This document shows positions 1-64,000 of a stretch of DNA of 64,000 bases, one piece after another. Below the pieces are notes generated by a model, which saw nothing but the letters and a program-made list of their open reading frames with translations, did not search any database and was not told where the DNA came from. Both the position numbers and the translations under genes were made by a program. Source of the stretch: Candidatus Zixiibacteriota bacterium (lineage in GTDB: Bacteria; Zixibacteria; MSB-5A5; GN15; FEB-12); the NCBI GenBank assembly GCA_020351995.1, contig CP070674.1, positions 1,413,307-1,477,306 on the forward strand. Direction: 5' to 3'. Position 1 is the first letter of the stretch; the number at the start of each line of letters is the position of its first letter.

Positions 1-530
1 ATCATCTCATGGGCCGCCTCGTCCTCGCTGATTCCCCAGGCAAAGAAGTACGTCTCCGGAAAGAGAAAACCCTCCAGACCCGGTATATCATGCCGCGACA
101 GAAATATGGTGTCATCATCGAGACCCACGAAGGCGGCTGAGTCGAGGGGAAGTTTCTCGGTGACCAGCGCGGCTACCTCCCATAGACTGGCGCCCTCGGG
201 TATCGTGACTTTGATCCTTACAAAATCCGCTGACTCGAGCTTCTTCAAAACCGAACGGCACGAGTTCTCACCCGTGAAATCGTAACGACCCGGGGTAAGT
301 TTTCTATCGAGACTCATCAACCGGGCCGGATAAACGAGCATCGTCCGTGAATACACCACCCCCTCATCTACGAGCTGCTGGGCGATATGGCTGAGAGCAT
401 CTCCCTTCTTGATGATAATGGTAACGACGCGATCGCCGATATCAACCCCCTCCGTGTAAATCCGGACGAGATAGACAACGGTAACAAGCAGCGCGACTAT
501 GATTAAGGAAACTAAGGTCTTGAATCTCAT
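1..530 (-). CDS. mltG: Endolytic murein transglycosylase MltG/YceG family (5' part of gene; 3' end lies beyond the left window edge)
   Basis: Truncated by the window edge, so absent from the ORF track. My minus-strand translation from ATG (530..528) reads MRFKTLVSLIIVALLVTVVYLV (TM anchor)...VTIIIKKGDALSHIAQQLVDEGVV...LTPGRYDF...IKVTIPEGASLWEVA...GLEGFLFPETYFF, the YceG pattern. Classical ruvX-mltG adjacency. Confidence 0.8.
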   Translation of the reverse strand, partial: MRFKTLVSLIIVALLVTVVYLVRIYTEGVDIGDRVVTIIIKKGDALSHIAQQLVDEGVVYSRTMLVYPARLMSLDRKLTPGRYDFTGENSCRSVLKKLESADFVRIKVTIPEGASLWEVAALVTEKLPLDSAAFVGLDDDTIFLSRHDIPGLEGFLFPETYFFAWGISEDEAAHEM

Positions 531-626
531 CTATACACCTGTAACATTCACCACTCTCCCCTGAACATATATACCCGCCTGCCCAGATTTTCAACTTAAA
601 ATGTCCGGGGAAACTGTGTGGGAAAA

Positions 627-1061
627 TCAACCCGCCGGATTGTCATCGAGATACCGCTGAAGAATGATAACCGCCGCCAGCCGGTCTATCCGCTTTTTGT
701 CCTTGCCGGCTTTCTTGCCATGGGCATGGACTATCCCGGCCGCCTCCTGCGAGGAATACTGCTCATCGACCCGTTCGATCGGACCTTCAAAAATACCCCC
801 CAGTTTCTCAACAAAACTGTCAACCTCACGACATTTGTCACTCTTATCACCCGATGTCAGGACGGGGTATCCGATTATTAGCCGGTCCGGCTGATGCTCT
901 TCAAGGATGTCCCTAATCTGCGATAAAGCATCCTTGTCCGACATCACCTCAAGCGTCGTCAGTGCCGACGCGATGGTTCCGGTAGGATCGCTCTTGGCCA
1001 GGCCGATTCGCTTTGAACCATAGTCAATAGCGATGAAAGTTCGGTTATAATCTGAGGGCAT
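627..1061 (-). CDS. ruvX: Putative pre-16S rRNA nuclease / Holliday-junction-resolvase-like YqgF (RuvX)
   Basis: 144-aa ORF with the N-terminal FIAIDYGSKRIGLA motif of YqgF RNase H-like nucleases. Lies directly upstream of mltG. Confidence 0.9.
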   Translation of the reverse strand: MPSDYNRTFIAIDYGSKRIGLAKSDPTGTIASALTTLEVMSDKDALSQIRDILEEHQPDRLIIGYPVLTSGDKSDKCREVDSFVEKLGGIFEGPIERVDEQYSSQEAAGIVHAHGKKAGKDKKRIDRLAAVIILQRYLDDNPAG

Positions 1062-1106
1062 AGTCGAAATCTACAGGATTATATATACCCGGTCAAGGCG
1101 CCGATT

Positions 1107-2366
1107 TCAGGTCTTGCGCTCTTTCTTCTTGGCCGCCGGGAAAAGAACATTGTTGAGAATCAGCCGGTAGCCCGGCGAGTTCTTGTAAAGAGCTAAATCG
1201 GTCGGCGGATCGTGAACCATGTGCCGGTAATCTTCCGGGTCGTGCCCCGACAGAAAAGTGAATGTACCCCGCCCCAGGTTCCCGTGAATATACCGCACCT
1301 CATCGAAATTATCCGGCTGAGCCATCACCGTAACGAACTTCTTCAACAGCGACTTGCGAAACCCTGTCGTCTGCCCCATAAAACCGTCGATAGTGTTCAC
1401 ATGATTCTGCGTTAGCATGGTCGGGACCGGGTCCAGCTTGGCCGCGAAATCGAACAGGTAGAAAAAGTCATCATCCTCGCGAGGAAAACGAATCTGACGG
1501 TCGGGATAGGTATCGATATTCGAGTGATGATAGAGCAGAGGATCGATTGATATTCTAAAATTCTCGAAAGCGAAGGTTTTTTCGAAATCAAGCATATCCT
1601 GGCAGCCGGGATCAACCGGGTCACCGTCAAATTCACGCGGCACTATATCGACACCTTCAGCGGCAAGGGCAATATCGATTGTCTCCGGCGCCGAACACAT
1701 CGTAAAGAAAAAGCCGCCTCGGGTAACGTAGTCCTTGACAGTCCTGGCCACATCGAGCTTCATCAGCGATACCTTGGTGTAGCCGAGTTTCCTGGCCATT
1801 TGCTCGTTGGCCGCTACGTCGGACTGGTACCACAACTGGTGACTGAAAGCGGCGTAGAATTTACCATACTGGCCGGTGAAATCCTCATGGTGGCAATGCA
1901 GCCAGTCGTAATCATCGAGTGTTCCCGAAAGCACTTCCTCGTCCCAGATGACGTCGTAGGGGATTTCGGCATAGGTCAGCGCCAGGGTAACGGCGTCATC
2001 CCAGGGCTGCATCGACGGTGGCGAATAGACAGCTATGGACGGCGCTTTCTCCAATTCCACGCGTTCCATATTTTCGACCTCGATCACCCGGTATATATCC
2101 GCCACCTGCCCTGAGCTTACCTGCTGGTTCGCTACTCCCATCAGAAGGCACATATTGACTACTTCCTGGGAATAATCGATAAGGAACGAGCCTCCCTGGT
2201 AGTTCAGTAGCCATTCGGCTTCGTATCCTTTATCGAGGGCTTTATAGACCACTCCATAGGCTTTCAGATGGTCAGTTTGGGACTCATCCATCGGTATAAA
2301 CACCGACGCCCCCATCACGGGCAGCGGGAGGAGTAGGATTATAACTGAGACAATCAAGCGTTTCAT
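1107..2366 (-). CDS. Exported protein of unknown function
   Basis: 419-aa ORF with a signal-peptide-like N-terminus (MKRLIVSVIILLLPLPVMGA). Long, uninterrupted and protein-like in composition. Contains a WLHCHHEDFTGQYGKF block that I cannot assign to a family with confidence. Confidence 0.6.
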   Translation of the reverse strand: MKRLIVSVIILLLPLPVMGASVFIPMDESQTDHLKAYGVVYKALDKGYEAEWLLNYQGGSFLIDYSQEVVNMCLLMGVANQQVSSGQVADIYRVIEVENMERVELEKAPSIAVYSPPSMQPWDDAVTLALTYAEIPYDVIWDEEVLSGTLDDYDWLHCHHEDFTGQYGKFYAAFSHQLWYQSDVAANEQMARKLGYTKVSLMKLDVARTVKDYVTRGGFFFTMCSAPETIDIALAAEGVDIVPREFDGDPVDPGCQDMLDFEKTFAFENFRISIDPLLYHHSNIDTYPDRQIRFPREDDDFFYLFDFAAKLDPVPTMLTQNHVNTIDGFMGQTTGFRKSLLKKFVTVMAQPDNFDEVRYIHGNLGRGTFTFLSGHDPEDYRHMVHDPPTDLALYKNSPGYRLILNNVLFPAAKKKERKT

Positions 2367-2780
2367 AAGCTGTAAACTACGAAGTATCCTCTATCAGGCA
2401 ACTATAGTTTTAACGAATAAGGCTGGTGCTGGTTGCATGATATCGCCCCCTACCGCTCCACCCTGCCGAACGCGTCCGCGGCAGATGCCCTCAATAGATG
2501 GTCCTCCCCCGAACGGATCCCGCTTAGCCACACGGGTACGGCCCGGATCACCTCGCCTGAAAGCGATTTTCCGACACATACACGGCAATTTGCTCCCTCC
2601 GCGCCATAGATAAAGACGATTCCAGACTGACATGAAAGCCGGGACAGATGAAAAACAAAAAAATAACGAAACGAACCCAAATCGCCATAAGTTCATCTTC
2701 GAGAAACTCTTATAGCGAAATAACGATAGGGTCAAACTACATTGCTTATAGGAATTTTGTCGAAAGGAGTAGACGAGCCA

Positions 2781-3542
2781 CTACTTCTTCAAGAACTCGG
2801 CCAGCTTGTCTCTGAACTCGTTCTTTTTGATATCGCGGTAAAGGACGCCTTCGAAAGCTATAGATATCTGGCTGGTTTCTTCAGACACGACCACAACGAT
2901 GGCGTCGGAGACCTCACTTACGCCGATGGCCGCCTTGTGGCGCATGCCATACAATTTGCGATAGCGGGGATTATGGGAAAGCGGCAACGAGGCCGCCGCG
3001 GCCACGATGTATTCGCCGGAAACAATCACGGCGCCATCGTGAAGAGGTGTATATGGAGTGAAAAGCGTGATAAGCATCTCAGCCGACAGTTCCGCGTTGA
3101 GTTCTTTGCCGGTCTCGGCGAAATTGCGCAGCCCGGTGCGGCGCTCGATTACAATCAGGCCGCCGTGCCTCAATTCCGAAAGGCGAAGAACGGCGCGGGA
3201 GATTTCTTCCAGGGACTTGCGCTGTTCCAGCGTGACAAATCGCCTCAAAAGCCGGCTCTGTCCCAGCTGCGCCAGGACTGATCGTAACTCGGGCTGGAAA
3301 ACGATAATCAAGACGATAAGTCCGAATGTCGTCAGGTTGGAAAACAGCCAAGTCAATCCTTCAAGCTGGAACCAGTACGCGATAAACGCCACCCCGGCCA
3401 CGAGAAAGAAACCCACGATAATCTGGACCGAGCGCGTTCCCCTGACCAGCTTGAGTACCTGGAAAATGATGAACGACACGATCACAACGTCGATGAGATC
3501 TTTAAAACCGAACCTGATGAAATCAATCTGGAATAATGTCAT
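2781..3542 (-). CDS. cdaA: Diadenylate cyclase CdaA (membrane-anchored c-di-AMP synthase)
   Basis: 253 aa with three N-terminal hydrophobic segments. DisA_N core with PLHDGAVIV and GMRHKAAIGVSE (DGA and RHR-type motifs). ATGA start/stop overlap with folP. Confidence 0.9.
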   Translation of the reverse strand: MTLFQIDFIRFGFKDLIDVVIVSFIIFQVLKLVRGTRSVQIIVGFFLVAGVAFIAYWFQLEGLTWLFSNLTTFGLIVLIIVFQPELRSVLAQLGQSRLLRRFVTLEQRKSLEEISRAVLRLSELRHGGLIVIERRTGLRNFAETGKELNAELSAEMLITLFTPYTPLHDGAVIVSGEYIVAAAASLPLSHNPRYRKLYGMRHKAAIGVSEVSDAIVVVVSEETSQISIAFEGVLYRDIKKNEFRDKLAEFLKK

Positions 3543-4477
3543 ACGCCTTCCCTGATAGCCGAGATTATTTTGATCGCCTCGACACTTTCGGCCACATCGT
3601 GAACCCGGACGATATTCGCTCCGTTCAAGATTGCCGCTACCATCGAGGCAATCGAACCGCCGAGACGCCTGTGCGCCGGGGCGTCCTTGTCATGGAGCAT
3701 ACCTATAAACGACTTTCGCGAGGTCCCCACCAGAAGCGGCACGCCGAAACGCTTGAATTCCGCCAGCCGGGCCAGAACCTCTATATTATCGGACAACCTT
3801 TTTCCGAAACCGATTCCGGGATCGAGAATAATCCGATCGCCGCTTATTCCAACCGTTTCACAGAGCTGAAGACGCTCCTCGAAGAAGTCCGCGATCTCTT
3901 TCACACAATTATCGTAACGCGGTTCTTTCTGCATCGTCAAGGGTGTTCCCAGCATGTGCATCAGAATCACCGGCACTCCCCGCGAGCTTACCAGGCTGGC
4001 CATCTTGGAATCGAAACGAAGCGCCGAAACATCATTGACAATATCGGCCCCGTGATCGAGCGCGGCCGCGGCCACTTCGGACTTGTAAGTGTCTATCGAA
4101 ATCGGTATCCGTGTCTTTCGCCGAAGACCATCGATAACGGGAATTACTCGCTCCGTCTCGTCTTCAACGGAGACCCCGGTCGCGCCGGGACGGGTCGACT
4201 CACCGCCGATATCGATGATATCCGCGCCCTGCTTTTCCATCTCAAGGGCCCGGGATATGGCCCTGTCGGTATTCTCGAAGTTGCCGCCATCGGAAAAAGA
4301 GTCAGGTGTAACATTGAGCACACCCATCACTACCGTACCGGTTAAGCTGAGCTGGCGGCTGTCCTTGAGGCGGATTGCTCCCAGATCTGTCTTCTTTTTG
4401 GCTAACGGCATTAGTCTCAATATCTTGGCTAAATTGGCCTCCAATCGCATATAAATCGATTGTGCCCTTAAAAGCAA
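3539..4477 (-). CDS. folP: Dihydropteroate synthase
   Basis: GVLNVTPDSFSDGG pterin-binding signature, DIIDIGGESTRPG, and ILDPGIGFGK. Start uncertain: in-frame ATGs at 4477, 4450 and 4411. Confidence 0.9.
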   Translation of the reverse strand: MLLRAQSIYMRLEANLAKILRLMPLAKKKTDLGAIRLKDSRQLSLTGTVVMGVLNVTPDSFSDGGNFENTDRAISRALEMEKQGADIIDIGGESTRPGATGVSVEDETERVIPVIDGLRRKTRIPISIDTYKSEVAAAALDHGADIVNDVSALRFDSKMASLVSSRGVPVILMHMLGTPLTMQKEPRYDNCVKEIADFFEERLQLCETVGISGDRIILDPGIGFGKRLSDNIEVLARLAEFKRFGVPLLVGTSRKSFIGMLHDKDAPAHRRLGGSIASMVAAILNGANIVRVHDVAESVEAIKIISAIREGV

Positions 4478-4601
4478 GCAATAAACTCCGGCCCCCGGCT
4501 GTAAGTCGAGCCTGTATAGCGGCTTATTTCAAGGCCTGTCTGACCCGCGCCCGGACGGCAACTGACAGCCCACCAACCGGCCGGAAAGCCCGTCTTTTCC
4601 C

Positions 4602-4630
4602 TTGACATATAAGGGGTTAAGTAGTATACT
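4602..4630 (+). promoter_or_regulatory. Sigma70-type promoter candidate TTGACA-N17-TATACT for gene 4719..7103
   Basis: TTGACA at 4602..4607, a 17-nt spacer, then TATACT at 4625..4630. Lies about 90 nt upstream of the ATG. An AGGAGA RBS precedes the ATG. Confidence 0.6.
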
Positions 4631-4718
4631 TATCAGAGTAGGGCAATATAATACCCTAACCTTTTTACTGCAGTAAATTGCTGTTAAACCGCCATTTCTA
4701 TCAGGAGAGCCATACTTC

Positions 4719-7103
4719 ATGTTAGCGAAGTACGTTATACCTCTCGCGCTCGCTGCCATGTTGGTTTCCTCACTAGCCTACGCAAGCGGCGACTCTCGCC
4801 CCGCTATGAATCTCTCCCACGGCGCACCACTGGTTTTTACATCCAACGAAGGACAGTGGGATGACCAGGTCCATTTTCGAGCGAACATTAACGGGGCAAC
4901 CATCTGGTTCGCCACGGACGGTGTCTGTTATGAGTTCGTCCGGGACGTTTCAGGGAACAACGAAGCTCCCGACAGGCCCGACAAAACCGAAACTGCCCTC
5001 GAATGCCTGATGATCAAAAGCACGCTGGTTGGAGCCAACACGGCTGCGAAAGTATCGGGTGAGGGTCTTCTGGGTTACAAATCCAACTATTTCCTGGGTT
5101 CAGATCCTGCTCGCTGGCGTACCGGCGTACACAGCTACGAGGCAATCGTATACCATGACGTGTACCCGGGAATAGATCTGAGGTACTACTACAACGGCCG
5201 GAAGATGGAGTATGATTTCATTTTGTCTCCCGGTGCCGATCCTTCCGTTATACAGATTCGCTACGACGGTGTGGAATCAGTCGACGTCAATGAATACGGT
5301 GAGCTGGAAATCACCACCGCCTGGGGCACCGTTACGGAAACCTGCCCTTACATCTATCAGCAGGACGATTCCGGACGCCGGCAACTGACCGGAAGTTACA
5401 AGCTTATTTCGGAAAACAGCTTCGCCTTCAATTTAGACGACGACTACAACCCGGAAATGGCTCTGGTTATAGACCCGGTTCTGCTGTACAGCTCTTTCCT
5501 TGGAGGAAACTATACGCAGACCGCGTACGATAATGCTATTGATACCGACGGCTATGTCGTGATTGCCGGGCAGACGAGATCGGAAGATTTCCCGACTGTG
5601 GATCCTTATCAGGGTGAGCTCGCGGGCCAGTCCGACGTCTTTGCTACAAAGATAAACCCCGTCACCAGCGAGATTCTATACAGCACCTACTTCGGTGCCA
5701 CAAATGATGAAGAGGCTCCCAGGGTCGCTTTGGATTCGGAGGATAATATTTGCCTGGTTTTCAGAACCAACTCCCCCGATATGCCGACCGTCAACCCCTT
5801 TCAGTCCACTCTGGAAGGAGATCGCGATGCCTTTGTACTCAAGTTAAGCAGTACTGGTGACGCAGTTCTGGCCGCAACCTATCTCGGCGGAGATCGGGTA
5901 GAGTATCCATGGGGAATCACGGCCGATAACCAGGGCTACATGTATGTATGTGGTGAGACCGATTCTCGCTATTTCCCTCTCGAGAATGCCTATAGTACAG
6001 AAAACGCCGGCGGTGAAACGGATGGGTTTGTCACAAAACTCAGTCCCTCAGGTGATGCGTTGATTTACAGCACGTATCTCGGTGGAAGCGGCTCAACCGG
6101 TCTTACGGTCGCGGACGTCGATGCTTTGTATGATATCGCCGTAAATGACGCCGGAGAGGCCTATGTTGCCGGAGCCACGTACTCGCCAGATTACCCAGCC
6201 GTTAACGCCCTCTTCGAAACCATGATCAACAAAGAAGGTCCTACTGACGCCATAATAACCAAGTTCAGTGCTGCCGGAAACACCCTTGTCTTCAGTACCT
6301 TCCTCGGGGGCACCGAGGACGAGTGGATAAAGGATATCGAGATCGACGCCGACGGCAATCTGGTTATCGTTGGTTCCGTCGAATCGGACGATTTCCCAAC
6401 CTTAAATGCCTACCAGACAGAACGATGCCCTGGACCGGATCTGGGCATGGCCGCTGTTTTTATGACAAGAATGGCCGGCGACGGCAGCGCTCTTTTGTCA
6501 AGCACGTATCTCGGCGGGTGCGATGAGGATTTCGGAGAGGCATTGGGTATCGGACCAACCGGAAACATATTTATAAGCGGTACTACTTACTCAACCGATT
6601 TCCCCATGGTCGATCCCATCTACGGAGCACTCAACGGTGTGTGTGACGTTTTTCTCACAAAATTCGATTCGTCAGGATCAAACGTCATTTACAGCACCTA
6701 CTATGGCGGCAGCTCGGGCGATCATGGCATAGGCCTAAGCGTCGATAATAACGACTGGGCCCACATTACCGGGTACACACGGTCGTCTGACTTACCGCTG
6801 GTCAACCCGACACAAGCCAACGGGACCACCTATCCAAGCGGTAATGACGTCTTTCTAGCCATGATCAAAGGCGGATGCTGTAGATGGCTGACCGGTAACG
6901 CAGATGGTGACCCGAGTGACCGTCTGGACATACTTGATATTGGCTACGCCATTGACTGGCTGTTCCGCCAGGGCCCGGCGCTGCCGTGCGGGGCTGAACT
7001 CGACACCGATGCCAGCGGTCGACTCGATATAGAAGATATCGTGTATTTAGTAAATTACTTTTTCAAGTCGGGACCAGAACCGCTTCCGTGCCTCGATAAT
7101 TGA
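4719..7103 (+). CDS. Secreted SBBP beta-propeller-repeat protein with C-terminal dockerin-like module (subtype 1)
   Basis: 794 aa with a signal peptide (MLAKYVIPLALAAMLVSSLAYA). Many repeats of the pattern YSTY(L/F)GG...(D)..G..Y(V/I).G.T.S.DFP, the SBBP type. C-terminus at 6870..7100 reads GGCCRWLTGNADGDPSDRLDILDIGYAIDWLFRQGPALPCGAELDTDASGRLDIEDIVYLVNYFFKSGPEPLPC. Confidence 0.85.
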   Translation: MLAKYVIPLALAAMLVSSLAYASGDSRPAMNLSHGAPLVFTSNEGQWDDQVHFRANINGATIWFATDGVCYEFVRDVSGNNEAPDRPDKTETALECLMIKSTLVGANTAAKVSGEGLLGYKSNYFLGSDPARWRTGVHSYEAIVYHDVYPGIDLRYYYNGRKMEYDFILSPGADPSVIQIRYDGVESVDVNEYGELEITTAWGTVTETCPYIYQQDDSGRRQLTGSYKLISENSFAFNLDDDYNPEMALVIDPVLLYSSFLGGNYTQTAYDNAIDTDGYVVIAGQTRSEDFPTVDPYQGELAGQSDVFATKINPVTSEILYSTYFGATNDEEAPRVALDSEDNICLVFRTNSPDMPTVNPFQSTLEGDRDAFVLKLSSTGDAVLAATYLGGDRVEYPWGITADNQGYMYVCGETDSRYFPLENAYSTENAGGETDGFVTKLSPSGDALIYSTYLGGSGSTGLTVADVDALYDIAVNDAGEAYVAGATYSPDYPAVNALFETMINKEGPTDAIITKFSAAGNTLVFSTFLGGTEDEWIKDIEIDADGNLVIVGSVESDDFPTLNAYQTERCPGPDLGMAAVFMTRMAGDGSALLSSTYLGGCDEDFGEALGIGPTGNIFISGTTYSTDFPMVDPIYGALNGVCDVFLTKFDSSGSNVIYSTYYGGSSGDHGIGLSVDNNDWAHITGYTRSSDLPLVNPTQANGTTYPSGNDVFLAMIKGGCCRWLTGNADGDPSDRLDILDIGYAIDWLFRQGPALPCGAELDTDASGRLDIEDIVYLVNYFFKSGPEPLPCLDN

Positions 7104-7132
7104 TTATTGGTCCCGGAGATTCGTTCTGACAG

Positions 7133-7162
7133 TCGACAATATAAATTATAGGGTATTAGAAT
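7133..7162 (+). promoter_or_regulatory. Weaker sigma70-type promoter candidate TCGACA-N18-TAGAAT for gene 7274..9616
   Basis: Hexamers read by eye, 5/6 matches each, with an 18-nt spacer. Lies about 110 nt upstream of the ATG. A GGAGGG RBS precedes the ATG. Confidence 0.35.
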
Positions 7163-7273
7163 ATACATTGGAACAAACCTCATCGACGGGAATATTCAGT
7201 ATCATAAGTTCATAATCCTTGTACATATCCAGAGTAACTTTATCGTTACGCTCCGGCCGGAGGGTTCTCAGTC

Positions 7274-9616
7274 ATGTTGCAAAGAAAACTAATCGCCAGC
7301 TCGCTTCTGTTCACGACCCTGCTGCTCATGGTATTATTTAGCGCGGGGCAATTGGGCGCGGCGAGCGACCCGGGACAGAATCAGTCTCCGTTTTTCACAG
7401 AGAACGTTGGCCAATGGGACAGTCACATCAGATTCAAGACTGGTTCCATGGATGCCACAGCCTGGTTTGCCGACGACGGCACCTATTACCAGTTTTCCAG
7501 AGAAATAATCGAGAACAAACATCCCGACGCCATGAAGACGCCTGTTCGCGAGAGCATAGACTTCGAATGCTTGATGATCAAGGCAAGCTTCATCGGAACG
7601 AGCGCCGCTCTCAAGATCGTCGGTGAAGAAATGCTGGACTACAAATGTAATTACTTCCTCGGCAACGACCAGACAAGATGGCAAACCAATGTCCCTAACT
7701 ACAGCTCCATTCTTTATCGCAATATTTATAACGGAATCAATCTCAGATATTATGGCAACGGTTCCGAGTTAGAATATGATTTTATAGTAGCTCCCGGGGT
7801 CGATCCGTCACAGATACAGATTCGCTACGACGGGATCGAATCGCTGGCGGTCAACGGCGATGGAGAACTTGAGGTTACCACACTATGGGGCACTATAATC
7901 GAATCCTGCCCGTATATCTATCAGGTCGACGGCGACGAGCAGATTGAGCTTTCCGGAAGCTACGAGCTAATTTCGGATAACAGCTTCGGTTTTGCCGTAG
8001 ACGCGATCTATGATGCCAGACTCCCGGTTGTAATCGACCCGATTCTGACCTACAGCACTTATTTCGGGGGGACGCGCGCTGACTATGCCGTGACCCTTGA
8101 AATTGACGATGCTCGCAACGTATACATTGCCGGCGTTACCTCGTCATCGGATTTCCCTCTTCTATTTCCATACCAGGCGACCTATGGCGGATCCATAGAT
8201 GCCTTCGTGACCAAGATGGAGCTCGACGGCACCCTGCTGTTCAGCACCTACTTTGGCGGAGTCGGTGCCGAAGAGTGGCCTACCATGGCCCTCGATGACG
8301 AGTTTAACATTTACATCTCGGGCCGGACATTTTCAAGCGACTTCCCGGCCTACCTCGGGTATTCCAACGAGATGAACGGTAACTCGGATCTATTCGCCTT
8401 CAAACTCAATAGCACGGGCGATCAACTGATCTACAGTTCCTTTCTGGGCGGCAGCGCTGACGAATACGCGGGCTATGTGGACGTTGACCCAAACCGCAGA
8501 TTTTATGTTTTTGCCATCACCGAATCCGATGATTACCCGCTGGTGAATCACTTCCAGACCTATCCCAGCCAGAACCCGGTCTCCTATGATCTCTGCCTGA
8601 CCAGATTCAATACCGCCGGGAATGACCTGGAATACAGCACCTATCTGGGCGGGACTGAAGACGAGTCCGCCCTGGGTATCGCGGTAGATGCAGCCGGCTG
8701 CGCCCATGTCTGCGGTTACACTTACTCACCCGAGTTCCCCGTAGAAAACCCTTATGATGCCGTTCAGGAAGGATGCGATGGCTTCATCACCAAGTTCAGC
8801 CCCGAGGGGAATAGCCTGATTTTTGGTACATTCTTCGGCGGAACGGAAAACGACTGGATTGAAGCCATTGACGTGGACGGGGAAGGCGGCGTATATGTGA
8901 CCGGTTCAACGAGGTCGGACGATTTCCCGCTCGTAAATCCCTTTCAGTCAGAATTTCGCGGAGGCGTCGATCTCATCACTGATTTATTCGCTTCCAAGTT
9001 TAACAGCACCGGCACAACCCTCATTTACAGCACCTACCTCGGGGGAACCGGTGACGACTTTGTCGAAAAGATCCTGATTGATGACCTCGGGGTCGCTATC
9101 ATCTCCGGATATACTTACTCGGCGGACTTCCCGCTTGTCAACCCGCTGTTCAGCGACCTCAATGGTATATACGATGCGAGCTTGAGTGCCCTCGGGCCAA
9201 CGGGGAACGAACTCACCTTCGGCACCTATCTCGGTGGCAGTGAAACGGAAATTGGCTGGGATCTTGCCGTCGACGAGGTTCGTAATGTATATCTCGTAGG
9301 GTTCACCAAGTCGCCGGATTTCCCTCTCGTCGACCCCATCCAGACCACGCTGAAAGGAACATTCGACGGTTTCGTGGCAATTATTGAACTGGGTTGTTGC
9401 GTCGGCATGTCCGGCAACGCCGATCATGATCCCGATGACCTGGTTTCGATTCTCGACGCCGATTACCTTATAAGCTGGATGCATCGAGGCGGTCCGGAGC
9501 CTTTATGCTTCGGAGAGGCCGACCTCGATGGCAGCGGCGCATTGAATATTCTGGATGTTGACTACTTGGTCAACTACTTATTCAGGGATGGACCTCCACC
9601 TGTCATTTGCGAGTAA
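7274..9616 (+). CDS. Secreted SBBP beta-propeller-repeat protein with C-terminal dockerin-like module (paralog of 4719..7103)
   Basis: 780 aa, collinear with the upstream gene. The N-terminal domains match (FTENVGQWDSHIRFK vs FTSNEGQWDDQVHFR) and the SBBP repeats are shared. C-terminus at 9389..9613 reads LGCCVGMSGNADHDPDDLVSILDADYLISWMHRGGPEPLCFGEADLDGSGALNILDVDYLVNYLFRDGPPPVIC. Confidence 0.85.
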   Translation: MLQRKLIASSLLFTTLLLMVLFSAGQLGAASDPGQNQSPFFTENVGQWDSHIRFKTGSMDATAWFADDGTYYQFSREIIENKHPDAMKTPVRESIDFECLMIKASFIGTSAALKIVGEEMLDYKCNYFLGNDQTRWQTNVPNYSSILYRNIYNGINLRYYGNGSELEYDFIVAPGVDPSQIQIRYDGIESLAVNGDGELEVTTLWGTIIESCPYIYQVDGDEQIELSGSYELISDNSFGFAVDAIYDARLPVVIDPILTYSTYFGGTRADYAVTLEIDDARNVYIAGVTSSSDFPLLFPYQATYGGSIDAFVTKMELDGTLLFSTYFGGVGAEEWPTMALDDEFNIYISGRTFSSDFPAYLGYSNEMNGNSDLFAFKLNSTGDQLIYSSFLGGSADEYAGYVDVDPNRRFYVFAITESDDYPLVNHFQTYPSQNPVSYDLCLTRFNTAGNDLEYSTYLGGTEDESALGIAVDAAGCAHVCGYTYSPEFPVENPYDAVQEGCDGFITKFSPEGNSLIFGTFFGGTENDWIEAIDVDGEGGVYVTGSTRSDDFPLVNPFQSEFRGGVDLITDLFASKFNSTGTTLIYSTYLGGTGDDFVEKILIDDLGVAIISGYTYSADFPLVNPLFSDLNGIYDASLSALGPTGNELTFGTYLGGSETEIGWDLAVDEVRNVYLVGFTKSPDFPLVDPIQTTLKGTFDGFVAIIELGCCVGMSGNADHDPDDLVSILDADYLISWMHRGGPEPLCFGEADLDGSGALNILDVDYLVNYLFRDGPPPVICE

Positions 9617-9666
9617 AGCCCGGCGATCGCGTTGCTGCGAGCCAGCCGGACCACTGTAAATAGATT

Positions 9667-9705
9667 CCCCGCAGTGACCTTGAGTCACTGCGGGGTTCTA
9701 CTTTT
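9667..9705 (+). terminator. Intrinsic terminator candidate after 7274..9616 (hairpin lies between convergent genes)
   Basis: Perfect 12-bp stem ccccgcagtgac / gtcactgcgggg (9667..9678 and 9684..9695) with a 5-nt loop, followed by ttctacttttcgg. Confidence 0.65.
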
Positions 9706-9724
9706 CGGATGCTGTCACTCTATT

Positions 9725-11674
9725 TTATGAGTCCGGGGTAGGAGCGGGTTTCTCCTTTGCTTCAACGTCACCCGCCGAGCTCCCGATTATTTCATCAACT
9801 TCCTTGCTGTCGATGATCTCTCTCTCCAGAAGGGCCTTGGCCAGATCATGAAGTTTGTCGAGGTTCTTTTCGATTATATTCCTCGCTGTCTGCTCAGCAT
9901 TATCGATAAAAGCTCTAACCTCCCTGTCGATGATAACCGCCGTTGCCTCGGAATAATCCTGATGTTGCTGAATTTCTCGACCGAGAAATATGTGTTCTTC
10001 CGTTTTGCCGAAAGTCACCGGCCCAACTTTCTCGGACATGCCCCAATTGCATACCATCTTGCGAGCGAGACGCGTGGCACGTTCCAGATCATTTCCGGCG
10101 CCGGTATCGAGTTGATTGAACACTATCAACTCGGCGACTCTGCCGCCCATCAAGACCGACAGCACGGTTTCGAGATAATCCCGCGAATGGGTGTGCCGTT
10201 CATCGACGGGTAGTGACTGGGTGACGCCCAGGGCCATGCCCCGGGGTATAATGGTCACCTTGTGAATCGGATCGGCTTTCGGCAAGAACTTGGCTACTAA
10301 CGTATGCCCGGCCTCGTGATAGGCGATAATCTTCTTTTCCTCGTCAGTGATAACAAGAGACTTCCTCGCCGACCCCATCATCACCTTATCCTTGGCTTCC
10401 TCGAAATCATCCATGGTCACAGCGCTGCGGTCTTTTCGCGAGGCCAAAAGGGCGGCCTCATTGACCATGTTGGCCAATTCGGCGCCTGACATGCCCGGTG
10501 TTCCACGGGCAAGGATGGGCAGGTCCACGTCCTCGGCCAGCTTGATCTTGCGGACATGCACGCTCAGAATGCCTTCGCGGCCCTTGACATCGGGGGTAGG
10601 CACGATAATCTGGCGGTCAAACCGGCCTGGCCTCAACAGAGCCGGGTCGAGCACATCGGGACGGTTGGTGGCGGCGATCAGTATAACACCTTCATTCGAT
10701 TCGAAACCATCCATCTCCACCAACAACTGGTTGAGTGTCTGCTCCCGCTCATCATGACCACCGCCGAGCCCGGCACCGCGGTGGCGACCGACCGCGTCAA
10801 TCTCGTCTATAAAGATAATACAGGGGGCGTTCTTCTTGCCCTGGTCGAACAGGTCGCGAACACGGCTGGCGCCAACGCCGACAAACATCTCGACAAAGTC
10901 GGAACCCGACATTGAGAAAAACGGCACTCCCGCCTCACCGGCCACAGCTCTGGCCAGAAGGGTCTTGCCCGTTCCCGGAGGCCCAAGCAGCAGAGCACCT
11001 TTGGGTATTTTGCCGCCGAGCTTCTGGAACTTTGCCGGCTCCTTGAGAAACTCTATGATTTCCTGCAGCTCTTCCTTGGCCTCGTCGGCTCCGGCGACAT
11101 CTTTGAAAGTAACTTTTGGTCTATCCTCACTGAGAAGTTTCGCTTTGCTCTTGCCGAACGAGAACAGTCCTTTGGGACCACCACCCCCCTGCATCTGCCG
11201 GATGAAAAAGAGCCAGAAGAGAATGAGAATTATCCAGGGAGCCGCAGCTGCCAGGTATGAAAACAGATTCGGGCTTTGATCCTTCGCGGTAACTTTAGCA
11301 CCGTTATCCTGAAGCCGATTAATCAACTCGTAATTATAGTCATTGAATGGAATCCGCGTCTTGAACTTGCTGAAAGAATCGGGTGAGTTCACCGATGGAA
11401 ACCGCTGAGGTTCCCTGAGGACACCCTCCACCTTACGCTCCTCGAAAGTAGCCTCAAGTATGTTGTCACGTTCAAGTTCCGCGTAGAACTCGGAGTAAGT
11501 GATTTCCGGAGCGTCCTGACCGAAGTTGTTGTAATAGGAATAGGAAAGAAACACTATCAGGAATAGGGCCATCCAGAAAATGAGTGACTTGCCCGGGCCT
11601 CGCCAGCCCGTGGGTTCCTTTTGTTTATCCCCGCGATTCTTTCCTGATTGTCCCCTGTTATCCGAACTACGCAC
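9725..11674 (-). CDS. ftsH: ATP-dependent zinc metalloprotease FtsH
   Basis: 649 aa with two TM segments. Walker [17 protein letters not shown], and the zinc site [12 protein letters not shown] start. Confidence 0.95.
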
Positions 11675-11763
11675 GTGATTCTTACTCCAACATTACGGTT
11701 ACTCTTAATTATACAAGAAAAAGTCCATCATATTCATATTATATCGGTCACGGGGCTGAATAA

Positions 11764-12315
11764 TTAGACGTCTATGACCTTGCCGATGAACGGCAGGTTG
11801 CGGTATTTCTGAGTATTATCCAGTCCAAAACCGATTACGAATTCGTTCCCAATAGAAAAACCTTTAAAGGCAATATCCAGTTTCGTCCGGTGACTGCCCG
11901 GTTTGTCAACCAGTGTAACAATCTCAACCGAAGCCGGTTCCATCTTCGTCACCAGGTTGAGGATAGCCGAAACGGTACGACCGGAATCGACCACACCTTC
12001 CACAATCAGCACGTGTCGATCCTTCAGCGGAATATGGCTGGTGCTGCTAAACAGAATTTCGTCATCCGGGGTGGTGCCCCGTCGATACGAGGCCGCCGAG
12101 ACAAATTCGACTTCCAGCGGCAGCTTGATATAGCGCATCAAATCAGCCAGAAATACAACGCAGCCCTTCAGAACTCCCAGCAACACCGGATTTCTGTTCT
12201 TGTAGGCCGCGGTGATGTCGCGGCCGAGTTCGGCGATGCGCCGGGCGATGGTCTTCTGATCGAGAAGCAGCTCAAAGGGCTTCAACTCAAGATTCTTTTC
12301 GCCTGCTGAATCCAA
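11764..12315 (-). CDS. hpt: Hypoxanthine phosphoribosyltransferase
   Basis: 183 aa with PRPP-binding VLIVEGVVDSGRT and C-terminal LPFIGKV. The start at 12315 is TTG and overlaps the tilS 3' end, so the exact start is uncertain. Confidence 0.85.
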   Translation of the reverse strand: MDSAGEKNLELKPFELLLDQKTIARRIAELGRDITAAYKNRNPVLLGVLKGCVVFLADLMRYIKLPLEVEFVSAASYRRGTTPDDEILFSSTSHIPLKDRHVLIVEGVVDSGRTVSAILNLVTKMEPASVEIVTLVDKPGSHRTKLDIAFKGFSIGNEFVIGFGLDNTQKYRNLPFIGKVIDV

Positions 12316-13675
12316 TTTTCAGGACCTTTCTCGTTGTACTGTCAACTTTCGCGTGGTCGGAAATCTCGAATCCAACCAGCCACACAACTCCCCTGCTGTC
12401 ACAAACCAACGGTATTTCATCCCTGTAAACAGGGTGGACTTTTCGATCGGTGAGATAATCTCCTACTCGCTTGCTTCCTTTCATCCCGAGCGGCCTGAAC
12501 CGATCGCCCCGTCTGATATTACGAACCTCAAAAGGAGGAACCAATTTCTCATAGTCAACCTCCACGACTCTTGCCCGCCTCCGCCGGGTGGAAGGCTTCG
12601 TCCGCCGGTTATGCACCGACATACGCAAGTTTAGACGCAATGTTCGCAAGCAACATACTTTACCCGGCTCAATAGCAACACTATAACCGGTTCTACCACG
12701 ATGGTACACAACGGCTCTGTCGCCGGCCAGAGCAGCCTGAATCCCATCCGGTAAGGACAAGCTCTTGCGTCCGCGTTGACAAAACTCGTCCAGACGCTCA
12801 ACGACCGCCCTCTCGGGCATCATATCCGACGCTGAAAGTTTTGCCAGACAATACCTTAGCAGTCGGCGTCGGAACCATTTATCATAACGATTATATTTAT
12901 TCAAATCAAGCTCAATTTTCCCGCCGACGGTTTCGCTGATTATTCCCTTGATACGTTTGAGAAGATACTCCTGCAAGAATGCTTCATCCTCAACCGCGAT
13001 TTCCGACAAACTCAGCAAGGCCCGGTCAACGGCCGGGTTGAGCTTCTGGCGAATGTCGACCAGCAGGCGGTTGCGGATGAAATTTCGGTCGTATTCTTCA
13101 CTCAGGTTGGATTGGTCGATACAATAAGACTGTCGCTTCCGCCTGAGATATGCCAGAATCTCTTCCTTTGTAAGATCATAAAGGGGGCGAACGATTCGGC
13201 CACGCACTGGTGGTATTCCGCGCAGCCCGGCGGTCCCGGTCCCGCGGATTATCCTGAAAAGGACGGTCTCCACCCTGTCGTCTACATGATGTCCGAGGGC
13301 TACTCGCTGGGCCTCATACTGGTTGGCCAATCTTTCAAACGTCTCATATCGGAAATCGCGGGCTGTCTGCTCGATACTTTGGCGATTCGCTTTGGCCAGC
13401 GCGGGAATATCCTCAGCAACCAGCAACAGTTCCACGCCCAGTTTTCCGCACAGCCGGAAGCAAAATTTCTCTTCTTTTCTGGCTGCTTGTTTGCGGATGT
13501 TGTGGTTTATGTAGACGGCCCGGATAGTCAACTGATATCTCGCCCTGAGTCCCTGGAGAAGGCGCAGCAACGCCACTGAATCCGGTCCTCCCGAAAGAGC
13601 CACAATCACCGAGTCGCCCCGCTGGAGCATATGATACCCAACAATTGTCTCAAGGACTTTATTCTCAACGCTCAT
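12287..13675 (-). CDS. tilS: tRNA(Ile)-lysidine synthase
   Basis: 462 aa with the PP-loop VALSGGPDSVALL. Sits in the classical tilS-hpt-ftsH order. Confidence 0.9.
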   Translation of the reverse strand: MSVENKVLETIVGYHMLQRGDSVIVALSGGPDSVALLRLLQGLRARYQLTIRAVYINHNIRKQAARKEEKFCFRLCGKLGVELLLVAEDIPALAKANRQSIEQTARDFRYETFERLANQYEAQRVALGHHVDDRVETVLFRIIRGTGTAGLRGIPPVRGRIVRPLYDLTKEEILAYLRRKRQSYCIDQSNLSEEYDRNFIRNRLLVDIRQKLNPAVDRALLSLSEIAVEDEAFLQEYLLKRIKGIISETVGGKIELDLNKYNRYDKWFRRRLLRYCLAKLSASDMMPERAVVERLDEFCQRGRKSLSLPDGIQAALAGDRAVVYHRGRTGYSVAIEPGKVCCLRTLRLNLRMSVHNRRTKPSTRRRRARVVEVDYEKLVPPFEVRNIRRGDRFRPLGMKGSKRVGDYLTDRKVHPVYRDEIPLVCDSRGVVWLVGFEISDHAKVDSTTRKVLKIGFSRRKES

Positions 13676-13711
13676 AATACCAAGATAATACGACCGCCCG
13701 CCGCGTCGAGT

Positions 13712-13743
13712 AAAAAAAAGACCGCCTCGGTACTGAAGCGGTC
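13712..13743 (-). terminator. Intrinsic terminator candidate after 13771..14844
   Basis: On the minus strand, GACCGC-12 nt-GCGGTC is followed by eight T (the A-run at 13712..13719 on plus). Confidence 0.55.
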
Positions 13744-13770
13744 GCTAACGGGTATTCTCTTTTTTTTGAC

Positions 13771-14844
13771 TCAGTTGTCAGCGATGATCTTTTTCAGCGC
13801 AACTACATCAAGCAAATCCACTCGCCCGCTACCATCAACATCGAACCTCAAATCATTCGGGGTGGCGTCACGCGTATGGAACAGGTAGTTCATCAATACG
13901 TCCACGTCCCCGTTATCAGTTATCCCGTCGGCGTTAAGGTCAGCCCCGGGATAGATATGCACCACCAGATCACCAATCATCTCGAATCTTGTCTTATCGA
14001 GGAACTTCCCTGAAACGGTGTACGCCAGCTCTATATCGCCGGTCAATGGTTCATAGGGCTTGAGAAGATTCTTCAAGGCAACGGTGGCCCGGATAGCCTT
14101 TCCTCCATAGACGGGATCCTGCTGAACCACCATTATGGTCCTCGGTTTTACGGCATCAACCTTCACGGACTTAAGGTCAACGTCGTATACGTCTTTCCCC
14201 CACTCACAGAAATTCCCGAAATAGATGTCCACGAATCCTCTTATCGGCGTTGTAGTGACGATATACCCCGGATCCGCATACGTGAATGGGTCGGGGCAAG
14301 CGTCGCCAATGGTATACTCATATGGGCCTCCCCAGTCAGGCACCACATTTACGTCCCCCCATATCCAGTGGTCTACCGGCGGATAGGAAGACGAATCCAC
14401 GATAATCGTCTTTTCGGCGTGTTCGCTATCGATCGGCCCTATTGTGATAGTATAGGCCGGTTCGTCAAAGAACGGCGGCATCCCGGTACCGATCACGTCC
14501 ATGGCGACAAAACCTACCGTGTCGGCTACGGAACCGTCGCAACTGAACGTCAATAAACCGATTGGACCGGTAATATAACGGGTCAGGCCATCGGGAACCG
14601 TGTCAGGAACGGTAGCCGTCCACTCCGCACCATCGGGCGAGTATACCCTGAACCCATTGTCAAGAATCCGATGATAGTCCTCATCGCCGGTAACGTGAAG
14701 AACGAACTCTATCGTTTCACCGAGCTTGAGAGTGCCGTCGGGGTTGGTAGCCTCCACGTCCTCAATCCAGATTGACTGACCCCATGCCGCACTGCCGAAA
14801 AACATAAACAGGACAAACACGAGAAACAATCCTGCCAGTCTCAT
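13771..14844 (-). CDS. Secreted protein, third member of the family with 15091..16770 and 17193..18344; C-terminal dockerin-like module (subtype 2)
   Basis: The ORF track starts at 14856. I prefer the ATG at 14844 because ATGGGAGGTATTATG places a GGAGG just upstream of it. Signal peptide MRLAGLFLVFVLFMFFGSAAWG. C-terminus at 13774..13950 reads DLNADGITDNGDVDVLMNYLF...FDVDGSGRVDLLDVVALKKII. Confidence 0.8.
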   Translation of the reverse strand: MRLAGLFLVFVLFMFFGSAAWGQSIWIEDVEATNPDGTLKLGETIEFVLHVTGDEDYHRILDNGFRVYSPDGAEWTATVPDTVPDGLTRYITGPIGLLTFSCDGSVADTVGFVAMDVIGTGMPPFFDEPAYTITIGPIDSEHAEKTIIVDSSSYPPVDHWIWGDVNVVPDWGGPYEYTIGDACPDPFTYADPGYIVTTTPIRGFVDIYFGNFCEWGKDVYDVDLKSVKVDAVKPRTIMVVQQDPVYGGKAIRATVALKNLLKPYEPLTGDIELAYTVSGKFLDKTRFEMIGDLVVHIYPGADLNADGITDNGDVDVLMNYLFHTRDATPNDLRFDVDGSGRVDLLDVVALKKIIADN

Positions 14845-14926
14845 AATACCTCCCATTGAATCAGGTTTAAAGGATTAGTGTTTTTCCCAGCAGCGTCAAT
14901 TGTGAGGGGGGCTACGCTGCGACCGC

Positions 14927-14955
14927 AATATAGCTGGAGGCCCCCGTCTTGTCAA
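14927..14955 (-). promoter_or_regulatory. Sigma70-type promoter TTGACA-N17-TATATT for 13771..14844
   Basis: The minus strand reads cgTTGACAagacgggggcctccagcTATATTgc, with -35 at 14950..14955 and -10 at 14927..14932. Confidence 0.65.
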
Positions 14956-15021
14956 CGATATGCCCGGACAATCTGCCACAAATTGCGGCCTTTCGACACA
15001 AATTCGCCGGGCGTAAGCCAC

Positions 15022-15051
15022 AAAAAAACCCGCCCTGTAAAGGGCGGGTTT
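15022..15051 (-). terminator. Intrinsic terminator after 15091..16770
   Basis: The minus strand reads AAACCCGCCC-tttaca-GGGCGGGTTT followed by a T-run (the A-run at 15022..15028 on plus). Confidence 0.8.
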
Positions 15052-15090
15052 GTATTCTGATGCCTGAACGAATCAGACAACTCAGTTCGT

Positions 15091-16770
15091 TTACTGCATG
15101 ACGATATCAATGATAGCGCGAACGTCGAGCAGGTCGATACGCCCACTGTCATCGACATCCATGCACTCATCCATTCTCTCGCCCCAGAGCGTAGCTCTCG
15201 GGCCACCATTGAACAACCAGTCTATCATGAAGACTGCGTCTTCGATGTTGGTCACGCCGTCAAAGGTGACGTCGCCAACATACATCGTCAGGTTGAACAG
15301 GAACGTGAGCGTCTGATCGCCACCGGACTTGTAATCATAGTAGACCGGGCAGGGTCTATCCTGATAACCATCCGACGGAACCGGGCGCATACCACCGGCA
15401 CCAAGGAAGCGCATAATGAAACAATCCGTCACCAGCGCTGAATCATCTCCAAAATACTCTATTTGAGGATGATCAGCGGAGTAGGGCGGGATGTTGAACA
15501 CGCGGATGGTTCCCCAGTCAATGTCTTCAAAATCATCGCACCAGATACGAACGTCAAGTCTTCTCTCATTCTCAAGCGCTTTGAGTTTGGTCGTCTCCGG
15601 GAAGCAAGTAGCATAAGGGTCACAGCCTGAGACCGTAATCGTAAAGTCCTCGTCATCGCTCAACCCGGCAGTGTTGGTAGCGGTAACCGTAACCGCATGA
15701 ACACCAACCGCGGCGGTCCAGTCGATCACGCCGGTCACGGGCTCAATAGTCATGCCGGCGGGGCCAGCGATTGAAAAGGTCGGGGGAATCGGATAGCCGA
15801 CTTCGTCGAGTTCGACGTTATAAGTGAACGCCGCACCCTCGGTGGCTGTTTGGTCATCAATCGCGGTTATAACCGGAGCCTTATTGACCACGATCACGAA
15901 CTCCTCGGTTGCTTCGCTCGGGCAGTCGTTGGAAACTCTGACGGTTACGGGGTGGGTGCCTTTAACGCAGGTCCAGTTGATTAGGCCGCTCACAGGGTCA
16001 ATAGTCATGCCGGCCGGAGCGCCGGGGTCCAGCGCGAAAGTAATAGGAGCGTCACCGGTCGCGTCAACATCGTAGGTAAAAGCGTCGCCATCCAGGTACG
16101 GGCCGGCTGGAGCGGTCGTAGCAATCGCCACATCTTCACAGCCACCTGGCTCGAACTGAAACACGTACGGGCCATCCCAGGCGATCGAATCGCCAACGGC
16201 GGTCCAGAGCCAGAAGTTGCCCGGCTCCCAGTACGTGGTATCCAAAACCAGTTGGGCCTCCGCGGCGCCCGCGACACTGGCAACGTTCAAGGAATAAAGC
16301 CAGTTATTGAATCCCGCCGGCAAACCATCCCCTTCGTTAGACACACCGGCGATACCCAGACCACCAAGACCCTTGGTAAGGGCGGCAGCTCCCCAGTACA
16401 TGTCGAACCAGGAATAGCATCCTTGGAACGGGTAGCAGCCCGCCATGAACGCGCACTCCATTTCGAATGGGTAAGTGCAGTTCTTTCCCAGGGTCACTCC
16501 GCCAATGGTAACACCATCCGGAGAATCGAAGTAGAAGCCGTTCGAAATCGCGGTGCGGACCTCATTCACGCCATCACGATTTAGATTTAAGAAGTAAATT
16601 GGAATTACCAGATCACCACCAGCCAGGGGAATCTTTCCCTCGGCGGTCAGCCCTGTCACCTCGGCGAGATCTACATAGACCCTGCAGGAGTCTACTTGGG
16701 CGGTTGCCAGGCTGAATGAGGCAATTACCAAAACAGCAAGCAATGCTGTCACTTTGATGGGTGCTCTCAT
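15091..16770 (-). CDS. Secreted protein: family N-domain + two He_PIG/cadherin-like Ig domains + pre-dockerin module + dockerin-like module (subtype 2)
   Basis: 559 aa with signal peptide MRAPIKVTALLAVLVIASFSLATA. Ig-type repeats include FTYDVDATGDAPITFALDPGAPAGMTIDPVSGLINWT and FTYNVELDEVGYPIPPTFSIAGPAGMTIEPVTGVIDWT. C-terminus at 15094..15279 reads GDVTFDGVTNIEDAVFMIDWLFNGG...DVDDSGRIDLLDVRAIIDIV. Confidence 0.85.
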   Translation of the reverse strand: MRAPIKVTALLAVLVIASFSLATAQVDSCRVYVDLAEVTGLTAEGKIPLAGGDLVIPIYFLNLNRDGVNEVRTAISNGFYFDSPDGVTIGGVTLGKNCTYPFEMECAFMAGCYPFQGCYSWFDMYWGAAALTKGLGGLGIAGVSNEGDGLPAGFNNWLYSLNVASVAGAAEAQLVLDTTYWEPGNFWLWTAVGDSIAWDGPYVFQFEPGGCEDVAIATTAPAGPYLDGDAFTYDVDATGDAPITFALDPGAPAGMTIDPVSGLINWTCVKGTHPVTVRVSNDCPSEATEEFVIVVNKAPVITAIDDQTATEGAAFTYNVELDEVGYPIPPTFSIAGPAGMTIEPVTGVIDWTAAVGVHAVTVTATNTAGLSDDEDFTITVSGCDPYATCFPETTKLKALENERRLDVRIWCDDFEDIDWGTIRVFNIPPYSADHPQIEYFGDDSALVTDCFIMRFLGAGGMRPVPSDGYQDRPCPVYYDYKSGGDQTLTFLFNLTMYVGDVTFDGVTNIEDAVFMIDWLFNGGPRATLWGERMDECMDVDDSGRIDLLDVRAIIDIVMQ

Positions 16771-16812
16771 AATTTCTCCCTCAAATAGAGTTGAAAAGTT
16801 TATTGGGTTGTA
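16771..16812 (-). repeat. Conserved ATG-proximal leader block shared with 18345..18386
   Basis: By hand alignment, 38 of 42 nt are identical to the block upstream of the paralog. It contains the GAGGGAG RBS. Confidence 0.8.
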
Positions 16813-16961
16813 AACGGTAGTATTCTCCCAAAAATGCTGCGTCTAATCTTTTGCGACGATTTAGTGTGTCGTCACAAGTATTCCAAGCCACCCGGGTTAG
16901 CTAACACTTTTGATAAAGGCGGCGGAAGTAAACGGAACAGTAAGATTAATTCGTACACAAA

Positions 16962-16990
16962 AATATATCATCCGCAACCCATTTTGTCAA
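16962..16990 (-). promoter_or_regulatory. Sigma70-type promoter TTGACA-N17-TATATT for 15091..16770
   Basis: The minus strand reads gcaTTGACAaaatgggttgcggatgaTATATTttt. This implies a leader of about 185 nt. Confidence 0.65.
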
Positions 16991-17115
16991 TGCCAAAAAC
17001 GCGTCCTGACGGCAATTCTTTTCACAATACTTTATTAAAGTTTAAGGGATTAGCAAAAGCCGATATATTTTCTCCTATATTGCTGAGTTGCGGCGCAGGT
17101 GCCCCGGGACCACCG

Positions 17116-17148
17116 AAAAAAAACCCGCCCCTTTAGCAGAAGCGGGTT
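17116..17148 (-). terminator. Intrinsic terminator candidate after 17193..18344
   Basis: AACCCGC / GCGGGTT stem (17122..17128 and 17142..17148) followed on the minus strand by an 8-T run. Confidence 0.6.
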
Positions 17149-17192
17149 CTTATTCAGATTCCTGAAGCTATTCGATAGCTCAGACGCCTGTC

Positions 17193-18344
17193 TTAGTACA
17201 CATACTCGATCAGCGCCCGAATATCGAGCAGGTCAAAGCGACCACTCTGGTCGAAGTCCATGAATTCATCCATCCGATAACCGTCATAGGTGCAGGGCTC
17301 TCCGCCGTGGAAGAGGTAGTCAATCATGAAGACTACGTCATCGTTATTGACGGCGCCGTCAAAGTTCACATCGCCCTGGCTGATCATCTGAAGGAAGTCG
17401 CCATACAGAGTGTTTTCGCCACCAGCTAAATAGCTGTACGTGACCCAATACTCACCGGTATAGTCATCGGCAGGCAGCGGACGGAAGCCACCTGAGCCAA
17501 GGAAGCGCATCAGGTAGGCGTTGGTAACGACTGAGTCACCTTCGACCCAGGCCAGACCCTCATTAGTGTAGCACGGGATCTTGCCGAAGATCTTGACCGT
17601 GCCCAAGTCAACCGCATACGGATCATCTTCGCAATGAATCGAAACGTTCAGAACGCGGTCATTGTCATTGACACCGATCTCAAACGGGTTAGGCCAGCAA
17701 GTGGTAAACGGCCCTTCCGGACACGGGTCAAAACCACCCACGAATAGCGGGTCTGGAGGGGTCCAGCCCACATTAGCGCCAACACCGGTCCAGAGCCAGA
17801 AGTTGCCCGGTTCCCAGTAAGTAGTATCCATAACCAGCTGGGCCCCCAGCGGGCCGGAAACGCCCCAAGCCTTGATGGCGTAAATCCAGTCATCAAATCC
17901 CGGGGGAAGACCAGTACCCTTTTCCGCCAGGCCAGCAATACCCAGACCACCAAGACCCTTGGTAAGATCGGTGGCCGAGAAGTACATGTCAAACCAGGAA
18001 TAGCAATTGAACGGCTCGAATGGATAGCAGCCATTCATGATCGCGCACTCAAGGTCAACATTGTACACGCAGTTCTTGATAAGACTCAACGAATCAATGG
18101 TGACGCCGTCGGGCGATAAGAAGTAGTACCCGTTCGATACCGCGGTACGGAAATCCTCGGCGCCACTGGTGTTAACAAAGTGGATCGGAAATTCGAGGTC
18201 GGCGCCGACATCAGGGATATTGCCCTCTCCGTCAAGACCCGCAATCTCGCTATTAAGCACATAGACCTCTTGCCCCTGTGCGAAACCGAACGAGAAGAGT
18301 ACCATAACAGCAAGTAGTACTGTTGCTTTGAAGGGTGCTCTCAT
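17193..18344 (-). CDS. Secreted protein, short paralog of 15091..16770 (no Ig insert); dockerin-like module (subtype 2)
   Basis: 383 aa with signal peptide MRAPFKATVLLAVMVLFSFGFAQG. The N-domain is collinear with the paralog (LTKGLGGLGIAG, DTTYWEPGNFWLWT). C-terminus at 17196..17378 reads GDVNFDGAVNNDDVVFMIDYLFHGG...DFDQSGRFDLLDIRALIEYVY. Confidence 0.85.
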   Translation of the reverse strand: MRAPFKATVLLAVMVLFSFGFAQGQEVYVLNSEIAGLDGEGNIPDVGADLEFPIHFVNTSGAEDFRTAVSNGYYFLSPDGVTIDSLSLIKNCVYNVDLECAIMNGCYPFEPFNCYSWFDMYFSATDLTKGLGGLGIAGLAEKGTGLPPGFDDWIYAIKAWGVSGPLGAQLVMDTTYWEPGNFWLWTGVGANVGWTPPDPLFVGGFDPCPEGPFTTCWPNPFEIGVNDNDRVLNVSIHCEDDPYAVDLGTVKIFGKIPCYTNEGLAWVEGDSVVTNAYLMRFLGSGGFRPLPADDYTGEYWVTYSYLAGGENTLYGDFLQMISQGDVNFDGAVNNDDVVFMIDYLFHGGEPCTYDGYRMDEFMDFDQSGRFDLLDIRALIEYVY

Positions 18345-18386
18345 AGTTTCTCCCTCAATTAGAGTTGAAAAGTTTTATGGGTTGTA
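18345..18386 (-). repeat. Conserved ATG-proximal leader block shared with 16771..16812
   Basis: See 16771..16812. Confidence 0.8.
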
Positions 18387-18533
18387 GTTACAAACGAACA
18401 AATATGCTACGCCTTACTTTGGTGCTTAAAGGTTATTCTTCAGGCTCAAGCTAAAGTTCTCAACTTACTCAAACGCTATTTCAGCTAATAAGTAAGGAAT
18501 AAAGAAGTAAACTTCGTTTCGCTGTACGTCGGA

Positions 18534-18562
18534 AATATAACAATAATCGACCTGGCTGTCAA
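18534..18562 (-). promoter_or_regulatory. Sigma70-type promoter TTGACA-N17-TATATT for 17193..18344
   Basis: The minus strand reads ggTTGACAgccaggtcgattattgtTATATTtcc. This implies a leader of about 185 nt. Confidence 0.65.
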
Positions 18563-18663
18563 CCTATTTTTGGGCCTAAGACTCAGGCCCGTAGGCCATT
18601 TGTGCGCAATCTGGACAGGTTTTGAGGTGGCGAACAGACGTCTGGAAGAGTGCTCGAAAAGTA

Positions 18664-18686
18664 AACAGGATATATTCTCTCCTGTT
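18664..18686 (-). terminator. Hairpin overlapping the stop codon of the K+ channel gene (weak terminator candidate)
   Basis: AACAGGA-9 nt-TCCTGTT. On the minus strand it is followed by TACTTTTCG. Confidence 0.35.
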
Positions 18687-19710
18687 ACGTGGTCAGTTTC
18701 TTGCTGAGATCCTCAAGGCCCTGCATCTTGCCTATCAAGACCAATATGTCGTTCTCTTCGAGCACAGTTTCCGGGCCGGGGGCGATTACCATCTCCCGGT
18801 CTTCCTTCTTCACGCCGATTATGGTTATTCCAAACTCTTTTTTGAGGTTGGACTCAACGAGACTTTTTCCAGCCAACTCGCAGCCACCAGGGACGACCAT
18901 TTCCTCGATGGTCAGGTCGCTCTCACCCAGAGAGGTAGCGCTCATGAAATCGAGCACATTCGGCCTCAACGAGGCCATGGCCATCCGGATACCTCCGAGC
19001 ACGTGAGGTGTTACAACATGATTCGCTCCGGCCCGCATGAGCTTCTTGACACCTTCTTCGTAGTCCGCTCTCGCGATGATCTGAAGGTTTCTGTTCATGT
19101 CTCGCGCGGTCAGGGTCAGGTAAACGTTGTGGGCTTCGTCGGGCAACGTAGATATGAGCGTTCGGGCCAACTCGATCCCGGCTCGCCTGAGGGTATCATC
19201 GTCGGTGGCTTCACCCTGAATGAACAGAAAGCCGTCCCGGTGCAGTAATGAGACCGCCTCCTCGTCTTTCTCGATCACCACGAAATTGACCTTTTTCCTT
19301 TGAAACTCCATGGCCACCTGTCGCCCGACTCGGCCGAAGCCGGCAATTATGAAATGGTTCGAGAATTTTCGTATCTTATTCTCCATCTTTCTTCTCCCGA
19401 GTATTTCTTTGAATTGCCCTTCCAGGACGATCTGCCCGATTACAGTGGCCGTAAAGCCGGCCAGGGCCACCCCGAAGAGAATCAGGAATATGACAAATAC
19501 GCGCCCCTCAGGGTGAAGAGTTTTTACCTCCCCGAAGCCGACCGTTGACAGTGTTATGATCGTCATATAGAGGGCATCGAGCGGATCCATTCCTTCCAGC
19601 AATATGAAGCCGGTGCTCCCGAGCACTATCGCGATCATCAATCCCCCCAGAGCCAGGTTCAGCTTTTGGGTAGCCGTAAGGGGAATACCGGCATTTTGAT
19701 CAACAGCCAT
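18685..19710 (-). CDS. Two-TM potassium channel with cytoplasmic RCK (TrkA-N/TrkA-C) domains (MthK/Kch-like)
   Basis: 341 aa. Selectivity filter TLSTVGFGE. Rossmann motif IIAGFGRVGRQVA. C-terminal TrkA-C-like segment. Confidence 0.85.
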   Translation of the reverse strand: MAVDQNAGIPLTATQKLNLALGGLMIAIVLGSTGFILLEGMDPLDALYMTIITLSTVGFGEVKTLHPEGRVFVIFLILFGVALAGFTATVIGQIVLEGQFKEILGRRKMENKIRKFSNHFIIAGFGRVGRQVAMEFQRKKVNFVVIEKDEEAVSLLHRDGFLFIQGEATDDDTLRRAGIELARTLISTLPDEAHNVYLTLTARDMNRNLQIIARADYEEGVKKLMRAGANHVVTPHVLGGIRMAMASLRPNVLDFMSATSLGESDLTIEEMVVPGGCELAGKSLVESNLKKEFGITIIGVKKEDREMVIAPGPETVLEENDILVLIGKMQGLEDLSKKLTT

Positions 19711-19930
19711 AACGGCAATAACCTATTAAATTTTGACTGTCTTATCTACAAAAATATTGAGTGCCACAAATCACCGTATCAATCGGCGGCTTGACCCACC
19801 CTCGCACCTTCCGCCACCCGGTAGCTTGGTTGGCGCGAAAGGGGTTTTAGTTGACGAAGAGCATGCGGCCTATTAACAAAGGTAAGTTTAAGCCAGGGAG
19901 TCCAAACTGAGAAGTACCCATCGCTTTCTG

Positions 19931-20320
19931 TTGTATCATCTGCCGATGATTCTGTATGCGGGAATGATAATAGCAGTCTCTTCCATCCCGCATCTGAGAG
20001 GTCCGTCGATAGAGATACCAGGCGCCGACAAGATTGTCCACGGTATCGAATACGGAGTCTTCGCATTTCTGATATTCAGATCGTTTTTCAATTTCAGCGA
20101 CAACTTTTCGTTGAGAGGAACACTTGCCTGCGCGGCAACATTCATAGTGATCTTTGCCGTCTTCGACGAATTCTATCAGCGATCCGTCCCGGGACGTCAA
20201 TTTGATGTGAGCGATATGATCGCCGACATAATAGGCGCCCTGCTCGTGCTCTTGATTATAGGGATGCGCAAACGAAGAGCAAGACGGGCCGCGGGTCGGT
20301 CCGGTCAGACCGCGCTTTAG
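19931..20320 (+). CDS. VanZ-like family membrane protein
   Basis: About 125 aa with four hydrophobic segments. Motifs DKIVHGIEYGVFAFL and FDEFYQRSVPGRQFDVSDMIADIIGA are typical of VanZ. Start is either TTG 19931 or ATG 19946. Confidence 0.75.
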   Translation: MYHLPMILYAGMIIAVSSIPHLRGPSIEIPGADKIVHGIEYGVFAFLIFRSFFNFSDNFSLRGTLACAATFIVIFAVFDEFYQRSVPGRQFDVSDMIADIIGALLVLLIIGMRKRRARRAAGRSGQTAL

Positions 20321-20462
20321 CACTGAAGTCAGCGACTATTTGTTCCCGGGGCGAGCCAACGCCCGCACATATTTCCGCTTTTTTGTTTATTTTCTGTTGA
20401 CTTATACATATATTGCACGCAATCACATCGACTATTTGGGTTTATAATTCTTTAGGAACACC

Positions 20463-21467
20463 GTGCCACTCCAGATAAAAGTCGCGGGCAAAACTGATGT
20501 CGGCCTGGTCCGTACGGCTAACGAGGATTGCCTGCACCTGGATGAAAAAAACAGAATCTTCGCCGTCTGTGACGGCATGGGCGGGCATCAGGCCGGTGAG
20601 GTTGCCTCGATGATGTCGGCGGATATCATTGACATTATCTTCAATCATTTTCAGGATGAGATTCAGCGTGACGAACGACTTTCGTTTGGGCACGCATTGC
20701 CTCAGAGCGGCGAAATCCTGATCAAGGCCATACGAATCGCAAATCGGGCCATCTTCAATACCGCCGTGGAAAAACCCACCCTCCTGGGTATGGGCACCAC
20801 CGTTGTGGCGCTGGCCCTCGAGGGAGATGTGCTGTCGGTCGCCCACGTCGGGGACAGCCGCGCCTATAGGCTCAAGGAGCGGTCACTCGAGCCACTCACT
20901 GTAGATCACTCCTGGGTAGCCGAAATACAGCAGAATCAGAACCTGTCACATCAGGAGGCGGCCTCGGTGGTGGGAAAGAACGTCATAACCAGGGCCCTGG
21001 GCGTTCGCGAGAATGTCGAGGTCGATTACCGCCTGGTTAAAGTCGGGCCGGGCGACAAATTCATGATCTGCTCCGATGGCCTGTGCGGATTCGCTGATGA
21101 CGATGAGATATTCCATACCATGAACCGGGTTCGCGACGACAATGAGCATATCGTCACCGAACTGGTGCAGTTGGCCAATGATCGAGGTGGTGCCGATAAC
21201 GTCACGGTCGCTGTTCTGGAGGTGATCGACGTTGAGGCTTCCGACGCCCCGGAGATCGAGAGATTGACGATTCCGGCTGAGACAAACGAGATTCTCAGTG
21301 TCGAAGACGGGTGGCTGGAGAAATTGAACGCGTTTATCGCCCGCAGAAACGAAACACCTGAGATTGTGCCGCCCGAGAAACCGGTAAATAAGGCCACGGT
21401 AATCGTTATTTTCGTAATCTTCATTATCATCGCCGCTGTAATCATCTACTTCTCCGCCGTTCGTTGA
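20463..21467 (+). CDS. PP2C-family Ser/Thr protein phosphatase with extreme C-terminal TM anchor
   Basis: 334 aa. Motifs: TDVGLVRTANEDC, VCDGMGGHQAGEVAS, VGDSRAY, ICSDGL and GGADNVTV. The last about 25 aa are hydrophobic (ATVIVIFVIFIIIAAVIIYFSAV). GTG start. Confidence 0.9.
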   Translation: MPLQIKVAGKTDVGLVRTANEDCLHLDEKNRIFAVCDGMGGHQAGEVASMMSADIIDIIFNHFQDEIQRDERLSFGHALPQSGEILIKAIRIANRAIFNTAVEKPTLLGMGTTVVALALEGDVLSVAHVGDSRAYRLKERSLEPLTVDHSWVAEIQQNQNLSHQEAASVVGKNVITRALGVRENVEVDYRLVKVGPGDKFMICSDGLCGFADDDEIFHTMNRVRDDNEHIVTELVQLANDRGGADNVTVAVLEVIDVEASDAPEIERLTIPAETNEILSVEDGWLEKLNAFIARRNETPEIVPPEKPVNKATVIVIFVIFIIIAAVIIYFSAVR

Positions 21468-21519
21468 CATCCCGATCATATCACTGTCTCCTCACCGCAT
21501 TCTCATTCGGAAAATTCCC

Positions 21520-21549
21520 TTGACTTTTGAGTCTGATACGCCCTATTTG
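21520..21549 (+). promoter_or_regulatory. Promoter candidate for tRNA-Arg (TTGACT-N18-TATTTG)
   Basis: A -35-like TTGACT lies at 21520..21525 and an AT-rich -10-like hexamer ends about 12 nt before the mature tRNA 5' end. Confidence 0.35.
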
Positions 21550-21561
21550 GACTCGAAAAAT

Positions 21562-21635
<74 letters not shown>

Positions 21636-21674
21636 TTTTCTTATTGCAGATTTTCCAGATTTGCCGGCCCGGCG

Positions 21675-22397
21675 TCAGTGGAGAAAAGCGGCGACACGCC
21701 GGGCGATTTCGAAATTCTTGAAGGGCTTGGTTATATAACCGTCAGCGCCCGCCTCCAGAACATCGTGCTTATCGTAACCGTAAGTCTTGCCGGTGACTAT
21801 AAGCACCGGGATTTTGCGGGATTTCTCTTTTATGGCTTTGAGCAATTCCAGGCCGTTCATGCCAGGCATCTCGAGGTCCGAAATAACCAGCCCGATCTTC
21901 TTTGAATCAAACAGTTCCAGGGCCTGTTCGCCGCTCTCGGCTTCTTTCGTCTTATATCCCTCACGCTCGACGATCTTCTTAAGCAGGCCTCGCATGAGCG
22001 GATCGTCATCGACAATCAGAATCGTCTTCGTACTGTTTTCAATCAGGTGCTGAATTTTGGTGATAAGGATTCTGGCGTCGACCGGTTTGACAATAAAATC
22101 CTTGGCCCCCAACTCAATGCTTTTCATGACTGACTCGCGGTCGTGCTGAGCCGAAACCACCAGTACCGGGATCTTGTTGTACCGCTGGTTGGTCTGCAGG
22201 TACTCCAGAAACTGAAAGCCGTCCATACCGGGCATGTAGATGGTGCAGATTATGGCATCAAAAAAACGGTGCCCATTGAGCTCATTAATAGCCATTCGTC
22301 TGGAGTTGGCGATGACTACCTCGTATTCGGCCGCATCCAGGGTGGTTTTGATGGTTTTCAGCGTGACCGGATCTTCTTCGACCAGTAAGATTCTCAT
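21675..22397 (-). CDS. Stand-alone tandem receiver protein (REC-REC); first receiver lacks the phospho-acceptor Asp
   Basis: 240 aa. REC1 reads MRILLVEEDP...FFDAIICTIYMPGMDG, with Thr52 at the acceptor position. REC2 is canonical: ILIVDDDP...IGLVISDLEMPGMNG...ITKPF. No output domain. Confidence 0.85.
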   Translation of the reverse strand: MRILLVEEDPVTLKTIKTTLDAAEYEVVIANSRRMAINELNGHRFFDAIICTIYMPGMDGFQFLEYLQTNQRYNKIPVLVVSAQHDRESVMKSIELGAKDFIVKPVDARILITKIQHLIENSTKTILIVDDDPLMRGLLKKIVEREGYKTKEAESGEQALELFDSKKIGLVISDLEMPGMNGLELLKAIKEKSRKIPVLIVTGKTYGYDKHDVLEAGADGYITKPFKNFEIARRVAAFLH

Positions 22398-22547
22398 GAA
22401 GCAATACTCTCAAAAACCGGGTTGCTCGGTTGATAATCCAACCACGAGCCACATTGTCACAGACAGGGCCGATTACCCTATCTATAAGCTTATAATCGGC
22501 CAAATTGTCCTGTGGATTAGCCTTATGCCGGTGTAAGCCACTTTCCC

Positions 22548-22568
22548 GGTGTTCAACACCTGAACACC
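22548..22568. promoter_or_regulatory. Inverted repeat GGTGTTCA-N5-TGAACACC (candidate operator), copy 1
   Basis: Perfect 8-bp arms in the 523-bp divergent intergenic region between the REC-REC gene and the pilin cluster. The same GTGTTCA-N5-TGAACACCGA occurs at 32389..32410. Confidence 0.5.
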
Positions 22569-22920
22569 GATCAACCACCAGCAGCGGAAGATTCGACTCT
22601 AAAGTCACCGGACTCAATCCCGCTCTCCCGTAGATATCCGCCTTGTAGCGGCTCTCTAACATGGACAGAATTATCTTACCATTGCCTATGCTGTCCCCAA
22701 TGTCGGATGTCCGACAGTATTCAACGGGACTAATCCATCCCGGCTGCCATGACTTGACAGGGGCGGCGCAAGACGCTTTATAACAAACAATTACGTTCAG
22801 GCCTCGATGGCTGACGCCGGGACGACAATCTAAAGGTTTGGCCCCTGAAGCCGATATTTTCTTAAAGGACCGGCAGTGCCGGTTCCGCCCTACCATTTAT
22901 TAGAAAGGACTATCGGGGTT

Positions 22921-23352
22921 ATGTACCACATTACAGGATACCATTGGAAAAACGACCGCGGCCTCAGTCTACTCGAAGTGCTGGTGGCAATGATTGTGCT
23001 CGCGGTCGGTATCTTAGGACTGGCACCTATGGTTGTGTTATCTATCGAAGGAAACAGTATATCGCGCGACTTCATCGTCGCCACCGAACTGGCTAAGGAG
23101 CAGCTTGAGCTATATGAAGCGCAGGATGTATTGATGAAGGCCAAGCCGGCACCCGCGCTTCCCACTGATAGTCTCAGTGATACCTTGATTTACTTACCCG
23201 ACGTTGACGGCTATTCGCGCACCGTTACCATTCAGGCCGCTGAAGGAATCAATCCGCCGAATCTTGTGAAAGTGACAATCGACATATCCTGGACAGACAA
23301 GTTAGGCAAGGTCCGCGCGATAAGACACTCAACACTGATGATGAATAACTGA
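22921..23352 (+). CDS. Type IV pilus minor pilin, PilV-like
   Basis: Prepilin N-terminus MYHITGYHWKNDRG/LSLLEVLVAMIVLAVGILGLAPM, the class III signal with Glu at +5. The ORF track starts at GTG 22876; I prefer ATG 22921. Confidence 0.75.
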   Translation: MYHITGYHWKNDRGLSLLEVLVAMIVLAVGILGLAPMVVLSIEGNSISRDFIVATELAKEQLELYEAQDVLMKAKPAPALPTDSLSDTLIYLPDVDGYSRTVTIQAAEGINPPNLVKVTIDISWTDKLGKVRAIRHSTLMMNN

Positions 23353-23368
23353 GGGGGGCAGGTTGAAA

Positions 23369-23986
23369 ATGAATACAAAAGAGAAAAAGCTCATTGGCGG
23401 ACACGCCGGTTTCACTCTTATAGAGCTTCTTATAGCGGCTCTCATTACGGCGATTCTGGCCGTTGCGGCGTTTCAGTTCTATGTCACCATGCAGCAGCAG
23501 GTCACTTCTCAAAAAGAGATTTCGGACATGCAGCAGATAAGCCGCTCGTGTCTCCAGGAAATCAGCAAAACTCTCCGCATGGCGGGCTACATGCTTCCCG
23601 AGGGCCACCCTGCCTTTGACACGATAAGCTCTGCCGAAATATGGGTATACATCGGGACCGGTGACCTGAGTGCCCTGGACCCGGTCGACACGACCAAATA
23701 CTACCTTCAGGAGTTTGATGCTGCTCAGTATGACAAGGTTCCGGGTCTCGCTGCTGGCATGAAACTATACAATCTGATTAAGGAGTCCGAAGAGCCCGGC
23801 TGGACACAGCCCGAAATCTTCGCCGACTACATAACGTCGCTATCCTTTCTGCCTATTGGTTCGTCAGAAATAGCAGTCACCATAGAGGTGCAAACCTCGA
23901 AAAAGGATGAAACCTTCAACGCTAACAACGGCTTTCGAACCTTTGTCAACACCGAGCGCGTTAACATGCGCAACCTGACGATATGA
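23369..23986 (+). CDS. Type IV pilus minor pilin, PilW-like
   Basis: MNTKEKKLIGGHAG/FTLIELLIAALITAILAVAAFQFY prepilin cleavage/methylation motif. The gene order V-W-X matches the classical fimU-pilVWXY1E order. Confidence 0.75.
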   Translation: MNTKEKKLIGGHAGFTLIELLIAALITAILAVAAFQFYVTMQQQVTSQKEISDMQQISRSCLQEISKTLRMAGYMLPEGHPAFDTISSAEIWVYIGTGDLSALDPVDTTKYYLQEFDAAQYDKVPGLAAGMKLYNLIKESEEPGWTQPEIFADYITSLSFLPIGSSEIAVTIEVQTSKKDETFNANNGFRTFVNTERVNMRNLTI

Positions 23987-25188
23987 GGAGGATCAAGTTG
24001 AAGAAGCTGATAAATGACAATAGTGGCGGGGCGCTTGTTATCGTCCTCGGTTTAATGCTTCTGCTGACAATAGCGGCCATACTGGCGGTGCATACCGCCC
24101 AGACCGATATAGACCTGTCTTTCAATCAGGTAGACTACGACCACGCCTTCTACATCGCCGACGCCGGCCTGAAAAAGGCCTTCAATGAACTGAACAAGGA
24201 CAACTTCTGGTCAGCCGGCTACCTTGAAATGGCCTTTGAGGACGGCGCGTATACCGTCATCACGGAACGGGATATCCCCGTCACCGATTCGGCCTTCGAC
24301 CCGATCACCGACAGGGTGACCCTGCGATCAACGGCCAGCTATCGGGAGTCTCAGGCTAACCTGAGAGCAGTGGTGGTACCGGAATTATTCTACCCCTTCA
24401 AATACGCCGTGTATGGAGAAGATGGGATTCTCATGGACAACAATTCGGAAACCGATTCCTACAACTCCGATGACGGGGCTTATGTTGATTCGCTCGCCGG
24501 GACAGAAGGCGATGTCGCATCTAATGGAACTATAGTCCTGGAGAACTCAGCGTTGGTAAACGGCGACGCCAGTAGTTCCCTGACCGGTGGTGTCAGCGTT
24601 TGTGCCACGTGTGGCGTCACGGAAGATGTTAGCGATGCAGCCGAGCCTTTCGAAATTCCGCCGATACCGGATTCGGTGTTCACTTACTATGAATCAAACA
24701 ATGACAACATTACCGGTGTTGATCCGGTAACCAGCATGATTTACCCCGGGCCGGATCTGATCCTGGCCATCGCCGACACGATAACCCTGACAACCGGCGT
24801 TTACTACTTCAACGACATAACGATGAACTCAAATTCGGTGATCATTCTGGATCCGACAGATCCAGACGTTGAGGTAAAGATATATATTCGCGGAACACTC
24901 ACCCTGGACAATAACACCACCATAAACCCGAATAATGACCCGACGGATTGCCTGATCTTCTCCGACGGCCAGATAGTTACAATCGGCAACGATACTGAGA
25001 TTTATGCCGCGTTCTACGGACCGGATGCCGATGTTGATCTGGGTAACAGCTGCGATTGGTACGGTTCGATAATAGCTGAATCGGTGAGCATGGTCAATAC
25101 GGGAAGCCTTCATTATGACGAAGCGCTGGCACCGATTCCGATCACTACCACCGGCAATATGCTCATGATATCCTGGATCGAGGATTAG
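23983..25188 (+). CDS. PilX-N-domain pilus assembly protein with C-terminal beta-helix-like domain
   Basis: 401 aa. N-terminus GGALVIVLGLMLLLTIAAILAVHTAQTDIDLS is PilX_N-like, with no Glu5. ATGA overlap with the PilW-like gene. C-terminal block FYGPDADVDLGNSCDWYGSIIAESVSMVNTGSLHYDEAL. Confidence 0.7.
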   Translation: MRRIKLKKLINDNSGGALVIVLGLMLLLTIAAILAVHTAQTDIDLSFNQVDYDHAFYIADAGLKKAFNELNKDNFWSAGYLEMAFEDGAYTVITERDIPVTDSAFDPITDRVTLRSTASYRESQANLRAVVVPELFYPFKYAVYGEDGILMDNNSETDSYNSDDGAYVDSLAGTEGDVASNGTIVLENSALVNGDASSSLTGGVSVCATCGVTEDVSDAAEPFEIPPIPDSVFTYYESNNDNITGVDPVTSMIYPGPDLILAIADTITLTTGVYYFNDITMNSNSVIILDPTDPDVEVKIYIRGTLTLDNNTTINPNNDPTDCLIFSDGQIVTIGNDTEIYAAFYGPDADVDLGNSCDWYGSIIAESVSMVNTGSLHYDEALAPIPITTTGNMLMISWIED

Positions 25189-25420
25189 CACTTTTGGCCC
25201 GAATCGCCTCACAGGCACATGGGAACTATAGCAGTATGTGAGGCACGACCGACGGCCCGGGCCCGATGAAAAGGTCGTCGATATTGAGAGTCAATTGGAC
25301 TCGAACGCTTTTAGACAGGTAACATGCGAGGGGCCTTTCTTCCTGGCGGGGGCTGACCAGCCTGCATGACATCAAGCGTGTTACAACAAGATAACGCTGT
25401 AATACGAGGAGTGTGTAGCC

Positions 25421-26587
25421 GTGGGACAACTACACATCAGTCAGCAAGGCGGGGCATTGCTCATCGCTCTGGGCATCATGTTACTGCTCACTATCGCAGC
25501 CCTCATAGCCGTGGATACCGCTCAAACCGATATGGAGCTATCCTTTAACCAGGTTCACTCCAGCCAGTCATTCTATGTCGCCCAGGCCGGGCTTATCCGG
25601 GCTTTCAACGAGATTAACAATGACAATGACTGGACGGCGGGCTTTCTGAACGAGCCGTATGAGGGGGGCTATTACACCGTCATCGTGGTTGACAGCACGG
25701 TCGAGGGTGCTCTGGTAGACACTGTCATTCTTCGCGCCACCGGTAAGATCGGCGACGCCAACACTAATCTCGAGGCACTGGTCGTTCCCGAATACTGGCG
25801 ACCATTTCAGTATGCTATGTTCGGAGACAGCGCCATAGTGATGGACAATAACACCTGTACCGACTCCTATAACTCGGACTCAGGCGACTATGCCTCCACC
25901 ATGGATCTAATCAATGGTGATGTCGCCTCTAACGGCGACCTGGAGTTCATCCATACCGCCGTTGTCGGCGGCGACGCCTCGAGCGCGACCGAAGGAGGCA
26001 TCTTTGTCTGTGCCACCTGCACCGTTTATGGAGATACCACCAGCAAGATCGATCCTCTCCCCGTTCCACCGGTACCGGATTCCGTTTACGATTGGGCACG
26101 GTCGGTCAACGCCGCTCCCGGCGGGCTTTCGGATCCATCCATGTACGATGGCGTCACTCATGCTTTAAACATGAATCTCAACTCAACGCTGACTCTATCC
26201 GGAGGCGTCTATTATTTCTCCGAAATCACAATAGAGAACAATTCCCGGCTGCAGGTTGCGCCTGGCGAAAGCGTCGAAATCTACGTGACCGGCGATATAT
26301 CTATCGGGCAAAACGCGTATGTCAATACTGACGGCGATCCGGCCGACATGGTGATTTTCTCCGATGGCGACTCCCTGCAGCTAGGCATGAGCACGGTGGT
26401 GCACGCCGCCTTTTATGGGCCTTCGGCAATTATGACAATGGAGAACAATTGTCAGTACTATGGATCAATCGTAGCCTACTCCGGCAGCGCCGTAAATGCC
26501 GCCTGTATACACTACGATCGGGCACTCCGGGAAGTGGAAGGCGGAAAAACCGGCGTGATGCATATGATCGCCTGGAAAGAATTATAA
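25421..26587 (+). CDS. Second PilX-N-domain protein (paralog of 23983..25188)
   Basis: 388 aa, GTG start. N-terminus GGALLIALGIMLLLTIAALIAVDTAQTDMELSFNQV. Collinear with its paralog, including the VCATC and FYGPSA...YGSIVA...IHYDRAL blocks. Confidence 0.7.
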   Translation: MGQLHISQQGGALLIALGIMLLLTIAALIAVDTAQTDMELSFNQVHSSQSFYVAQAGLIRAFNEINNDNDWTAGFLNEPYEGGYYTVIVVDSTVEGALVDTVILRATGKIGDANTNLEALVVPEYWRPFQYAMFGDSAIVMDNNTCTDSYNSDSGDYASTMDLINGDVASNGDLEFIHTAVVGGDASSATEGGIFVCATCTVYGDTTSKIDPLPVPPVPDSVYDWARSVNAAPGGLSDPSMYDGVTHALNMNLNSTLTLSGGVYYFSEITIENNSRLQVAPGESVEIYVTGDISIGQNAYVNTDGDPADMVIFSDGDSLQLGMSTVVHAAFYGPSAIMTMENNCQYYGSIVAYSGSAVNAACIHYDRALREVEGGKTGVMHMIAWKEL

Positions 26588-26596
26588 CAAAACAGG

Positions 26597-26630
26597 AGGC
26601 CGAGGCGACAATCCACTGCCGTCTCGGCCT
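26597..26630. terminator. Hairpin between convergent genes (PilX-like 2 and the giant gene)
   Basis: AGGCCGAG...CTCGGCCT 8-bp stem. On the minus strand it is followed by CCTGTTTTG; there is no T-run on the plus strand. Confidence 0.45.
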
Positions 26631-26659
26631 GCTATAATCAACTCTAATATCAAAGAAAT

Positions 26660-29600
26660 CTATGGCACGTTGATTGTGTAACTCTGGTAGTCGGTGCCAT
26701 AGTCATTGGTCGCCTCAATCACGACATCGTAATCGCCCGAAGAACCGGGCGTAAACTCCACTTCGCCGGTCACAGGGTCTATGGTCATCCCGCTCGGGTA
26801 GGTTGTCAATGCGTAAGTTGGGGCGGGATACCCGCTGGCGTCAGCGTCGTACGTGTACAGTACACCGACGGACCCGGTCGTTATCGGCGTGGACGTAAAC
26901 GACGGCGCAATTCCAACTACCGTAATAGCAAATGACTGAGTGTCGCTGCCGTAAGAGTTGATAGCAACAACCGTGACGTCATAATCACCAACATCAGCCG
27001 GGGTCCACTCGATCACGCCGGTATTGGCATCGACTGTCATACCCGACGGCTTTGTCGTCAGCGCGTAAGTCGGGGCCGGATAGCCATCAGCTTCAACATC
27101 ATAGCTGTAAAGTTGACCGTAGGTACCCGTTGTGACCGCCGTGGAAGTGATTGTCGGGACCTCGACGATGGTCAACACGAAGTCATCAGTATCGGTGCCG
27201 TAAGCGTTGGTAGCTTCAACGACTACATCGAAATCACCCACTCCCGTCGGGGTCCAGGCAATTTCCCCGGTGATGGGATCAATCGTCATTCCCGTCGGGT
27301 AAGTCGTCAGCGAATAGGTTGGAGCAGGGTAACCCGTGGCATCGGCATCTTCAGTGAAACCTACGCTAAGAAGCTGTACCTGATCAGGGATATCAGCCAG
27401 GAAAGGCGCCACGCCCGATACACTGATAGTGAACGGCTGCGTATCGGTGCCATAAATATTGGTAGCTTCAACAACCACATTATAATCGCCTATATCCGAC
27501 GGTGTCCACTCTACCACACCCGTATTGGCGTCAATTGTCATACCTGTTGGGTATGTTGTCAGTGAGTAAGTTGCCGCCGGGTAGCCTCCGGCCTCGGCGT
27601 CATAGCTATACAATTGGCCATAAGTACCTGTCGTCACCGGCGTTGACGTAAACGCCGGGGCAACACCTGTCACCGAGATCGTGAAGCTCTGGGGTGTCGT
27701 TCCAGCGGAGTTGGTGGCTTCAATGACAACGTCGACATTCCCGGTATCAGACGGCGTCCAGCGAACCAAACCCGTACCACTATTGATAGTCATTCCCGCG
27801 GGGTACGTAGTAAGAGAATATGTCGGCGTCGGCTCACCGGTAGCGTCGGCGTTGTACTCATAGAGTACATTATAGGTACCGGTGGTTATCGGAGTCGAGG
27901 TGAAGGTCGGCGGTATTCCTACAACGGTAAGGATGAAACTCTGGGTGTCGGCGCCATTAACATTAGCCGCTTCAACCTCCACATCGTAATCCCCGATACT
28001 GCCCGGGGTCCAAGTAATTACACCAGTGGTGGCGTTAATCTTCATGGCCGAAGGAGACGTTATCAAATCGAACGTAGGTGCCGGATTTCCCGTAGCCTCG
28101 ACATCATAAGTGTATGGTTGGTCAATCGTGGCAGTCGTAACCGGTGTTGATGTTATCACGGCTCCAGCCGGGGCCGCCGATACACTGATCGTGAAATTCT
28201 GGTATGCGGTTCCATAAGTGTTAGTGGCCTCGATTTCGACATCGTAGTCACCCTCCGAATCCGGGGTCCATTCCACAAGACCGGTTCCGCTATTAATCGT
28301 CATTCCGGTCGGATAGGTGGTTAGCGAATACGTCGGGGTCGGATAACCATCGGCATCCGCGTCATAGGAATATAGTACACCGGTTACTCCGGTAGTGACC
28401 GGCGTCGAGGTAAAGCTCGGCGCGACACCGCTCACGGATATGGTAAAGCTCTGATAATCCGTGCCGTAAATATTGGTAGCTTCCACCACAACATCGGCAT
28501 CGCCGGTGGCGTCTGGTGTCCATTCAATGACACCGGTGTTGCCATCGATGGTCATCCCGGTCGGGTACGTTGTGAGAGCGAATGTCGCCGCAGGGTATCC
28601 GCTGGCATTGGCATCATAGCTGTAGAGCTGACCGTAAGTCGCCGTGGTAACAGGAGTTGACGTAAACGCTGGAGCCACACCGGTGACACCGATAGTATAG
28701 CTCTGCTGTGTACTTCCGGCGGCATTGATCGCTTCGATAACGACATCGACATCACCCGTATCTGCGGGCGTCCAGCGTACAACACCGGTTCCACTATTGA
28801 TTGTCATACCGGCTGGCCCATCGAGCAGGGCGTAGGTAGGCGTGGGATCGCCCGTGGCGTCGGCATCATACTCGTACTGTACACCGTAGGTCGCCGTAAG
28901 AATCGGCGTGGAGGTAAAGCTTGGAGCAACTCCCGACACCGTCACCACGAAACTCTGGGTGTCGGCGCCATTGACGTTAAGAGCCTCCACTTCAACATCG
29001 AAGTCACCGACAGACCCCGGTGTCCAGCTGATAAGCCCGGTCGTTGAGTTGATGTTCATGCCCGACGGCGAGGTAATGAGGTCAAACGTCGGGGCCGGGT
29101 AGCCGGTAGCCTCAACGTCGTAAGCATACGCCTGCCCCACCGTCACGCTCGTGACAGGTGTAGAGGTAATCACCGGTGGTTCCGGGGTTCCGGAAACCGA
29201 TATGGTGTAATTCTGAATATCAAGACCGTAGGCGTTACTGGCTTCGATAGTAACATCAACATCACCCTCTTCGGTCGGTGTCCACTGCACCACACCGGTC
29301 GCCGGATCAATCGTCATACCGGTCGGGAATTCTGTAAGGGCGAACGTCGCCGCCGGGTAACCGTCGGTCTCGGCATCATAACTATATAGCACTCCAACCA
29401 CACCGGTCGTCGGAGGACTTGATATAAAAGTCGGGGCAATGCCGGCCACCGAAATAGTGAAATTCTGAATGTCCGTTCCATAAGCGTTTGCGGCCTCGAC
29501 GATGACATTATGATCGCCATCATCATCCGGTGTCCACTGAATAAGGCCGCTCGCCGGGTCAATCGTCATTCCGGTGGGGAAGGTTGTCAGCGAGAACGTA

Positions 29601-32182
29601 GCCGCCGGGTAACCATCGGCGTCGGCATCATAACTATATAATTGTTGATATGTTCCGGTGGTGATCGGGGTCGAGGTAAAGGTCGGCGCGATTCCGGCTA
29701 CCGATATGGTGAAGCTCTGCGGATCGGTACCCGAACTGTTACTGGCTTCAACCACAACATCGTAATCCCCTACGTCACCAGGCGTCCACTGAATCAGCCC
29801 CGTAGCCGGGTCGATGGTCATCCCGGTAGGGTAAGTCGTGAGCGCGAAGGTTGGGGCCGGATTGCCGCTTGCTTCAACATCGTATGTGTATAATTGATTG
29901 TACGTCCCGGTGAGAATAGGAGTCGAGGTGATCACTGGCGCCTCGGCAGGCAGGACCGAGATTGTGAAATTCTGCGGCGTCGTGCCGGCCGAGTTAGTGG
30001 CCTCCAGAACAACGTCGTAGTCACCGTCCGAAGGCGGAGTCCACTGGATAAGACCGGTAATAGGATCGACAGTCATTCCGGCCGGAAAGGTAACCAGAGA
30101 ATAACTGGGCACCGGATACCCGTCAGCATCGGCGTCATAAACATATAGTTCACCGGAAACACCTGTCAGGGGTGGGCTTGTGGTAAACGAAGGGGCGATA
30201 CCGCTGACCGAGATGGTATAGGGCTGATAATCATCGCCCCACGTATTCGAAGCGTTAATGGTAACATCGAAATCGCCAACGTCATCCGGCGTCCATTCTA
30301 CGAGGCCGGTAACCGGATCGATAGTCATTCCCGGCGGTGCCAAAGTAAGTGAGAAATCCGGATCTGGGTCGCCATCGGCGTTGGCGTCATAGCTATACAG
30401 CACACCGTAAGTAGCCGTCGTTACTGGAGTGGACGTGAACATGGGCGCGATTCCGCCGAGGGGACAGTCGATTGGAGCGGGGCCGCCGCGGTGCAGGTAG
30501 TCGATCAAATAGTCAACATCGAGAATATCTACCTGGTCATTGTCATCGGCATCGGCCTCCTGCTCGCAAATCGGTGCCGAGCCGTCTCGAAAGAGATAGT
30601 CGACTATAAAGTCCAGGTCAAGAAGATCGAATTGACCGTTATGGTCGGCATCGCCACGCAATTCACAGCACTCCAGCCATTCAAGCTCGGTGTTGACGTA
30701 TAAATACATTCGCTCACCCACAATTGAGTCAACCCGCACATAGATGCCCGAATAACCATAGTAACTGTCACTGCTCGGATAAGTCTGCGGACCAAACTCG
30801 CTCTGTCCGGGGACATCGGACGAAAAAAGCGCCCCTTTTCTGGTCTCCCAGGGATACCACCATTGGGCGCTGTCGGTCAAACGGCCTTCAGGGTTATAAG
30901 TATAATCCTTGAGCGGGTTGTAACCGGCATCCTCGACGCACACGGCATAGTGGGGATCTAAGGGCGTTCCCTGGTTGAGTGATATAATCTCTTGGGGGTC
31001 GACCAGCGAATCATCAATATGTGTTATCAATAGTCCGCGGTCCAGCACGTCATAACCGAACGTGAGATTGGGATAGAACCATGAGCAAAAATCGGAGTCG
31101 AATTTATCGAACTTACCTGCTGACTGCGGATTTCGGTACTCGAGTAAGAAGTACTCCAGGTCGCTGTCATTGATGGGTATTCTATATAATGAAGAATCTG
31201 CGGTTGTCTCAACATTGTATATGACGAGATCATGATACTCGCCCTCAAGAATGATCGGCTCGATATACCCCAGCCGCACCTTGTTCCAGCCGCAGTAATG
31301 ATTGGCGCTTACCCCGCCCAGCGACAAATAACCGTAGCCATAGTAACCCATTGGATCCCAATCAACAAGCGGATGGTCGTTCTGGTCGTTCGCAATATTA
31401 TAGGTCGATGTCACCAGTTTGCCGTCGTAGTCGTACAGGTCTGCCAGGCCGATGTTATGGCCAACTTCGTGAACAAACACGCGGATACCGCTCCGTACAG
31501 TCTCTCCGCTGAACTGCACCGGGTATATGGGGTCCCGCAGTGGTTTGAGCTCCGGACAGGTGTTCCAGGCGTCCACCTGGACCCGGTCATAGCGGCCCCA
31601 GCCCTGATCACTGGCAGCGGCATAGGACCAGATATCGAGAGGATCCTGGGAATCTTCTTCTCCGACACCGGAACGGATGAAACAGATCGCGTCGGCCTTC
31701 CTATCCTCGTTGCCATCATATAGAGAATAGTCAATGTACGGATCTAATATCTCAAACAGCGAACTGAATGGAAAATACTTTCCAAATGTGGGGCCGGCGT
31801 TGTACCAATCAAATACATCGCCGGTAAGCTTCACCTGGCCATACGAAACCTCATGGATGTAATCGGCCAGAGAACCCTCGGGAAGAACGTCGCGGGAGAA
31901 GAGCAAAGTATCGAAAGCCTGCCATGGTAACGTCCCGGGCCGATCTCCCCATTCCACCAGAATAGCCAGCAGCCTGAGACTGTCTCCCTTAAAGCTTGCC
32001 GCTGAGAGGAGGTCAGCTTGTGTCCCGGCATATCCGTGCCAGGGAAGTCTGCCCCATTGAACCTGGACCTGTGATTCGGGCATATCGAAGACGAGAAAAT
32101 AATCGGGGTCGGAAGCCAGCGCGGGCACGCCAAGGAGTAAGACAAGGCTGCCAATTAGAAGTTTTCTGGGCATTTTCTTCAC
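26660..32182 (-). CDS. Giant secreted protein: M6/InhA-like metalloprotease domain + internal dockerin-like module + 15 tandem He_PIG/cadherin-like Ig repeats
   Basis: 1840 aa with signal peptide MKKMPRKLLIGSLVLLLGVPALA. Zinc site FVHEVGHNIGLADLYDYDG, with HEVGH at 31457..31471. Dockerin-like CCELRGDADHNGQFDLLDLDFIVDYLFRDGSAPICEQEADADDNDQVDILDVDYLIDYLHRGGPAPIDC at 30455..30673. Repeats span 26663..30454. Confidence 0.9.
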   Translation of the reverse strand: MKKMPRKLLIGSLVLLLGVPALASDPDYFLVFDMPESQVQVQWGRLPWHGYAGTQADLLSAASFKGDSLRLLAILVEWGDRPGTLPWQAFDTLLFSRDVLPEGSLADYIHEVSYGQVKLTGDVFDWYNAGPTFGKYFPFSSLFEILDPYIDYSLYDGNEDRKADAICFIRSGVGEEDSQDPLDIWSYAAASDQGWGRYDRVQVDAWNTCPELKPLRDPIYPVQFSGETVRSGIRVFVHEVGHNIGLADLYDYDGKLVTSTYNIANDQNDHPLVDWDPMGYYGYGYLSLGGVSANHYCGWNKVRLGYIEPIILEGEYHDLVIYNVETTADSSLYRIPINDSDLEYFLLEYRNPQSAGKFDKFDSDFCSWFYPNLTFGYDVLDRGLLITHIDDSLVDPQEIISLNQGTPLDPHYAVCVEDAGYNPLKDYTYNPEGRLTDSAQWWYPWETRKGALFSSDVPGQSEFGPQTYPSSDSYYGYSGIYVRVDSIVGERMYLYVNTELEWLECCELRGDADHNGQFDLLDLDFIVDYLFRDGSAPICEQEADADDNDQVDILDVDYLIDYLHRGGPAPIDCPLGGIAPMFTSTPVTTATYGVLYSYDANADGDPDPDFSLTLAPPGMTIDPVTGLVEWTPDDVGDFDVTINASNTWGDDYQPYTISVSGIAPSFTTSPPLTGVSGELYVYDADADGYPVPSYSLVTFPAGMTVDPITGLIQWTPPSDGDYDVVLEATNSAGTTPQNFTISVLPAEAPVITSTPILTGTYNQLYTYDVEASGNPAPTFALTTYPTGMTIDPATGLIQWTPGDVGDYDVVVEASNSSGTDPQSFTISVAGIAPTFTSTPITTGTYQQLYSYDADADGYPAATFSLTTFPTGMTIDPASGLIQWTPDDDGDHNVIVEAANAYGTDIQNFTISVAGIAPTFISSPPTTGVVGVLYSYDAETDGYPAATFALTEFPTGMTIDPATGVVQWTPTEEGDVDVTIEASNAYGLDIQNYTISVSGTPEPPVITSTPVTSVTVGQAYAYDVEATGYPAPTFDLITSPSGMNINSTTGLISWTPGSVGDFDVEVEALNVNGADTQSFVVTVSGVAPSFTSTPILTATYGVQYEYDADATGDPTPTYALLDGPAGMTINSGTGVVRWTPADTGDVDVVIEAINAAGSTQQSYTIGVTGVAPAFTSTPVTTATYGQLYSYDANASGYPAATFALTTYPTGMTIDGNTGVIEWTPDATGDADVVVEATNIYGTDYQSFTISVSGVAPSFTSTPVTTGVTGVLYSYDADADGYPTPTYSLTTYPTGMTINSGTGLVEWTPDSEGDYDVEIEATNTYGTAYQNFTISVSAAPAGAVITSTPVTTATIDQPYTYDVEATGNPAPTFDLITSPSAMKINATTGVITWTPGSIGDYDVEVEAANVNGADTQSFILTVVGIPPTFTSTPITTGTYNVLYEYNADATGEPTPTYSLTTYPAGMTINSGTGLVRWTPSDTGNVDVVIEATNSAGTTPQSFTISVTGVAPAFTSTPVTTGTYGQLYSYDAEAGGYPAATYSLTTYPTGMTIDANTGVVEWTPSDIGDYNVVVEATNIYGTDTQPFTISVSGVAPFLADIPDQVQLLSVGFTEDADATGYPAPTYSLTTYPTGMTIDPITGEIAWTPTGVGDFDVVVEATNAYGTDTDDFVLTIVEVPTITSTAVTTGTYGQLYSYDVEADGYPAPTYALTTKPSGMTVDANTGVIEWTPADVGDYDVTVVAINSYGSDTQSFAITVVGIAPSFTSTPITTGSVGVLYTYDADASGYPAPTYALTTYPSGMTIDPVTGEVEFTPGSSGDYDVVIEATNDYGTDYQSYTINVP
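26663..30454 (-). repeat. 15 tandem coding repeats of 246-258 nt (82-86 aa Ig-like units)
   Basis: Repeat boundaries counted by hand. Consensus: G(V/I)AP.FTSTP.TT.TYG.LYSYDADA.GYPAPTY.LTTYP.GMTID..TG...WTP...GDYDVV.EATN.YGTD.Q.FTISV. Confidence 0.9.
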
Positions 32183-32318
32183 TGTTGTTGTCCTGTTCTT
32201 AACTGGTGTGTACGTAAGTGTCAGAGTTCTTAAGTAATCGGAGTAAATCTCTCACCCGGACGGGGGTCCTGGGGCGAATCGGGTAAAGTGCTACTCGACA
32301 CGGTGATTAACTGGCCTA

Positions 32319-32347
32319 AATATAGGCTACAAAGTCTTTTTTGTCAA
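32319..32347 (-). promoter_or_regulatory. Sigma70-type promoter TTGACA-N17-TATATT for the giant gene
   Basis: The minus strand reads gtgTTGACAaaaaagactttgtagccTATATTtagg. This implies a leader of about 130 nt. Confidence 0.65.
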
Positions 32348-32353
32348 CACTTT

Positions 32354-32407
32354 GTCTTCCTTCAGAAGACATTATTTCCGATCGGAAAGTGTTCATATAA
32401 TGAACAC
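32354..32407. promoter_or_regulatory. Three back-to-back inverted repeats immediately upstream of the giant-gene -35
   Basis: GTCTTC-N5-GAAGAC at 32354..32370. The perfect 14-bp palindrome TTTCCGATCGGAAA at 32375..32388. GTGTTCA-N5-TGAACAC at 32389..32407. Confidence 0.5.
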
Positions 32408-32674
32408 CGAAAAACGTCCTCCTGTATCCGGCAAACATTCATTGTTATTTCTGTCTTAATTATCGGCCGCAAGACCATCTACCTGCACCCGCAAAATCAA
32501 GCGAAGGCGATAAAGCCAAAGGCCTTACGCTTGTCACGTGAGGCTCAATGAGAAGATCTTGTTTCTTCTCAAAGGTGAGGTTATTTGCAGTGACGGTGCC
32601 CCGCTTATGGCATCAGCCCCCTGCCATACGTGCTAAACACGTATATGGAAGGCTCCATAAGTCGTATTAAATAT

Positions 32675-32762
32675 TGGTGCCGAAGGGGGGACTCGAACCC
32701 CCACTCCCGTAAAGAGAACTGCGCCCTGAACGCAGCGCGTCTACCAGTTTCACCACTTCGGC
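32675..32762 (-). tRNA. tRNA-Leu (anticodon CAG), CCA encoded
   Basis: Folded by hand. Acceptor GCCGAAG/CTTCGGC, anticodon stem CTGCG/CGCAG with loop TTCAGGG, long variable arm, T arm GGGGG-TTCGAGT-CCCCC, discriminator A and CCA. Confidence 0.9.
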
Positions 32763-32912
32763 ACACGGTGAACCGCGCTAATAATAGTCCAAGACACTAA
32801 GGTTGTCAAGCAAGTTCGCGCGCAGACGCATAAACCCGATATAGCACAACGCCTTTAAGTTACAGAAAAAAGGTTGCCCTCACTCACAGCCAGCCATATA
32901 CTTAACGACTAA

Positions 32913-33923
32913 ATGGATAAGAGACAGGGAACGACGGCAATGAACCTTATGCGCATATGTTGGCGCTGGCTCGGTCCTATCCTTCTGATGCTTATGACCC
33001 ATAATTCCGTTGCGGGTGACGAGGAAGTAATAATCAGAGATCGGGGTTTTGACCGGGAATTCAAAATAAAATATCCTGACGAATGCATATCGTACCAGTT
33101 CGACATCGATTCGCTGCCGTACAGCAAGCTATCCAACATCACCTATTCCGAAAAAACACTTAACGATACATCCGGATTCATTGATGGCGACGGTATTGCC
33201 ATGACCAAATACAGGGGTCGGCTCTACTACCACCCTGTAAACATGTGCCACCGGGCATTTCAGATAGTGGCCGCTTACCGCGAAACCGGGGATTCAACGT
33301 ATCTTCATTTGGCCGAGCGACATGTAAAACGGCTAATAAAGGAAAGCCACGAGTACGATGGAGCTATATACTATACCTATGCGATGAACCACAAGGTTCA
33401 CAGTCAGAACAGAGCCTTGCTAACAGCACCCTGGTACTCCGGTATGGCCCAGGGTGAAATTCTCGGACTGATGGTGCGGATGTTCTGGGCCACCGGTGAC
33501 TCAATATATGTTGAGTATGCACGCAGAACCTTCAGGTCCTTCCTCAGGCCGCGCGGGGGATTCGAGCCCTGGACGGTGTTCGTCGATCATACTGGATGTT
33601 ACTGGATTGAGGAATATCCCACCGAGGATCCGAGCAAGACACTTAATGGATTTATCTATGCTCTCTACGGTGTCTATGATTATTATCTACTGACAAACGA
33701 CGACCAGGTTAAGAAAGTCCTTACCGATTGCCTGAGCACGCTAAAGAACTATATTCCTTCTTACCGGCGTCCCGGACAGGCTTCCTTCTACGGTCTTGAG
33801 TTCCGACATTGGTCTCAGCCCTATCACAAAGTGCACGTTAGGCAGCTCAGACAGCTATATAAGATTAGTAAAGATCAGTTCTTTAATGAGTGGGCCAACA
33901 TTTTCGAGCAGGATTTCCACTGA
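32913..33923 (+). CDS. D-glucuronyl C5-epimerase C-terminal-domain family protein (exported)
   Basis: The blocks APWYSGMAQGEILGLMVRMFWATGD and YWIEEYPTEDPSKTLNGFIYALYGVYDYY match my recollection of the animal heparosan C5-epimerase motifs (WYSAMAQGQ..., EEYPT..., VLNGFMYSLIGLYD). A signal-like segment follows the alternative start at 32940. Confidence 0.75.
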   Translation: MDKRQGTTAMNLMRICWRWLGPILLMLMTHNSVAGDEEVIIRDRGFDREFKIKYPDECISYQFDIDSLPYSKLSNITYSEKTLNDTSGFIDGDGIAMTKYRGRLYYHPVNMCHRAFQIVAAYRETGDSTYLHLAERHVKRLIKESHEYDGAIYYTYAMNHKVHSQNRALLTAPWYSGMAQGEILGLMVRMFWATGDSIYVEYARRTFRSFLRPRGGFEPWTVFVDHTGCYWIEEYPTEDPSKTLNGFIYALYGVYDYYLLTNDDQVKKVLTDCLSTLKNYIPSYRRPGQASFYGLEFRHWSQPYHKVHVRQLRQLYKISKDQFFNEWANIFEQDFH

Positions 33924-34040
33924 GGTGACCGTAATCTCGTACCTGTTGGGAATACGTGGCGTTAAGAGTTAATATCCGCATGAACGGAACCACGGATCGG
34001 GGCCGACAACTTATCTGCTGTCGGGCAATCTTCTTTAGAT

Positions 34041-35207
34041 GTGGGGTCGATTGCTATGATTGAAGTTGCACTTCTTATCGTTATTCTGATGTTCAAATTC
34101 GGCCGCGACCTTTCTGGCCTCTCGTATGATTGGTTGGACCGGGCCCTGATCGGCCTCGAATCTCGCATGCGCATGGTTGGTTGGACGCTGCTTCTCTCGC
34201 TGCTGCTTATTGCCCTGGCTACGGTGTATGCTCGTATCGCCGTCGAATGTACCTATCTCGGTAGGCACTATGCCGCGTTGGCAGAGAACCCCTTTGCTCT
34301 TGGCAGCTCAAACCCGGTCTCATATCGCATATTGACTCCCCTTATCAGCTACTTGATCGGCCTTCGTGGCCAGGGAATCATCATCACCAACCTGCTAATA
34401 TCGGTGGTAATGGTAGCATGCGTTTACATGTATTTCCGCAAAACTGCCCCCCGACCTGGAGACGCTTTTCTGATGTCTACTGTGATCACCTTCTCTCTGG
34501 TGGTGCTGACCTCCATACACTGCGGAGGATACTGCGACATCATGTCCTATCTCCTGATTTTTCTCATGTGGTGGTTTCGTAAGCACCGGACGTTGTTCTA
34601 CCTGATGTTCCTGGCCGGACTCCTTAATCGAGAATCCGTTCTGTTTCTGCTGCCGTGGTTCATTGTTATAAGCCTCGATTCTGACAGACCATGGTATCTT
34701 AGGATTGTGGAGATGATATTTGGCTTCGGCATTACTATCCTCGTTTACTACTTATTCCGTCAGTGGGTAACCTCGGGTGCCGAGATAAAGTACTCTCTGA
34801 GCTATTATCTCGAGCCGTTCGTCACGAACCCACTGCAGAGACTCAAACGGACCGTTTATTATCATTCCCTGGGTCTCTTCTCAGTCTACAAAGTTCTCTG
34901 GGTCTTCCCCTGTGTTGCAGCGCTATCCTGGTGGCGCAACCGGAAGTATGCCTCGCTCGCAAACGTTCTCATCCTATTGTTGTGCGCATGGGCACAGCTT
35001 TTTCTCGCCATTGACACATCCCGTATGTTCACATTAGGTTTCATGGTTATGATTGTTGCCGTGGATGACTTGCTCAAGACCGACTTCATGCACTTTCGAC
35101 GGTGGGCATTCTGGGCCGTGCTGTTTAACCTGATGATTCCTCAAGTCTATACTGCGGGTAAAGTGGTAGAAGTGTGGCAGACTCTCACCACGCACATTTC
35201 GTTATGA
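34041..35207 (+). CDS. Polytopic integral membrane protein, unknown function
   Basis: 388 aa with about 9-10 hydrophobic segments and no soluble domain. GTG start at 34041; an ATG lies at 34056. Confidence 0.6.
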   Translation: MGSIAMIEVALLIVILMFKFGRDLSGLSYDWLDRALIGLESRMRMVGWTLLLSLLLIALATVYARIAVECTYLGRHYAALAENPFALGSSNPVSYRILTPLISYLIGLRGQGIIITNLLISVVMVACVYMYFRKTAPRPGDAFLMSTVITFSLVVLTSIHCGGYCDIMSYLLIFLMWWFRKHRTLFYLMFLAGLLNRESVLFLLPWFIVISLDSDRPWYLRIVEMIFGFGITILVYYLFRQWVTSGAEIKYSLSYYLEPFVTNPLQRLKRTVYYHSLGLFSVYKVLWVFPCVAALSWWRNRKYASLANVLILLLCAWAQLFLAIDTSRMFTLGFMVMIVAVDDLLKTDFMHFRRWAFWAVLFNLMIPQVYTAGKVVEVWQTLTTHISL

Positions 35208-35234
35208 CTGCTCTAAGAATCCAGTTGATCCTGA

Positions 35235-37541
35235 TTAATCGAAAGTATAGAGTTCAGCTATTAGACGGTCGCGGTGAAGGAAGCCCAGCGAAAATCTGAG
35301 CGCGTCAGTCAACCGTGGCGCAGCTCGACAACAGTAGTAAAGGTCCGCCTTCTTCCATTTGTAACTGGGTGGGTCAGGATAGAAATCGAAACTGAGTTCC
35401 TTACCGGTTTCGCCCCGAACCTGAAGCGATATTTTGAGGGTGTCGTCAAGATCATACCGCGGCTGAAAACAGAAAAGGAAATACGTTGAGTCGTTGTCAT
35501 TAACCACAAAACCTGCAGGCATGGAAATACTGTCACCGAAATCGATAGCTCTGTCCGTAATACGCCTCCAATCCTTCATACCAGTGCCAAGGTATTCACT
35601 GACAAGTGTTTGTCCGTCCGGATCGAGAAAAGTTTGCAGGTGGGCAGCTCTGACTAGAAAAGCCAGACTATCCCTTTGCGAGGTGAAGCGCGGACTGGTC
35701 CACTCAATACCCTGCACATCCGGAATGTCCACGACTTTGTACCGGCAAGGCACGCCAACGTTCTGAAACAGGCGGGTGTCCGAAACCACGGCCTGATCGA
35801 TCCTGAAGATCCTCGTGGTGAAACGATTAGGGTAATTACTCAGATTAGCATATACCTCCAGATTCCGACCCTGCTTACGCGGCAGATAGTAGTCAACCGT
35901 ATCGAAAACGTTGTGTCGAAGACCAATATTGAATAAACAAGGATCTGACAGGTCATGAAGAAGATAAAGCAGATTGTGCCTCTCCAGATACTCACACGCG
36001 GGATGACCATAATGCTCATTACGGGCTATGAATGTGTACACCGGATGAAAAGAGAATATCCAGTCGTAGCCGGACAGAGCTACTCTGCCTGTTATATCAG
36101 CACTCAACTCGTCCTCCAGCGGCACGGGTGGCAGGGTCGTTTTCCGGGCGACCTGGATGTCCTTATCGGTGGTATGCGCGTGAAAATTGTGGATGAAGAC
36201 GAGCAGAAGAACCGCCGCCAGTACGACCATGACGTTGTTTCTTCTGTTCCTCCATATGTTGGACCTTACAAGTGCCGCCGCAGCCAGACCGATGAAAGGT
36301 CCGCCGGCCATGGCGACGAACTCCCTCGATTTCACCAGATTGATCGGCCTGTCGATATAACCAAGCAACGAGCCCGCCAGAAAATATACAACCACGCTTC
36401 CTATCAACAGGAGCAATCCTTTGTGAAGTGAGCGGCGGGAGCGACGTAATGAAAAGATCAGTGCGGCCAGAAACAAAATTCCCGGTAGCGTGAACTCCAC
36501 AAAGGGAAAATCCAGTCCCGGCGATCCCAGGTGATGCCAGCCGCCGCGGGAGCGGTCTATCCCGTTTTCAATGATGGATCTCAGAACCGGAAACCAGTAG
36601 ATAGCACTGACCAACGCCGATACCGCGAGTACGCCGAGAGCATTCACAAATCTGAAGGGATGATTATCCTTTAAGAAAGTCCACCCCCTCAGTATTGTCG
36701 TTCTGATCAGTAGGAGAAATGCGCCTATGAAAAAAGGATAGAAATATGTCATGAACAAACAGCCCCCGATCAATCCTCCCGCCAGATAGTATTTCCAGTT
36801 GCTCCTGGGCCGTCTCACCCGCTCAATATAGTAGAGCCACCAGGGGACGAATAATGTGTTGGCGAGAAATGCATGCGGAGCCTTGAACGGGAATATAGCC
36901 GGCAACGAACAGAACAAGTAGGTCGCGAAGGTGACCATGATGGCTTGAAACGGGGTCACGAGCCTTCGCCACATGTAATAAAGCAGGAAAGGACCGATCA
37001 GGTAAATCCCCATCGAAGCGATTTTGACCATCTTGTAGTTCTCAACCGAAAACAACCGGGAATAGAGTGAGAGAAGATAGTAGACCACGGGAGGATAGAA
37101 CGCCGGCAGATCTCGGTAATAAAAATCTCCAAGATGCTTGAATGTCGCGAATTTCAGAATCATGGTCATCCGGAATCCCTGATCGCCGGAGTAACCGTTG
37201 AGTCCAAACGGCGTGCCATCAAACATTAAGCTAACTGTAATAAAACCATACAGTGAAAATGCAATTGCCAGTAAGAACGATTTCAGCCTCCAGCTGACCC
37301 TGGCCACCCAGAGTGTTATAACAATCAAGAAGAACGACAGACCCCAGGCATCAAGCAGAATGAGGTCTCTGATCAGGACGTCTTCGTGAAAAACCTTTGG
37401 GACGTGCGAATATCGGAAAAGATAGAGGGCAAAATAAAGATATCCTATCGCCAGGATTAGTGGCAGAACCGTCACTTGAGCCTGCAGCTTCTGTTTAAGG
37501 GATGCCGTCCAGCGAAAACGACTCTTATTCATCGCCCTCAT
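35235..37541 (-). CDS. Large polytopic membrane protein, probable GT-C-fold glycosyltransferase (AftA-like by recollection)
   Basis: 768 aa with more than 10 TM segments in the first about 440 aa and a C-terminal soluble domain. The block YSGDQGFRMTMILKF...YYRDLPAFYPPVVYYL resembles the N-terminal motif I recall from mycobacterial arabinofuranosyltransferase AftA. Unverified. Confidence 0.55.
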   Translation of the reverse strand: MRAMNKSRFRWTASLKQKLQAQVTVLPLILAIGYLYFALYLFRYSHVPKVFHEDVLIRDLILLDAWGLSFFLIVITLWVARVSWRLKSFLLAIAFSLYGFITVSLMFDGTPFGLNGYSGDQGFRMTMILKFATFKHLGDFYYRDLPAFYPPVVYYLLSLYSRLFSVENYKMVKIASMGIYLIGPFLLYYMWRRLVTPFQAIMVTFATYLFCSLPAIFPFKAPHAFLANTLFVPWWLYYIERVRRPRSNWKYYLAGGLIGGCLFMTYFYPFFIGAFLLLIRTTILRGWTFLKDNHPFRFVNALGVLAVSALVSAIYWFPVLRSIIENGIDRSRGGWHHLGSPGLDFPFVEFTLPGILFLAALIFSLRRSRRSLHKGLLLLIGSVVVYFLAGSLLGYIDRPINLVKSREFVAMAGGPFIGLAAAALVRSNIWRNRRNNVMVVLAAVLLLVFIHNFHAHTTDKDIQVARKTTLPPVPLEDELSADITGRVALSGYDWIFSFHPVYTFIARNEHYGHPACEYLERHNLLYLLHDLSDPCLFNIGLRHNVFDTVDYYLPRKQGRNLEVYANLSNYPNRFTTRIFRIDQAVVSDTRLFQNVGVPCRYKVVDIPDVQGIEWTSPRFTSQRDSLAFLVRAAHLQTFLDPDGQTLVSEYLGTGMKDWRRITDRAIDFGDSISMPAGFVVNDNDSTYFLFCFQPRYDLDDTLKISLQVRGETGKELSFDFYPDPPSYKWKKADLYYCCRAAPRLTDALRFSLGFLHRDRLIAELYTFD

Positions 37542-37761
37542 CCCGCATTATCGAATGCCGCATTTCATCACCCTGATATATAAAATTCGCCCTTCTTGGT
37601 TAAAACACTTTTGGACTGTGGCTGGAGGAGACAGGGGTCGTATTCGCGCCACACCAATTTCACAAAAGTAAACTCCCTTCACTTAATGCTGTCAAGAAAA
37701 TACTTACCTCAATCTGTACTGCAGCCTCATGCCGCCCGGAACTGGCCACTGAGTTTAACGC

Positions 37762-37790
37762 TTGACAGAATCACCGGCGATCAGTAATCT
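37762..37790 (+). promoter_or_regulatory. Promoter candidate TTGACA-N17-TAATCT for the 37961.. operon
   Basis: Hexamers and spacer read by eye. Lies about 170 nt upstream of the small ORF. Confidence 0.35.
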
Positions 37791-37960
37791 ACTGTGCAAT
37801 GGTTGCTACGCCGGTTAACTTTAATCAGCGACACCCTCGGCGCCGGTCTGCAATCTGGAATCGATTGACATATAATGCCAGCGATGGCGGCTTACTATTG
37901 ACGCCTTGGTATTCGCCCCGCACAAGAACAGTTGCCGAAAGGGAGGAGAGTAATAGATTG

Positions 37961-38191
37961 ATGACGCGAAGAATAATCTACATCACACTGGCCTCAGGGG
38001 TGATAGTAATAACAATGCCCGACCATGCCCACGCTTATATAGACCCATCAACTGGCAGCTATATTCTGCAGATCCTGCTCGCGGGACTACTTGGTGCTCT
38101 CTTCACTCTCAAAATCTTTTGGAGAAATATCAAGGGATTCTTATCCAGATTTCTCGGTAAAGACAGACAGCACGATGTCGGAGCAGACTGA
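37961..38191 (+). CDS. Small membrane protein (76 aa): signal-like segment + IDPSTGS motif + TM + basic tail
   Basis: A GGGAGGAGAG RBS lies 10 nt upstream of ATG 37961. Sequence: MTRRIIYITLASGVIVITMPDHAHAYIDPSTGSYILQILLAGLLGALFTLKIFWRNIKGFLSRFLGK... The 3' end overlaps the methyltransferase start by 17 nt. Confidence 0.5.
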   Translation: MTRRIIYITLASGVIVITMPDHAHAYIDPSTGSYILQILLAGLLGALFTLKIFWRNIKGFLSRFLGKDRQHDVGAD

Positions 38192-39560
38192 AAATCAAGT
38201 CAACGGTTCCTTTCGCGACCCCAGTGGATTCGTATTCTCAAGATCCGGGACTCTGTACCGTCAGGTCAATGCATGCTACAGCCAAAATTATGATCTCTTG
38301 ATGGATTCAGGGCTGTACGCAAGACTTGTGAAAGATAAGCTGCTCGTGGCTCACGAGGAGATCGAAGACCACAGTGAGCGTAAGGAACAGGTCTACAGGG
38401 TCTTAAAGCCGACGCGGGTCAACTTCATATCATACCCGTTTGAGTGGTGCTTCGGCCAATTGAAGGATGCTGCCCTGGCAACACTTGGAATTCAACAGCG
38501 AGCAATGGAATATGGAATGGTGCTGAAGGACGCCAGCGCCTACAATATTCAGTTCGTTGAGGGAAATCCCCTACTGATTGACACGCTGTCCTTTGATCGA
38601 TACGAAGAAGGCCATCCCTGGATTGCGTATAAGCAGTTCTGCCAGCATTTCCTGGCGCCGTTAACACTCATGAAATATTGCGACGTCAGGCTGGGTCAGA
38701 TGCTGCGAACCCATCTGGACGGGATACCGCTCGATTTGACCAGTAGCCTGCTACCGAGAAAGACCTGGCTATCTTTCCCACTGTTAACCAATATTCACCT
38801 TCATGCCAGGAGTCAGATAAAGTACGCGTCGAAGTCCCGCGGCACCAGAGTAAATGGGATGAGTCGCCGGGCTCTTATGGGACTTATCGATACCCTTCTC
38901 TCCGCCGTTAAGCGTCTCAGTTGGCAGATAAAAAATAGTACCTGGGCCGACTATTACGAAAACACCAACTACGAGATCCAGGCGCTTGAGCAGAAAGAGA
39001 AATTGGTTGCCGATTTCCTCGATCTTATTAAACCCAAATTGGTTTGGGATTTGGGCGCGAACACCGGCCGCTTCAGTCGTATAGCGGCCCGCAGAGGAAT
39101 AAACACTATAGCTTTCGACTTTGACCCGGCCGCTGTCGAGATCAATTATCGCGAGTGCCGGAAAAACTCGGACACCAGGGTCCTTCCACTGGTGATCGAT
39201 CTAACCAACCCCAGTCCCGGGATTGGCTGGGAACACAGAGAGAGGATGTCACTTATCGACCGCGGTCCTGCTGACTGCGCCATGGCACTGGCCCTGATAC
39301 ACCACCTCGCCATAGGCAACAATTTGCCCCTGGGTCGAATAGCTCGATTCCTCCGTTCAATCTGCAGCACGCTGATAATAGAATTTGTCCCTAAGGAAGA
39401 TTCGCAGGTGCAGCGATTGCTCAGGTCGCGCGAAGACATCTTCCCACAATACACCCCTTCCGGCTTCGAGCGCAGTTTTGAGCCTTTCTTCTCAATCGAA
39501 AAAAAAGCCGGCATCTCCGACAGCAGCAGATCCTTATACTATATGAAGGCAAGGCCCTGA
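38175..39560 (+). CDS. Class I SAM-dependent methyltransferase (461 aa, long N-terminal extension)
   Basis: SAM-binding block VWDLGANTGRFSRIAARRGINTIAFDFD and N-terminal FRDPSGFVF motif. I chose ATG 38175 (MSEQTENQ...) rather than the ORF-track start at 38091. Confidence 0.8.
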   Translation: MSEQTENQVNGSFRDPSGFVFSRSGTLYRQVNACYSQNYDLLMDSGLYARLVKDKLLVAHEEIEDHSERKEQVYRVLKPTRVNFISYPFEWCFGQLKDAALATLGIQQRAMEYGMVLKDASAYNIQFVEGNPLLIDTLSFDRYEEGHPWIAYKQFCQHFLAPLTLMKYCDVRLGQMLRTHLDGIPLDLTSSLLPRKTWLSFPLLTNIHLHARSQIKYASKSRGTRVNGMSRRALMGLIDTLLSAVKRLSWQIKNSTWADYYENTNYEIQALEQKEKLVADFLDLIKPKLVWDLGANTGRFSRIAARRGINTIAFDFDPAAVEINYRECRKNSDTRVLPLVIDLTNPSPGIGWEHRERMSLIDRGPADCAMALALIHHLAIGNNLPLGRIARFLRSICSTLIIEFVPKEDSQVQRLLRSREDIFPQYTPSGFERSFEPFFSIEKKAGISDSSRSLYYMKARP

Positions 39561-39561
39561 C

Positions 39562-41526
39562 ATGAAACACAAACTACCCGTACATCCAATTCTGTTCTGC
39601 ATTTTTCCCGTGCTCTTTCTTTATGCCCAGAACGCCACTGAGATGGAACTTGGTGACCTGATATTACCGCTTCTGCTCATCTGCGCCAGTACCGTGGCAC
39701 TCACCGTTGTTATCGGCCTTTTGTTGCGCTCTCTTATGAAAGGCGCTCTGCTCTCCACGGTGATAGTCTTTCTGTTCTTTTCGTTTGGGCATGCCGTAAA
39801 AATTATTCCCGAGTTCACACACCAGATGGCGGAATCCGTTTTCGGGCCAAGTTTGCTGGTACTGATAACCTTTATAGTCATCATTTACCTGACATCTCGA
39901 ATCATCTCACGGACACGCCGAGACCTCGGTTCCGCTACAGCGTGCCTGAATTGGCTCGGCACACTGCTGGTAATTTTTCAGGTCGTTCACATAGGGTTAA
40001 CGGTAGTTCCACGCCAGAGTAACCCAGCCAATACGGATGAGACAAAGATCTGGACGGAGAATGCAGGCAGAACAGCTACCGCTCCCCAGAACTCCTATCC
40101 CGACATTTACTATATTGTACTGGACGGCTATGGCCGTAGTGACATCCTCCGCGAAATATTTGCCTTCGACAACTCCGATTTTATTGACCGACTTCGCCAA
40201 CTGGGCTTCTATGTAGCAGATAGCAGTTATGCCAATTACCCACAAACGATATCTTCCCTTGGCGCATCATTGAACATGGCTTATGTCGATGATCTGGGAA
40301 GCTTTCTACGGACCTCCGGGGACAGGGTCCCGCTGATGAACAAACTTCAGAAAAATGCAGTGGTCAAGTATCTAAGAGAGGCCGGCTATGTCGTGGTCTC
40401 ATTTGAATCCGGGTACAGCGCCACCAAAATGAAAGAAGCTGACACGGTCCTTTCACCGGATTGGAGTTCCAGTGAATATCAGAATATTCTTCTTTCTACA
40501 ACGCCTCTTCCGCTATTCGCTGAAAGCCGACAATCACCGTTTTTCCAGCATAGACAGCGCATTCGGTATATTATGGACAAGCTGGCGGTCCTATCAGGTA
40601 TGAACTTCCCGAAGTTTGTTTTCGCCCATGTCGTTTCCCCTCACCCGCCATTTGTGTTCGATGCGGACGGCAGTCCGGTAAGACCCAAACGTGAATGGTC
40701 CCTTAACGACGGTTCGCACTTGATAAAGGACTCTCTGGACAGGATCGAATACATTGATGGGTACAGACGTCAGATCACACACATGACACAGGTAATTTTG
40801 GAGACAGTAACGGAGATACTCGAAGTGTCCGGTGATAACCCGCCGGTGATTATCCTCCAGTCCGACCACGGACCCGGCTCCGGACTTAACTGGTATTATG
40901 CCCGACAGACCAACCTTCGTGAACGCCTCTCTATTCTTAATGCCTATTATATTCCGGGCCTTCAACCCGGTGTCATTTACGATGAGATCACCCCGGTGAA
41001 CACCTTCCGTATAGTGTTGAACAAGTGTTTCGGTGCCAATCTGGATCTCTTACCGGATAAACACTTCTACGCATCATGGAATCAACCCTACACCTTTCAA
41101 CCCGTTTCAAAGCTGTTAGGCGGCAGCGCATACGAGCATCTATTGAAGCAATATTCGTACCTCTGCCCCGATACCGTGGCTGCGGAGGAATTACTTGAGC
41201 CCGTCCAGTACGATGCTAGAATAAACGACGAAAATATACATTTCATGTGCGAGGCAGGACTATGTATAGCGTTCAATTTCAAGCAGCGGACTTCACGATT
41301 TGAAGTCAGCATTGACTATGACGACGATTACGAGTTTCAGTTTCGAGCCGGACAGAAGGTATTGGCTGTCGATACGGTACGTCATAGGTGGATTAAGGCG
41401 AAGGGGATCCGCATTGATACTGTATTGGTGCCCCAGGATGCCTCAAAGCATGGCTTCGACAATATTGTCATATACCCCTCCGGTGGCAATGGCTGGTACG
41501 CCATTGGACATCTCATGCCAATCTAG
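39562..41526 (+). CDS. Membrane-anchored alkaline-phosphatase-superfamily transferase (LtaS/sulfatase-fold)
   Basis: 654 aa with about 5 N-terminal TM segments. Then DIYYIVLDGYGRSD (metal-binding Asp), YPQTISSLGASL (candidate Thr nucleophile), VVSPHPPF and ILQSDHGPG. Confidence 0.75.
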   Translation: MKHKLPVHPILFCIFPVLFLYAQNATEMELGDLILPLLLICASTVALTVVIGLLLRSLMKGALLSTVIVFLFFSFGHAVKIIPEFTHQMAESVFGPSLLVLITFIVIIYLTSRIISRTRRDLGSATACLNWLGTLLVIFQVVHIGLTVVPRQSNPANTDETKIWTENAGRTATAPQNSYPDIYYIVLDGYGRSDILREIFAFDNSDFIDRLRQLGFYVADSSYANYPQTISSLGASLNMAYVDDLGSFLRTSGDRVPLMNKLQKNAVVKYLREAGYVVVSFESGYSATKMKEADTVLSPDWSSSEYQNILLSTTPLPLFAESRQSPFFQHRQRIRYIMDKLAVLSGMNFPKFVFAHVVSPHPPFVFDADGSPVRPKREWSLNDGSHLIKDSLDRIEYIDGYRRQITHMTQVILETVTEILEVSGDNPPVIILQSDHGPGSGLNWYYARQTNLRERLSILNAYYIPGLQPGVIYDEITPVNTFRIVLNKCFGANLDLLPDKHFYASWNQPYTFQPVSKLLGGSAYEHLLKQYSYLCPDTVAAEELLEPVQYDARINDENIHFMCEAGLCIAFNFKQRTSRFEVSIDYDDDYEFQFRAGQKVLAVDTVRHRWIKAKGIRIDTVLVPQDASKHGFDNIVIYPSGGNGWYAIGHLMPI

Positions 41527-41584
41527 TCTTCCCTATAACCCGGGGGTGACCGCTTCCGGTATTGAGTAGCATCGGAGCCCCCAC

Positions 41585-41611
41585 AAAAAAACCGCCCCCA
41601 AAAGAGGGCGG
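41585..41611 (-). terminator. Intrinsic terminator after rpoD
   Basis: On the minus strand, CCGCCC-tcttttgg-GGGCGG is followed by seven T. Confidence 0.75.
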
Positions 41612-41637
41612 CTCAATGTCCTAAAAGCAAACTAATC

Positions 41638-42492
41638 TCAGTTCAGGTAGGCCCGTAGCGAACGGCTGCGCGAAGCATGCCGAAGTCGACGAATGGCCTT
41701 CTCCTTAATCTGCCGCACCCGCTCACGGGTCAGCGAAAAACGCGCGCCAATCTCCTCGAGCGTCAGCGGCTTCTCGTGATTAAGCCCAAAATACAGATTG
41801 ATAACCTCGGCCTCGCGCGGAGTCAGCGAGTCAAGGGCTTTCTCGATCTCGAGCTTGAGCGAGCCGCTCAGCAAAGCCTCGTCCGGAGACGGCTGGTACT
41901 CATCTTCGAGCACATCAATAAGTGAATTATCCTCCGAAGATGAAAACGGCGCGTCCAGCGACAGGTGCGAGTTCGATATCTTCAGCGTGTCCGATACCTC
42001 ACCTTCCGACAACTCCAGCTCTTTGGCAATTTCTTTGGGCGAGGGAATTCGTCCCAACCCCTGCTCTAACTGGCTGGACACCTTGCCGATCTTGTGAAGC
42101 GTTCCGACACGGTTCAACGGCAGGCGCACAATGCGGCTCTGTTCCGCAAGCGCCTGAAGGATCGCCTGGCGAATCCACCAGACGGCGTAACTGATGAACT
42201 TGAACCCGCGGGTCTCGTCAAATCGCTTGGCCGCCTTGATCAATCCGATATTACCCTCGTTAATCAAGTCCGCCAGCGAAAGCCCCTGGTTCTGATACTG
42301 TTTTGCCACCGATACAACGAAGCGCAAATTGGCCTTGGTCAATTTCTCCAGGGCTCTCTTATCGCCCTGCTTTATACGTCGTGCCAGGCGCACTTCCTCA
42401 TCGGCGCTGATGAGAGGTGTTTCCCCGATCTCACGCAAATAAAGGTCTAACGACCTGTCTTCGTCGCGATACTTTAGGGATTGTTTAGCCAC
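41638..42492 (-). CDS. rpoD: Primary-like RNA polymerase sigma-70 factor (short form lacking region 1.1)
   Basis: 284 aa. Region 2 reads [12 protein letters not shown]...[17 protein letters not shown]...[13 protein letters not shown]. Region 4.2 reads [32 protein letters not shown] start with a GGAAGGAG RBS. Confidence 0.9.
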
Positions 42493-42579
42493 AGTCTAAG
42501 ACTTACTCCTTCCATCATATATACTGTTGGTGACCGCCTTTATGCAGTCGTAATATCAAAAAACGCCAATTTTCTTACT

Positions 42580-44082
42580 CTATGGCCGAATCACCTTTCG
42601 GGCAACGGTGCCATCGGGCTCCACGACTATCAAAGCCACTCGCTCCTTGACAGGCAGTTCCCGGCTGATGCGGTCAATATCTTCAATCGACGAAACCGAC
42701 TTATTATTCACCTGCACGATCACCGTTCCCATGGAAATCGACGACCGGTCGGCTGGTCCGCCCCGGGCAACTCGGCGCACATAGACACCGTCAATTCGCT
42801 CGACTGCCAGCGCCTGGGCAACCGCTTCCGTAAACGTCACCAGTTCCATCCCCAGCCAACTTTTAACCTCAAGATTACCTGAGGCATCCCCCTCTGTCGA
42901 GCCGTCCATGGAGGCCAGGAAACTGTCTCGGTCACCGATCACCGTCTTCAAGGTCATCCTTTTACCGTTGCGCACAATCTCTACCGGATAGGGTTGACCG
43001 GCGCGCAACTGCGAAACCGCCACCGAAAGCTGGCTGATGTTGTCAACCGGATGATTATCCACACTCAGTATGATATCACCGGCCTTTATACCAGCCCGCT
43101 CCGCCGGAGAGTTCGCAAAAACAGAATCGATCTTCACACCACGCATGGCATCCAAACCCTGGCGCCGCGCCTCCTGTTCCGTCAGATTGCCCAGAATCAC
43201 ACCAAGCCATCCCCGGCTGACTTTGCCGGTAGCAATCAAATCGGGTACCACCGTCCGGGCCAGATTGATCGGAATCGCGAATCCAATTCCCACCGAGCCG
43301 CCCGTGGGACTGGAGATAGCCGCGTTGACCCCGATGCACTCGCCGCGAATATTGAGCAACGGACCCCCGGAATTCCCCAGGTTGATCGAGGCATCGGTCT
43401 GAATATAATCCTGATAGGTCGGTGTTTCCCGCCGACCGAAATTCAGGTTGCTTCGACCCTTGGCCGAGACCACACCCACCGTCACGGATCGAAATAGACC
43501 CTGCTCAGGAAAAGGATTACCGATAGCGATCGCCCAACTTCCGACTTTGATGGCTTCCGAGTCGCCGAAAGGTATAACTGTTATCTGCTCTTCCGGTTCA
43601 ATCTTTATCACGGCCAGGTCTGTCAGCGGGTCAGCACCGACCAACCGCGCCTCATACTGATAACCGCTGGCTGTCGTTACATTGATCTGCTGGGACCCCT
43701 CAATGACATGGTTGTTGGTGAGAATGTAACCGTCATCGCGAAAGAAGAAGCCCGAACCCGCCGACGTTGAATAAGACGGGCCATGATGCCACCACGGTAA
43801 ATCCTCCAGCTTGGTACGAGCCGATATGTGAACAACCGCCTGCTGGGCATTCTCGACCACCGCTACGAAAGGCGACTCCAGATCACCGCCGACATTTACC
43901 ACCGGATAAGCCAGAAATGAATCAGGATCCACGGGATCCTGGGCCACCGATTTGGTGGTCAGGTCGAGGTTGGAGGAGATAATAATCCCCGCGACGAGGC
44001 AAACGGCCGCGACGATTATGACAACAAGAAAGCGTTGCCCCCTGGATGCGCTGTTTTCAGGGGAGAGAGAGCGCGAGTTCAA
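42580..44082 (-). CDS. htrA: HtrA/DegP-family periplasmic serine protease with two PDZ domains
   Basis: 500 aa. The catalytic triad context is intact: TNNHVIEG, LTDLAVIKIE and GNSGGPLLN. TTG start in the ORF track, so the start is uncertain. Confidence 0.9.
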   Translation of the reverse strand: MNSRSLSPENSASRGQRFLVVIIVAAVCLVAGIIISSNLDLTTKSVAQDPVDPDSFLAYPVVNVGGDLESPFVAVVENAQQAVVHISARTKLEDLPWWHHGPSYSTSAGSGFFFRDDGYILTNNHVIEGSQQINVTTASGYQYEARLVGADPLTDLAVIKIEPEEQITVIPFGDSEAIKVGSWAIAIGNPFPEQGLFRSVTVGVVSAKGRSNLNFGRRETPTYQDYIQTDASINLGNSGGPLLNIRGECIGVNAAISSPTGGSVGIGFAIPINLARTVVPDLIATGKVSRGWLGVILGNLTEQEARRQGLDAMRGVKIDSVFANSPAERAGIKAGDIILSVDNHPVDNISQLSVAVSQLRAGQPYPVEIVRNGKRMTLKTVIGDRDSFLASMDGSTEGDASGNLEVKSWLGMELVTFTEAVAQALAVERIDGVYVRRVARGGPADRSSISMGTVIVQVNNKSVSSIEDIDRISRELPVKERVALIVVEPDGTVARKVIRP

Positions 44083-44420
44083 CTAAACCAATCCTCCAGA
44101 CACTTAGCCTTACATAATACGTAATTGCGGTAATGTAGTCAAGAGAAATATCCCGGCTTCCATTGCCTAATACTTTAAACGCAACAGAAATACGATTGAT
44201 TCAAAAAATTTTCCCCATATTTAAGCCTCGCTTTATCAACAACTTATGTCAAACCACGGTATTCTCCGGCCAAACCCTTGCCAGCCTCACAGATAACTCA
44301 AACCTGGCACTAAGTTGCTGACCTACAATAAATTAAGGCTTGAGCGACACTGCCGGGGTGTCGGGCGTCATGCTTAGTGGTTGACTTTCCCTGAATCAGC
44401 GTCTAACTTCCACTACGATT

Positions 44421-45089
44421 ATGGCGCTACCCACTAATTTTGTTGACGAAATGATCGAAGTCGGCCGGCTGTTGTATGACCGCGGCCTGATCGCAGGTAC
44501 CGAGGGCAATATCTCTGTCCGTCTTGATGAACAGCGAATACTGATCACGCCGTCAGGTCTGCCCAAGGGCCGTCTTACGGCCGACGACCTGGTAGTTGTG
44601 GACAGCGAAGGTCGCCAGCTGGAGGGACGCAAAGCCGCCTCATCCGAACTACCCATGCACCTGAAAGTTTATAAGAAGCGGTCGGAAGTCAATGCCTGCG
44701 TGCACTCGCACGCCCCTTACGCCACCTCGTTCGCAGTAGCGGGCGTGGAACTTACCGGCAACATCCTTCCCGAGGTCGTCCTGTTTGTCGGTTCTATATC
44801 ACTGACCGACTACGCCCCGCCCGGTACCGATGCCGTGGGTGACTCACTCGAACCCTTTATCGGCGAAAGCACAGCCTTCCTGCTCAGGAACCACGGCCTT
44901 TTGACTATCGGAAGGGATTTGCGGGAGGCTTTTTACAGACACGAAACCGTTGAGCAGTATGCCCGAATCATTCACCATGCCCGCCAGTTGGGCAATATCG
45001 ATTCGATACCTCCGGAGGATGTTGCCAGACTCGAGCGAATTCGCCGGCGCATGGGACCCGACCCGGCCGGTCAGCAGCGAGACCTATAA
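44421..45089 (+). CDS. Class II aldolase/adducin-family protein
   Basis: 222 aa. Motifs: GTEGNISVR, ILITPSG, the metal ligands in CVHSHAPYAT, and LLRNHGLLTIG. Confidence 0.8.
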   Translation: MALPTNFVDEMIEVGRLLYDRGLIAGTEGNISVRLDEQRILITPSGLPKGRLTADDLVVVDSEGRQLEGRKAASSELPMHLKVYKKRSEVNACVHSHAPYATSFAVAGVELTGNILPEVVLFVGSISLTDYAPPGTDAVGDSLEPFIGESTAFLLRNHGLLTIGRDLREAFYRHETVEQYARIIHHARQLGNIDSIPPEDVARLERIRRRMGPDPAGQQRDL

Positions 45090-45091
45090 AC

Positions 45092-46270
45092 ATGATTATC
45101 AAAAAGGCCGTTATCGACAAAGCCAACCGGCTCTATCAACTGCCCCCTGACATATTCTCCTTCACCCGGGAGAGAACCCGTCCGATGGCTATAAAGAAGG
45201 TTGACCTGCTTGATCTGGCCCGGTTCAGATGGCCGGTGTCGATGGAACCGGATAAGCTTCCGGCCAAGTCCGACTTCGAGCCCGCCGGCAAGTCAGAGCT
45301 AAGCAAGCTAAAGGGCACCCTGGTCGAGTGGTTCTCATCTTTCGCCGGTGTCAAGCTTAACGATACTAAAGAGGTATTCATCGGTGGTGGTATATCGTCC
45401 CTGATTTTTGCAACTACGCTAGCCTTTATAGATAATGGCGATATCGTTTTTGTCCCGGAACTGGCCGTGCCTCTGTATAAGAAGGCTACCACCGCTTGTG
45501 GGGGCGAGCCGGTCCATTATTCCGTCTCATTCAAGGACGATTGGCGTCCAAAATTCGATCGCATTAGCACCCGGCTCGGCCGGGTAGCGCGGCTACTGTT
45601 TTTGAACTCACCTCACAACCCGACCGGTGTTTCCCTCGACGAAAAGGAGATGGAGGACCTGATATGGATGGCGGCCAGAGAGAACATCGTCATTATAAAC
45701 GATGCCGCCTACCGCTCGGTCAGCGCTCGTCCGCCTGTTTCGCTGCTTAGTGTGGAGGGTGGCAAGAAAGTAGGAGTTGAAATATACTCCTTCGCTTATA
45801 TGTTCGGACTGCCGCCAATGCCTTTTGGCTTCGCGGTTGGAAACCGGGACGTCGTCAGCGGCATGGAAATGGCTTCAAGTCTGGTGCCGGCCCATATCCC
45901 GAAATATTTCGTTGACCTGGCCTTAACGGCTATCCGCCAGTATCCGAATCAGCAGCTTCGGACTATGAGACAACACCTGGAACGAACCGAGGCGGAAGCT
46001 ACAAGATTTCTCGGTTTGCTCTCGCTGGAAAAGTGCGGGTATGACACCGTGCCGTTCGTCTGGGCAAGTATTTCCGGACGTAAGAGTTCCCGGACCCTGG
46101 CCAGCACGCTTTACCGCCGAAGCCGCGTTCTGGCTGCGCCCGGCACGGCCTTCGGCGATACCGGCGAAGGGTTTCTCAGATTCTCATTGACGGCCCCTGC
46201 GGCTGACTATCAGGCCGCTTATGACCGGGTCAAGCGCAAGATCAACTTGCTGAAGGCTGGAGAGCAATAG
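45092..46270 (+). CDS. PLP-dependent aminotransferase, class I/II
   Basis: 392 aa with LFLNSPHNPTG and downstream YSFAYMFGLP blocks. The substrate cannot be called from sequence. Confidence 0.75.
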   Translation: MIIKKAVIDKANRLYQLPPDIFSFTRERTRPMAIKKVDLLDLARFRWPVSMEPDKLPAKSDFEPAGKSELSKLKGTLVEWFSSFAGVKLNDTKEVFIGGGISSLIFATTLAFIDNGDIVFVPELAVPLYKKATTACGGEPVHYSVSFKDDWRPKFDRISTRLGRVARLLFLNSPHNPTGVSLDEKEMEDLIWMAARENIVIINDAAYRSVSARPPVSLLSVEGGKKVGVEIYSFAYMFGLPPMPFGFAVGNRDVVSGMEMASSLVPAHIPKYFVDLALTAIRQYPNQQLRTMRQHLERTEAEATRFLGLLSLEKCGYDTVPFVWASISGRKSSRTLASTLYRRSRVLAAPGTAFGDTGEGFLRFSLTAPAADYQAAYDRVKRKINLLKAGEQ

Positions 46271-46671
46271 TGAAGGACGTCATCAGGCTGAGCGGATTAT
46301 CATTCTACGGATACCACGGCGCCACGGCCGCCGAGAAGGAAACCGGCCGCGTATTTGAGGTGGACTGCGAATTGGAGGTAGACCTGGCCGAGGCTGGACG
46401 AACCGACCAACTGGCCGATACTATTGATTATAGACAGGCTTATGACGTTATTAAGGAAACCGTCGAGGGACGGGCCTTTTCCCTGCTGGAGGGACTGGCT
46501 AGCCATCTGGCCAAGAAAATGCTGGAGGTTTTTCCGGTCTATCGGGTCACCCTGCGGGTACGCAAAATGAACCCGCCGATACCCGGCCAGATCGAGTCTA
46601 TCGAAGTCGAATTGACCCGGTTTCAGCAGGACACGTCTAAGCTAATCGGCAACGACCAGCGCAAGGAGTAA
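46270..46671 (+). CDS. folB: Dihydroneopterin aldolase
   Basis: 133 aa with LSFYGYHGATAAEKETGRVFEVD and DTIDYRQAYDVIKE. The GTG start overlaps the preceding stop by 1 nt. Confidence 0.85.
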   Translation: MKDVIRLSGLSFYGYHGATAAEKETGRVFEVDCELEVDLAEAGRTDQLADTIDYRQAYDVIKETVEGRAFSLLEGLASHLAKKMLEVFPVYRVTLRVRKMNPPIPGQIESIEVELTRFQQDTSKLIGNDQRKE

Positions 46672-46680
46672 ATAACGATC

Positions 46681-47190
46681 ATGACTGAAACAGTATATAT
46701 TCTGCTCGGCTCCAACATCGGCGACCGTGAAAAGAATCTGACTCATGCCCTCAATGCCATTGAGCAGATTGCCGGCCTGGAAATTGTGGCCACGTCGTCA
46801 ATCTACGTTTCCGAGGCGGTGGATATGGAAGGTGAGAATCCATCGTTCATGAACCAGGTGATCATGGCCGAATATCAGTTCACACCCAATGCTTTGCTAT
46901 CGGAACTGGAAGCACTGGAGAAAGCGATGGGACGTACCGGTAAAGGCCAGAAACTGCCCCGGGCCATGGACCTGGACATCCTTATGTTCGGTGACCGAAT
47001 CGTGGATACCGATAACCTGGTCATCCCGCATCGCGAACTGTTGAACAGGCCTTTCGCGATGGTGCCGCTTCTGGAAATCATGCCCGAGTTGATACACCCG
47101 GTCACGGGTACACCAATAGCTGACCATGTCAGCGAACAGGACAAACAGGAAGTTATCCTGTATAAGGAACATGTCGCCCGAGTCTTTTGA
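46681..47190 (+). CDS. folK: 2-amino-4-hydroxy-6-hydroxymethyldihydropteridine diphosphokinase
   Basis: 169 aa with ILLGSNIGDR, LPRAMDLDILMFG and IPHRELLNRPF. Confidence 0.9.
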   Translation: MTETVYILLGSNIGDREKNLTHALNAIEQIAGLEIVATSSIYVSEAVDMEGENPSFMNQVIMAEYQFTPNALLSELEALEKAMGRTGKGQKLPRAMDLDILMFGDRIVDTDNLVIPHRELLNRPFAMVPLLEIMPELIHPVTGTPIADHVSEQDKQEVILYKEHVARVF

Positions 47191-47833
47191 AGCGAAATAT
47201 ATCGCCGTCGAAGGCGTTATAGGCGTCGGCAAGACCACCTTCGCCCAGATGCTGGCGGAGAGAATCGACGCCGAGTTGATCAATGAGGAAGTCCTGGAGA
47301 ACCCTTTCCTGATCGACTTCTACAAAAACCGCAAACGCTTTGCTTTCTCCTGCCAGCTGTATTTTCTCATTTCCCGTTTTCAGCAGCAGCAAGGCTTGAT
47401 GGTTCGCGACCTGTTCGCCCAGCGAATAGTGGCTGATTACCTGTTCGCCAAGGACTCCATTTTCGCCTCTGTCAACCTTTCCGACAGAGAGCTGGCACTC
47501 TACAACAGGATCGCTCCGGTTTTGTTGAGCGACATACCCAGGCCGGATCTGGTCATTTACCTTCAGGCATCGACCCCGACTCTTCTGAAACGCGTTCAAC
47601 GACGGAATTTCAGCTTCGAGAAATCCATCGACTATGACTATATCGAGGTCCTCAATAAAGCCTACGATTACTACTTTTTCAATTACACCGAAACACCGCT
47701 GCTGGTCGTCAAAACAGACCAGATCGATTTTGTCAATAATACCACGCACTTCGATGATCTTATCGAGCAGATAAGCAAACCCATTTCCGGCAAGAAGTAT
47801 TACGCTCCCGCCGGAGATCTAGCCGGGAGATAA
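47171..47833 (+). CDS. Deoxynucleoside kinase family protein
   Basis: P-loop YIAVEGVIGVGKTT, then ENPFLIDFY and a C-terminal LID-like RRNFSFE. I chose ATG 47171, a 20-nt overlap with folK, over the ORF-track start at 47126. Confidence 0.8.
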   Translation: MSPESFEAKYIAVEGVIGVGKTTFAQMLAERIDAELINEEVLENPFLIDFYKNRKRFAFSCQLYFLISRFQQQQGLMVRDLFAQRIVADYLFAKDSIFASVNLSDRELALYNRIAPVLLSDIPRPDLVIYLQASTPTLLKRVQRRNFSFEKSIDYDYIEVLNKAYDYYFFNYTETPLLVVKTDQIDFVNNTTHFDDLIEQISKPISGKKYYAPAGDLAGR

Positions 47834-47838
47834 CCGAA

Positions 47839-48660
47839 ATGTCTTCCACCAGGAACAAGAACAAGGTCACTGTTGAAACGATAACAGCCAAGAAGGCCCG
47901 GGGCGAGAAGATAACCATCCTGACCGCGTATGATTACTTCATAGCCAAACTGATTGACGACGCTGGCATTGACGCCATCCTCGTCGGTGATTCGGCCAGC
48001 AACGTCATCCACGGCCATGATTCCACACTCCCTATATCAATGGACATCATGGTAGCCCACACAGCGGCTGCCGCTCGCGGAACCAAACGGGCGCTCTTGA
48101 TAGCTGATATGCCTTTTATGTCATTTCAGCCATCTGTCCAGACCGCCATTGAAAACGCCGGGAGATTTCTGCAGGAGGGCAACGCCGAAGCTGTGAAAAT
48201 CGAAGGCGGTATCGAAATGGTCCCCACTGTGAAACGAGTGATCGAATGCGGCATCCCGGTGATGGGACACATCGGCCTGACCCCTCAATCCATACACCGC
48301 TTCGGCGGACCCAGAGTTCAGGGCCGGCACGAAAAATCGCGGGCCTATCTCATGGAGTCCGCCCTGGCCCTCCAGGAGGCCGGCTGCTTCTCAATGGTAT
48401 TGGAGCTCATGGAGGCCTCTATCGCCGCCGAGATAACCAAAGCCCTCGACACCATGGCCACCATTGGCATCGGCGCCGGAACCGACTGCGACGGCCAGGT
48501 TCTCGTAATCAACGATATTCTGGGGCTAAGACCGGAAGGCTTCAAACCCAAGTTCCTTCGCGAATACGCCAACCTCTCCCCCATTATCAGCGAGGCCGTG
48601 AAAAAATACATCGACGACGTCAAGACCGGGCGATACCCTGGAAAAGACGAGTCCTATTAG
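47839..48660 (+). CDS. panB: 3-methyl-2-oxobutanoate hydroxymethyltransferase
   Basis: 273 aa, collinear with E. coli PanB as I recall it: ILTAYDY, ILVGDS, GHIGLTPQS, GIGAG and YPGKDESY. Confidence 0.95.
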   Translation: MSSTRNKNKVTVETITAKKARGEKITILTAYDYFIAKLIDDAGIDAILVGDSASNVIHGHDSTLPISMDIMVAHTAAAARGTKRALLIADMPFMSFQPSVQTAIENAGRFLQEGNAEAVKIEGGIEMVPTVKRVIECGIPVMGHIGLTPQSIHRFGGPRVQGRHEKSRAYLMESALALQEAGCFSMVLELMEASIAAEITKALDTMATIGIGAGTDCDGQVLVINDILGLRPEGFKPKFLREYANLSPIISEAVKKYIDDVKTGRYPGKDESY

Positions 48661-48981
48661 GCCCCTCGGTCCACAAAGACGGCTTGACTGCCTCCGTCGC
48701 ACTCAATTATAGAGTTTATCGACAACGGCAATGACCTTGCTGGTGTTGCCGGGAACAAAGCCGCGGGGAACGATGTTTTCAGGCTAAATCTATCGCAGAG
48801 AAAGCTTACAATGCTCCGAAAGACCTCCTCGCAGGAAGCATCTTTCGGCCGATGGCAGGCGCATATCGGAACTTTAACGGAGGGCGCTCAGGTAACTTCT
48901 GTTTTTAACCTTGCAAGAATTATTAGTGGATTCAATAGAATCTTAATCCCTTAATCTAACATTCACGGGAGTAATTTCAAA

Positions 48982-49449
48982 GTGGGCATGATCAAAGAAT
49001 TCAAAGAGTTTGCCGTCAAAGGCAATGTAGTTGACATGGCCGTGGGAATCATCATTGGCGCCGCGTTCGGCACCATTGTTAAATCCCTCGTAGCGGATGT
49101 AATTATGCCACCCATAGGCCTGCTTCTGGGCAACGTCGACTTTTCCAATCTGTTTATCGTTTTGAAACAGGGTGCCGAAGTGGCCGGGCCGTACGCAACT
49201 ATGGCCGACGCGCAGACGGCGGGCGCGGTGACCCTGAACTACGGTATGTTCATCAACACCGTTATCAGCTTCCTGATCGTAGCATACGCCGTCTTCCTCG
49301 TCGTTCGCAGTATGAATAAGCTTAAACGAAAAGAAGAGGCACCGGCACCGGCCGAACCAACTATGAAGGACTGTCCTTATTGTGCTTCCGAGATCTCAAT
49401 CAAGGCCAGGAAGTGCCCGAATTGCACATCGGAACTCGCCACATCTTAG
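48982..49449 (+). CDS. mscL: Large-conductance mechanosensitive channel MscL with C-terminal zinc-ribbon extension
   Basis: [46 protein letters not shown] is near-identical in pattern to E. coli MscL. The C-terminus reads [18 protein letters not shown] (49372..49425). Start is GTG 48982 or ATG 48988. Confidence 0.9.
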
Positions 49450-49474
49450 AAATAAACAATAGGAGGTAGTATCA

Positions 49475-50389
49475 ATGACCAGCACTCTCAGAGCGTCCTT
49501 TGTCCTCACTCTGCTGCTTTTGGTCGCTTCCGGGGCATCGGCCGCCGAAGAAGACAGCACCTTTGTCGGCTGGAGAAAATCACTCACAGCCGACATTACC
49601 GTCACCCAGACTGGCTACTCCGACTCATGGACCGGTGACGAAGTCAGTTCGTTCAACTGGGTAAGCAATCTCAACGGCACCGCCGAGAAACAACTCGCCC
49701 CATGGTTCGACTTTAAGTCTACCCTGAAAATCTCCTTCGGGCAGACCATAACACAAGACACGACCTCCGACGGTGGCCGCGAGTGGGGCGACTGGAGAAA
49801 ATCCACCGACCTTATCGACTGGGAAAATGTCGGACTGTTTACACTGCACCAATTTGTTGATCCTTATGTCGCTTTCAGACTGGAGACAAGGTTCTACGAC
49901 GGTAGTAACGCCGATAAGAAGCTCTGGTTCTCGCCACTCCGCCTGACAGAATCGGCCGGTATCGCCCGCAAGTTCTATACGAAGGAAGATGATTTCGTCC
50001 TGAGCCGCCTGGGCCTGGCCGTAAGAGAAACATTCATATCATCGATCGCCGACCCGGTAACCCTCAAAACCACCGACACAACCCTTACTGACGGCGGGCT
50101 TGAAAGCGTTACCGATGTCAGTCTTACACTTCACCAGAATATTCTCTACACCGCGAAATTGACGCTTTACAGGGCCTTCTTTTTCTCCAGGAGCGACGAG
50201 GTGAAAGGAACTGAGTACGAGGATTTTTGGAAGGCGGTCGATGTCGCGTGGGAAAATATACTGGCCGCCCAGGTTACCAAGTTCGTCACCGTTAATCTTT
50301 ACACCCAGATCCTTTACGACAAAGAAATATCCAGGAAAGGCCGTTTTAAAGAAACCGTCGCGATCGGTCTGGCCTTCAAGCTGATCTAG
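49475..50389 (+). CDS. Probable outer-membrane beta-barrel protein (DUF3078-like by recollection)
   Basis: 304 aa with a signal peptide (LLLLVASGASAA). Alternating amphipathic beta-strand pattern and an aromatic C-terminal strand (IGLAFKLI). Lies 25 nt after mscL. Confidence 0.5.
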   Translation: MTSTLRASFVLTLLLLVASGASAAEEDSTFVGWRKSLTADITVTQTGYSDSWTGDEVSSFNWVSNLNGTAEKQLAPWFDFKSTLKISFGQTITQDTTSDGGREWGDWRKSTDLIDWENVGLFTLHQFVDPYVAFRLETRFYDGSNADKKLWFSPLRLTESAGIARKFYTKEDDFVLSRLGLAVRETFISSIADPVTLKTTDTTLTDGGLESVTDVSLTLHQNILYTAKLTLYRAFFFSRSDEVKGTEYEDFWKAVDVAWENILAAQVTKFVTVNLYTQILYDKEISRKGRFKETVAIGLAFKLI

Positions 50390-50422
50390 AATTCCCTTGG
50401 GACCCGTATCGGGTAGACAGGC

Positions 50423-50449
50423 AAGGGTGAGTCGGCATGGCTCACCCTT
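50423..50449. terminator. Hairpin between convergent genes (49475..50389 and 50465..51364)
   Basis: 9-bp stem AAGGGTGAG / CTCACCCTT with a 9-nt loop. There is no clear T-run on either strand. Confidence 0.4.
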
Positions 50450-50464
50450 CTGTAATATCACCGG

Positions 50465-51364
50465 TTATTGATCATCCTCGGTGCTCCAGAAGGGAGCATG
50501 GTAGCTGCCGTCAAAATCCGATTCATAAAAACGTCCGTCCGGACCCTGGTAGATTAGCTGGTTGAAATCCAGCAGGTAGGGTTTCACGTGACCGGTCTGG
50601 GCGATAAAGTTCTTTGTTTGCGTTCCGACCTGCCCGGTGAAAACCAGGTTCGCGTCATCCCGTTGCTCCACGTAAACGTAGCGATTCAGGGTCGGCTCCA
50701 TACTCAGCCACCGAACCTTACCCTCGGAGGTAATGGTTACAAGCGTATCAACCGTAATCTCAGGACCTTCTTCGATGTCAAAATATCTTAATCGGCACAC
50801 ATCCCAGACACCGTTGTCGCGCTCCGACAGGGTAATAACCCGATCGGCCGAGTAATAGGTGGGGTCGGACCCGTTAACATCAAGCTGGGAAACACCGGGA
50901 TTCTCAATATTGATCAGGTAGAGAAGCTTTCCCACACAACCTATCAAAAGGCTATCATCGAGGAACGCGATTGCATGATAATTTCCGGTTACACCCGCTG
51001 TTGACACCGAGCCACTGGCAAAGTCGAGAACGTTGAGGGTCCCTCCGGTCAGAAATGCTACACCCGATCCGTCAGGAAATTGCACCGGCGAATGAAAACC
51101 GAATCCATAGAGAATCTCTTCTCTGGCAGGGCTCGTCACGCGCGCACGATATATACCGTTCTTATCCGCCAGGAGAGTATCACTGGTTATGTAATAGATA
51201 TACTCGCGATCCGTCGAAAGAGACGGTTCAAGCTCCGTTGAGTAGTACGAAGGCTCGTTTGGGAGATTGGGCGCGTTGGTCCCCGAATTATTATTGTTGC
51301 ACCCTGACGCGAAAACGAGTGCCAGACCGACCAGAAGACCTCCATACGCGAATACTTTGAACAT
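50465..51364 (-). CDS. Lipoprotein, beta-propeller-like, unknown function
   Basis: I chose ATG 51364 (MFKVFAYGGLLVGLALVFASGC, lipobox FASGC) instead of the ORF-track start at 51529, whose first 55 aa look non-coding. Confidence 0.65.
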   Translation of the reverse strand: MFKVFAYGGLLVGLALVFASGCNNNNSGTNAPNLPNEPSYYSTELEPSLSTDREYIYYITSDTLLADKNGIYRARVTSPAREEILYGFGFHSPVQFPDGSGVAFLTGGTLNVLDFASGSVSTAGVTGNYHAIAFLDDSLLIGCVGKLLYLINIENPGVSQLDVNGSDPTYYSADRVITLSERDNGVWDVCRLRYFDIEEGPEITVDTLVTITSEGKVRWLSMEPTLNRYVYVEQRDDANLVFTGQVGTQTKNFIAQTGHVKPYLLDFNQLIYQGPDGRFYESDFDGSYHAPFWSTEDDQ

Positions 51365-51470
51365 AACAAATCCTGAAAACCGCTCTTTGTATCTAATATA
51401 ACACCGAACAGATAGAATCCATTCCGAAAAAATGCCGGTAAAACCGAGAGTTTTGTGGGATAACGGGAAG

Positions 51471-53180
51471 TTAAGGGATGATATTGGCGACGTAGAGCAC
51501 TGCCAGGATACCGGCCAACAAGCCGGCACCGATGGTCACGTACATCCAGAGACGACCGTTCTTGCCGGTTGGCGCGTCCGGTTCTTCTTTGACAACCGGT
51601 GCCTGCTTGCGAGCCTCCCGCTGATGCTCATACTCCTCGAAATCCAGCAGGAACTCGTCGCAGGATTTGTAGCGACGCGTCACTCTGATCGCCAGAAGCT
51701 TGGCCAGCATCCTCTGAACGTCTTCAGGTAACTGCATCTTAACGTCGTGGAGAAGCAGGTTGCTGGCTGTGTCATAACTGGGATTTCGACCGGTTATCAT
51801 CTGATGAGCGATAACGCCCAGACTGTAAATGTCTCCCTGGCGTGTCTTCTTACGTTCAGGGGGCATATACCAGTTCTTCTTGCGGGGATTTTCATAGTGA
51901 GCCGGCAGGCCAAAATCCGTGATCTTCACAACGTCATCGGCATCAAACAGAATATTCGATGGCCTCAGGTTACCGTGAATTATGTTGTTCTTGTGGGCAT
52001 GGTGAAGTCCTGAGGCAACCGCCGTGATAATTCCAAAGGCCTTGTCCCACCGATACTTACGCACCATCCGATCTGCCAGAGACCCCCCCTGGGCGTAATC
52101 AATAATTATGACCGTGGACTTAGTGTCACCACCGGAACCGTAGATATCAATAATGTTCGGGTGCTTGAGCGTGCCGAGTACTTTCGCCTCCTTGCGTCCG
52201 GCTTCGCCCTTGCCGTGTTTCTTGATTACGTAGAGTTTCTTGTTTACCCGGTTCTCCACCAGAATGGTGGAACCAAACCTCGTTTCTTTTATCGTATCCA
52301 GATATCGGCATTTGCCCAAGAATGAATCCGTTCCCTCAAGAGAAAGGCTATCGGTCTTGGCGCCGGATTCATCGCGAATGATCACATTGAGTACGGCATC
52401 TTTCAATTCCACTGCTCTCTGGTAACGATCCTTGGCCTCCTGGGCCAGGCACTTCAGGATGATTTCATCAAACTCTTTGGGCAGCTTGCCATTTATCTCG
52501 GACGGAAGTTTGAAATGCCCCTGCGGCTTGTTACCGACGAGGATCTCATACAGCATCACACCTACAGCATAGATGTCGGTCGTCTGGTCCACCCGGGCAG
52601 AACTGATTTTTTGCTCCGGTGACATGTAGGCCAGGGTCCCCATGATGATATCCGATGACGTCATCTCGCTGTCGGGCGCGCACACCATCTGAGCTATCCC
52701 GAAATCACTCACCATGGCATTGCCCTGACGATCCACCAGAACATTGGTAGGCTTTATGTCCCGATGGATAACACCGTTCTTATGGGCATAGTCGAGCGCC
52801 TTGCACACCTGTACAATCATCTCGAGCTTCGTCCTCAGCAGTATCTTGGGACTATCGATTACTTCGCGCAGCGAGGTACCGTTGATGTACTCCATGACGA
52901 AGTAGTAACGACCACTGGCCTTGCCCCGATCGATGATGTGGACAATATTGGGATGATTGAGCCGCGCGATTACCAGCGACTCCCTTTCAAATCGGCGCAC
53001 GATATCCTGGTCCTCGGTCATCTTGGAGGACAGGATCTTTATGGCCACGTCACGATCCAGCGATTCCTGCCTGGCCTTATAGATCTCAGCCACACCCCCC
53101 CGGCCGATCTTGCCGGTTATGACGTAATCGCCAATCTTTACCGCTTTCTTGGGCTGCGCTACCTGTGCTGTTTCAACCAT
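51471..53180 (-). CDS. Tail-anchored Ser/Thr protein kinase with tandem kinase + pseudokinase domains
   Basis: 569 aa. Domain 1 has GKIGRGGVAEIYKA, VAIKIL, HRDIKPTNVLV, DFGIA and YMSPEQ. Domain 2 (51636..52310) has a degenerate G-loop, YVIKK, IIHGNLRPSNILF (HGN at 51969..51977), DFGLP and YMPPER. A single TM sits at aa 545-566, with only about 3 aa beyond it. Confidence 0.9.
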   Translation of the reverse strand: MVETAQVAQPKKAVKIGDYVITGKIGRGGVAEIYKARQESLDRDVAIKILSSKMTEDQDIVRRFERESLVIARLNHPNIVHIIDRGKASGRYYFVMEYINGTSLREVIDSPKILLRTKLEMIVQVCKALDYAHKNGVIHRDIKPTNVLVDRQGNAMVSDFGIAQMVCAPDSEMTSSDIIMGTLAYMSPEQKISSARVDQTTDIYAVGVMLYEILVGNKPQGHFKLPSEINGKLPKEFDEIILKCLAQEAKDRYQRAVELKDAVLNVIIRDESGAKTDSLSLEGTDSFLGKCRYLDTIKETRFGSTILVENRVNKKLYVIKKHGKGEAGRKEAKVLGTLKHPNIIDIYGSGGDTKSTVIIIDYAQGGSLADRMVRKYRWDKAFGIITAVASGLHHAHKNNIIHGNLRPSNILFDADDVVKITDFGLPAHYENPRKKNWYMPPERKKTRQGDIYSLGVIAHQMITGRNPSYDTASNLLLHDVKMQLPEDVQRMLAKLLAIRVTRRYKSCDEFLLDFEEYEHQREARKQAPVVKEEPDAPTGKNGRLWMYVTIGAGLLAGILAVLYVANIIP

Positions 53181-53364
53181 ACTAAGTGCAATTTGTCGCA
53201 GACAGCCGATAATCCGGCTATCCCTATTATAGTCGGCACAATCAAAGGGATGGTTTATTGGGCTGAGGCTATTTTTTGGGGATGGGGGCAGGACCCGTGC
53301 ACACGGATTCTATGCCCCGTGCCGGGACCAGTGTGGGCCCGTATGGAGCTGCTATCGCGGCAAT

Positions 53365-54822
53365 TTAGTTCCAGTGAGTCTTAACGTTTACGAAAAGAGT
53401 CTTGTTGTTTCGCCAGACAAAGAAAATGACTTCGGCCGGTTTCGTCTCCTGGACCTCATCCATAATAGGTTTTATATCGTCTATCGTCTCAACCGCCACA
53501 TCTCCCACCTTCTGGATAACATCACCAATAGCCAGACCTTCAAGCGCGGCCAGCCCGCCCTGTTTGAGTTCTGAAACGACGACCCCGTGAAAGGTCTCGG
53601 GATCCTGATTATAGAACAGGTAGTCCGCGAAAACCAGGTCGCGCACCTTGAATTCCAGGGCTTCACTTTCGTACTCGGGAGCGTCAGCGGCAGCCAGCGG
53701 GGCCGCCTCCAGGGTCGCGAGCACCCGAAGCGTGTCTACCCGATCATCACTAACCCGAAGAATCGAAAATTCGACCGCTGTCCCGGGTCCCAGGTCGGCT
53801 ATGAATCGCTGGAAAACAGGTATCTTCTCATCCTTGTCGACCTCAACCGGTTGACCGTTGACTTCGTAGACAATATCCCCAATCTCCAAACCGGCCTGTT
53901 CGGCGGGGGAACCCTTTACGACATCATTGACGATTATCCCGCTGGAAGTCTCCAGCCCCCAGAAGTCGGCAATGTCTTCCGTTAACGCCTGAAGCGTAAT
54001 GCCCAGCCAGCCCCGGTCGATCTTTCCCTTTTCAGGGGGGTCAGCAATTAGTTCGGAAAGTCGATCCCCGGTCACGACTCCCAGTAAAGGCATGCCGAAT
54101 CTTTCAAAAGAGTTCATCATACCACCGGGATCAATGCCGGATACGGCCGGGTCTTCGAGTTGGCCAAGAACGCCGACTGGCTGTAAGGCCTCGTTGAATA
54201 GAACCGAGGCTATCTGAAGAGAGCTGAAGCCAACGGTCAGGGGGAAATACTCCGGTGACTCCACGATGGTCGATATCATACCGACATCAACTGCCAGCGG
54301 CGGACTCACAAACTCCGGCAAAAGCATAAAGAGCGCCAGCCACCGGCCGGTATTGAATTTCTGAGTGGTCGTGAAAGTTATCGGTACAAATTCGTCCGGT
54401 CCGACACCCTCAATCCGCAGGAAGCCGATTTTGGTGTACCGGTCGACGCCCACGTACTCGCCCGTGAAACTCCGGCCGTCAAGGGTTGTAACCTCTATAT
54501 TCGTTGGTTTCGTCCTTATCGAGAAACCGGCAAACGACGACGAGGAGTTATCGGTCGCCAGAGAAGCACCATCGAAAAGAACCAGCCCGTCACTCGATAC
54601 GATCGTGCCGAGCAGACGGTCCTCCTGTTCATTCACATGAACGCCGAACGAGATCTCTAACTTCATGTCGATTACGACCGTGTATCCCTTTATGGCCTGC
54701 CCGAGCTTCTCAAAATCAAAATTCTGCGAATAACTGGACTGCCATAGTGCCGCCGACACCAGACCGAGGGCAAGGATTGTTGCTCGGAGAAGAACCTGCA
54801 CGCCAGATTTACTGCTCATCAA
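53365..54822 (-). CDS. HtrA-like protein lacking the catalytic triad (pseudoprotease) with two PDZ domains
   Basis: 485 aa with a signal peptide. The HtrA-like N-half carries FDGAS in place of TN.HV, YTKIGFLRI in place of TDIAVIKL, and no GNSGG. The PDZ blocks are retained (RGWLGITLQ...GSPAEQAGLEIGDIVYEVNG; LAALEGLAIGDVIQKVG). It overlaps the upstream active HtrA by 14 nt. Confidence 0.8.
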   Translation of the reverse strand: MMSSKSGVQVLLRATILALGLVSAALWQSSYSQNFDFEKLGQAIKGYTVVIDMKLEISFGVHVNEQEDRLLGTIVSSDGLVLFDGASLATDNSSSSFAGFSIRTKPTNIEVTTLDGRSFTGEYVGVDRYTKIGFLRIEGVGPDEFVPITFTTTQKFNTGRWLALFMLLPEFVSPPLAVDVGMISTIVESPEYFPLTVGFSSLQIASVLFNEALQPVGVLGQLEDPAVSGIDPGGMMNSFERFGMPLLGVVTGDRLSELIADPPEKGKIDRGWLGITLQALTEDIADFWGLETSSGIIVNDVVKGSPAEQAGLEIGDIVYEVNGQPVEVDKDEKIPVFQRFIADLGPGTAVEFSILRVSDDRVDTLRVLATLEAAPLAAADAPEYESEALEFKVRDLVFADYLFYNQDPETFHGVVVSELKQGGLAALEGLAIGDVIQKVGDVAVETIDDIKPIMDEVQETKPAEVIFFVWRNNKTLFVNVKTHWN

Positions 54823-56182
54823 CTATTTCTCCCGTTTTTTCTTCAATCTTAATCGGCACAAAGCGCGTGGCGCCACCCCTCCTTATGGTCAGAAGAGCTT
54901 TTTCGGCTTCCTGCCTCGTCAGATTATTGTATGCTTCCACAAAGTCGGCCAGGGAATTGATCGTACTCTTATCAACCTTTTTCACCACGTCGCTGCGGCG
55001 CAGGCCTCCTTCATCAGCTGTGCTGACCGCTTTTACACCAATCACCATCACACCGAGAGTGTCCTCAAGTTGATTATCAATTTGCATCTGCTTGGTGATT
55101 GCCTTAACCGTAAATCCCCACCCTTTGCATTCGAAATCTTCACCCTGGAGATCCCCAAGTTCTTTCGTAACTACCTTGAACTTGTGATGCTGGTCGCCCC
55201 GCAGGACTTTCAGCGTTATCTCGGAACCGGGTTCTCGATGCGCGATCAGGCTGTAGAAGGCCGGAAGTTCCTCGACAAATCGCCCCGCCACCGGCTGATC
55301 GTCAACTTCGAGTATAACGTCACCGGCTTTCAAAAAACTCTTCTCCGCGGGCGAACCGGGATCAATGGATGAGACCAGCACGCCCACATCCCGATCGGTA
55401 CCGAAGTAATCCTCCAGCTCCTGAAGGGCCTGACAGTGAACACCTATCCAGCTACGTATCACTTTGCCCTGAGATAGAATCGAGGCGGTGGCTTCTTTAA
55501 CAATGTTTATCGGTATCGCGAAGCCGATATTATTGGCGAACCAGGTTCCTCGCGAGTTTATGCCAATTACGCGACCGGACAGGTCAACCAGCGGGCCACC
55601 CGAATTGCCCGGGTTAATGGCCGCGTCGGTCTGAATCCAGAGGTTGTATTGACCCGTGCGTTCACCCGTGGGAAGGCGAACATCTCCACTGAAATAGCGG
55701 TCCTTGGTGGAGATGACACCCGCCGAAACCGACCTGGAGAGGGCCAATGGTGAACCCATCGCAATCACATACTGACCCACTGCGATCGAATCGGAATCGC
55801 CAAATTCCGCCACCATCACCTCTCCCGTGTATTCAGACAAATCCAGTTTGATTACAGCGATATCGGTCAGCGGGTCGCCGCCCACAAATTCAGCCGGGAC
55901 AATCTCGCGGTCGGCAAGAGTGCACAAAATCCGCTCGGCTTTCGCGGTCACATGATAGTTGGTTACGACATACCCGTCGGCATGGAAAATTACGCCGGAT
56001 CCGACCACTTGCTGCTTTTCCAGTTCACCGGTATTGTAATTCTTCACCACCGGTTGAATATGAACGAGTGCTGGCATCACCCTGTCCCTGGCAAAATATA
56101 TCTCATTCTGAACCGTTCCGGCACGCGCGACGGCCGTTACCATTATCGGGACCAAAAGAATGATAAGTGTAATTCTAGACAT
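54809..56182 (-). CDS. HtrA/DegQ-family serine protease with two PDZ domains (catalytically intact)
   Basis: 457 aa with TNYHVTA, LTDIAVIKLD and GNSGGPLVDLSGRVIGINS. Confidence 0.9.
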   Translation of the reverse strand: MSRITLIILLVPIMVTAVARAGTVQNEIYFARDRVMPALVHIQPVVKNYNTGELEKQQVVGSGVIFHADGYVVTNYHVTAKAERILCTLADREIVPAEFVGGDPLTDIAVIKLDLSEYTGEVMVAEFGDSDSIAVGQYVIAMGSPLALSRSVSAGVISTKDRYFSGDVRLPTGERTGQYNLWIQTDAAINPGNSGGPLVDLSGRVIGINSRGTWFANNIGFAIPINIVKEATASILSQGKVIRSWIGVHCQALQELEDYFGTDRDVGVLVSSIDPGSPAEKSFLKAGDVILEVDDQPVAGRFVEELPAFYSLIAHREPGSEITLKVLRGDQHHKFKVVTKELGDLQGEDFECKGWGFTVKAITKQMQIDNQLEDTLGVMVIGVKAVSTADEGGLRRSDVVKKVDKSTINSLADFVEAYNNLTRQEAEKALLTIRRGGATRFVPIKIEEKTGEIVDEQ

Positions 56183-56382
56183 TGACTTTCCTGGATATGT
56201 TGGTTCTTCGCATCTCTTAAACAGAATTTAGCTGTGCTGGTTCAAAAGTAAACTAAAAAACCGCCTGCTGCCGGCTACAGGAGCGTCTTATAACCGTCAA
56301 CAGGCGATGATTTCAGCGTCGGGAATACCGGCGCCGGTCTGCTGCCTCTCTACCTATGTCAGCCGGCGGTCAGGGCACCGCT

Positions 56383-57231
56383 TCATTTCCAGTAAACATC
56401 CACTGAACCCAGACCGACCGAGATTTCGAGAGTTATTCGCGTATTAGCTCCATCGAAATCGTCGGACTCGTAAACGTCATCGTCCACTTCATCCATGTCA
56501 CGGTTGTGGAGATCGACCGAGGATAACCAGTTGTCGCCCTCGGTTTCGATACGGAAAGGAACACCATCGGGCAGAGTAATATCCGCCGAGCCAAGGCCTA
56601 TGTCGACACTTATCACCGATTCGCCGGAATACTCGCCCCGGAGATCAAGTTCAAAGGAACCTGCCCCACCGTCGAAATCAAAATACTCGAAATTGGCGTT
56701 GCCCACGCTGTGAATCTCAACGGAGGACGCCCCGGCATCAATATCGATTTCTTCCAGCCGGATAGGGTTGGGCTCGGAGAACTCCAGCACAGCCGAGGCC
56801 GCGCCAACGTCAAGCGAAAATTCCTGAAGAGGTATTCCTCCCAGGTCAATGTCGGCGTCACAGGCCCCAATATCCATCTCGATAGATGTCGGATACTTCT
56901 TGGATAACACAATGTCCCAGCGATTATCGTCCGTGTCGATGTTGGTCGATGAACGATGTTCACTTTCCAGGTCTATAAAGCAGGTACCTCGTTTCTCCGC
57001 GTAATCAACCAAATATTCGACCCGGCGCGGATCATAGGTGATATCAATTACGGCTGCCTCGGCCATGTCCTTCGACCGAACCGTAAACTCTCCTGCCCCC
57101 AGATCGCATCGAACGAATACTTCATCAGCATTCTTTAATTCTACTGTATCGCTGACGTGCTCTTTTCTGTCAGCCACGACCGAACCGGAAAGAAGCATAA
57201 TCGCCGCAAGAACAACAATCCATCTATTCAT
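56383..57231 (-). CDS. Exported Toastrack-type (DUF2154/DUF4097-like) beta-rich protein
   Basis: 282 aa with a signal peptide. Repetitive D/G-rich short strands are typical of the LiaF/PspC-associated Toastrack fold: DIGACDADIDLGG, DVGAASAVLEF, IDAGASSVEIH, FDGGAGSFELDL and DIGLGSADITL. Confidence 0.55.
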   Translation of the reverse strand: MNRWIVVLAAIMLLSGSVVADRKEHVSDTVELKNADEVFVRCDLGAGEFTVRSKDMAEAAVIDITYDPRRVEYLVDYAEKRGTCFIDLESEHRSSTNIDTDDNRWDIVLSKKYPTSIEMDIGACDADIDLGGIPLQEFSLDVGAASAVLEFSEPNPIRLEEIDIDAGASSVEIHSVGNANFEYFDFDGGAGSFELDLRGEYSGESVISVDIGLGSADITLPDGVPFRIETEGDNWLSSVDLHNRDMDEVDDDVYESDDFDGANTRITLEISVGLGSVDVYWK

Positions 57232-57276
57232 AGCCTAATCTCCCAAAATTGATATTCTACTTGCCTTTATATAAGA

Positions 57277-58521
57277 TTACGAGCCGGCAGGACCGGAGGT
57301 TTCATCCTCATTCTCCCCGTCGAAAACCCCGGGCGTAGGTTCCGGGGGCGTCTTGGGAATAGGTGGCGGAGCCGGGGTTACGGTTGCTCCGGCTCGCCGC
57401 TGACGCTCTTTCCAGGGAATGTACACTTTGAAGCCGAACCGCGTCATTACTGCTCCCCCAACACCAGTCAAAATAGGGTAAGTACTCAGAACTATTGAAA
57501 CCACCAGGAAGAAAACCCCAAAACCGCGAGCTACGTCGGCGCTTGCCCTCAGCAGGGCCGCCGTTAAGAACCACAGCGCCATGAACGCCAGTATCCCCAC
57601 CATTGACCGTAGTAACACGTTAGATCCGGGGCCCTCAAACCTCGCCAGAACCACCCGGCCAACATCTTCACCAAATGCGACTACTCCGAGTAAGATCGCA
57701 AACAGGTAGACAAAAGGTACAAACGGTAAGAGTACTACACCGACGATGGTAATTGCCACCAACACCAATATGAATGGCATCAGCAACATGAAGAAAAGCC
57801 CGATAAGATAAGCCTTGAGCCTGTTCTCAGAGAGACAGGTCTTGAAATTTGCGGTCTGACGGGGCAAAAGCGTCACAATCAAAAAACCGAAGAATAAGAA
57901 GACACTGGTGAATATCACGATCAGAATCATCCCGACATCGGAGCCGGGCGGCGGTATGTAATCTCCCGGATCGATGTCAACGATCACCCGCTCACCCAGA
58001 ATTTGCCCCCCCGGTTTGACCACGATTTCCGAGGCAGTAACGTCCCCATCGACCCTCCCGCCTCCCGCAATCAGTACCCGGTTATTTATGGATGTTACAT
58101 CGCCTTTGACCCACCCCCGAATCGTTACCCGACCCAGCGCGATGATATTCCCATCGACATACTCGTCATAGTCAATCACAATCCGTTGGACGACCGGCTT
58201 TACTTTCACCTCCCGCGAGTCACGTTCCTCGACCGGAGCATATACATCACCCAGCTCGTCGGGGGCCTCGGGCGCCTCGACATCCTCACCATCGCCCGGA
58301 ATTCCGACTACAAAGACGCCCCTGTCAAAGTCGTAGTACCAGTCATAGCCGGCCGTGTCAACGGCCGCGACGCCGTCTGCAGTCAGTGTTATTTCATTGA
58401 AAACGGTGTCGGAAGGCGCGTATTCGCCGGCCTCGTCCTGCGCCCGCGATACGGCCACGCTTGCCGAAAGCAAAAGGACGGAGGCAAATAGCACCTGTGT
58501 GCCCACCGGGGGGATTCTCAT
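57277..58521 (-). CDS. Membrane protein with exported bactofilin-like (DUF583) beta-helix segment, about 5 TM segments and a Pro-rich tail
   Basis: 414 aa with signal-like MRIPPVGTQVLFASVLLLSASVAVSRA. The block GNIIALGRVTIRGWVKGDVTSINNRVLIAGGGRVDGDVTASEIVVKPGGQILGERV follows the bactofilin repeat pattern. The C-terminus reads TPAPPPIPKTPPEPTPG. Confidence 0.6.
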   Translation of the reverse strand: MRIPPVGTQVLFASVLLLSASVAVSRAQDEAGEYAPSDTVFNEITLTADGVAAVDTAGYDWYYDFDRGVFVVGIPGDGEDVEAPEAPDELGDVYAPVEERDSREVKVKPVVQRIVIDYDEYVDGNIIALGRVTIRGWVKGDVTSINNRVLIAGGGRVDGDVTASEIVVKPGGQILGERVIVDIDPGDYIPPPGSDVGMILIVIFTSVFLFFGFLIVTLLPRQTANFKTCLSENRLKAYLIGLFFMLLMPFILVLVAITIVGVVLLPFVPFVYLFAILLGVVAFGEDVGRVVLARFEGPGSNVLLRSMVGILAFMALWFLTAALLRASADVARGFGVFFLVVSIVLSTYPILTGVGGAVMTRFGFKVYIPWKERQRRAGATVTPAPPPIPKTPPEPTPGVFDGENEDETSGPAGS

Positions 58522-58549
58522 CGTTACATCCTATGTATTCTGCCGATGC

Positions 58550-59464
58550 CTAGTAAAGCACAACATCGACATCACCAGTGCCCGAGGAAAGCGATATGGT
58601 CGGCCCGCCGTTTCCAAACTGACCCACCAATCGCTTGCCCGATACAGATTTTATCGTCACTGGTATTTGCGTACGTATTTCTCCGGCTTCGGTTTCGATA
58701 TCCAGCAAACCTGATGATGATACCGGCACCGAGAAAGTAATAGAACCGCTCGCTGTCTCAACAAAATAGTCTTTGGGGCTGTCCAGTTCCGTCTGGACTT
58801 TTACCTCGCCCGCCGACGTGGAAAGGTCAATAGCCCCCCGAACCTGTATGATGGAGATCGCGCTGGACGTCGACTTGACTCTGATATCCCCTTCAATCCA
58901 GTGCAGGTCAATTTGCCCCGTCGGCTGTACCAAGGCCACTGATCCAAATATGTACTCGCCGGTAGTCGTACCACCCGAATTCTCCACAACCACGTCTCCC
59001 TCGACGGAGGAAATACTAACATCACCGTTCATGCTCACAATCGATACCGACGAGTTAATCGGCACGGTAATCTGAAAATCAACAGCCCCGTACGAGTCTT
59101 TGCCGGCTGTGCCAAGCAGACGGCTCCAGAATGAGCGACCGCGGTTAAGCATTTTCAGATAATGCGTTTCGATTTCTACGTGTCGGTCGTCCGATTTCAC
59201 TTTGATCTCAACGTGATCAGCAACTTCTTCGGCCTCATCCCGGTTTGAACCTCGTACTTTCTTAATAGCCTCGATAATGACACGACCATCGCTGCCACCG
59301 GTGACAGTCACATCACCCTTGACGGAATACAGGTCCAGCTCCACGGGTTCATCGATTTCAAGAATCTTCTGATATTCAAACGAGAATTCCTCACCGCTGA
59401 CCGGCAGACCCAGACCAAAGACAATTACCGCTGCGGGGAGCAGCCTGATAAGCAACCAACGCAT
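58550..59464 (-). CDS. DUF4097/Toastrack-domain protein with N-terminal signal anchor
   Basis: 304 aa. It starts directly with a hydrophobic segment (MRWLLIRLLPAAVIVFGLGLPVSG). Repeated G(D/S)V.V strands follow: KGDVTVTGGSDGRVIIEA, NGDVSISSVEGDVVVEN and GTGDVDVVLY. Confidence 0.65.
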   Translation of the reverse strand: MRWLLIRLLPAAVIVFGLGLPVSGEEFSFEYQKILEIDEPVELDLYSVKGDVTVTGGSDGRVIIEAIKKVRGSNRDEAEEVADHVEIKVKSDDRHVEIETHYLKMLNRGRSFWSRLLGTAGKDSYGAVDFQITVPINSSVSIVSMNGDVSISSVEGDVVVENSGGTTTGEYIFGSVALVQPTGQIDLHWIEGDIRVKSTSSAISIIQVRGAIDLSTSAGEVKVQTELDSPKDYFVETASGSITFSVPVSSSGLLDIETEAGEIRTQIPVTIKSVSGKRLVGQFGNGGPTISLSSGTGDVDVVLY

Positions 59465-59490
59465 AATCTTTGCCGTCCTGTTTTCACCGG

Positions 59491-60057
59491 CTATACCACC
59501 GATTTCAACCTTTTCTTTAGCAGCTCCCGGGCTCTGAAAATCCGGGCTTTGACGGTACCAACCGGTATACTCAGTAAATCGGCTATTTCCTCGTATGATT
59601 TATCGTCTTTGTGACGGTAAATTATTACCTCACGGTACTTATCCGGCAGAGAGGCAATGGCTTCTTCGATATTATAGCGCTGCTCCTTTCGCTCCAGTTG
59701 CTTTTCGGGGTTGAACGAATGGTCGGCTACCTCAATCCCCACCGCTCCGTCCTTAGTCTGAACTTCCTGATCCAGTGACAGGGCGCTGATGCGCTTCTTC
59801 CGGAGATAATCGATAGAGCAGTTGGCCGCGATTTTGTAAAGCCAGGTCGAGAATCTGTACTCGGAACGGTAGCTGCCGAGCGAAGAAAAGGCCTTCATAA
59901 AGGTCTCTTGTACCAGGTCATGGGCAGTCTCGCTGTTGCGCACTATCTTGAAGATAATGTGATAGATGGCCAGGCGATGCCTTTCGGTCAGGTTTTCATA
60001 GGCCTTTTGGTTGCCTTTCAAAGCCTCGGATATAACTTGTGTCTCGTCGTCGTACAA
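59491..60057 (-). CDS. ECF-type RNA polymerase sigma factor
   Basis: 188 aa. Region 2 reads AHDLVQETFMKAF...FSTWLYKIAANCSIDYLR. Region 4 reads EIADLLSIPVGTVKARIFRARELLKK. TTG start in the ORF track with an AAGGA upstream. Confidence 0.9.
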   Translation of the reverse strand: MYDDETQVISEALKGNQKAYENLTERHRLAIYHIIFKIVRNSETAHDLVQETFMKAFSSLGSYRSEYRFSTWLYKIAANCSIDYLRKKRISALSLDQEVQTKDGAVGIEVADHSFNPEKQLERKEQRYNIEEAIASLPDKYREVIIYRHKDDKSYEEIADLLSIPVGTVKARIFRARELLKKRLKSVV

Positions 60058-60249
60058 CCGAATCCTTCTGCCCGTTTTGTTAATCCACTTCCCTGGCTCG
60101 ATTTAGCCGGTATATAATAAGCAACCTGAAATCTACTCACAAGGGAAAAGTCTGAACGCAGTCGGAACACGCAAGCGCTTGAGGGAAACTAAAGAATGGT
60201 TCAGAATGAAACACTCGCCTCAACATCGGTTTAACCGATTAGCATCGAG

Positions 60250-61440
60250 TCAATCCGTCGCTCCAGTAACTTCTCTAAAGTGCTCAGGGTCGGTATCACC
60301 CTCGGTATTGAAGACCAGGATTGTTGAATCGGATCCGATTTCCAATCGCTCTTTGGCTTCCGCCAGCTTCTCCGCCGTCGCAAGAGCAATCAGGGCCGCC
60401 AGGCCGGCGGCTCCGGATTCTCCGGATATAACCCGAGGATCATCACCGACAGGGTGGTAGAATTGCCGCATGGCCTTGCGGCATGACTCGTCTGATATCG
60501 CCACAGCCAAGCGAAAGCCGTCCCGAATGAGCGGCCATGCGTTCAGTGATGGTGTGCCGCAATTTAGCCCGGCCATAATGGTCCTGAGACTCCCCCGGCT
60601 CGATCTGAGCTCGCCGTCGCCATGGCGAATCGATTCCAGAATGCAGTCAGCCTCGGTCGGCTCAACCCCGATCAGAAGCGGTGGGTTTCTCTTCTGCAGG
60701 TAATACCAGGCGGCCGCCCCGGCAAAACTACCCACGCCCACCTGGAATATGGCATGACTCGGCGGTGTTTCGGCACTGTCATCTAACGCCCGGTCAATTT
60801 CTCTAAACATGGTTGTATAAGCAGCCATAATCCAGGCCGACACCTCCGTGTATCCCGGGTACGAAGTATCCGATATGACGTGCCAGCCCTGTTCCTCGGC
60901 ATCCTGAGCCATCCGCTTGAGCGTCTGGTCATAGCTGCCATCCACCACGACTACCTCCGCACCTTCCTTCCGGATATTGTCAATCCGGGCTTTCACGGCA
61001 CACGAGGGAATGTAGATAACGGCCCGCTGGCCGATCTTGTTGGCGAACCAGGCTACCGCTCGGCCATGATTACCATCCGTCGCGGTGCAAAACGGACGCA
61101 GATCAATCTGAGCCAGCAGGGCAGGATCATAAAGATTCGCTATCTCGAATTTGACGCCAAAACGATTTTCCCACACTCTCTTGATGAACCTGTAAATGGC
61201 ATAAGACGCTCCCATCGACTTGAATGCCTTGAGGCCGAACCGATGAGATTCGTCTTTCACCAGAATCTCCCGGACCCCGATTTTACGGGCTAAACAGGAA
61301 AGGCGCACCAGTGGGGTAAAACTGTACCCCGGCACGGAACGATGGAACTCTTCAATGTCTTCGCTCAGAAACGCGGTGTATTCCGGGTCGCTCCAGACAG
61401 GGTTGTCGGTCACATGCCGGTTGAGGCTGTAATCGCACAT
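60250..61440 (-). CDS. dpaL: Diaminopropionate ammonia-lyase (PLP-dependent)
   Basis: 396 aa, collinear with E. coli YgeX as I recall it: ILVKDESHRFGLKAFKSMGASYAI, TATDGNHGRAVAW, RVISGESGAAGL and NTEGDTDPEHFREV. Confidence 0.85.
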   Translation of the reverse strand: MCDYSLNRHVTDNPVWSDPEYTAFLSEDIEEFHRSVPGYSFTPLVRLSCLARKIGVREILVKDESHRFGLKAFKSMGASYAIYRFIKRVWENRFGVKFEIANLYDPALLAQIDLRPFCTATDGNHGRAVAWFANKIGQRAVIYIPSCAVKARIDNIRKEGAEVVVVDGSYDQTLKRMAQDAEEQGWHVISDTSYPGYTEVSAWIMAAYTTMFREIDRALDDSAETPPSHAIFQVGVGSFAGAAAWYYLQKRNPPLLIGVEPTEADCILESIRHGDGELRSSRGSLRTIMAGLNCGTPSLNAWPLIRDGFRLAVAISDESCRKAMRQFYHPVGDDPRVISGESGAAGLAALIALATAEKLAEAKERLEIGSDSTILVFNTEGDTDPEHFREVTGATD

Positions 61441-61684
61441 AGTCTCAAACTACGGTTACAGTGGGAGGTTTTCAAGGCCTTTGTTGATACGTCGCCTTGA
61501 GTGGTCCGACAAACAGCCGGATACACTCCAGCCTCGACGCGACCGCGCCGACCTCGACAGCAGCCGCCATGGCAAAAAACGATTACCTTCCTCAATCCGG
61601 GGACTGAGGTCTATTTTTCACAAGGAGCTTCGCGCAGATACTTCGAGAATTAATGCCGCCCTTTGAATCGCTGAACGAGCGGCA

Positions 61685-62089
61685 CTAATACTTAATCACA
61701 CGAGGTAAAGTCTTGGCAGTCTCGACCCAGGTCGCAACAGTCGTACGGGATGGTACTTGCCGAACCAGGTTTTTTTGCTCATTGACATCGATCAACACGT
61801 CGTAAAGGTTCTCCGGGTTGCGCTTGGCCATCTCAGGGACCGTGTCGATTCCCGCGGCCTCCAACAGATCCGAGTATTCTTCCCCGATCCCTTTAATCCT
61901 GAAGAGGTCCGACAGGTTTACCCAGCGCAGGATTCTCTCCTCACCGATGCCGGTCATCTGAGCTATTTCTTTTCTGCCTTTGGGAGTAGCTCCCCTTTCC
62001 AGCAGAACCTCTGTCGTGGTAATGCCGGAACTTTTGAGCTTCTCGACAAAGGTCGGTCCAATGGCCTCGATTCTGTTGAGCTTTGTCAT
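61685..62089 (-). CDS. DUF4332-type helix-hairpin-helix protein
   Basis: 134 aa with IEAIGPTFVEKLKSSGI and FRIKGIGEEYSDLLEAAGIDTVPEMA (tandem HhH-like). Confidence 0.6.
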   Translation of the reverse strand: MTKLNRIEAIGPTFVEKLKSSGITTTEVLLERGATPKGRKEIAQMTGIGEERILRWVNLSDLFRIKGIGEEYSDLLEAAGIDTVPEMAKRNPENLYDVLIDVNEQKNLVRQVPSRTTVATWVETAKTLPRVIKY

Positions 62090-62254
62090 GGTGACTCTCC
62101 TTGGTTTGTTTTTCTTTGATACCCTGCCGCTCCGCTGTCGTCACCCCTGAATTCTCTCACCCTGTCGGCCGACAGCAGAGTCCTTAAGAACAATGCGGTA
62201 TATATACGATGTCCCCTGTTCTTTGGAGGGGAACTGTTTGAGCCTCTTGAGCGC

Positions 62255-62279
62255 AAAAAAATAGACCCGCGGGGGGTCT
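62255..62279 (-). terminator. Intrinsic terminator after 62338..63780
   Basis: On the minus strand, AGACCC-cccgc-GGGTCT is followed by a T-run (TATTTTTTT). Confidence 0.7.
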
Positions 62280-62337
62280 CAAAACACCCGCAGATCCATA
62301 AGAACTTGGCCGTGTATGGCCAGATCGCCGCCGCGAA

Positions 62338-63780
62338 TTACTTGATTAACAACATCTTACGGTTTTCGACGTATTGTCCGGCAACCAGCCGGTAGAGATA
62401 CAACCCACCTGCTACCACGTCACCCACGTCATTGCGCCCGTCCCAGGATAGGGCGTGGTCTCCCGCCGAAAACGACCTGTCGGCCAGCACACGGACCTTC
62501 TGCCCCAGTGCATTATATATCACCACCGATACACTCGACCGGTTGGGCAAAGAGAACGCAATAATAGTGTTAAGGTTAAACGGATTCGGGTAATTCTGCC
62601 CGAGGGCGACCGAGGCCGGCAATGCATCGTAGCCTATACCATCATCTATGCCCACCAGAATATCGGTTCCATTTAAAAGGATTGTTACGGTGTTGTCATC
62701 AAAGTTCGTAATTGCCAGATCATTATCCATGTCGCCGTCAAAGTCGGCGCCACAAACCGCAGTGGGGCCAAGACCGACGGGATAGTCCAACGCCGGCTGG
62801 TCAAAATTTCCGCTGCCCAAATTCATCAGAAGCGCGACCTCATCCGAGGTATTTGTAACGGCCGCCAGATCAAGATCGGTGTCGCCGTTGAGCTCAACCG
62901 CACAAATCCCCCGCGTCGCCGCTCCCGCTACCAGGTAGTTGCTGGCGGTGCCGAAAGTGCCATCACCATTATTCTTCAGTACCGAAACGTCGTGGGTGGC
63001 AGAATTCGCCGTCGCGATATCATAGCTCCCATTCCCATCAACATCGGCTGTCGTTATGGCTCGCGGAGTACCATTAACAGCGTAGTCAACCGGGCCGGTA
63101 AAGGTGCCGCCACCGGCATTAGTGAAAATCGAAACACTATTGAAACCCGAGTTCGCCACGGCTAAGTCGACTGAACCGCTCCCGTCAAAGTTGGCGGCAC
63201 AAATCGCAAACGGGGTTGAACCCAGACCGGTACTATAGGTGACATATGATGGAAAGGTCCCATCGTCATTGTTAATCAGAACCGTAATGCTGTCGCCCCA
63301 CTCATCAGCCACCGCCAGGTCAATCAATCCGCTGCCGTTGAGCTCAGCCGCACATATTGCCCGCGGGCCAATCCCGTCCACGCCGACCGCGTAACTAACC
63401 GGTGCCGCAAAAACCCCTAAGCCGTCGTTTTTTAAAATCGTTACATCATCGGACATAAAATTCGTGACTGCCAGGTCAATATCGCCGTCGCCATCAACGT
63501 TGGCGGCACAAATTCCGGAAGGCTCCGTACCGGCATCGTAACTCACAGCTGCCAGAAATGTGCCGTCACCCACCCCCAGTAGCACCGACACATTGTTCGA
63601 ATTTGTGTTCGCCACGGCCAGATCAAATTCGCTGTCGCCGTTAAAGTCAGCAACGCAAATAGCGCGTGGACCCTGGCCTACCGGATAATCCACCCGAGAA
63701 GCGGAAAACGGGGTATCAGCCAATACCGAAACCGAGACAACGCCAATCGTCATCACAATAGTGATTAACAGTAAACGCAT
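62338..63780 (-). CDS. FG-GAP/VCBS-repeat beta-propeller protein with T9SS-type (Por/FlgD-Ig-like) C-terminal sorting domain
   Basis: Seven repeats of the pattern (F/V)DGDG..D(L/I)AV.N...(N/D).V(S/T)(V/I)(L/F).N.G.GTF. The C-terminus QNYPNPFNLNTIIAFSLP...VVIYNALGQKV...SWDGRNDVGDVVAGGLYLYRL...KMLLIK is the classical T9SS CTD. I chose ATG 63780 (MRLLLITIVMTIGVVSVSVLA). Confidence 0.85.
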   Translation of the reverse strand: MRLLLITIVMTIGVVSVSVLADTPFSASRVDYPVGQGPRAICVADFNGDSEFDLAVANTNSNNVSVLLGVGDGTFLAAVSYDAGTEPSGICAANVDGDGDIDLAVTNFMSDDVTILKNDGLGVFAAPVSYAVGVDGIGPRAICAAELNGSGLIDLAVADEWGDSITVLINNDDGTFPSYVTYSTGLGSTPFAICAANFDGSGSVDLAVANSGFNSVSIFTNAGGGTFTGPVDYAVNGTPRAITTADVDGNGSYDIATANSATHDVSVLKNNGDGTFGTASNYLVAGAATRGICAVELNGDTDLDLAAVTNTSDEVALLMNLGSGNFDQPALDYPVGLGPTAVCGADFDGDMDNDLAITNFDDNTVTILLNGTDILVGIDDGIGYDALPASVALGQNYPNPFNLNTIIAFSLPNRSSVSVVIYNALGQKVRVLADRSFSAGDHALSWDGRNDVGDVVAGGLYLYRLVAGQYVENRKMLLIK

Positions 63781-63917
63781 ACAAACCTCCTCGCGGAGAA
63801 AAAGGTTCAGCACAAGTACGACCCTTCCAGTCGCAACGCCTGGCTTTACTTTGAGATAACCGCATACACCGGGAAACTCCGGTGACCAGATCGCTGGCTC
63901 GCCCGATCTTCTGCCTG

Positions 63918-63946
63918 AATATGCTCAGCAACAACAATGATGTCAA
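63918..63946 (-). promoter_or_regulatory. Sigma70-type promoter candidate TTGACA-N17-CATATT for 62338..63780
   Basis: The minus strand reads aacTTGACAtcattgttgttgctgagCATATTcagg. This implies a leader of about 130 nt. Confidence 0.5.
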
Positions 63947-64000
63947 GTTTGTGCGGACTAATCCAACAAGAGCTGCTGGAATCGTCAAATATGGTTATCT

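Follow-up and report, generated by a model that had tools for sequence, protein, structure and literature searches.

What can a set of minor pilins accomplish when its largest member is duplicated and neither PilY1 nor any pilus machinery lies beside it? The question is raised by four co-directional ORFs on the + strand at positions 22921-26587 of a 64-kb stretch (hereafter the window) of the 3.6-Mb chromosome of a Candidatus Zixiibacteriota bacterium; the absences reported below apply to this window and to its related loci. We think it rather probable that the cassette is the tip/priming module of a type IV filament, in which g1 (GspI/PilV-class), g2 (GspJ/PilW-class) and a cap lacking Glu5, X1 or X2, would bundle their helices into a trimer that starts filament assembly and remains at the distal end. 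GspI-J-K and PilV-W-X work as starter/tip trimers of this kind, and Tt1218-Tt1219-ComZ of Thermus has been proposed to do likewise.

Table 1. Features of the cassette and its surroundings (positions in the window; ↓ separates leader from mature sequence)
Feature	Position	Strand	Description
Response regulator	21675..22397	-	divergent; two receiver domains, no output domain; Pfam Response_reg E 9.8e-59
Dyad copy 1	22549..22567		GTGTTCA-N5-TGAACAC; between g1 and the divergently transcribed REC-REC gene
g1	22921..23352	+	143 aa minor pilin, PilV/GspI class; leader ...NDRG↓LSLLEV, Glu5 present
g2	23363..23986	+	207 aa minor pilin, PilW/GspJ class; leader ...HAG↓FTLIEL, Glu5 present
g3 (X1)	23983..25188	+	401 aa PilX/GspK-class cap pilin, inserted beta-solenoid; GG↓ALVIV, no Glu5
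X2 leader	25313..25411	+	inside the 232-nt X1-X2 gap; conserved in 7 loci
g4 (X2)	25421..26587	+	388 aa second cap pilin; GG↓ALLIA, no Glu5
Candidate terminator hairpin	26597..26630		11-bp, G+C-rich, between the convergent X2 and giant-gene stops; read directly from the sequence
Giant secreted protein	26660..32182	-	1840 aa, convergent; M6 (InhA-like) metalloprotease, dockerin-like module, ~15 He_PIG Ig repeats
Dyad copy 2	32389..32407		GTGTTCA-N5-TGAACAC; 207-225 nt upstream of the giant-gene start

A preliminary description of this DNA had recognised a minor-pilin cluster in the order V-W-X-X' with a duplicated beta-helix protein of the PilX class, and the ORF calls, the Pfam matches and a model of X1 bear this out (Table 1). 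The longest ORF for g1 begins at a GTG at 22876 and the start was set at the conserved MYHI; NCBI places the start of g2 at 23369, and the start of X1 overlaps the stop of g2 by 4 nt. The hairpin beyond X2 is probably a two-way terminator; it lacks a T-run and went unflagged in the terminator scan.

Both small proteins pass the Pfam N_methyl cut-off of 21.2 bits (g1 30.1, g2 27.7) and have cleavage sites of the form G↓(L/F)xxxE, reading RG↓LSLLE in g1 and AG↓FTLIE in g2. The names PilV and PilW, under which they were first described, hold at the level of class but not by the curated cut-offs: g1 matches TIGR02523 (PilV) through its N-terminal part only (E 2.5e-8, 34.5 bits against a cut-off of 52.2), and g2 gives no match to PF16074 (PilW) at E<=0.1. 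GspI/PilV-class and GspJ/PilW-class are thus the safer names. Remote sequence homologs of g2 carry PF16074, and orthologs of g1 are the first gene in 20 cassette loci. The AF2 model of g2 (pLDDT 90.9) has a pilin fold, with a long N-terminal helix on an antiparallel beta-sheet, and its sole meaningful fold match in the PDB is Thermus Tt1219 (5G24_B; E 3.5e-3, probability 1.0, TM 0.40/0.42), a GspJ/XcpW-like pilin encoded beside ComZ, where Tt1218 is the GspI-like member (PMC5131608).

The two large proteins align from end to end with 46% identity (E 9e-109) and both exceed the gathering threshold of 27 bits for Pfam DUF7305 (PF23981), X1 with 66.0 and X2 with 61.8 bits; X1 also matches pAdhesive_15 (PF20597) at 32 bits. 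Their membership of the PilX class stands by the PilX_N gathering score of 25.5 bits for X1 (29.0) but not for X2 (14.2), the N-terminus of which matches the GspK model at E 1e-5. Each begins with GG↓A and then a hydrophobic helix, as in PilX_N, and the glutamate at mature position 5 is absent from X1, from X2 and from their close homologs in the alignment. In the AF2 model of X1 (pLDDT 89.5) a helix (residues 13-72) is followed by four strands, a beta-solenoid (143-379) and a last strand (388-400), so that, by the order of its secondary structure, X1 has the fold of a pilin into which a beta-solenoid is set just ahead of the last strand. The C-terminal domain of about 300 aa proposed at the outset does exist, but it consists of a solenoid of ~240 aa (~143-379) and the conserved last pilin strand, TG.M.MI.W.E. 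The three sequence blocks noted in it are real and are kept in 20-35 homologs, whereas the cysteines of 'VCATC', taken as conserved, are substituted in many of them. The last strand is invariant among homologs, which fits a complete pilin fold.

A Foldseek search of the PDB with the X1 model gives ComZ (6QVI) as the best match (E 7.8e-8, probability 1.0, TM 0.33), followed by DUF3494 ice-binding proteins (E 4e-5 to 1e-3, target-normalised TM 0.56-0.68). ComZ is a tip pilin that resembles GspK, and the solenoid inserted between its penultimate and last strands resembles those of ice-binding proteins (PMC6561018). The likeness of X1 to ComZ, a pilin domain with a predicted triangular solenoid of this type before the last strand, is one of fold only: a profile of 35 homologs run against PDB sequences reaches ComZ at a non-significant E of 0.15, through the N-terminal helix only. 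Taken with the match of g2 to Tt1219, the match to ComZ means that the cassette mirrors Tt1218-Tt1219-ComZ, and also the solenoid PilX of cyanobacteria. The Thermus thermophilus genes Tt1218 (PilA2), Tt1219 (PilA3) and ComZ (TTHA1220; 6QVI, 5G24) have the same order of small pilin, GspJ-like pilin and large cap. They differ in that the cap is duplicated here and that no PilA1/GspH-like gene or major pilin is present at the locus, and the solenoid is ~380 aa in ComZ against ~240 aa here.

This resemblance, together with the service of one cyanobacterial PilX subfamily in competence pili (bioRxiv 10.64898/2026.02.12.705559), might suggest that the cassette forms the tip of a competence pilus, with the solenoid as a receptor for extracellular DNA. 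We regard that as most improbable in view of the extreme acidity of the solenoids: that of X1 carries 43 Asp/Glu but only 2 Lys and 1 Arg (net charge -40), that of X2 has 7 basic residues and a net charge of -25, and the charge is negative in 36/36 homologs examined. ComZ, by contrast, binds DNA through lysines (PMC6561018). Nor are comEA, comEC or dprA found among the scanned window ORFs, and the likeness to ComZ, as noted above, does not extend to sequence. Judged by composition, such solenoids are better suited to a surface that is cationic, mineral, proteinaceous or bound by way of Ca2+ than to DNA.

For the tip reading the cyanobacterial comparison is the more instructive. There, in genomes without PilY1, beta-solenoid PilX proteins (PilX-Com, PilX-EPS/HpsA) have been proposed as its substitutes (bioRxiv 10.64898/2026.02.12.705559), and they share with X1 and X2 the architecture of a cap that lacks Glu5 and has an ice-binding-like solenoid inserted after the penultimate strand and before the last; the phylum and the genomic context, with protease genes here, are different. 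The solenoid of each cap would be an ice-binding-protein-like insert before the last pilin strand, too bulky for the filament shaft, and would therefore sit on the axis as a plug or adhesin in place of PilY1. The early suggestion that a solenoid PilX stands where PilY1 would be expected thus agrees with published proposals for both cyanobacterial PilX and ComZ. Most likely X1 and X2 belong with the bulky beta-helix caps known from Thermus and cyanobacteria, so that the cassette, though genuine, is fairly ordinary.

The cluster had also been called an orphan, with PilY1 and the pilus machinery absent from the window, and three kinds of scan agree on the absence. Pfam scans, covering the window ORFs of at least 150 aa judged real (short ORFs overlapping longer ORFs on the opposite strand were excluded), gave no PilA/B/C/D/M-Q/T, PilY1 or Gsp machinery, and no PilY1-type beta-propeller is present among these ORFs or the Pfam-annotated related loci. 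A prepilin-motif scan of all window ORFs of at least 50 aa returned g1, g2 and, beyond these, a single weak match that is not a pilin, and the PilB/PilT/GspE Walker-A motif occurs zero times in the window and 32 related loci (516 kb in all). In no case does a cassette have an ATPase, platform protein, secretin, prepilin peptidase or major pilin within 10 kb, and a FimU/GspH-class adaptor is absent from the cassette and from the neighbourhood of related cassettes; both absences count against the tip reading. The lack of local machinery is nevertheless normal for this cassette family, which is always dispersed. Minor-pilin operons are usually unlinked to their machinery, as in P. aeruginosa, where fimU-pilVWXY1E lies apart from pilABCD and pilMNOPQ, and on the tip reading the machinery, the major pilin and the prepilin peptidase would be supplied from elsewhere in the genome.

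Cassettes of V, W and one to three X genes in tandem were found again in Zixibacteria, Calditrichota and Ignavibacteriales, with the V-W-X order conserved in more than 20 loci, and their ORFs are intact at 35-79% identity, which indicates selection. Solitary X genes without V or W also occur in several genomes (L002, L004, L012, L019). These, the lack of nearby machinery and the annotation of an adhesive domain (pAdhesive_15, ice-binding-like) could be taken to mean that X1 and X2 are stand-alone surface adhesins outside any filament, with an uncleaved N-terminal helix as their membrane anchor, and that the adjacent pilin-like genes are unrelated or vestigial. Such an arrangement is very unlikely, given the conservation of gene order and tight coupling across the loci, with the g2/X1 overlap, and the invariant strand after the solenoid; in a diderm cell, moreover, a protein anchored in the inner membrane would have its solenoid confined to the periplasm.

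The V-W-X order, a priming or tip role and the PilX_N match of X1 also recall the FimU-PilV-PilW-PilX-PilY1 priming complex of Pseudomonas and Myxococcus, from which the present locus differs in having no FimU, PilE or PilY1 and in an X protein that, unlike proteobacterial PilX, has a solenoid and is three times larger. With GspI-GspJ-GspK of type II secretion the cassette shares three classes of minor subunit, the largest of which, without Glu5, caps the fibre, as well as weak N-terminal model matches. This second comparison gains interest from the neighbourhood. The giant secreted protein convergent to X2 (He_PIG E 1.9e-126; the M6 domain model TIGR03296 at 86.7 bits, under its cut-off of 110.8) carries a signal peptide but lacks a T9SS tail, and M6-dockerin genes convergent to the cassette are found in one clade, at five loci: the window, L001 (with four copies), L005, L006 and L013 (with two).

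A perfect dyad, for which the window has two sites only at up to two mismatches (0.15 expected), lies upstream of both g1 and the giant gene, copy 2 being ~50 nt upstream of a promoter-like TTGACA-N17-TATATT (32347-32319, - strand; read by eye). In L005, the closest relative, copy 1 is a conserved island amid diverged sequence and copy 2 is kept with 1 mismatch at the same distance, again as an island, and a double-receiver response-regulator gene occupies the same place. The preliminary description had proposed that the pilins present or dock the giant protein. The M6 synteny in one clade and the shared dyad, footprinted in L005, speak for a connection; against it, both are absent from the more distant cassette loci, and copy 1 is closer to the divergent response-regulator gene, a possible target of the dyad, than to g1.

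From these observations it could be argued that the cassette forms the tip of a type II secretion-like pseudopilus, a short periplasmic fibre that pushes Sec-exported cargo, such as the neighbouring M6-dockerin protease/adhesin, through a secretin, with the X paralogs selecting the cargo. The I-J-K-class make-up without a major pilin would suit this, as would the weak best NCBIfam matches of X1 and X2, to the GspK N-terminus, the convergent M6-dockerin genes, the shared and footprinted dyad and the signal peptide of a giant protein that lacks a T9SS tail. Further secreted peptidases (S8, tricorn S41, C25, M1) adjoin X genes, and one solitary X (L003) sits 1.7 kb from a T2SSK/PilM/secretin cluster. 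We consider a pseudopilus unlikely all the same. None of the Gsp equivalogs, by which the proteins might have proved to be T2SS pseudopilins, reached its cut-off (GspK NF037980 18.5-25.2 against 130; GspJ TIGR01711 24.7 against 64.85; GspI TIGR01707 19.6 against 44.35), the matches involve the N-terminal helix only, and no Gsp machinery is near the cassette. The insert of GspK is alpha-helical, without a solenoid (PMC6561018), and at another point in the fold, whereas the solenoid relatives of known function, ComZ and cyanobacterial PilX, belong to type IVa pili. As for the neighbours, several of the peptidases bear T9SS tails and so do not need a T2SS, the M6 linkage is limited to one clade, and in genomes so rich in peptidases adjacency is weak evidence.

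If the tip reading is retained, there remains the matter of why the cap is duplicated. Orthologs of X1 and of X2 form separate clades in a tree, and on this sequence evidence the two are old paralogs, retained in at least four lineages. X2 has, in addition, a conserved leader of its own, in which a 9-bp helix (25319-25327 with 25376-25384) encloses a hairpin, GGGGCU-N4-AGCCUG (25349-25364), with a Shine-Dalgarno GAGGAG downstream. The pairing is kept in 85.7% of cells against 31-51% with the partners slid (RNAalifold and pair counts), and six pairs have changes on both sides; the single-sequence fold is unremarkable (z -0.7) and an Rfam search gave no match. A covariance model places the leader solely ahead of X2-type genes, and an extra copy, at L013 8855-8952 and outside the training set, scores 47.8 bits. 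Most likely X1 and X2 serve as alternatives at the tip, each lending it a specificity of its own. In cyanobacteria two PilX paralogs correspond to two kinds of filament and each PilX subfamily has its own PilV subfamily (bioRxiv 10.64898/2026.02.12.705559), in contrast to the single V and single W that precede both X genes here.

A bolder version would have one V-W pair prime filaments capped by X1 or X2 (or by up to three caps in other lineages), with X2 switched by its structured leader, the unit co-regulated with the giant M6 protease/Ig protein through the GTGTTCA-N5-TGAACAC operator, and the acidic tip tethering the cell to particles of protein or mineral, or else helping to export or position the protease. 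Taken as a whole this is unlikely; if true, it would reveal, in an uncultured phylum of sediments, a physical link between a type IV filament and the breakdown of protein outside the cell.

These findings leave current models of type IV filaments standing. They do extend the ComZ and cyanobacterial design, a solenoid PilX instead of PilY1, to Zixibacteria and neighbouring lineages of the FCB group, and they offer a working annotation, as a cap domain of type IV filaments, for DUF7305, a large family without a function. This family comprises 10,191 clusters at 50% identity (E<=1e-3), is uncharacterised and went unmentioned in the literature searched; it also occurs fused to TadG-type pseudopilin N-termini, which suggests that it serves type IV filaments in general as a tip module. 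The tandem, long-retained cap paralogs suggest that the swapping of tips may be a general way to diversify what filaments bind, and the conserved neighbourhood, with an operator shared with a secreted M6 protease, provides a lead on how uncultured protein degraders may attach to their substrates.

The preliminary description of a minor-pilin cluster with a duplicated PilX-like gene is confirmed by our reading of the window, in which four co-directional open reading frames occupy positions 22921-26587: g1 (PilV/GspI class), g2 (PilW/GspJ class) and the PilX/GspK-class cap paralogs X1 and X2 (401 and 388 amino acids), the last two being 46% identical over their full length. A gap of ~10 nt separates g1 from g2, the start of X1 overlaps the end of g2 by 4 nt, and 232 nt lie between X1 and X2. 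The prepilin residue Glu5 is kept in g1 (NDRG/LSLLEV) and in g2 (HAG/FTLIEL), both of which score above the Pfam N_methyl threshold, and is missing from X1 (GG/ALVIV) and X2 (GG/ALLIA). In the NCBI annotation of this Candidatus Zixiibacteriota MAG (locus tags JSV52_*), X2 is a hypothetical protein and X1 bears the name 'pilus assembly PilX N-terminal domain-containing protein'; in Pfam, X1 matches PilX_N, DUF7305 (PF23981) and pAdhesive_15 and X2 matches DUF7305. The original interpretation as a whole finds partial support; in profile scans the cassette proteins fall below the curated thresholds for PilV, PilW and GspI/J/K, for which reason we prefer class names to family names; Pfam PilW is present in remote sequence relatives of g2. 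The three conserved blocks first noted in the X proteins are kept across 20-35 homologs, though the cysteines of 'VCATC' are often substituted.

An AlphaFold2 model of X1 (pLDDT 89.5, pTM 0.78, from a 35-sequence alignment) consists of an N-terminal helix (residues 13-72), four strands (80-136), a beta-solenoid (143-379) and a final strand (388-400). In a Foldseek search of the PDB its top match is ComZ of Thermus thermophilus (6QVI, E 7.8e-8, probability 1.0, TM 0.33), followed by DUF3494 ice-binding proteins, although the X family shows no significant sequence-level similarity to ComZ (E 0.15). ComZ is described as a pilin of GspK type whose penultimate and last strands are separated by a solenoid resembling ice-binding proteins, and is proposed to lie at the tip because its bulk would exclude it from the shaft (PMC6561018). 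The g2 model (pLDDT 90.9) has one meaningful PDB match, Thermus Tt1219 (5G24_B, E 3.5e-3, probability 1.0), a GspJ/XcpW-like pilin whose gene lies between those of GspI-like Tt1218 and TTHA1220, which is ComZ (PMC5131608). The g1 and g2 family profiles, searched against PDB sequences, returned nothing, or major pilins at the N-terminal helix only. A solenoid-bearing PilX is already known as a design, since every cyanobacterial PilX is reported to carry such a solenoid, proposed as a substitute for the PilY1 plug (2026 preprint, bioRxiv 10.64898/2026.02.12.705559).

On balance we favour a reading in which the cassette serves a type IV filament: g1, g2 and a cap would form a GspI/J/K-like trimer that primes the filament and makes up its tip, the solenoids of X1 and X2 would be alternative caps taking the place of PilY1, and the filament machinery would be encoded elsewhere in the genome and act in trans. 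The X1 solenoid holds 43 acidic residues (Asp/Glu) and three basic ones (2 Lys, 1 Arg), a net charge of -40, that of X2 has a net charge of -25, and the charge is net negative in 36 of 36 homologs examined. Such extreme acidity is evidence against a ComZ-like DNA receptor, and would fit attachment to surfaces that are cationic, mineral, proteinaceous or bridged by Ca2+. Despite the shared fold, a role for X in competence is the least probable of the readings considered. That X is an adhesin independent of any filament seems only marginally less improbable than a competence role.

As the preliminary description had it, the window lacks a major pilin, PilY1 and an assembly ATPase, none being found in Pfam and motif scans. 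No prepilin was found in the window beyond those of the cassette. In Pfam scans, its other substantial ORFs matched housekeeping proteins, sigma factors, enzymes that modify glycans, HtrA-like proteases and surface proteins with dockerin or He_PIG modules, and none matched PilY1 or a component of type II secretion or pilus machinery; an extension to the left of the window showed RuvX, YceG and a GAF protein and nothing else. Within 10 kb, none of the related loci inspected has PilY1, a major pilin, an ATPase of the PilB/GspE type or a gene of the FimU/GspH class. Machinery beside the cassette of L014, a related locus, was rejected, since the adjoining genes are of ABC transporter, hydrogenase and Nuo-like types. 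A route to the pilus machinery of the present genome was sought through PilM of 'Planctomycetota' bin1449 (locus L003), but the 120 source-named matches among the matches listed are all from Planctomycetes/Phycisphaerae, and none of them lies on the contig of the present genome. A literature search on Zixibacteria pili and DUF7305 yielded nothing useful, and PADLOC gave no match for anti-phage defence. Elsewhere in the window, an ~8-kb block is missing from the otherwise syntenic L005, the closest relative, where the sigma-70 gene directly follows the C5-epimerase gene; it encodes a 388-aa unknown protein, an AftA_N-type GT-C glycosyltransferase and methyltransferase-like and sulfatase/LTA-synthase-like proteins, and may be an inserted glycan-modification island.

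The giant gene convergent to the cassette encodes 1840 amino acids with a signal peptide, an M6 metalloprotease domain, a dockerin-like module and ~15 He_PIG repeats. The suggestion that the tip proteins might dock this product stands in part. Convergent M6-dockerin homologs lie beside the cassette in L001 (n=4), L005, L006 and L013 (n=2), loci among which the opposite flank varies, but M6 is absent from more distant cassette loci. A perfect dyad, GTGTTCA-N5-TGAACAC, occurs upstream of both the giant gene and the divergent pair formed by g1 and the response regulator gene REC-REC; with up to two mismatches allowed, no further site occurs in the window, where 0.15 sites would be expected. In L005 both dyads recur, at the same distance to the giant gene start, and each forms a conserved island amid diverged intergenic DNA, a phylogenetic footprint that probably marks the operator of a regulator; the dyad is not present in L001, L006, L007 or L013. 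As the first dyad lies 152 nt from REC-REC and 354 nt from g1, its target there is ambiguous.

Distant cassette loci often adjoin secreted peptidases of other families (C25, M1, tricorn S41 and an S8 with a T9SS tail); as these genomes are peptidase-rich, we take this adjacency as no more than suggestive. Dockerin proteins, too, are common in the genome, which weakens inference from adjacency alone. That the cassette is instead a secretion pseudopilus tip serving the neighbouring protease we consider unlikely, though the least so of the alternatives to a filament tip. Counted in X-gene neighbourhoods alone (L001, L002, L004, L012, L013, L017, L022 and L023), secreted peptidases (M6, C25, C1, tricorn S41, S8, M1, M19, C69) seem strikingly frequent within one to two genes of X. 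Upstream of the giant gene, a promoter-like site and a leader of ~135 nt are nearly identical in L005 and much better conserved than the DNA around them, suggesting a functional 5' UTR. A motif common to this region and the X1-X2 gap, GGGGGCTGA, was dismissed as a shared motif: its frequency in the window is that of chance, and in L005 the copy ahead of the giant gene is not an exact match, reading CGGGGCTAG.

The final ~100 nt of the gap between X1 and X2 form an element kept in seven loci, in which a 9-bp helix (25319-25327 with 25376-25384) encloses a GGGGCU-N4-AGCCUG hairpin, followed by a Shine-Dalgarno sequence. Pairing is 85.7% versus 31-51% in slid controls, and six pairs are altered on both sides. 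A covariance model finds the element solely upstream of X2-type genes, including a second L013 copy outside the training set, and it matches no Rfam family. From these seven sequences, it may act as RNA, in the form of a regulatory leader, or as DNA, in that of an operator/promoter block. Rfam at permissive E-values gave tRNA-Leu only, and a known riboswitch, of the c-di-GMP or another class, was rejected for the gap and for the upstream regions. Also rejected were a sigma-54 promoter ahead of g1 or X2 (wrong GG-GC spacing, by eye) and TTGACA-N17-TTTATA at 22753 (not kept in L005).

Coordinates of the cassette, neighbouring features and related elements (in the window unless a locus is named)
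Feature	Position	Strand	Remark
g1	22921-23352	+	
g2	23363-23986	+	
X1	23983-25188	+	
X2	25421-26587	+	
Giant gene	26660-32182	-	
REC-REC gene	21675-22397	-	
Dyad	22549-22567		perfect
Dyad	32389-32407		perfect
Dyads, L005	8550-8568; 18147-18165		0 and 1 mismatch
Giant-gene promoter-like site and leader	32183-32347	-	TTGACA-N17-TATATT
tRNA-Leu(CAG)	32675-32762	-	between giant gene's upstream region and C5-epimerase gene
Leader element	25313-25411	+	directly upstream of X2
Leader, L001	11286-11384		
Leader, L005	11313-11412		
Leader, L006	9842-9942		
Leader, L007	11236-11334		
Leader, L013	8855-8952; 10235-10330		
Leader, L021	513-611		
Tandem paralogs	4719-7103; 7274-9616	+	~790 aa; DUF7948, SBBP beta-propeller repeats
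Three more secreted proteins	13771-14856; 15091-16770; 17193-18344	-	C-terminal dockerin-like modules or He_PIG
Block missing from L005	34041-41526		
Frame-split X and W genes	L013 7531-10059; L014 8216-9852		MFD09964 MAG
Solitary X, L003/L010	10001-11182		CP070790, bin1449

Zixibacteria supply nearly all of the close homologs (38-79% identity). A profile searched against 1.84 billion representatives returned 10,191 clusters at E<=1e-3, of which 314 reach E<=1e-30, the best matches being mostly of 380-430 amino acids and aligned over their full length; TadG-type pseudopilins also carry DUF7305. Genome contigs were scanned with an X profile from a 20-sequence alignment. Genomes carry several loci of this kind, and across the 30 related loci inspected the order V, W, X (g1-, g2- and X-type genes) does not vary, X being present in one to three tandem copies. 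V-W-X-X' is found in the window, L001, L005, L006, L014, L016, L022, L023 and L026, V-W-X-X-X in L017 and L018, W-X in L015 (Calditrichota) and L020 (Ignavibacteriales), and a solitary X in L002, L003, L004, L012 and L019; L013 reads W-X-X-X, with no V ORF detected and X copies 1 and 2 frameshifted. The breaks across several frames in the MFD09964 MAG may be long-read indel errors or real pseudogenisation of extra cap copies. The solitary X of L003/L010 (48% identity to X1), 1.7 kb from a T2SSK/PilM/secretin cluster, groups within the Zixibacteria solitary-X clade, whereas PilM on the same contig has only Planctomycetes/Phycisphaerae relatives, a mismatch that indicates horizontal transfer or chimeric assembly.

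In a neighbour-joining tree the X1 and X2 orthologs form separate clades, so that the duplication is old and has been retained in at least four lineages; X has expanded independently in others. The cassette joins the known ComZ-like and solenoid-PilX tip cassettes (Pfam DUF7305), and its lineage-specific features are the tandem caps, the M6 synteny with the shared putative operator, and the inter-cap leader.

What the first reader, a model, noticed from the sequence alone, without database searches (positions are those of the whole stretch)
26660..32182. 1840-aa M6-like metalloprotease with an internal dockerin and a 15-unit Ig stalk that ends without any anchor
The domain order is: signal peptide, a catalytic region of about 480 aa, a subtype-1 dockerin, then 15 He_PIG/cadherin-like repeats. 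The catalytic region carries FVHEVGHNIGLADLYDYDG, an HExxH plus GLxDxY pattern like InhA/M6.

The protein stops immediately after the last repeat (...QSYTINVP). I see no T9SS CTD, LPXTG, TM anchor or lipobox.

Dockerins are normally terminal. Here the module sits between the enzyme and a long stalk of about 1260 aa, so the stalk's free end is the distal or binding end, or is recognised by something else.

The gene has its own consensus promoter and lies convergent to the minor-pilin cluster.
Basis: partly seen in the sequence, partly recalled or inferred. Interest (0 to 1): 0.7.

Follow-up and report, generated by a model that had tools for sequence, protein, structure and literature searches.

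The report
Secreted metalloprotease with long Ig stalk
A real gene from an uncultured Zixibacteria genome encodes a secreted zinc protease that has gained a rod of 15 antibody-like domains behind its usual docking module, which makes it an unusual variant of a common protein family and not a new kind of system.

Summary
ORF 26660..32182 (-) encodes 1840 aa: a Sec signal peptide, an InhA/M6-like metzincin region (HEVGHNIGLAD plus a conserved Met), a dockerin-type module (aa ~503-575), and exactly 15 He_PIG units running to the stop. There is no T9SS CTD, LPXTG, lipobox or second hydrophobic segment.

It is not an assembly artefact. The units share at most 71% DNA identity and 24 nt of exact sequence. 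An independent syntenic ortholog (1757 aa, 14 units) ends with the same ...YTINVP.

Comparative data explain the internal dockerin. The family is large in Zixibacteria, and 117 of the 120 best homologs end at the dockerin. Stalks of 5, 14 and 15 units were added behind it in one small clade, at a locus that lies convergent to a minor-pilin cluster. All modules are under purifying selection.

Curated M6 and Dockerin_1 HMM cut-offs are not reached, but AF2 and Foldseek give InhA2 and type I dockerins as the best matches.

The most likely mechanism is partly inferred. The protein crosses the inner membrane by Sec and the outer membrane by a CTD-independent route. The dockerin-type tag, shared with five neighbouring exoproteins, docks it to a partner. 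The very acidic rod acts as a spacer or binding arm. No cohesin partner was found.

It is a new variant of a known kind, of moderate to low interest.

The parts
32319..32347 (-). Sigma-70-type promoter-like site TTGACA-17-TATATT, about 137 nt upstream of the GTG start
   Evidence: Pattern scan, 11/12 match. The same TTGACAAAA...TATATTT is conserved upstream of the ortholog in L007 and of paralogs in L001, L003 and L004, while sequence further upstream is not conserved.
32183..32318 (-). 5' leader of about 135 nt, strongly conserved between orthologs, function unknown
   Evidence: The promoter-to-start region is largely invariant between window and L007 (whole 285-column alignment: 87% mean identity, with the divergence concentrated upstream of the -35 box), while synonymous sites of the CDS are near saturation (pS ~0.7). 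No Rfam match. Folding energy is not unusual, z 0.17. A possible closing stem GUGUCGAGU/ACUCUGACAC is kept in 3 sequences.
26660..32182 (-). Complete CDS, 1840 aa plus stop (about 197 kDa precursor, pI ~4)
32111..32182 (-). Sec (SPase I-type) signal peptide, aa 1-24, predicted cleavage after ALA
   Evidence: Read from the sequence. It is the only hydrophobic segment. pLDDT is low here in the AF2 model.
31985..32110 (-). N-terminal segment, aa 25-66, with invariant D33 and near-invariant P35. It may be a pro-segment (inferred).
   Evidence: Invariant columns across 85 homologs. Moderate pLDDT. InhA2 and PrtV are N-terminally processed (for the zymogen structures; PMC2613228).
31121..31984 (-). 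InhA/M6-like metzincin catalytic domain, aa ~67-354
   Evidence: TIGR03296 matches aa 74-354, E 2.4e-24, below its cut-off. pLDDT is mostly 86-98 over aa ~70-250, dropping to 52-72 over aa ~250-290. Foldseek top hits 4YU6/4YU5, E 1e-11.
31439..31471 (-). Zinc-binding motif H238-E239-x-x-H242-x-x-G245-x-x-D248
   Evidence: Read from the sequence. H238, E239, H242 and D248 are invariant in 85 homologs. This is the metzincin motif with Asp as third ligand, as in thuringilysins (PMC12237041).
31349..31351 (-). M278, candidate Met-turn methionine (DWDPMGYYGYG)
   Evidence: Invariant in 85 homologs. Its position in the structure was not checked.
30683..31120 (-). Beta-rich domain following the catalytic domain, aa ~355-500
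   Evidence: AF2 secondary structure and pLDDT. Covered by the family alignment.
30446..30682 (-). Dockerin-type module, aa ~501-579. It has two Ca-loop/helix repeats (D511, D513, N515, D519, D522 and D544, D546, N548, D552, D555) flanked by C505/C506, C539 and C573.
   Evidence: Dockerin_1 18.4 bits over positions 2-56 of 57. Fold matches to 4FL4, 2MTE, 4DH2 and 2CCL. D555 and C573 are invariant. pN 0.092 against the ortholog.
26663..30445 (-). Stalk of 15 He_PIG (cadherin-like Ig) units, aa 580-1840. D+E = 144, K+R = 4, no Cys.
   Evidence: Pfam finds 15 stretches. Unit table and identities. Composition. AF2 di-unit model pLDDT 96.8. Best TM match is the SraP cadherin-like modules 4M03.
26596..26632 (.). 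GC-rich hairpin between the two convergent genes, probably a bidirectional terminator
   Evidence: Sequence. Fold -27.3 kcal/mol, z -3.5.
22876..26587 (+). Context: four-gene minor (pseudo)pilin-like cluster (PilV-like, GspJ/PilW-like, and two PilX_N/GspK-like proteins with DUF7305), convergent to the protease gene
   Evidence: Pfam and NCBIfam. The same arrangement is found in L001, L004 and L007 but not in L005.

Best explanation
The gene encodes an intact, selectively maintained, secreted zinc endopeptidase. It belongs to a family expanded in Candidatus Zixiibacteriota and related to InhA/M6 (thuringilysin-type metzincins).

The standard family member is about 575 aa: signal peptide, N-terminal segment, catalytic domain (HExxHxxGxxD plus a Met), a beta-rich domain, and a Cys-flanked dockerin-type Ca-binding module at the very C-terminus. 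In the small clade that includes this genome, He_PIG (cadherin-like Ig) units were appended behind the dockerin. One relative has 5, the closest relative has 14, and this gene has 15. The dockerin is internal because of that accretion.

How it most likely works:
- (shown) A Sec signal peptide is present, there is no T9SS CTD or other sorting signal, and the catalytic and Ca-loop residues are intact.
- (inferred) The protein crosses the inner membrane by Sec and is cut after Ala24. It crosses the outer membrane by a CTD-independent route such as type II secretion, as the M6 protease PrtV does.
- (inferred) Outside the cell, the dockerin-type module keeps the docking role it has in the stalk-less paralogs and in at least five other exoproteins encoded in the same 64 kb. 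It holds the enzyme on a partner that has not been identified.
- (inferred) The 131-kDa, extremely acidic rod of 15 Ig-like domains is on the order of 50-60 nm if extended (my estimate of about 4 nm per domain). It projects from that point as a spacer or binding arm with a free far end.
For: Identity and integrity:
- ORF and domains.
- 85-sequence alignment with invariant H238, E239, H242, D248, M278 and C573.
- AF2 model with pLDDT 82 and pTM 0.82. Foldseek ranks the InhA2 zymogen 4YU6/4YU5 first (E 1.4e-11, prob 1.0). The next peptidases are ADAMs at E ~1e-2. The tail of the model matches solved type I dockerins.

Not an artefact:
- Units share at most 71% DNA identity and 24 nt of exact sequence, and TRF finds nothing.
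- The independent ortholog P0121 (locus L007) has 14 units. Units 1-12 are collinear, the C-terminal end is the same, and synteny is complete.
- pN/pS is about 0.08-0.13 over about 0.7 for the catalytic domain, the dockerin and the stalk alike.

Accretion:
- 117 of 120 best homologs carry the dockerin within 15 aa of the C-terminus. The three exceptions are followed by He_PIG.
- At the same position, convergent to the pilin cluster, there are 4 genes of 573-577 aa (L004), 2 of about 1000 aa with 5 units each (L001), 1 of 1757 aa (L007) and 1 of 1840 aa (window).

Dockerin as a general tag:
- Five more signal-peptide proteins in the window end in dockerin-like modules, two of them above the Pfam cut-off.
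- A homolog of the N-terminal domain of one of these proteins carries a T9SS CTD where the others carry a second domain and the dockerin.
- Internal dockerins bind as well as terminal ones in R. flavefaciens (PMC5301203).

Export:
- The organism has T9SS cargo (TIGR04183 hit in ORF 62338-63813), but this protein has no CTD.
- PrtV, an M6 protease with unanchored C-terminal Ig-like PKD domains, is exported by the T2SS (PMC4519245).

Stalk:
- The di-unit model superposes as a pair on the rod-forming cadherin-like modules of SraP (TMq 0.82, rmsd 2.6 A).
Against: - The curated HMM cut-offs for M6 and for Dockerin_1 are not reached.
- No cohesin or other receptor was found. The genome could not be searched as a whole, and a profile of neighbouring dockerin proteins hits only dockerins in the PDB.
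- Dockerin-like modules are common in organisms without cohesins (my own knowledge). Proteins with up to 11 dockerin-like stretches appear among the representative hits. The module may therefore not be a docking device at all.
- The outer-membrane route is inferred only by exclusion and analogy.
- Nothing shows which end of the protein is attached. In PrtV the C-terminal Ig-like domains are the part that binds the vesicle surface.
- No activity data exist.
Confidence: 0.5

Rival explanations
1. PrtV-like topology. The protein is the same, but the He_PIG tail is the attachment end. It binds non-covalently to the cell's own outer-membrane or vesicle surface (LPS, polysaccharide, or Ca2+ bridges). 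This holds the protease and the dockerin tens of nanometres away from the cell, and the dockerin then recruits other partners or only stabilises the fold.
For: - In V. cholerae PrtV (M6 family), the unanchored C-terminal PKD domains are required for association of the full-length enzyme with outer-membrane vesicles (PMC4519245).
- The increase in repeat number (5 to 14/15 units) looks like selection for length, as in stalks that project a functional head (SraP-like geometry).
- The units are uniform, and the last unit is not more conserved than the others (79% against 70-88%).
- The stalk is extremely polyanionic, 144 acidic to 4 basic residues.
Against: - The stalk-less paralogs (117 of 120), including one in the same genome (P0013), would then have no means of attachment other than the dockerin.
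- He_PIG is a different family from PKD.
- No binding data exist.
Confidence: 0.22
2. Freely released enzyme. The protein is not attached to the cell. The He_PIG array binds particulate or polymeric substrates by avidity, and the dockerin-like module is only a Ca2+-stabilised structural element without a cohesin-type partner.
For: - There is no anchor of any known type.
- No cohesin was found, and no paper links Zixibacteria with dockerins.
- Many proteins with multiple dockerin-like stretches exist.
- PrtV and InhA are recovered from culture supernatants (PMC2613228).
Against: - The dockerin is as constrained as the catalytic domain.
- It recurs as a C-terminal tag on unrelated exoproteins of the same genome, which suggests a shared function beyond folding.
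- One homologous cargo domain carries a T9SS CTD, a surface-attachment signal, in place of the dockerin.
Confidence: 0.2
3. Scaffold or pilus-coupled system. Either the 15 He_PIG units act as receptor sites for the dockerin tags of other exoproteins, as a cohesin-free scaffoldin would, or the dockerin docks on the DUF7305 tip proteins of the adjacent pilus-like system, which also exports the protease.
For: - A dockerin followed by many beta-sandwich repeats resembles scaffoldin layouts.
- Six dockerin-tagged proteins are encoded in 64 kb.
- The protease genes lie convergent to the same minor-pilin cluster in four genomes, despite very different copy number and architecture.
- The pilin-like proteins have weak GspK/GspJ/GspI similarity.
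Against: - He_PIG is an 84-aa Ig-like fold, not a cohesin.
- The genes are convergent and separated by a terminator hairpin.
- A more distant Zixibacteria genome has the pilin cluster without a protease within 10 kb (L005). Paralogs in another genome lie next to a Bat/VWA cluster instead (L003).
- There is no direct evidence of interaction.
Confidence: 0.05
4. Assembly chimera or decaying gene. The repeat number is wrong, or the ORF is a fusion or pseudogene.
For: Long repeat arrays are a classic source of mis-assembly. The exact protein is not on record in the public gene collection.
Against: - Repeats are only 49-71% identical at the DNA level, with at most 24 nt shared exactly, and TRF finds no array.
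- An independently assembled ortholog has the same order of units 1-12 and the same end.
- dN/dS is far below 1 over the whole length.
- The 5.5-kb frame is open in both genomes.
Confidence: 0.02

Closest known systems
Zixibacterial ~575-aa 'M6 family metalloprotease domain-containing' / 'dockerin type I' proteins (e.g. P0005; P0013 from the same genome; the four tandem copies in CP070777.1)
   Same: They share 52-60% identity over aa 1-577 and have the same signal peptide, catalytic motif, beta-rich domain and Cys-flanked dockerin. They often occupy the same genomic position, convergent to the minor-pilin cluster.
   Different: They end at the dockerin. The window protein carries 1261 further residues (15 He_PIG units). 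None has been studied experimentally.
P0121 (1757 aa, GCA_975963145.1) and P0001/P0002 (997/1003 aa)
   Same: They have the same architecture of protease, internal dockerin and He_PIG array ending at the last unit. P0121 is 85% identical over aa 1-577, fully syntenic, and ends in the same YTINVP.
   Different: They have 14 or 5 units instead of 15. Window units 13-14 have no clear counterpart in P0121.
Immune inhibitor A (InhA1/InhA2, Bacillus; MEROPS M6, thuringilysins; PDB 4YU5/4YU6)
   Same: It is the best structural match of the AF2 model (E 1.4e-11). It has the zinc motif HExxHxxGxxD with Asp as third ligand, and it is secreted.
   Different: Structural alignment identity is only 12-13%. 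There is no PDB hit by sequence, and the curated HMM cut-offs are not reached. InhA has no dockerin and no Ig-repeat tail, and it comes from a Gram-positive host.
PrtV of Vibrio cholerae (M6 family, 918 aa)
   Same: It comes from a Gram-negative host. It has an M6-type domain followed by unanchored C-terminal Ig-like domains (2 PKD). It is secreted by the T2SS, is Ca2+-stabilised, and its tail domains mediate surface (OMV) association (PMC2613228, PMC4519245).
   Different: It has two PKD domains, not 15 He_PIG units, and no dockerin. Homology of the catalytic part to PrtV was not tested here.
Cellulosomal proteins with internal dockerins (Ruminococcus flavefaciens FD-1)
   Same: [quoted passage not shown]
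   Different: Those belong to a Firmicutes cellulosome with known cohesins and carbohydrate-active enzymes. Here the organism is a diderm of the FCB group, the cargo is a protease, and no cohesin is known.
SraP cadherin-like (CDHL) tandem modules of Staphylococcus aureus (PDB 4M03/4M00)
   Same: It is the best whole-pair superposition of two consecutive stalk units (TMq 0.82, TMt 0.81, rmsd 2.6 A, 24% identity), which suggests a rod-like tandem arrangement.
   Different: SraP has two such modules and a C-terminal LPXTG anchor (my own knowledge). Here there are 15 units and no anchor.

Membership tests
Peptidase family M6 / thuringilysins (InhA-like metzincins) | Zinc-binding motif HExxHxxGxxD, with Asp as third ligand | tested here: met
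   HEVGHNIGLAD at aa 238-248. H238, E239, H242 and D248 are invariant in 85 homologs. Motif definition from PMC12237041.
Peptidase family M6 / thuringilysins (InhA-like metzincins) | Conserved Met-turn methionine below the zinc site | tested here: inconclusive
Peptidase family M6 / thuringilysins (InhA-like metzincins) | Score above the curated cut-off of the family HMMs (Pfam PF05547, NCBIfam TIGR03296) | tested here: not met
   TIGR03296 scores 86.7 bits against a cut-off of 110.8, although E is 2.4e-24 over positions 2-272 of 286. PF05547 scores 16.9 bits against 22, and only around the motif. NCBI names some homologs 'M6 family metalloprotease domain-containing'.
Peptidase family M6 / thuringilysins (InhA-like metzincins) | Fold of the catalytic domain and following domains like InhA | tested here: met
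   Foldseek of the AF2 model against the PDB ranks 4YU6/4YU5 (InhA2 zymogen) first, with E 1.4e-11 to 2.4e-10, prob 1.0 and TMq 0.50. The next peptidases score E >= 1e-2.
Peptidase family M6 / thuringilysins (InhA-like metzincins) | Zinc-dependent endopeptidase activity | not testable with these tools
   This needs enzyme assays.
Dockerin type I (Pfam PF00404) | Two tandem segments of about 22 residues, each a Ca2+-binding loop (ligands at positions 1, 3, 5, 9, 12) followed by a helix | tested here: met
   Loop 1 is D511, D513, N515, D519, D522 and loop 2 is D544, D546, N548, D552, D555. Helices are at 520-531 and 553-564 in the model.
Dockerin type I (Pfam PF00404) | Score above the Pfam gathering threshold | tested here: not met
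   18.4 bits against 22.9, E 0.0025, covering positions 2-56 of 57. Many homologs carry a precomputed PF00404 hit.
Dockerin type I (Pfam PF00404) | Dockerin fold | tested here: met
   The model tail matches 4FL4, 2MTE, 4DH2, 2CCL and 3UL4 with TMt 0.76-0.84, rmsd 1.4-3.0 A and prob 1.0. pLDDT is 79-92 over aa 510-570.
Dockerin type I (Pfam PF00404) | Binds a cohesin module encoded by the same organism | not testable with these tools
   The whole genome could not be scanned. No cohesin hit appeared among the window ORFs scanned, nor in a profile of the neighbouring dockerin proteins against the PDB.
He_PIG (Pfam PF05345) Ig-like repeats | Match to the family HMM, with an Ig-like beta-sandwich fold | tested here: met
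   15 stretches, 413 bits, E 1.9e-126. The AF2 di-unit model is all-beta with pLDDT 96.8. Its Foldseek matches are Ig and cadherin-like tandems.
T9SS cargo | C-terminal sorting domain (TIGR04183 type A, or type B) | tested here: not met
   No such hit at E<=0.1 in the whole protein. As a positive control, ORF 62338-63813 scores 31.8 bits against a cut-off of 23.
Covalently or lipid-anchored surface proteins (LPXTG, lipoprotein, TM anchor) | LPXTG motif with a hydrophobic tail, a lipobox Cys, or a second hydrophobic segment | tested here: not met
   There is no LPXTG-like motif near the end, no Cys after the signal peptide cleavage region, and the only KD-19 window above 1.6 lies at aa 6-8.
Type II secretion substrate | Dependence on a T2SS for outer-membrane passage (no sequence signature exists) | not testable with these tools
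   The only evidence is an analogy with PrtV and an adjacent cluster with weak GspI/J/K-like similarity.

The most novel reading that the evidence does not exclude
In Zixibacteria the dockerin-type module is the address tag of a cohesin-independent surface-display system that runs in parallel to T9SS. This protein is its scaffold or long-reach member. In one version the He_PIG units serve as docking sites for the other dockerin-tagged exoproteins. In the other, the dockerin docks on the DUF7305 tip proteins of the adjacent pilus-like system, which also exports it. Because the tag still works when buried 1261 residues from the C-terminus, it would be a binding module and not a terminal secretion signal.
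Probability: 0.07. Interest if true: 0.75.

Novelty: new variant of a known kind. Interest (0 to 1): 0.35.

Why it matters
All the modules are of known kinds, and relatives are already named by annotation pipelines, so the protein itself is not a discovery of principle. It has value in three ways.

1. It is a natural series. At one conserved locus the stalk has 0, 5, 14 and 15 units, which shows how a terminal docking module becomes internal while staying under selection. This argues that the module's function does not need a free C-terminus.

2. It points to an unstudied dockerin-tagged set of secreted proteins in a diderm candidate phylum that also uses T9SS. Six such proteins are encoded in 64 kb. 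No receptor is known, and no paper in the searched library mentions Zixibacteria together with dockerins.

3. It offers defined constructs (protease plus dockerin, and the stalk alone) for testing where extracellular proteases of sediment bacteria are held.

Tried and rejected
- Assembly artefact: rejected. TRF finds no array. The repeats are 49-71% identical at the DNA level with at most 24 nt shared exactly. An independent ortholog is collinear.
- Missed C-terminal domain: rejected. Only 72 nt lie before the convergent gene.
- Sequence search of aa 1-577 against the PDB: no hit at E<=1. Only the fold search found InhA2.
- Halophile-type acidity as the explanation for the acidic stalk: rejected. 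Cytoplasmic proteins in the window are not acidic, only the exported ones. He_PIG stalks of relatives are equally poor in Lys/Arg.
- Wider test of the pilin linkage: the genome-contig scan with the DUF7305 protein returned only two loci. The one Zixibacteria locus (L005) has the pilin cluster but no protease within 10 kb.
- Metagenome scan with the dockerin-to-He_PIG junction: it returned only an unrelated He_PIG-containing T9SS cargo protein (L008).
- Search for a cohesin: the N-terminal domains of the neighbouring dockerin proteins looked vaguely cohesin-like by eye, but a 9-sequence profile hits only dockerins in the PDB.
- Conserved 5' leader: no Rfam family, an unremarkable folding energy, and too few sequences for covariation.
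- Exact-sequence look-ups of the window protein with the GTG or the ATG start: not on record.
- The InhA structure paper (PMC4706643) is not held.
- Literature searches for Zixibacteria with dockerin or peptidase gave nothing relevant.
Full report
**1. What is there**

The window holds a single uninterrupted ORF at 26660..32182 on the minus strand, with a GTG start and 1840 codons.

- The N-terminus (M)KKMPRKLLIGSLVLLLGVPALA|SD is a standard Sec/SPase I signal. It is the only stretch with a 19-residue Kyte-Doolittle mean above 1.6. No Cys follows it, so it is not a lipoprotein signal.
- Pfam finds He_PIG 15 times (413 bits, E 1.9e-126).
- My own segmentation gives 15 units of 81-86 aa covering aa 580-1840, and the stop codon follows the last unit directly.
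- NCBIfam finds the broad M6 domain model TIGR03296 over aa 74-354. E is 2.4e-24, but the score of 86.7 bits is below the curated 110.8.
- Pfam Peptidase_M6 reaches only 16.9 bits, around the HExxH motif.
- Pfam Dockerin_1 aligns end to end (positions 2-56 of 57) at 18.4 bits, against a cut-off of 22.9.
- At E<=0.1 the whole-protein NCBIfam scan shows no T9SS, LPXTG, PEP-CTERM or other sorting model.
- The same library detects a T9SS type A sorting domain above its cut-off in ORF 62338-63813 of this window (31.8 bits against 23). The organism therefore uses T9SS, and the negative result for the protease is meaningful.

**2. Is the gene real?**

Repeat arrays invite mis-assembly, but this array is old.

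- Pairwise DNA identity between units is 49-71%, and the longest exact word shared by two units is 24 nt.
- Tandem Repeats Finder reports nothing.
- Units 6, 7, 8 resemble units 10, 11, 12 (75-83% at the protein level), which marks an ancient block duplication.
- The exhaustive representative search found a 1757-aa protein, P0121, that is 85% identical over aa 1-577.
- Its contig, L007 (GCA_975963145.1), is syntenic on both sides with the window. The shared order is C5-epimerase, tRNA-Leu, the protease, the convergent pilin-like cluster, a response regulator, PP2C and TrkA.
- P0121 has 14 units. Units 1-12 are collinear with the window's (70-88% identity). Window units 13-14 and P0121 unit 13 are not clear counterparts. 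The last units correspond (79%), and both proteins end in ...YTINVP.
- Nei-Gojobori counts against this ortholog give pN/pS of 0.084/0.68 for the catalytic part, 0.092/0.73 for the dockerin and 0.113/0.72 for the stalk. Synonymous sites are near saturation, so the ratios are rough, but they are clearly far below 1 throughout.
- The gene is intact and every module is constrained.

**3. Transcription unit**

- A TTGACA-17-TATATT site lies at 32347..32319.
- The same extended promoter (TTGACAAAA...TATATTT) sits upstream of the ortholog in L007 and of paralogs in L001, L003 and L004, while sequence further upstream is not conserved.
- The leader of about 135 nt between it and the GTG is largely invariant between the window and L007. 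That contrasts strongly with the saturated synonymous sites.
- The leader has no Rfam match and no unusual folding energy. I note it as an unexplained conserved leader.
- Downstream, a GC-rich hairpin at 26596-26632 (-27.3 kcal/mol, z -3.5) separates the gene from the convergent pilin-like gene.
- The gene is therefore most likely monocistronic.

**4. What the N-terminal 577 residues are**

- A word-indexed search found 387 homologs. Every organism name attached to the listed hits but two is Candidatus Zixiibacteriota or candidate division Zixibacteria; the exceptions are a 'Candidatus Deferrimicrobium sp.' record (P0119) and an unclassified 'bacterium' (P0085).
- A neighbouring ORF of the window is 100% identical to a protein of a Zixiibacteriota MAG with JSV52_ locus tags on a 3.61-Mb contig. 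That MAG is most probably the source genome.
- In an 85-sequence alignment H238, E239, H242, D248, M278 and C573 are invariant.
- H-E-x-x-H-x-x-G-x-x-D is the metzincin motif with Asp as third ligand. Gomis-Ruth and colleagues describe this for snapalysins and thuringilysins, which are the InhA/M6 family (PMC12237041).
- An AF2 model built on this alignment has mean pLDDT 82 and pTM 0.82.
- Foldseek against the PDB ranks the four chains of the Bacillus anthracis InhA2 zymogen first (4YU6/4YU5, E 1.4e-11 to 2.4e-10, prob 1.0, TMq 0.50). The next peptidases are ADAM-type metzincins at E of about 1e-2.
- The C-terminal 60-70 residues of the model match solved Clostridium thermocellum and related type I dockerins, with TMt 0.76-0.84 and rmsd 1.4-3.0 A.
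- Both dockerin repeats have the full set of Ca-ligand positions: D511, D513, N515, D519, D522 and D544, D546, N548, D552, D555.
- Four cysteines (505, 506, 539, 573) flank and bisect the module. Disulfide clamping is an inference.
- 'M6-like metzincin plus dockerin-type module' is therefore supported by motif and fold, although both curated HMM thresholds are missed.

**5. Why the dockerin is internal**

- Among the 120 best homologs, a dockerin HMM built from the family alignment places the module within 15 residues of the C-terminus in 117. The three exceptions (P0001, P0002 and the fragment P0041) are followed by He_PIG units.
- Most members are 568-580 aa and end ...PxPCP. A second group of 900-1000 aa has TSP3 repeats and another domain inserted before a still-terminal dockerin.
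- The locus convergent to the pilin-like cluster carries:
  - four tandem genes of 573-577 aa without a stalk in CP070777.1 (L004);
  - two tandem genes of 1003 and 997 aa with 5 units each in GCA_975851805.1 (L001);
  - one 1757-aa gene in L007;
  - one 1840-aa gene in the window.
- The source genome also keeps a canonical 577-aa paralog, P0013.
- The ancestral layout is therefore protease plus terminal dockerin. The stalk was appended behind it and then lengthened.
- Internal dockerins are not without precedent. In R. flavefaciens FD-1 a few dockerins are N-terminal or internal and 'were as active as C-terminal dockerins' (PMC5301203).

**6. The dockerin as a common tag in this organism**

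- Five further ORFs of the window have signal peptides and end in dockerin-like modules. They are 4719-7103 and 7274-9616 (both DUF7948 plus SBBP beta-propeller), 13771-14856 and 17193-18344 (both with Dockerin_1 above the gathering threshold), and 15091-16770.
- ORF 15091-16770 is a paralog of 17193-18344 with two He_PIG units inserted before the dockerin.
- A homolog of that protein's N-terminal domain from another assembly carries a T9SS CTD where the others carry a second domain and the dockerin (P0277).
- I read this as support for a localisation or docking role of the tag. It is one example only.
- No cohesin was found. None of the window ORFs I scanned hits Cohesin, and a profile of the neighbouring dockerin proteins hits only dockerins in the PDB. 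The whole genome could not be searched with these tools.
- No paper in the held library mentions Zixibacteria together with dockerin.

**7. The stalk**

- A two-unit AF2 model (units 14-15, using the 14 overlapping unit pairs as the alignment) is all-beta with pLDDT 96.8.
- By whole-pair superposition its best match is the tandem cadherin-like modules of the S. aureus adhesin SraP (4M03: TMq 0.82, TMt 0.81, rmsd 2.6 A, 24% identity). Many Ig tandems follow it in the list.
- The 1261 residues contain 144 Asp+Glu, 4 Lys+Arg and no Cys. Stalks of the relatives are similar.
- Exported proteins of the window are generally acidic and cytoplasmic ones are not, so this is not a salt-in proteome.
- At roughly 4 nm per Ig-like domain (my estimate from general knowledge), 15 units would span on the order of 50-60 nm.

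**8. How it most likely works**

Shown:
- a Sec signal is present;
- the zinc site and Ca loops are intact;
- there is no known anchor or T9SS CTD;
- all modules are under purifying selection;
- the stalk is a lineage-specific addition.

Inferred:
- The protein is cleaved after Ala24. It leaves the periplasm by a CTD-independent route.
- The documented precedent is V. cholerae PrtV, an M6 protease with two unanchored C-terminal PKD domains. It is secreted by the T2SS, is processed at both ends and is stabilised by Ca2+ (PMC2613228; PMC4519245).
- The dockerin-type module then holds the enzyme on a partner shared with the other tagged exoproteins. The polyanionic rod serves as a spacer or binding arm.

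The main alternative turns the molecule around. In PrtV the PKD tail is what binds the vesicle surface, so here the stalk could be the attached end and the protease the distal one. A third possibility is a free enzyme whose stalk binds substrates. The data do not decide between these. I give the dockerin-docked version about 0.5, because the stalk-less paralogs have nothing but the dockerin to localise them.

**9. The pilin-like neighbours**

- The four genes at 22876-26587 carry prepilin N-terminal motifs, PilX_N, DUF7305 and an ice-binding-like adhesive domain. They have weak similarity to PilV, GspI, GspJ and GspK.
- The convergent pairing with the protease gene or genes recurs in four genomes whose DUF7305 proteins are 54-62% identical (L001, L004; the L007 identity was not computed).
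- It does not recur in a more distant Zixibacteria MAG (43% identity; L005).
- Paralogs in CP070756.1 sit next to a Bat/VWA cluster instead (L003).
- The genes are convergent and separated by a terminator. I treat functional coupling (export or display by a pilus-like system) as a low-probability lead.

**10. Verdict**

It is best filed as an M6-like, dockerin-tagged exoprotease of a Zixibacteria-expanded family. One small clade of that family has acquired a long He_PIG stalk behind the dockerin. This is a new variant of a known kind and not a new kind of system. Its main interest is as an entry point to the unstudied dockerin-tagged exoproteins of this phylum, and as a natural demonstration that the tag tolerates an internal position. 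I score interest at 0.35.

Noticed in passing
window 4719-7103 (+), 7274-9616 (+), 13771-14856 (-), 15091-16770 (-), 17193-18344 (-): Five further signal-peptide proteins end in dockerin-like modules. Two have DUF7948 plus SBBP beta-propeller domains. Two have Dockerin_1 above the Pfam cut-off. One has two He_PIG units before the dockerin. That makes six dockerin-tagged exoproteins in 64 kb of a diderm genome.
   Followed up: partly
window 15091-16770 (-) versus 17193-18344 (-); P0277: The 559-aa protein is a paralog of the 383-aa protein with two He_PIG units inserted, so He_PIG units move between exoproteins of this genome. A homolog of the shared N-terminal domain in another assembly (P0277) carries a T9SS CTD in place of the second domain and the dockerin.
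   Followed up: partly
window 62338-63813 (-): This 491-aa protein has a T9SS type A sorting domain (TIGR04183, 31.8 bits against a cut-off of 23). The organism therefore uses T9SS alongside the dockerin-tagged proteins.
   Followed up: no
window 32183-32347 (-); L007 9830-10000; upstream of paralogs in L001, L003, L004: The promoter TTGACAAAA..TATATTT and a leader of about 135 nt are largely invariant between window and L007, while synonymous sites of the CDS are near saturation. A motif like GCAGCACCTT recurs early in the leaders of paralogs. There is no Rfam match, and the folding z-score is 0.17.
   Followed up: partly
window 26596-26632: A GC-rich hairpin (-27.3 kcal/mol, z -3.5) lies in the 72-nt gap between the two convergent genes. 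It is probably a bidirectional terminator. The consensus terminator scan did not list it.
   Followed up: yes
window 26663-30445 (-), units 6-8 and 10-12: Units 6, 7, 8 are 75-83% identical at the protein level to units 10, 11, 12, which marks an old three-unit block duplication. Unit 13 has a degenerate first strand (PFLADIPDQVQLLSVGF). Units 13-14 have no clear counterpart in the 14-unit ortholog.
   Followed up: yes
window 34041-41526: About 7.7 kb is absent from the otherwise syntenic L007. It holds a 388-aa protein with no Pfam hit and a hydrophobic N-terminus, an AftA_N-like glycosyltransferase, a methyltransferase-like protein and a sulfatase-like protein. In L007 the C5-epimerase gene lies directly next to the sigma-70 gene.
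   Followed up: partly
L004 (CP070777.1) 6220-13696; L001 1708-7874; L003 7927-11734: The M6-like protease genes occur as tandem arrays of 4, 2 and 2 copies in other Zixibacteria genomes. The locus next to the pilin cluster is a hot spot of copy-number and architecture change.
   Followed up: partly
representative library hits P0150, P0168, P0210 and others: Proteins with 8-11 separate dockerin-like stretches exist among the hits to the dockerin region. Their function is unknown. They caution against assuming that every such module is a cohesin binder.
   Followed up: no
window 32675-32762 (-): tRNA-Leu(CAG) lies between the C5-epimerase gene and the protease gene. It has its own 11/12 promoter-like site at 32809..32781 and is conserved at the same place in L007.
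   Followed up: yes

Follow-up and report, generated by a model that had tools for sequence, protein, structure and literature searches.

The region between a tRNA-Leu(CAG) gene and a sigma-70 gene in the stretch of DNA analyzed here (the window, 64,000 nucleotides of a Zixibacteria genome) is probably the local form of a variable locus for envelope glycans that is found widely across Zixibacteria, and it consists of three separable units. Its six genes almost certainly serve to decorate, on the extracytoplasmic side, a sugar polymer of the cell surface, and the slot that holds them would follow the logic of an O-antigen locus enclosed by conserved flanking genes. Unit A is an exported GLCE-type epimerase, and its most likely reaction is abstraction of the C5 proton from an in-polymer uronic acid, in a GlcA to IdoA conversion or a related one. 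Unit B, a pair of GT-C proteins, would add sugars from polyprenyl-phosphate-linked donors at the periplasmic face. Unit C is predicted to be a translationally coupled operon for a small membrane peptide, a cytoplasmic kinase-like/methyltransferase and an alkaline-phosphatase-superfamily enzyme with five transmembrane helices (5-TM), the last of which may transfer a phosphate-linked substituent, or remove it, at the outer face. The region was found to have no gene for a cytoplasmic glycosyltransferase, a polyprenyl-phosphate-sugar synthase or a flippase; its products therefore modify a glycan that is assembled elsewhere rather than synthesize one. We infer the target glycan, the substrates, the chemistry and the joint action of the three units on one polymer, and co-location alone is no proof that units A, B and C share that polymer.

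The direct observations cover the genes present, their folds and conserved catalytic residues, and their synteny and co-occurrence. The tRNA, the six genes and the 284-aa sigma-70 gene that an earlier note had read from the sequence alone were all found in place by ARAGORN, ORF and Pfam analysis (Table 1). Its domain calls held, as did its placement of three of the four enzymes outside the cytoplasm, and its general idea of periplasmic or surface glycan remodeling was supported. Later starts than those of the longest ORFs were suggested for three genes by database entries identical over their length, giving proteins of 327, 383 and 765 aa. The slot in the window, at 8.9 kb, is the largest seen. 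In the divergent intergenic region, direct reading of the sequence identified a Shine-Dalgarno-like GGGAGGAG upstream of the peptide start, and a promoter scan of the same region gave a site count not above that of shuffled sequence.

Table 1. Features of the locus and its boundaries, in window positions
Feature	Position	Strand	Basis or remark
tRNA-Leu(CAG)	32675..32762	-	ARAGORN; conserved outer boundary of the variable slot
Epimerase ORF	32913-33923	+	Longest ORF; 327-aa version begins at 32940
Polytopic membrane protein ORF	34041-35207	+	383-aa version begins at 34056
AftA-like GT-C ORF	35235-37541	-	765-aa version begins at 37532
76-aa membrane peptide	37961-38191	+	Sequence and hydropathy; gene 1 of the trio
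461-aa kinase-like/methyltransferase gene	38175-39560	+	AlphaFold model; fold matches
654-aa sulfatase-fold protein	39562-41526	+	Sulfatase PF00884 and hydropathy
Terminator-like GC-rich hairpin	41589..41614	-	3' of the sigma-70 gene; kept in L002; inner edge of the indel
284-aa sigma-70 (RpoD-like) gene	41638-42492	-	Sigma70 regions r1.2, r2, r3 and r4; conserved inner slot boundary
htrA/degP-type protease	42580..44082	-	Conserved backbone member beyond the sigma-70 gene
Five-gene segment, 7.65 kb	33924..41576	no strand	48 bp at the same site in the closest relative, L002
Divergent intergenic region	37533..37960	no strand	Separates the GT-C gene from the peptide-led operon

The closest relative, L002, was collinear with the window on both sides by blastn, and the junction alignment showed 48 bp in place of the five-gene segment. 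L002 keeps the tRNA, the epimerase (72% identical) and the sigma-70 gene at the same places and lacks only the other five genes, an absence that by parsimony probably reflects loss there rather than gain in the window lineage. An AftA-like GT-C gene lay beside htrA-sigma70 in the same orientation in 18 loci of the genome scan and in L168 and L169; tRNA-Leu(CAG) closed the GT-C region in 14 loci, of which two are contig fragments that lack the sigma gene, and the same tRNA also closes the slot of L002. Because the GT-C gene occupies this position in about 18 Zixibacteria-type loci, both it and the slot are long established in the phylum. The sigma-70 protein showed 91–100% amino-acid identity in most related loci. 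The synteny comparison at tRNA-Leu proposed in the earlier note revealed a recurrent slot and GT-C with partners that vary by locus. Among these partners are PMT_2 enzymes, members of the 383-aa family, a GT2 (L017), a YfhO-like protein, a 421-aa membrane protein and the epimerase. Most relatives fill the slot differently. Just past the tRNA, the window and L002 both carry a gene for a giant He_PIG-repeat protein, in the window a surface protein of 1840 aa, and pilin-like genes.

The slot contents appear to have been exchanged among lineages, because GT-C similarity does not follow that of the flanking housekeeping genes. Across 10 loci, three of them close relatives, pairwise GT-C identity correlated with HtrA identity at a Spearman coefficient of 0.04 and with aminotransferase identity at 0.12, whereas HtrA and aminotransferase identities correlated at 0.65; the identities span a narrow range of 38–50%, in which saturation could mimic exchange. 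In this weaker sense the acquired or variable character proposed in the earlier note partly stands, but not as an island at the tRNA.

That note had read the six genes as one horizontally acquired island at tRNA-Leu that jointly remodels a uronic-acid polymer by GlcA-to-IdoA epimerization. This reading is highly improbable and is largely refuted by synteny, even though the region has the lowest GC of the window, five of the six genes are absent from L002, the epimerase family assignment is strong and a tRNA stands at one end. In L002 the epimerase still lies beside the tRNA, and the indel therefore does not touch the tRNA; throughout the phylum an AftA-like GT-C is found at this position, and the operon of unit C is widespread without the epimerase or the GT-C. 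Integrases of relatives (L021, L024 and L032) lie beyond the tRNA, on the far side from the slot. At the window locus no integrase was found, nor were direct or inverted repeats found around 33924..41576; the note itself had seen no integrase or flanking direct repeat. The computed GC profile was not flat, in agreement with the note, but the dip of about 3 points was smaller than its hand tallies had implied. The region has 49.5–49.7% G + C against 52.6% in the remaining window and is the lowest 7.65-kb stretch of the window (none of 399 non-overlapping windows was as low; minimum elsewhere, 50.7%). The dip lies mostly in first codon positions (0.516 vs. 0.566), GC3 was barely shifted (0.582 vs. 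0.613, or 0.6 SD), and the lowest-GC gene of the six is the epimerase (48.2%), the conserved one. The dip is thus weak and largely an effect of amino-acid composition.

The product of 32940..33923 is predicted to be an exported GLCE-like D-glucuronyl C5-epimerase-family protein with intact catalytic residues. The PF06662 search suggested in the earlier note bore out its family call, with a C5-epim_C match at an E value of 1.9e-40 (138.8 bits). Against human GLCE (6HZZ; E value, 4e-14), the EEYPT motif, the Tyr560 equivalent and the YH motif were aligned. Counterparts of Glu499, Tyr500, Tyr560 and Tyr578, which we take to be the catalytic residues of human GLCE, were retained in this alignment. 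The N-terminal segment is signal-like and ends in NSVA|GD, a cleavage site read by eye. The epimerase also occupies the slots of L002, L024 and L035. Since it is present in only 4 of about 20 slots examined, and a paralog elsewhere adjoins urocanase, the link between the epimerase and GT-C genes is loose. The note's further view that such epimerization is rare in bacteria did not hold for the gene family, because a 2011 catalogue (PMC3068255) already lists PF06662 genes that encode signal peptides and lie in O-antigen or capsule loci of bacteria; it is demonstrated activity that is rare.

The two genes of unit B are convergent. The 765-aa protein is predicted to be an AftA-like (GT85-type) GT-C glycosyltransferase and is the constant occupant of the slot. 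It matched AftA_N (PF12250; E value, 9.4e-19), and its family profile matched M. tuberculosis AftA (8IF8; E value, 4.6e-25) over the membrane and C-terminal domains. Within the family, D119 is invariant and R123 nearly invariant, aligned to D128 and R132 of AftA, respectively. The 383-aa protein had no match in Pfam or NCBIfam; 66 homologs were found in its family, the named members of which are from Zixibacteria except for one MAG labeled Acidoferrum, and a homolog adjoins the AftA-like GT-C in seven other loci. The top PDB fold matches of its AlphaFold model (pLDDT 92.8) were nearly all GT-C enzymes (STT3, Pmt4, ALG12, Pmt1/2, DPY19, ALG3 and ArnT), with TM-scores up to 0.50 and modest E values of 5e-3 and weaker. 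The GPI-transamidase subunit PIG-U was also among the matches. The model points to a new compact GT-C-fold family. The catalytic Asp of GT-C enzymes usually lies in the first periplasmic loop, and no conserved acidic residue was found in this loop across the 383-aa family; the protein may be a non-catalytic partner.

PMT/PMT_2-family GT-Cs are frequent in the slot, and together with the repeat protein and pilin-like genes past the tRNA they would fit a system in which the GT-Cs glycosylate proteins rather than a polysaccharide, with that repeat protein or the pilin-like proteins as candidate targets, in the style of PMT-type O-mannosylation or pilin glycosylation, while the epimerase and the phosphotransferase edit the protein-linked glycan. 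We regard this as rather unlikely: the giant He_PIG-repeat protein is not a conserved neighbor, integrases or unrelated genes following the tRNA in other loci, and AftA, the closest characterized relative of the constant GT-C, has a polysaccharide substrate (PMC10265970).

The operon of unit C is compact, with a 17-nt overlap between the peptide and 461-aa genes and a 1-nt gap before the sulfatase-fold gene. The 76-aa peptide begins with a signal-like segment, carries the motif AYIDPSTGS and a single transmembrane helix, and has a basic tail. Of 70 metagenome loci, 51 had a motif of the form AY[ILV]D[PA]G[ST]G within 400 nt 5' of the methyltransferase gene, and the motif is also present in L086 and L087. 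The 461-aa protein, described in the earlier note as a SAM methyltransferase, does have this fold but proved to be a two-domain protein, with a protein-kinase-like domain (approximately aa 10–250) preceding the class I SAM methyltransferase (approximately aa 270–461). Its score against Methyltransf_23 was 20.1 bits, under the cutoff of 27, and the structure model (pLDDT 91.3) confirmed the methyltransferase fold. The best PDB fold match was WbdD, a bifunctional kinase-methyltransferase (E value, 2.5e-8). PAK1 kinase domains also matched, over about 290 columns, as did numerous class I methyltransferases. The family (6242 cluster representatives at E ≤ 1e-3) conserves a kinase-like motif, D119-x4-N124-x11-D136, and GDP-mannose genes adjoin some of its members.

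The 654-aa protein matched Sulfatase (PF00884) at 27.9 bits, just over the cutoff of 25, and its hydropathy indicated about five N-terminal hydrophobic segments followed by a soluble alkaline-phosphatase-superfamily domain. In its family D188, H356, H361 and D435 are invariant and T229, which aligns with a sulfatase's formylglycine Cys, has a conservation of at least 90%. The enzyme is thus predicted to have a Thr nucleophile, Asp/His metal ligands and a periplasmic domain. The protein also has a C-terminal domain, some 130 aa long (nt ~41119-41523), that is specific to the Zixibacteria slot: it matched the C-termini of 640–650-aa membrane proteins in other Zixibacteria slots (E values, 1e-14 to 2e-8), and the trio-type homologs (486–550 aa) are without it. 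Since this domain is common to other slot occupants, its acquisition by the third trio protein suggests retargeting to the local glycan. Directly 3' of the methyltransferase gene, 44 of 59 loci had a sulfatase-fold homolog. None of the 80 metagenome loci had the epimerase, the 383-aa protein or an AftA-like GT-C, and the genes flanking the trio are unrelated from locus to locus. The trio is an autonomous module, widespread outside Zixibacteria.

The combination of a GT-C and a 5-TM sulfatase-fold transferase parallels that of ArnT and EptA, and the region might accordingly modify lipid A or the LPS core, the GT-C adding a sugar from a polyprenyl-phosphate donor and the 5-TM enzyme phosphoethanolamine to tune surface charge. 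The 383-aa protein has ArnT among its fold matches, and EptA (4kav) is a weak match of the sulfatase-fold profile (E value, 0.45). Nevertheless, such a role is quite improbable: EptA- and ArnT-specific families were unmatched in Pfam and NCBIfam, the sulfatase-fold protein is not a regular slot occupant and, in our own judgment, the strong variability of the slot and the epimerase would be left unexplained.

The variable envelope-glycan locus favored here shares features with several known systems. PF06662 candidates have been listed for E. coli O112ab, Shigella boydii 15, Vibrio cholerae glycan loci and Bermanella marisrubri (PMC3068255). Like the window epimerase, the prokaryotic homologs and animal GLCE have this Pfam domain and conserved catalytic Glu and Tyr residues, with the catalytic domain C-terminal to a signal peptide; the prokaryotic homologs also lie among glycan genes in a type-dependent manner. 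Activity of the B. marisrubri candidate was reportedly demonstrated in a later paper. The window epimerase is shorter (327 aa) than animal GLCE and is without its N-terminal domains, and unlike in the prokaryotic loci its neighbors are GT-C enzymes, not cytoplasmic wbb-type transferases.

Mycobacterium tuberculosis AftA (GT85) is a priming arabinofuranosyltransferase. Its catalytic D128 and partner R132 (PMC10265970) are conserved in the window GT-C, which aligns in the membrane and C-terminal periplasmic domains; the Ca2+ ligand Glu134 is not conserved, and about 120 extra C-terminal residues are present. In contrast to the AftA system, the host is a Gram-negative-type FCB-group bacterium, and no decaprenyl-phospho-arabinose pathway genes were found in the window. 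Three-component periplasmic glycan modification is represented by the GtrA/GtrB/Gtr* and GT136 pentofuranose systems (PMC11127046), which likewise have GT-Cs acting post-polymerization at the outer face and serotype-like variable loci, and some related slots carry GT2. The window locus differs from them in being without the polyprenyl-phosphate-sugar synthase and flippase and in having two different GT-C-fold proteins, an epimerase and a phosphotransferase-type enzyme.

The 654-aa protein resembles LtaS, EptA and OpgB in its approximately five N-terminal TM helices, extracytoplasmic PF00884-type domain, putative Thr nucleophile and Asp/His metal ligands, but it matches no family-specific model, its similarity to solved members is marginal and it has the extra C-terminal domain. 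E. coli O9a WbdD caps the O-antigen with methyl phosphate. Like WbdD, the 461-aa cytoplasmic protein combines eukaryotic-like kinase and class I methyltransferase folds, but in reversed order (kinase, then methyltransferase), without a coiled-coil ruler and with no ABC transporter nearby; its constant partner is instead a small peptide, joined in most cases by an alkaline-phosphatase-fold enzyme of the membrane (motif and homolog in the metagenome tally above).

ORF calling and ARAGORN placed six ORFs, tRNA-Leu(CAG) at one end of them and a sigma-70 gene beyond the other, in the positions that the earlier note had given. According to Pfam and NCBIfam, the six ORFs are followed by a 284-aa sigma-70 gene (regions 1.2, 2, 3, and 4) and then by an htrA-type protease. 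NCBIfam returned nothing further for any of the six proteins, and the 388-aa membrane protein and the 76-aa peptide had no match in Pfam. Database entries identical over their length suggested later starts for the first three genes, which encode an epimerase (327 instead of 336 aa), the 388-aa membrane protein (then 383 aa) and an AftA-like GT-C protein (765 instead of 768 aa).

The region had been proposed to be a low-GC island acquired next to the tRNA gene. Its G + C content was 49.5–49.7%, compared with 52.6% in the remaining window, and it was the lowest-GC 7.65-kb stretch of the window (0 of 399 non-overlapping windows were as low). The drop was found mostly at first codon positions (0.516 vs. 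0.566), and GC3 was 0.6 SD under that of other genes. The epimerase gene had the lowest G + C content of all (48.2%), yet it is the conserved one. The low G + C content is weak evidence of foreign origin and is compatible with the differing amino-acid composition of exported and membrane proteins. The window was compared with L002 (GCA_975963145.1), the closest relative found. The two sequences share 100% identity in the sigma factor, 87% in HtrA, and 72% in the epimerase, and are collinear on both flanks. The order in L002 is tRNA-Leu(CAG), epimerase, a shared terminator, and sigma70, with 48 bp taking the place of window positions 33924–41576. Because L002 keeps these four elements, the epimerase lies outside the indel and the tRNA is untouched by it. 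A repeat search over 32.5–41.8 kb gave short chance matches, none of them flanking the indel; no integrase was found among the ORFs or Pfam matches of the region, and a promoter scan performed no better than on shuffled sequence. With neither integrase nor flanking direct repeats, and with an indel edge 1.2 kb from the tRNA and the conserved epimerase gene between, the idea of a single-unit island inserted at the tRNA was abandoned. The L002 lineage most likely lost everything except the epimerase, the polarity being assigned by parsimony.

Just beyond the tRNA, the window encodes a giant protein of 1840 aa that contains many internal repeats, and its ortholog in L002 contains He_PIG and PKD-type Ig-like repeats; the giant protein is probably a surface adhesin. 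A pilin/pseudopilin-like gene cluster was also observed, in which two 388–401-aa genes are paralogs of one another, and the collinear region of L002 contained N_methyl, PilX_N, pAdhesive_15, and DUF7305 domains. The window carries a second tRNA gene, tRNA-Arg(ACG).

Homologs of the epimerase, GT-C, and 388-aa proteins were found mostly in Candidatus Zixiibacteriota genomes assembled from metagenomes. To survey the interval between htrA-sigma70 and tRNA-Leu(CAG), hereafter the slot, one genome per species was scanned with the GT-C alignment, the window proteins were mapped on the returned loci, and the ORFs were clustered. The AftA-like GT-C gene adjoined htrA-sigma70, oriented as in the window, in 18 loci and additionally in L168 and L169, and was preceded by a conserved backbone of panB, dNK, HPPK, folB, aminotransferase, and aldolase genes. 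The GT-C region was closed by tRNA-Leu(CAG) in 14 loci, two of which are contig fragments without the sigma gene. Slot length ranged from 1.3 kb (L002) to 8.9 kb (the window, the largest seen), and the contents differed between genomes. Pairwise identities of GT-C gave Spearman coefficients of 0.04 with those of HtrA and 0.12 with those of the aminotransferase, HtrA and aminotransferase identities gave 0.65 with one another, and in a Mantel test the observed value was reached by 917 of 2000 permutations. We read the slot as an old fixed locus with shuffled contents, as in O-antigen loci, and not as a tRNA-targeted island. As to atypical composition and absence from close relatives, G + C content was about 3 points lower, but mostly at first codon positions, and five genes were missing in L002, but the slot and its GT-C gene occur phylum-wide. 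Tyrosine-recombinase integrase genes were detected in three relatives, beginning about 110 nt past tRNA-Leu(CAG) on the side opposite to the glycan slot (Phage_integrase, E = 7e-33 for the L024 gene; the L021 and L032 genes were assigned by clustering with it). Since these integrases sit beyond the tRNA, tRNA-Leu(CAG) is in some relatives a genuine site of integration, oriented away from the slot.

Features of the window and of related loci (L-numbers, other genomes or metagenome contigs; L002, closest relative)
Feature	Position or locus	Strand	Detail
tRNA-Arg(ACG)	window 21561-21636	+	
Pilin/pseudopilin-like cluster	window about 22876-26587	+	
Pilin-like region of L002	L002:214-3879		
Giant repeat protein	window 26660-32182	-	
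Ortholog of giant protein	L002:3958-9231		1757 aa
tRNA-Leu(CAG)	window 32675-32762	-	ARAGORN
Later start, epimerase	window 32940		
Later start, 383-aa protein	window 34056		
Later start, GT-C	window 37532		
Peptide gene	window 37961-38191		
Stretch replaced in L002	window 33924-41576		
Integrase gene	L021:4522-5619		beyond tRNA, outside slot
Integrase gene	L024:12558-13670		beyond tRNA, outside slot
Integrase gene	L032:12518-13624		beyond tRNA, outside slot
Slot content	L030		GT-C by itself
Slot content	L012, L027		GT-C, 388-aa homolog
Slot content	L018, L019, L032		640-650-aa membrane protein, 388-aa homolog, GT-C
Slot content	L024, L035		epimerase
Slot content	other loci		PMT_2 enzymes, YfhO-like protein, GT2
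640-650-aa proteins	L018:6892-8844, L015:8085-10013, L022:1494-3440		
Two GT-C genes	L025 (7681-12223), L006 (100-3764)		tandem paralogs
Two GT-C genes	L037:2227-7370		PMT_2-type gene and tRNA between
Operon with 648-aa membrane protein	L022:1-7295		
Second epimerase paralog	L001:10001-10984, L003:10001-10960, L005:10001-11017		
Methyltransferase gene between two Sulfatase-domain proteins	L095:1-8026		
Methyltransferase gene between ManC-TopA and 329-aa gene	L121:423-6715		

Several further observations were made on slot contents. The 640–650-aa proteins form a polytopic membrane family present in the slot of several genomes; they carry the N-terminal motif AWLCDDAFISFR, had no Pfam match even at relaxed thresholds, and share roughly their last 130 aa, and nothing else, with the sulfatase-fold protein of the window. 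Some slots contain two AftA-like GT-C genes. The L022 operon consists of PMT_2, a 648-aa membrane protein, the peptide, and a kinase-like/methyltransferase gene, inside which the contig stops; it is divergent from an AftA-like GT-C gene that is followed by tRNA-Leu, and represents a second combination of the slot with the first two genes of the trio described below.

The assignment of the first protein as a D-glucuronyl C5-epimerase was borne out by C5-epim_C (PF06662; score 138.8 bits, cutoff 23.3; E = 1.9e-40), and phmmer matched the protein to human GLCE (6HZZ; E = 4e-14). Allowing for the 90-residue offset between the 6HZZ construct and native GLCE numbering, EEYPT (Glu499, Tyr500), the Tyr in ASFYG (Tyr560), and YH (Tyr578) were in register with GLCE, and these four are presumably its catalytic residues. 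The N-terminus is signal-peptide-like. The supposed rarity of such enzymes in bacteria was overstated: Raedts et al. (2011; PMC3068255) compiled PF06662 homologs from many bacterial and archaeal species, often with signal peptides, variable from type to type, and located in O-antigen or capsule clusters. The window epimerase therefore belongs to an already known kind. The archaeal epimerase Agl32 was considered as a close analogue and dropped, since, according to the paper describing it, its structure has little in common with that of GLCE (PMC13308652). Exact-sequence look-ups with the 336-aa ORF and the 765-aa GT-C returned no match, and the 327-aa form led to an identical Logan contig of 9.5 kb.

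A second epimerase paralog (53–62% identity) was found between urocanase and amidohydrolase genes, upstream of lptE, in several Zixibacteria; its neighbors look like histidine-utilization genes. In L005 it is also end to end with a PMT_2 GT-C gene, and GCA_975963145.1 carries both paralogs. Residues 118–148 of the window epimerase gave a short sub-threshold match to the GH127 beta-L-arabinofuranosidase catalytic domain (E = 2e-4), which is also precomputed for many homologs. This is curious beside an arabinofuranosyltransferase-like gene, and probably reflects a shared alpha/alpha-barrel fold.

The GT-C-like character of the 768-aa protein was confirmed by AftA_N (score 67.9 bits, cutoff 26.7; E = 9.4e-19; Pfam). 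Its family profile aligned with the membrane domain as well as the C-terminal domain of Mycobacterium tuberculosis AftA (GT85; 8IF8; E = 4.6e-25 overall), and the C-terminal domain of 8IF8 gave E = 2.3e-5. In Pfam, AftA_C is precomputed for most of the homologs, and the window protein itself falls under threshold. Asp128 of AftA is the catalytic base and Arg132 its essential partner (PMC10265970); the invariant D119 and the at least 90% conserved R123 of the window GT-C align to D128 and R132, but the Ca2+ ligand Glu134 of AftA is not conserved in the window family.

The 383-aa family has 66 detected members and no Pfam model, and a PDB sequence search with the window protein gave noise alone, so that a structure model was needed. 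In a Foldseek search of the PDB with its AlphaFold model (pLDDT 92.8), nearly all top matches were GT-C proteins (STT3, Pmt4, ALG12, Pmt1/2, DPY19, ALG3, and ArnT), and the GT-C-related PIG-U subunit was also among them. Probabilities were up to 1.00 and TM-scores reached 0.50, with modest E-values. Judging from the model, the protein has the GT-C membrane-helix arrangement. No invariant Asp or Glu was found in residues 60–105 (the first outer loop) of the family, whose invariant acidic residues are D161, E193, and D320. The 383-aa protein may act as a partner of the GT-C without catalytic activity of its own.

The last protein had been called a Sulfatase/LtaS-type fold, which PF00884 supported (score 27.9 bits, cutoff 25). 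A PDB sequence search with it gave noise alone, and a profile was needed; the best solved relatives of that profile were sulfatases (E = 2e-4), with EptA (4kav) at E = 0.45. NCBIfam contained no matching family-specific model. Thr229 sits where sulfatases have the formylglycine Cys, and D188, H356, H361, and D435 are invariant in the family, with T229 conserved. A formylglycine sulfatase proper was rejected, as the position reads Y-P-Q-T-I-S-S-L and the C/S-x-P-x-R motif is missing. From Thr229, the lack of Pro-x-Arg, and the four invariant residues, the protein is assigned to the alkaline-phosphatase superfamily, as an enzyme of phosphoryl-transfer type whose layout resembles that of LtaS and EptA. 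At 654 aa, it is longer than its homologs by a C-terminal domain of about 130 aa: the 28 downstream homologs measured in other loci span 486–550 aa, and the two in genome loci have 530 and 535 aa. This domain had no Pfam match at relaxed thresholds and no similarity to the GT-C C-terminus, and matched the C-termini of the 640–650-aa proteins from other Zixibacteria slots (E = 1e-14 to 2e-8). A widespread module would appear, from these sequences, to have been fitted with a local targeting domain.

That module consists of the peptide, the 461-aa protein (NCBI UCG62928.1), and the sulfatase-fold protein. The peptide gene is preceded by a Shine-Dalgarno-like GGGAGGAG and overlaps the methyltransferase gene by 17 nt, and the sulfatase-fold gene begins 1 base past the methyltransferase stop; the three therefore form a tightly coupled operon. 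For the 461-aa protein, previously described as a methyltransferase, Pfam gave methyltransferase matches that were all sub-threshold, and neither its kinase-like domain nor the peptide had a match at relaxed thresholds. Its family comprises 6242 cluster representatives at E ≤ 1e-3, of which at least 1892 also match at E ≤ 1e-30. A PDB sequence search gave noise alone, and a profile or structure model was needed. The best fold match of the AlphaFold model (pLDDT 91.3) was Escherichia coli WbdD, a bifunctional kinase-methyltransferase (E = 2.5e-8); PAK1 kinase domains aligned over about 290 columns, and many class I methyltransferases matched too. The description was thus right as to a class I methyltransferase fold but incomplete, as the model also shows a kinase-like N-terminal domain. 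The N-terminal half contains D119-x4-N124-x11-D136, a motif spaced like the catalytic loop and the metal-binding Asp of kinases. The equivalents in PKA are D166, N171, and D184.

Scanning of metagenomes with the methyltransferase alignment returned at least 596 relatives. In 51 of 70 loci, the motif characteristic of the peptide, AY[ILV]D[PA]G[ST]G, occurred no more than 400 nt upstream of the methyltransferase gene. Of the 59 loci whose flank was long enough, 44 had a sulfatase-fold homolog immediately downstream in the same orientation. No epimerase, AftA-like GT-C, or 383-aa protein was encoded in the 80 metagenome loci, and the genes flanking the trio were unrelated between loci. The trio was also present in a Desulfovibrio genome and one further genome. 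It is a conserved three-gene module, abundant in sediment and groundwater metagenomes.

Other arrangements were also seen. In the metagenome locus L095, the kinase-like/methyltransferase gene lies between two canonical Sulfatase-domain proteins, of which the membrane protein after it differs from that of the trio; genes for GDP-mannose 4,6-dehydratase, a second epimerase/reductase, and Acyl_transf_3 follow. In several loci, such as L121, an uncharacterized 329–354-aa protein is encoded downstream of the methyltransferase gene instead, and three of the loci with this protein have a ManC gene two genes upstream.

The enzyme types and compartment foreseen from the sequence proved right, the epimerase, GT-C, and sulfatase-fold enzyme being predicted to face outward on the basis of hydropathy, the signal-like N-terminus, the positive-inside rule, and AftA homology. 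A glycan assembled elsewhere would arrive in the periplasm, where GT-C enzymes would add residues from polyprenyl-phosphate-sugar donors, the epimerase would invert C5 of uronic acid residues within the polymer, and the alkaline-phosphatase-fold enzyme would add or trim a phosphate-linked group. The cytoplasmic kinase-like/methyltransferase protein would ready a donor or cap a precursor. No cytoplasmic glycosyltransferase, polyprenyl-phosphate-sugar synthase, or flippase was found in the region, which therefore looks like a decorating locus and not a building one; genes of the decaprenyl-phospho-arabinofuranose (DPA) pathway were likewise absent from 33–41.5 kb.

The literature searched contained nothing relevant on the trio or on Zixibacteria glycan loci, and no description of the slot architecture, of the compact GT-C-fold family, or of the conserved trio was found in it; the epimerase and AftA-like GT-C are of known kinds. 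To our knowledge, Zixibacteria are uncultured and nothing is known of their cell surface. The slot provides a fixed genome address for their surface-glycan diversity, with the gene of the main sigma factor on one side and tRNA-Leu(CAG) on the other, and this diversity seems to come mainly from periplasmic GT-C enzymes rather than the usual cytoplasmic glycosyltransferases. Two families without a Pfam model, the compact GT-C-fold protein and the kinase-like/methyltransferase protein, were brought out. Only one bacterial GlcA-to-IdoA enzyme candidate is known to have been tested; by its sequence, the window epimerase is one more candidate, and there is practical interest in such enzymes for the production of heparin-like polymers. 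A broader reading, possible but somewhat doubtful in our judgment, is that the trio is an undescribed, very widespread three-component envelope-modification system, retargeted in Zixibacteria by a slot-specific C-terminal domain, and that the rpoD-to-tRNA-Leu interval is a phylum-wide serotype-like locus built almost entirely of GT-C enzymes.

Two known systems resemble parts of the trio. The sulfatase-fold protein is similar to LtaS and EptA in having about five N-terminal transmembrane helices followed by an extracytoplasmic alkaline-phosphatase-fold domain in which Thr is the nucleophile and Asp and His residues are the metal ligands, as indicated by hydropathy, PF00884, and conservation. 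The 461-aa protein resembles WbdD in that its model combines two folds, kinase and class I methyltransferase, within a single chain. By analogy with the methyl phosphate of WbdD, the cytoplasmic enzyme could make a phosphorylated, methylated donor or cap, which the membrane enzyme might then install or process on the outer face. However, WbdD is ordered as methyltransferase, kinase, and coiled-coil, whereas the 461-aa protein has the kinase-like domain first and the methyltransferase second, and ends at residue 461 without a coiled-coil.
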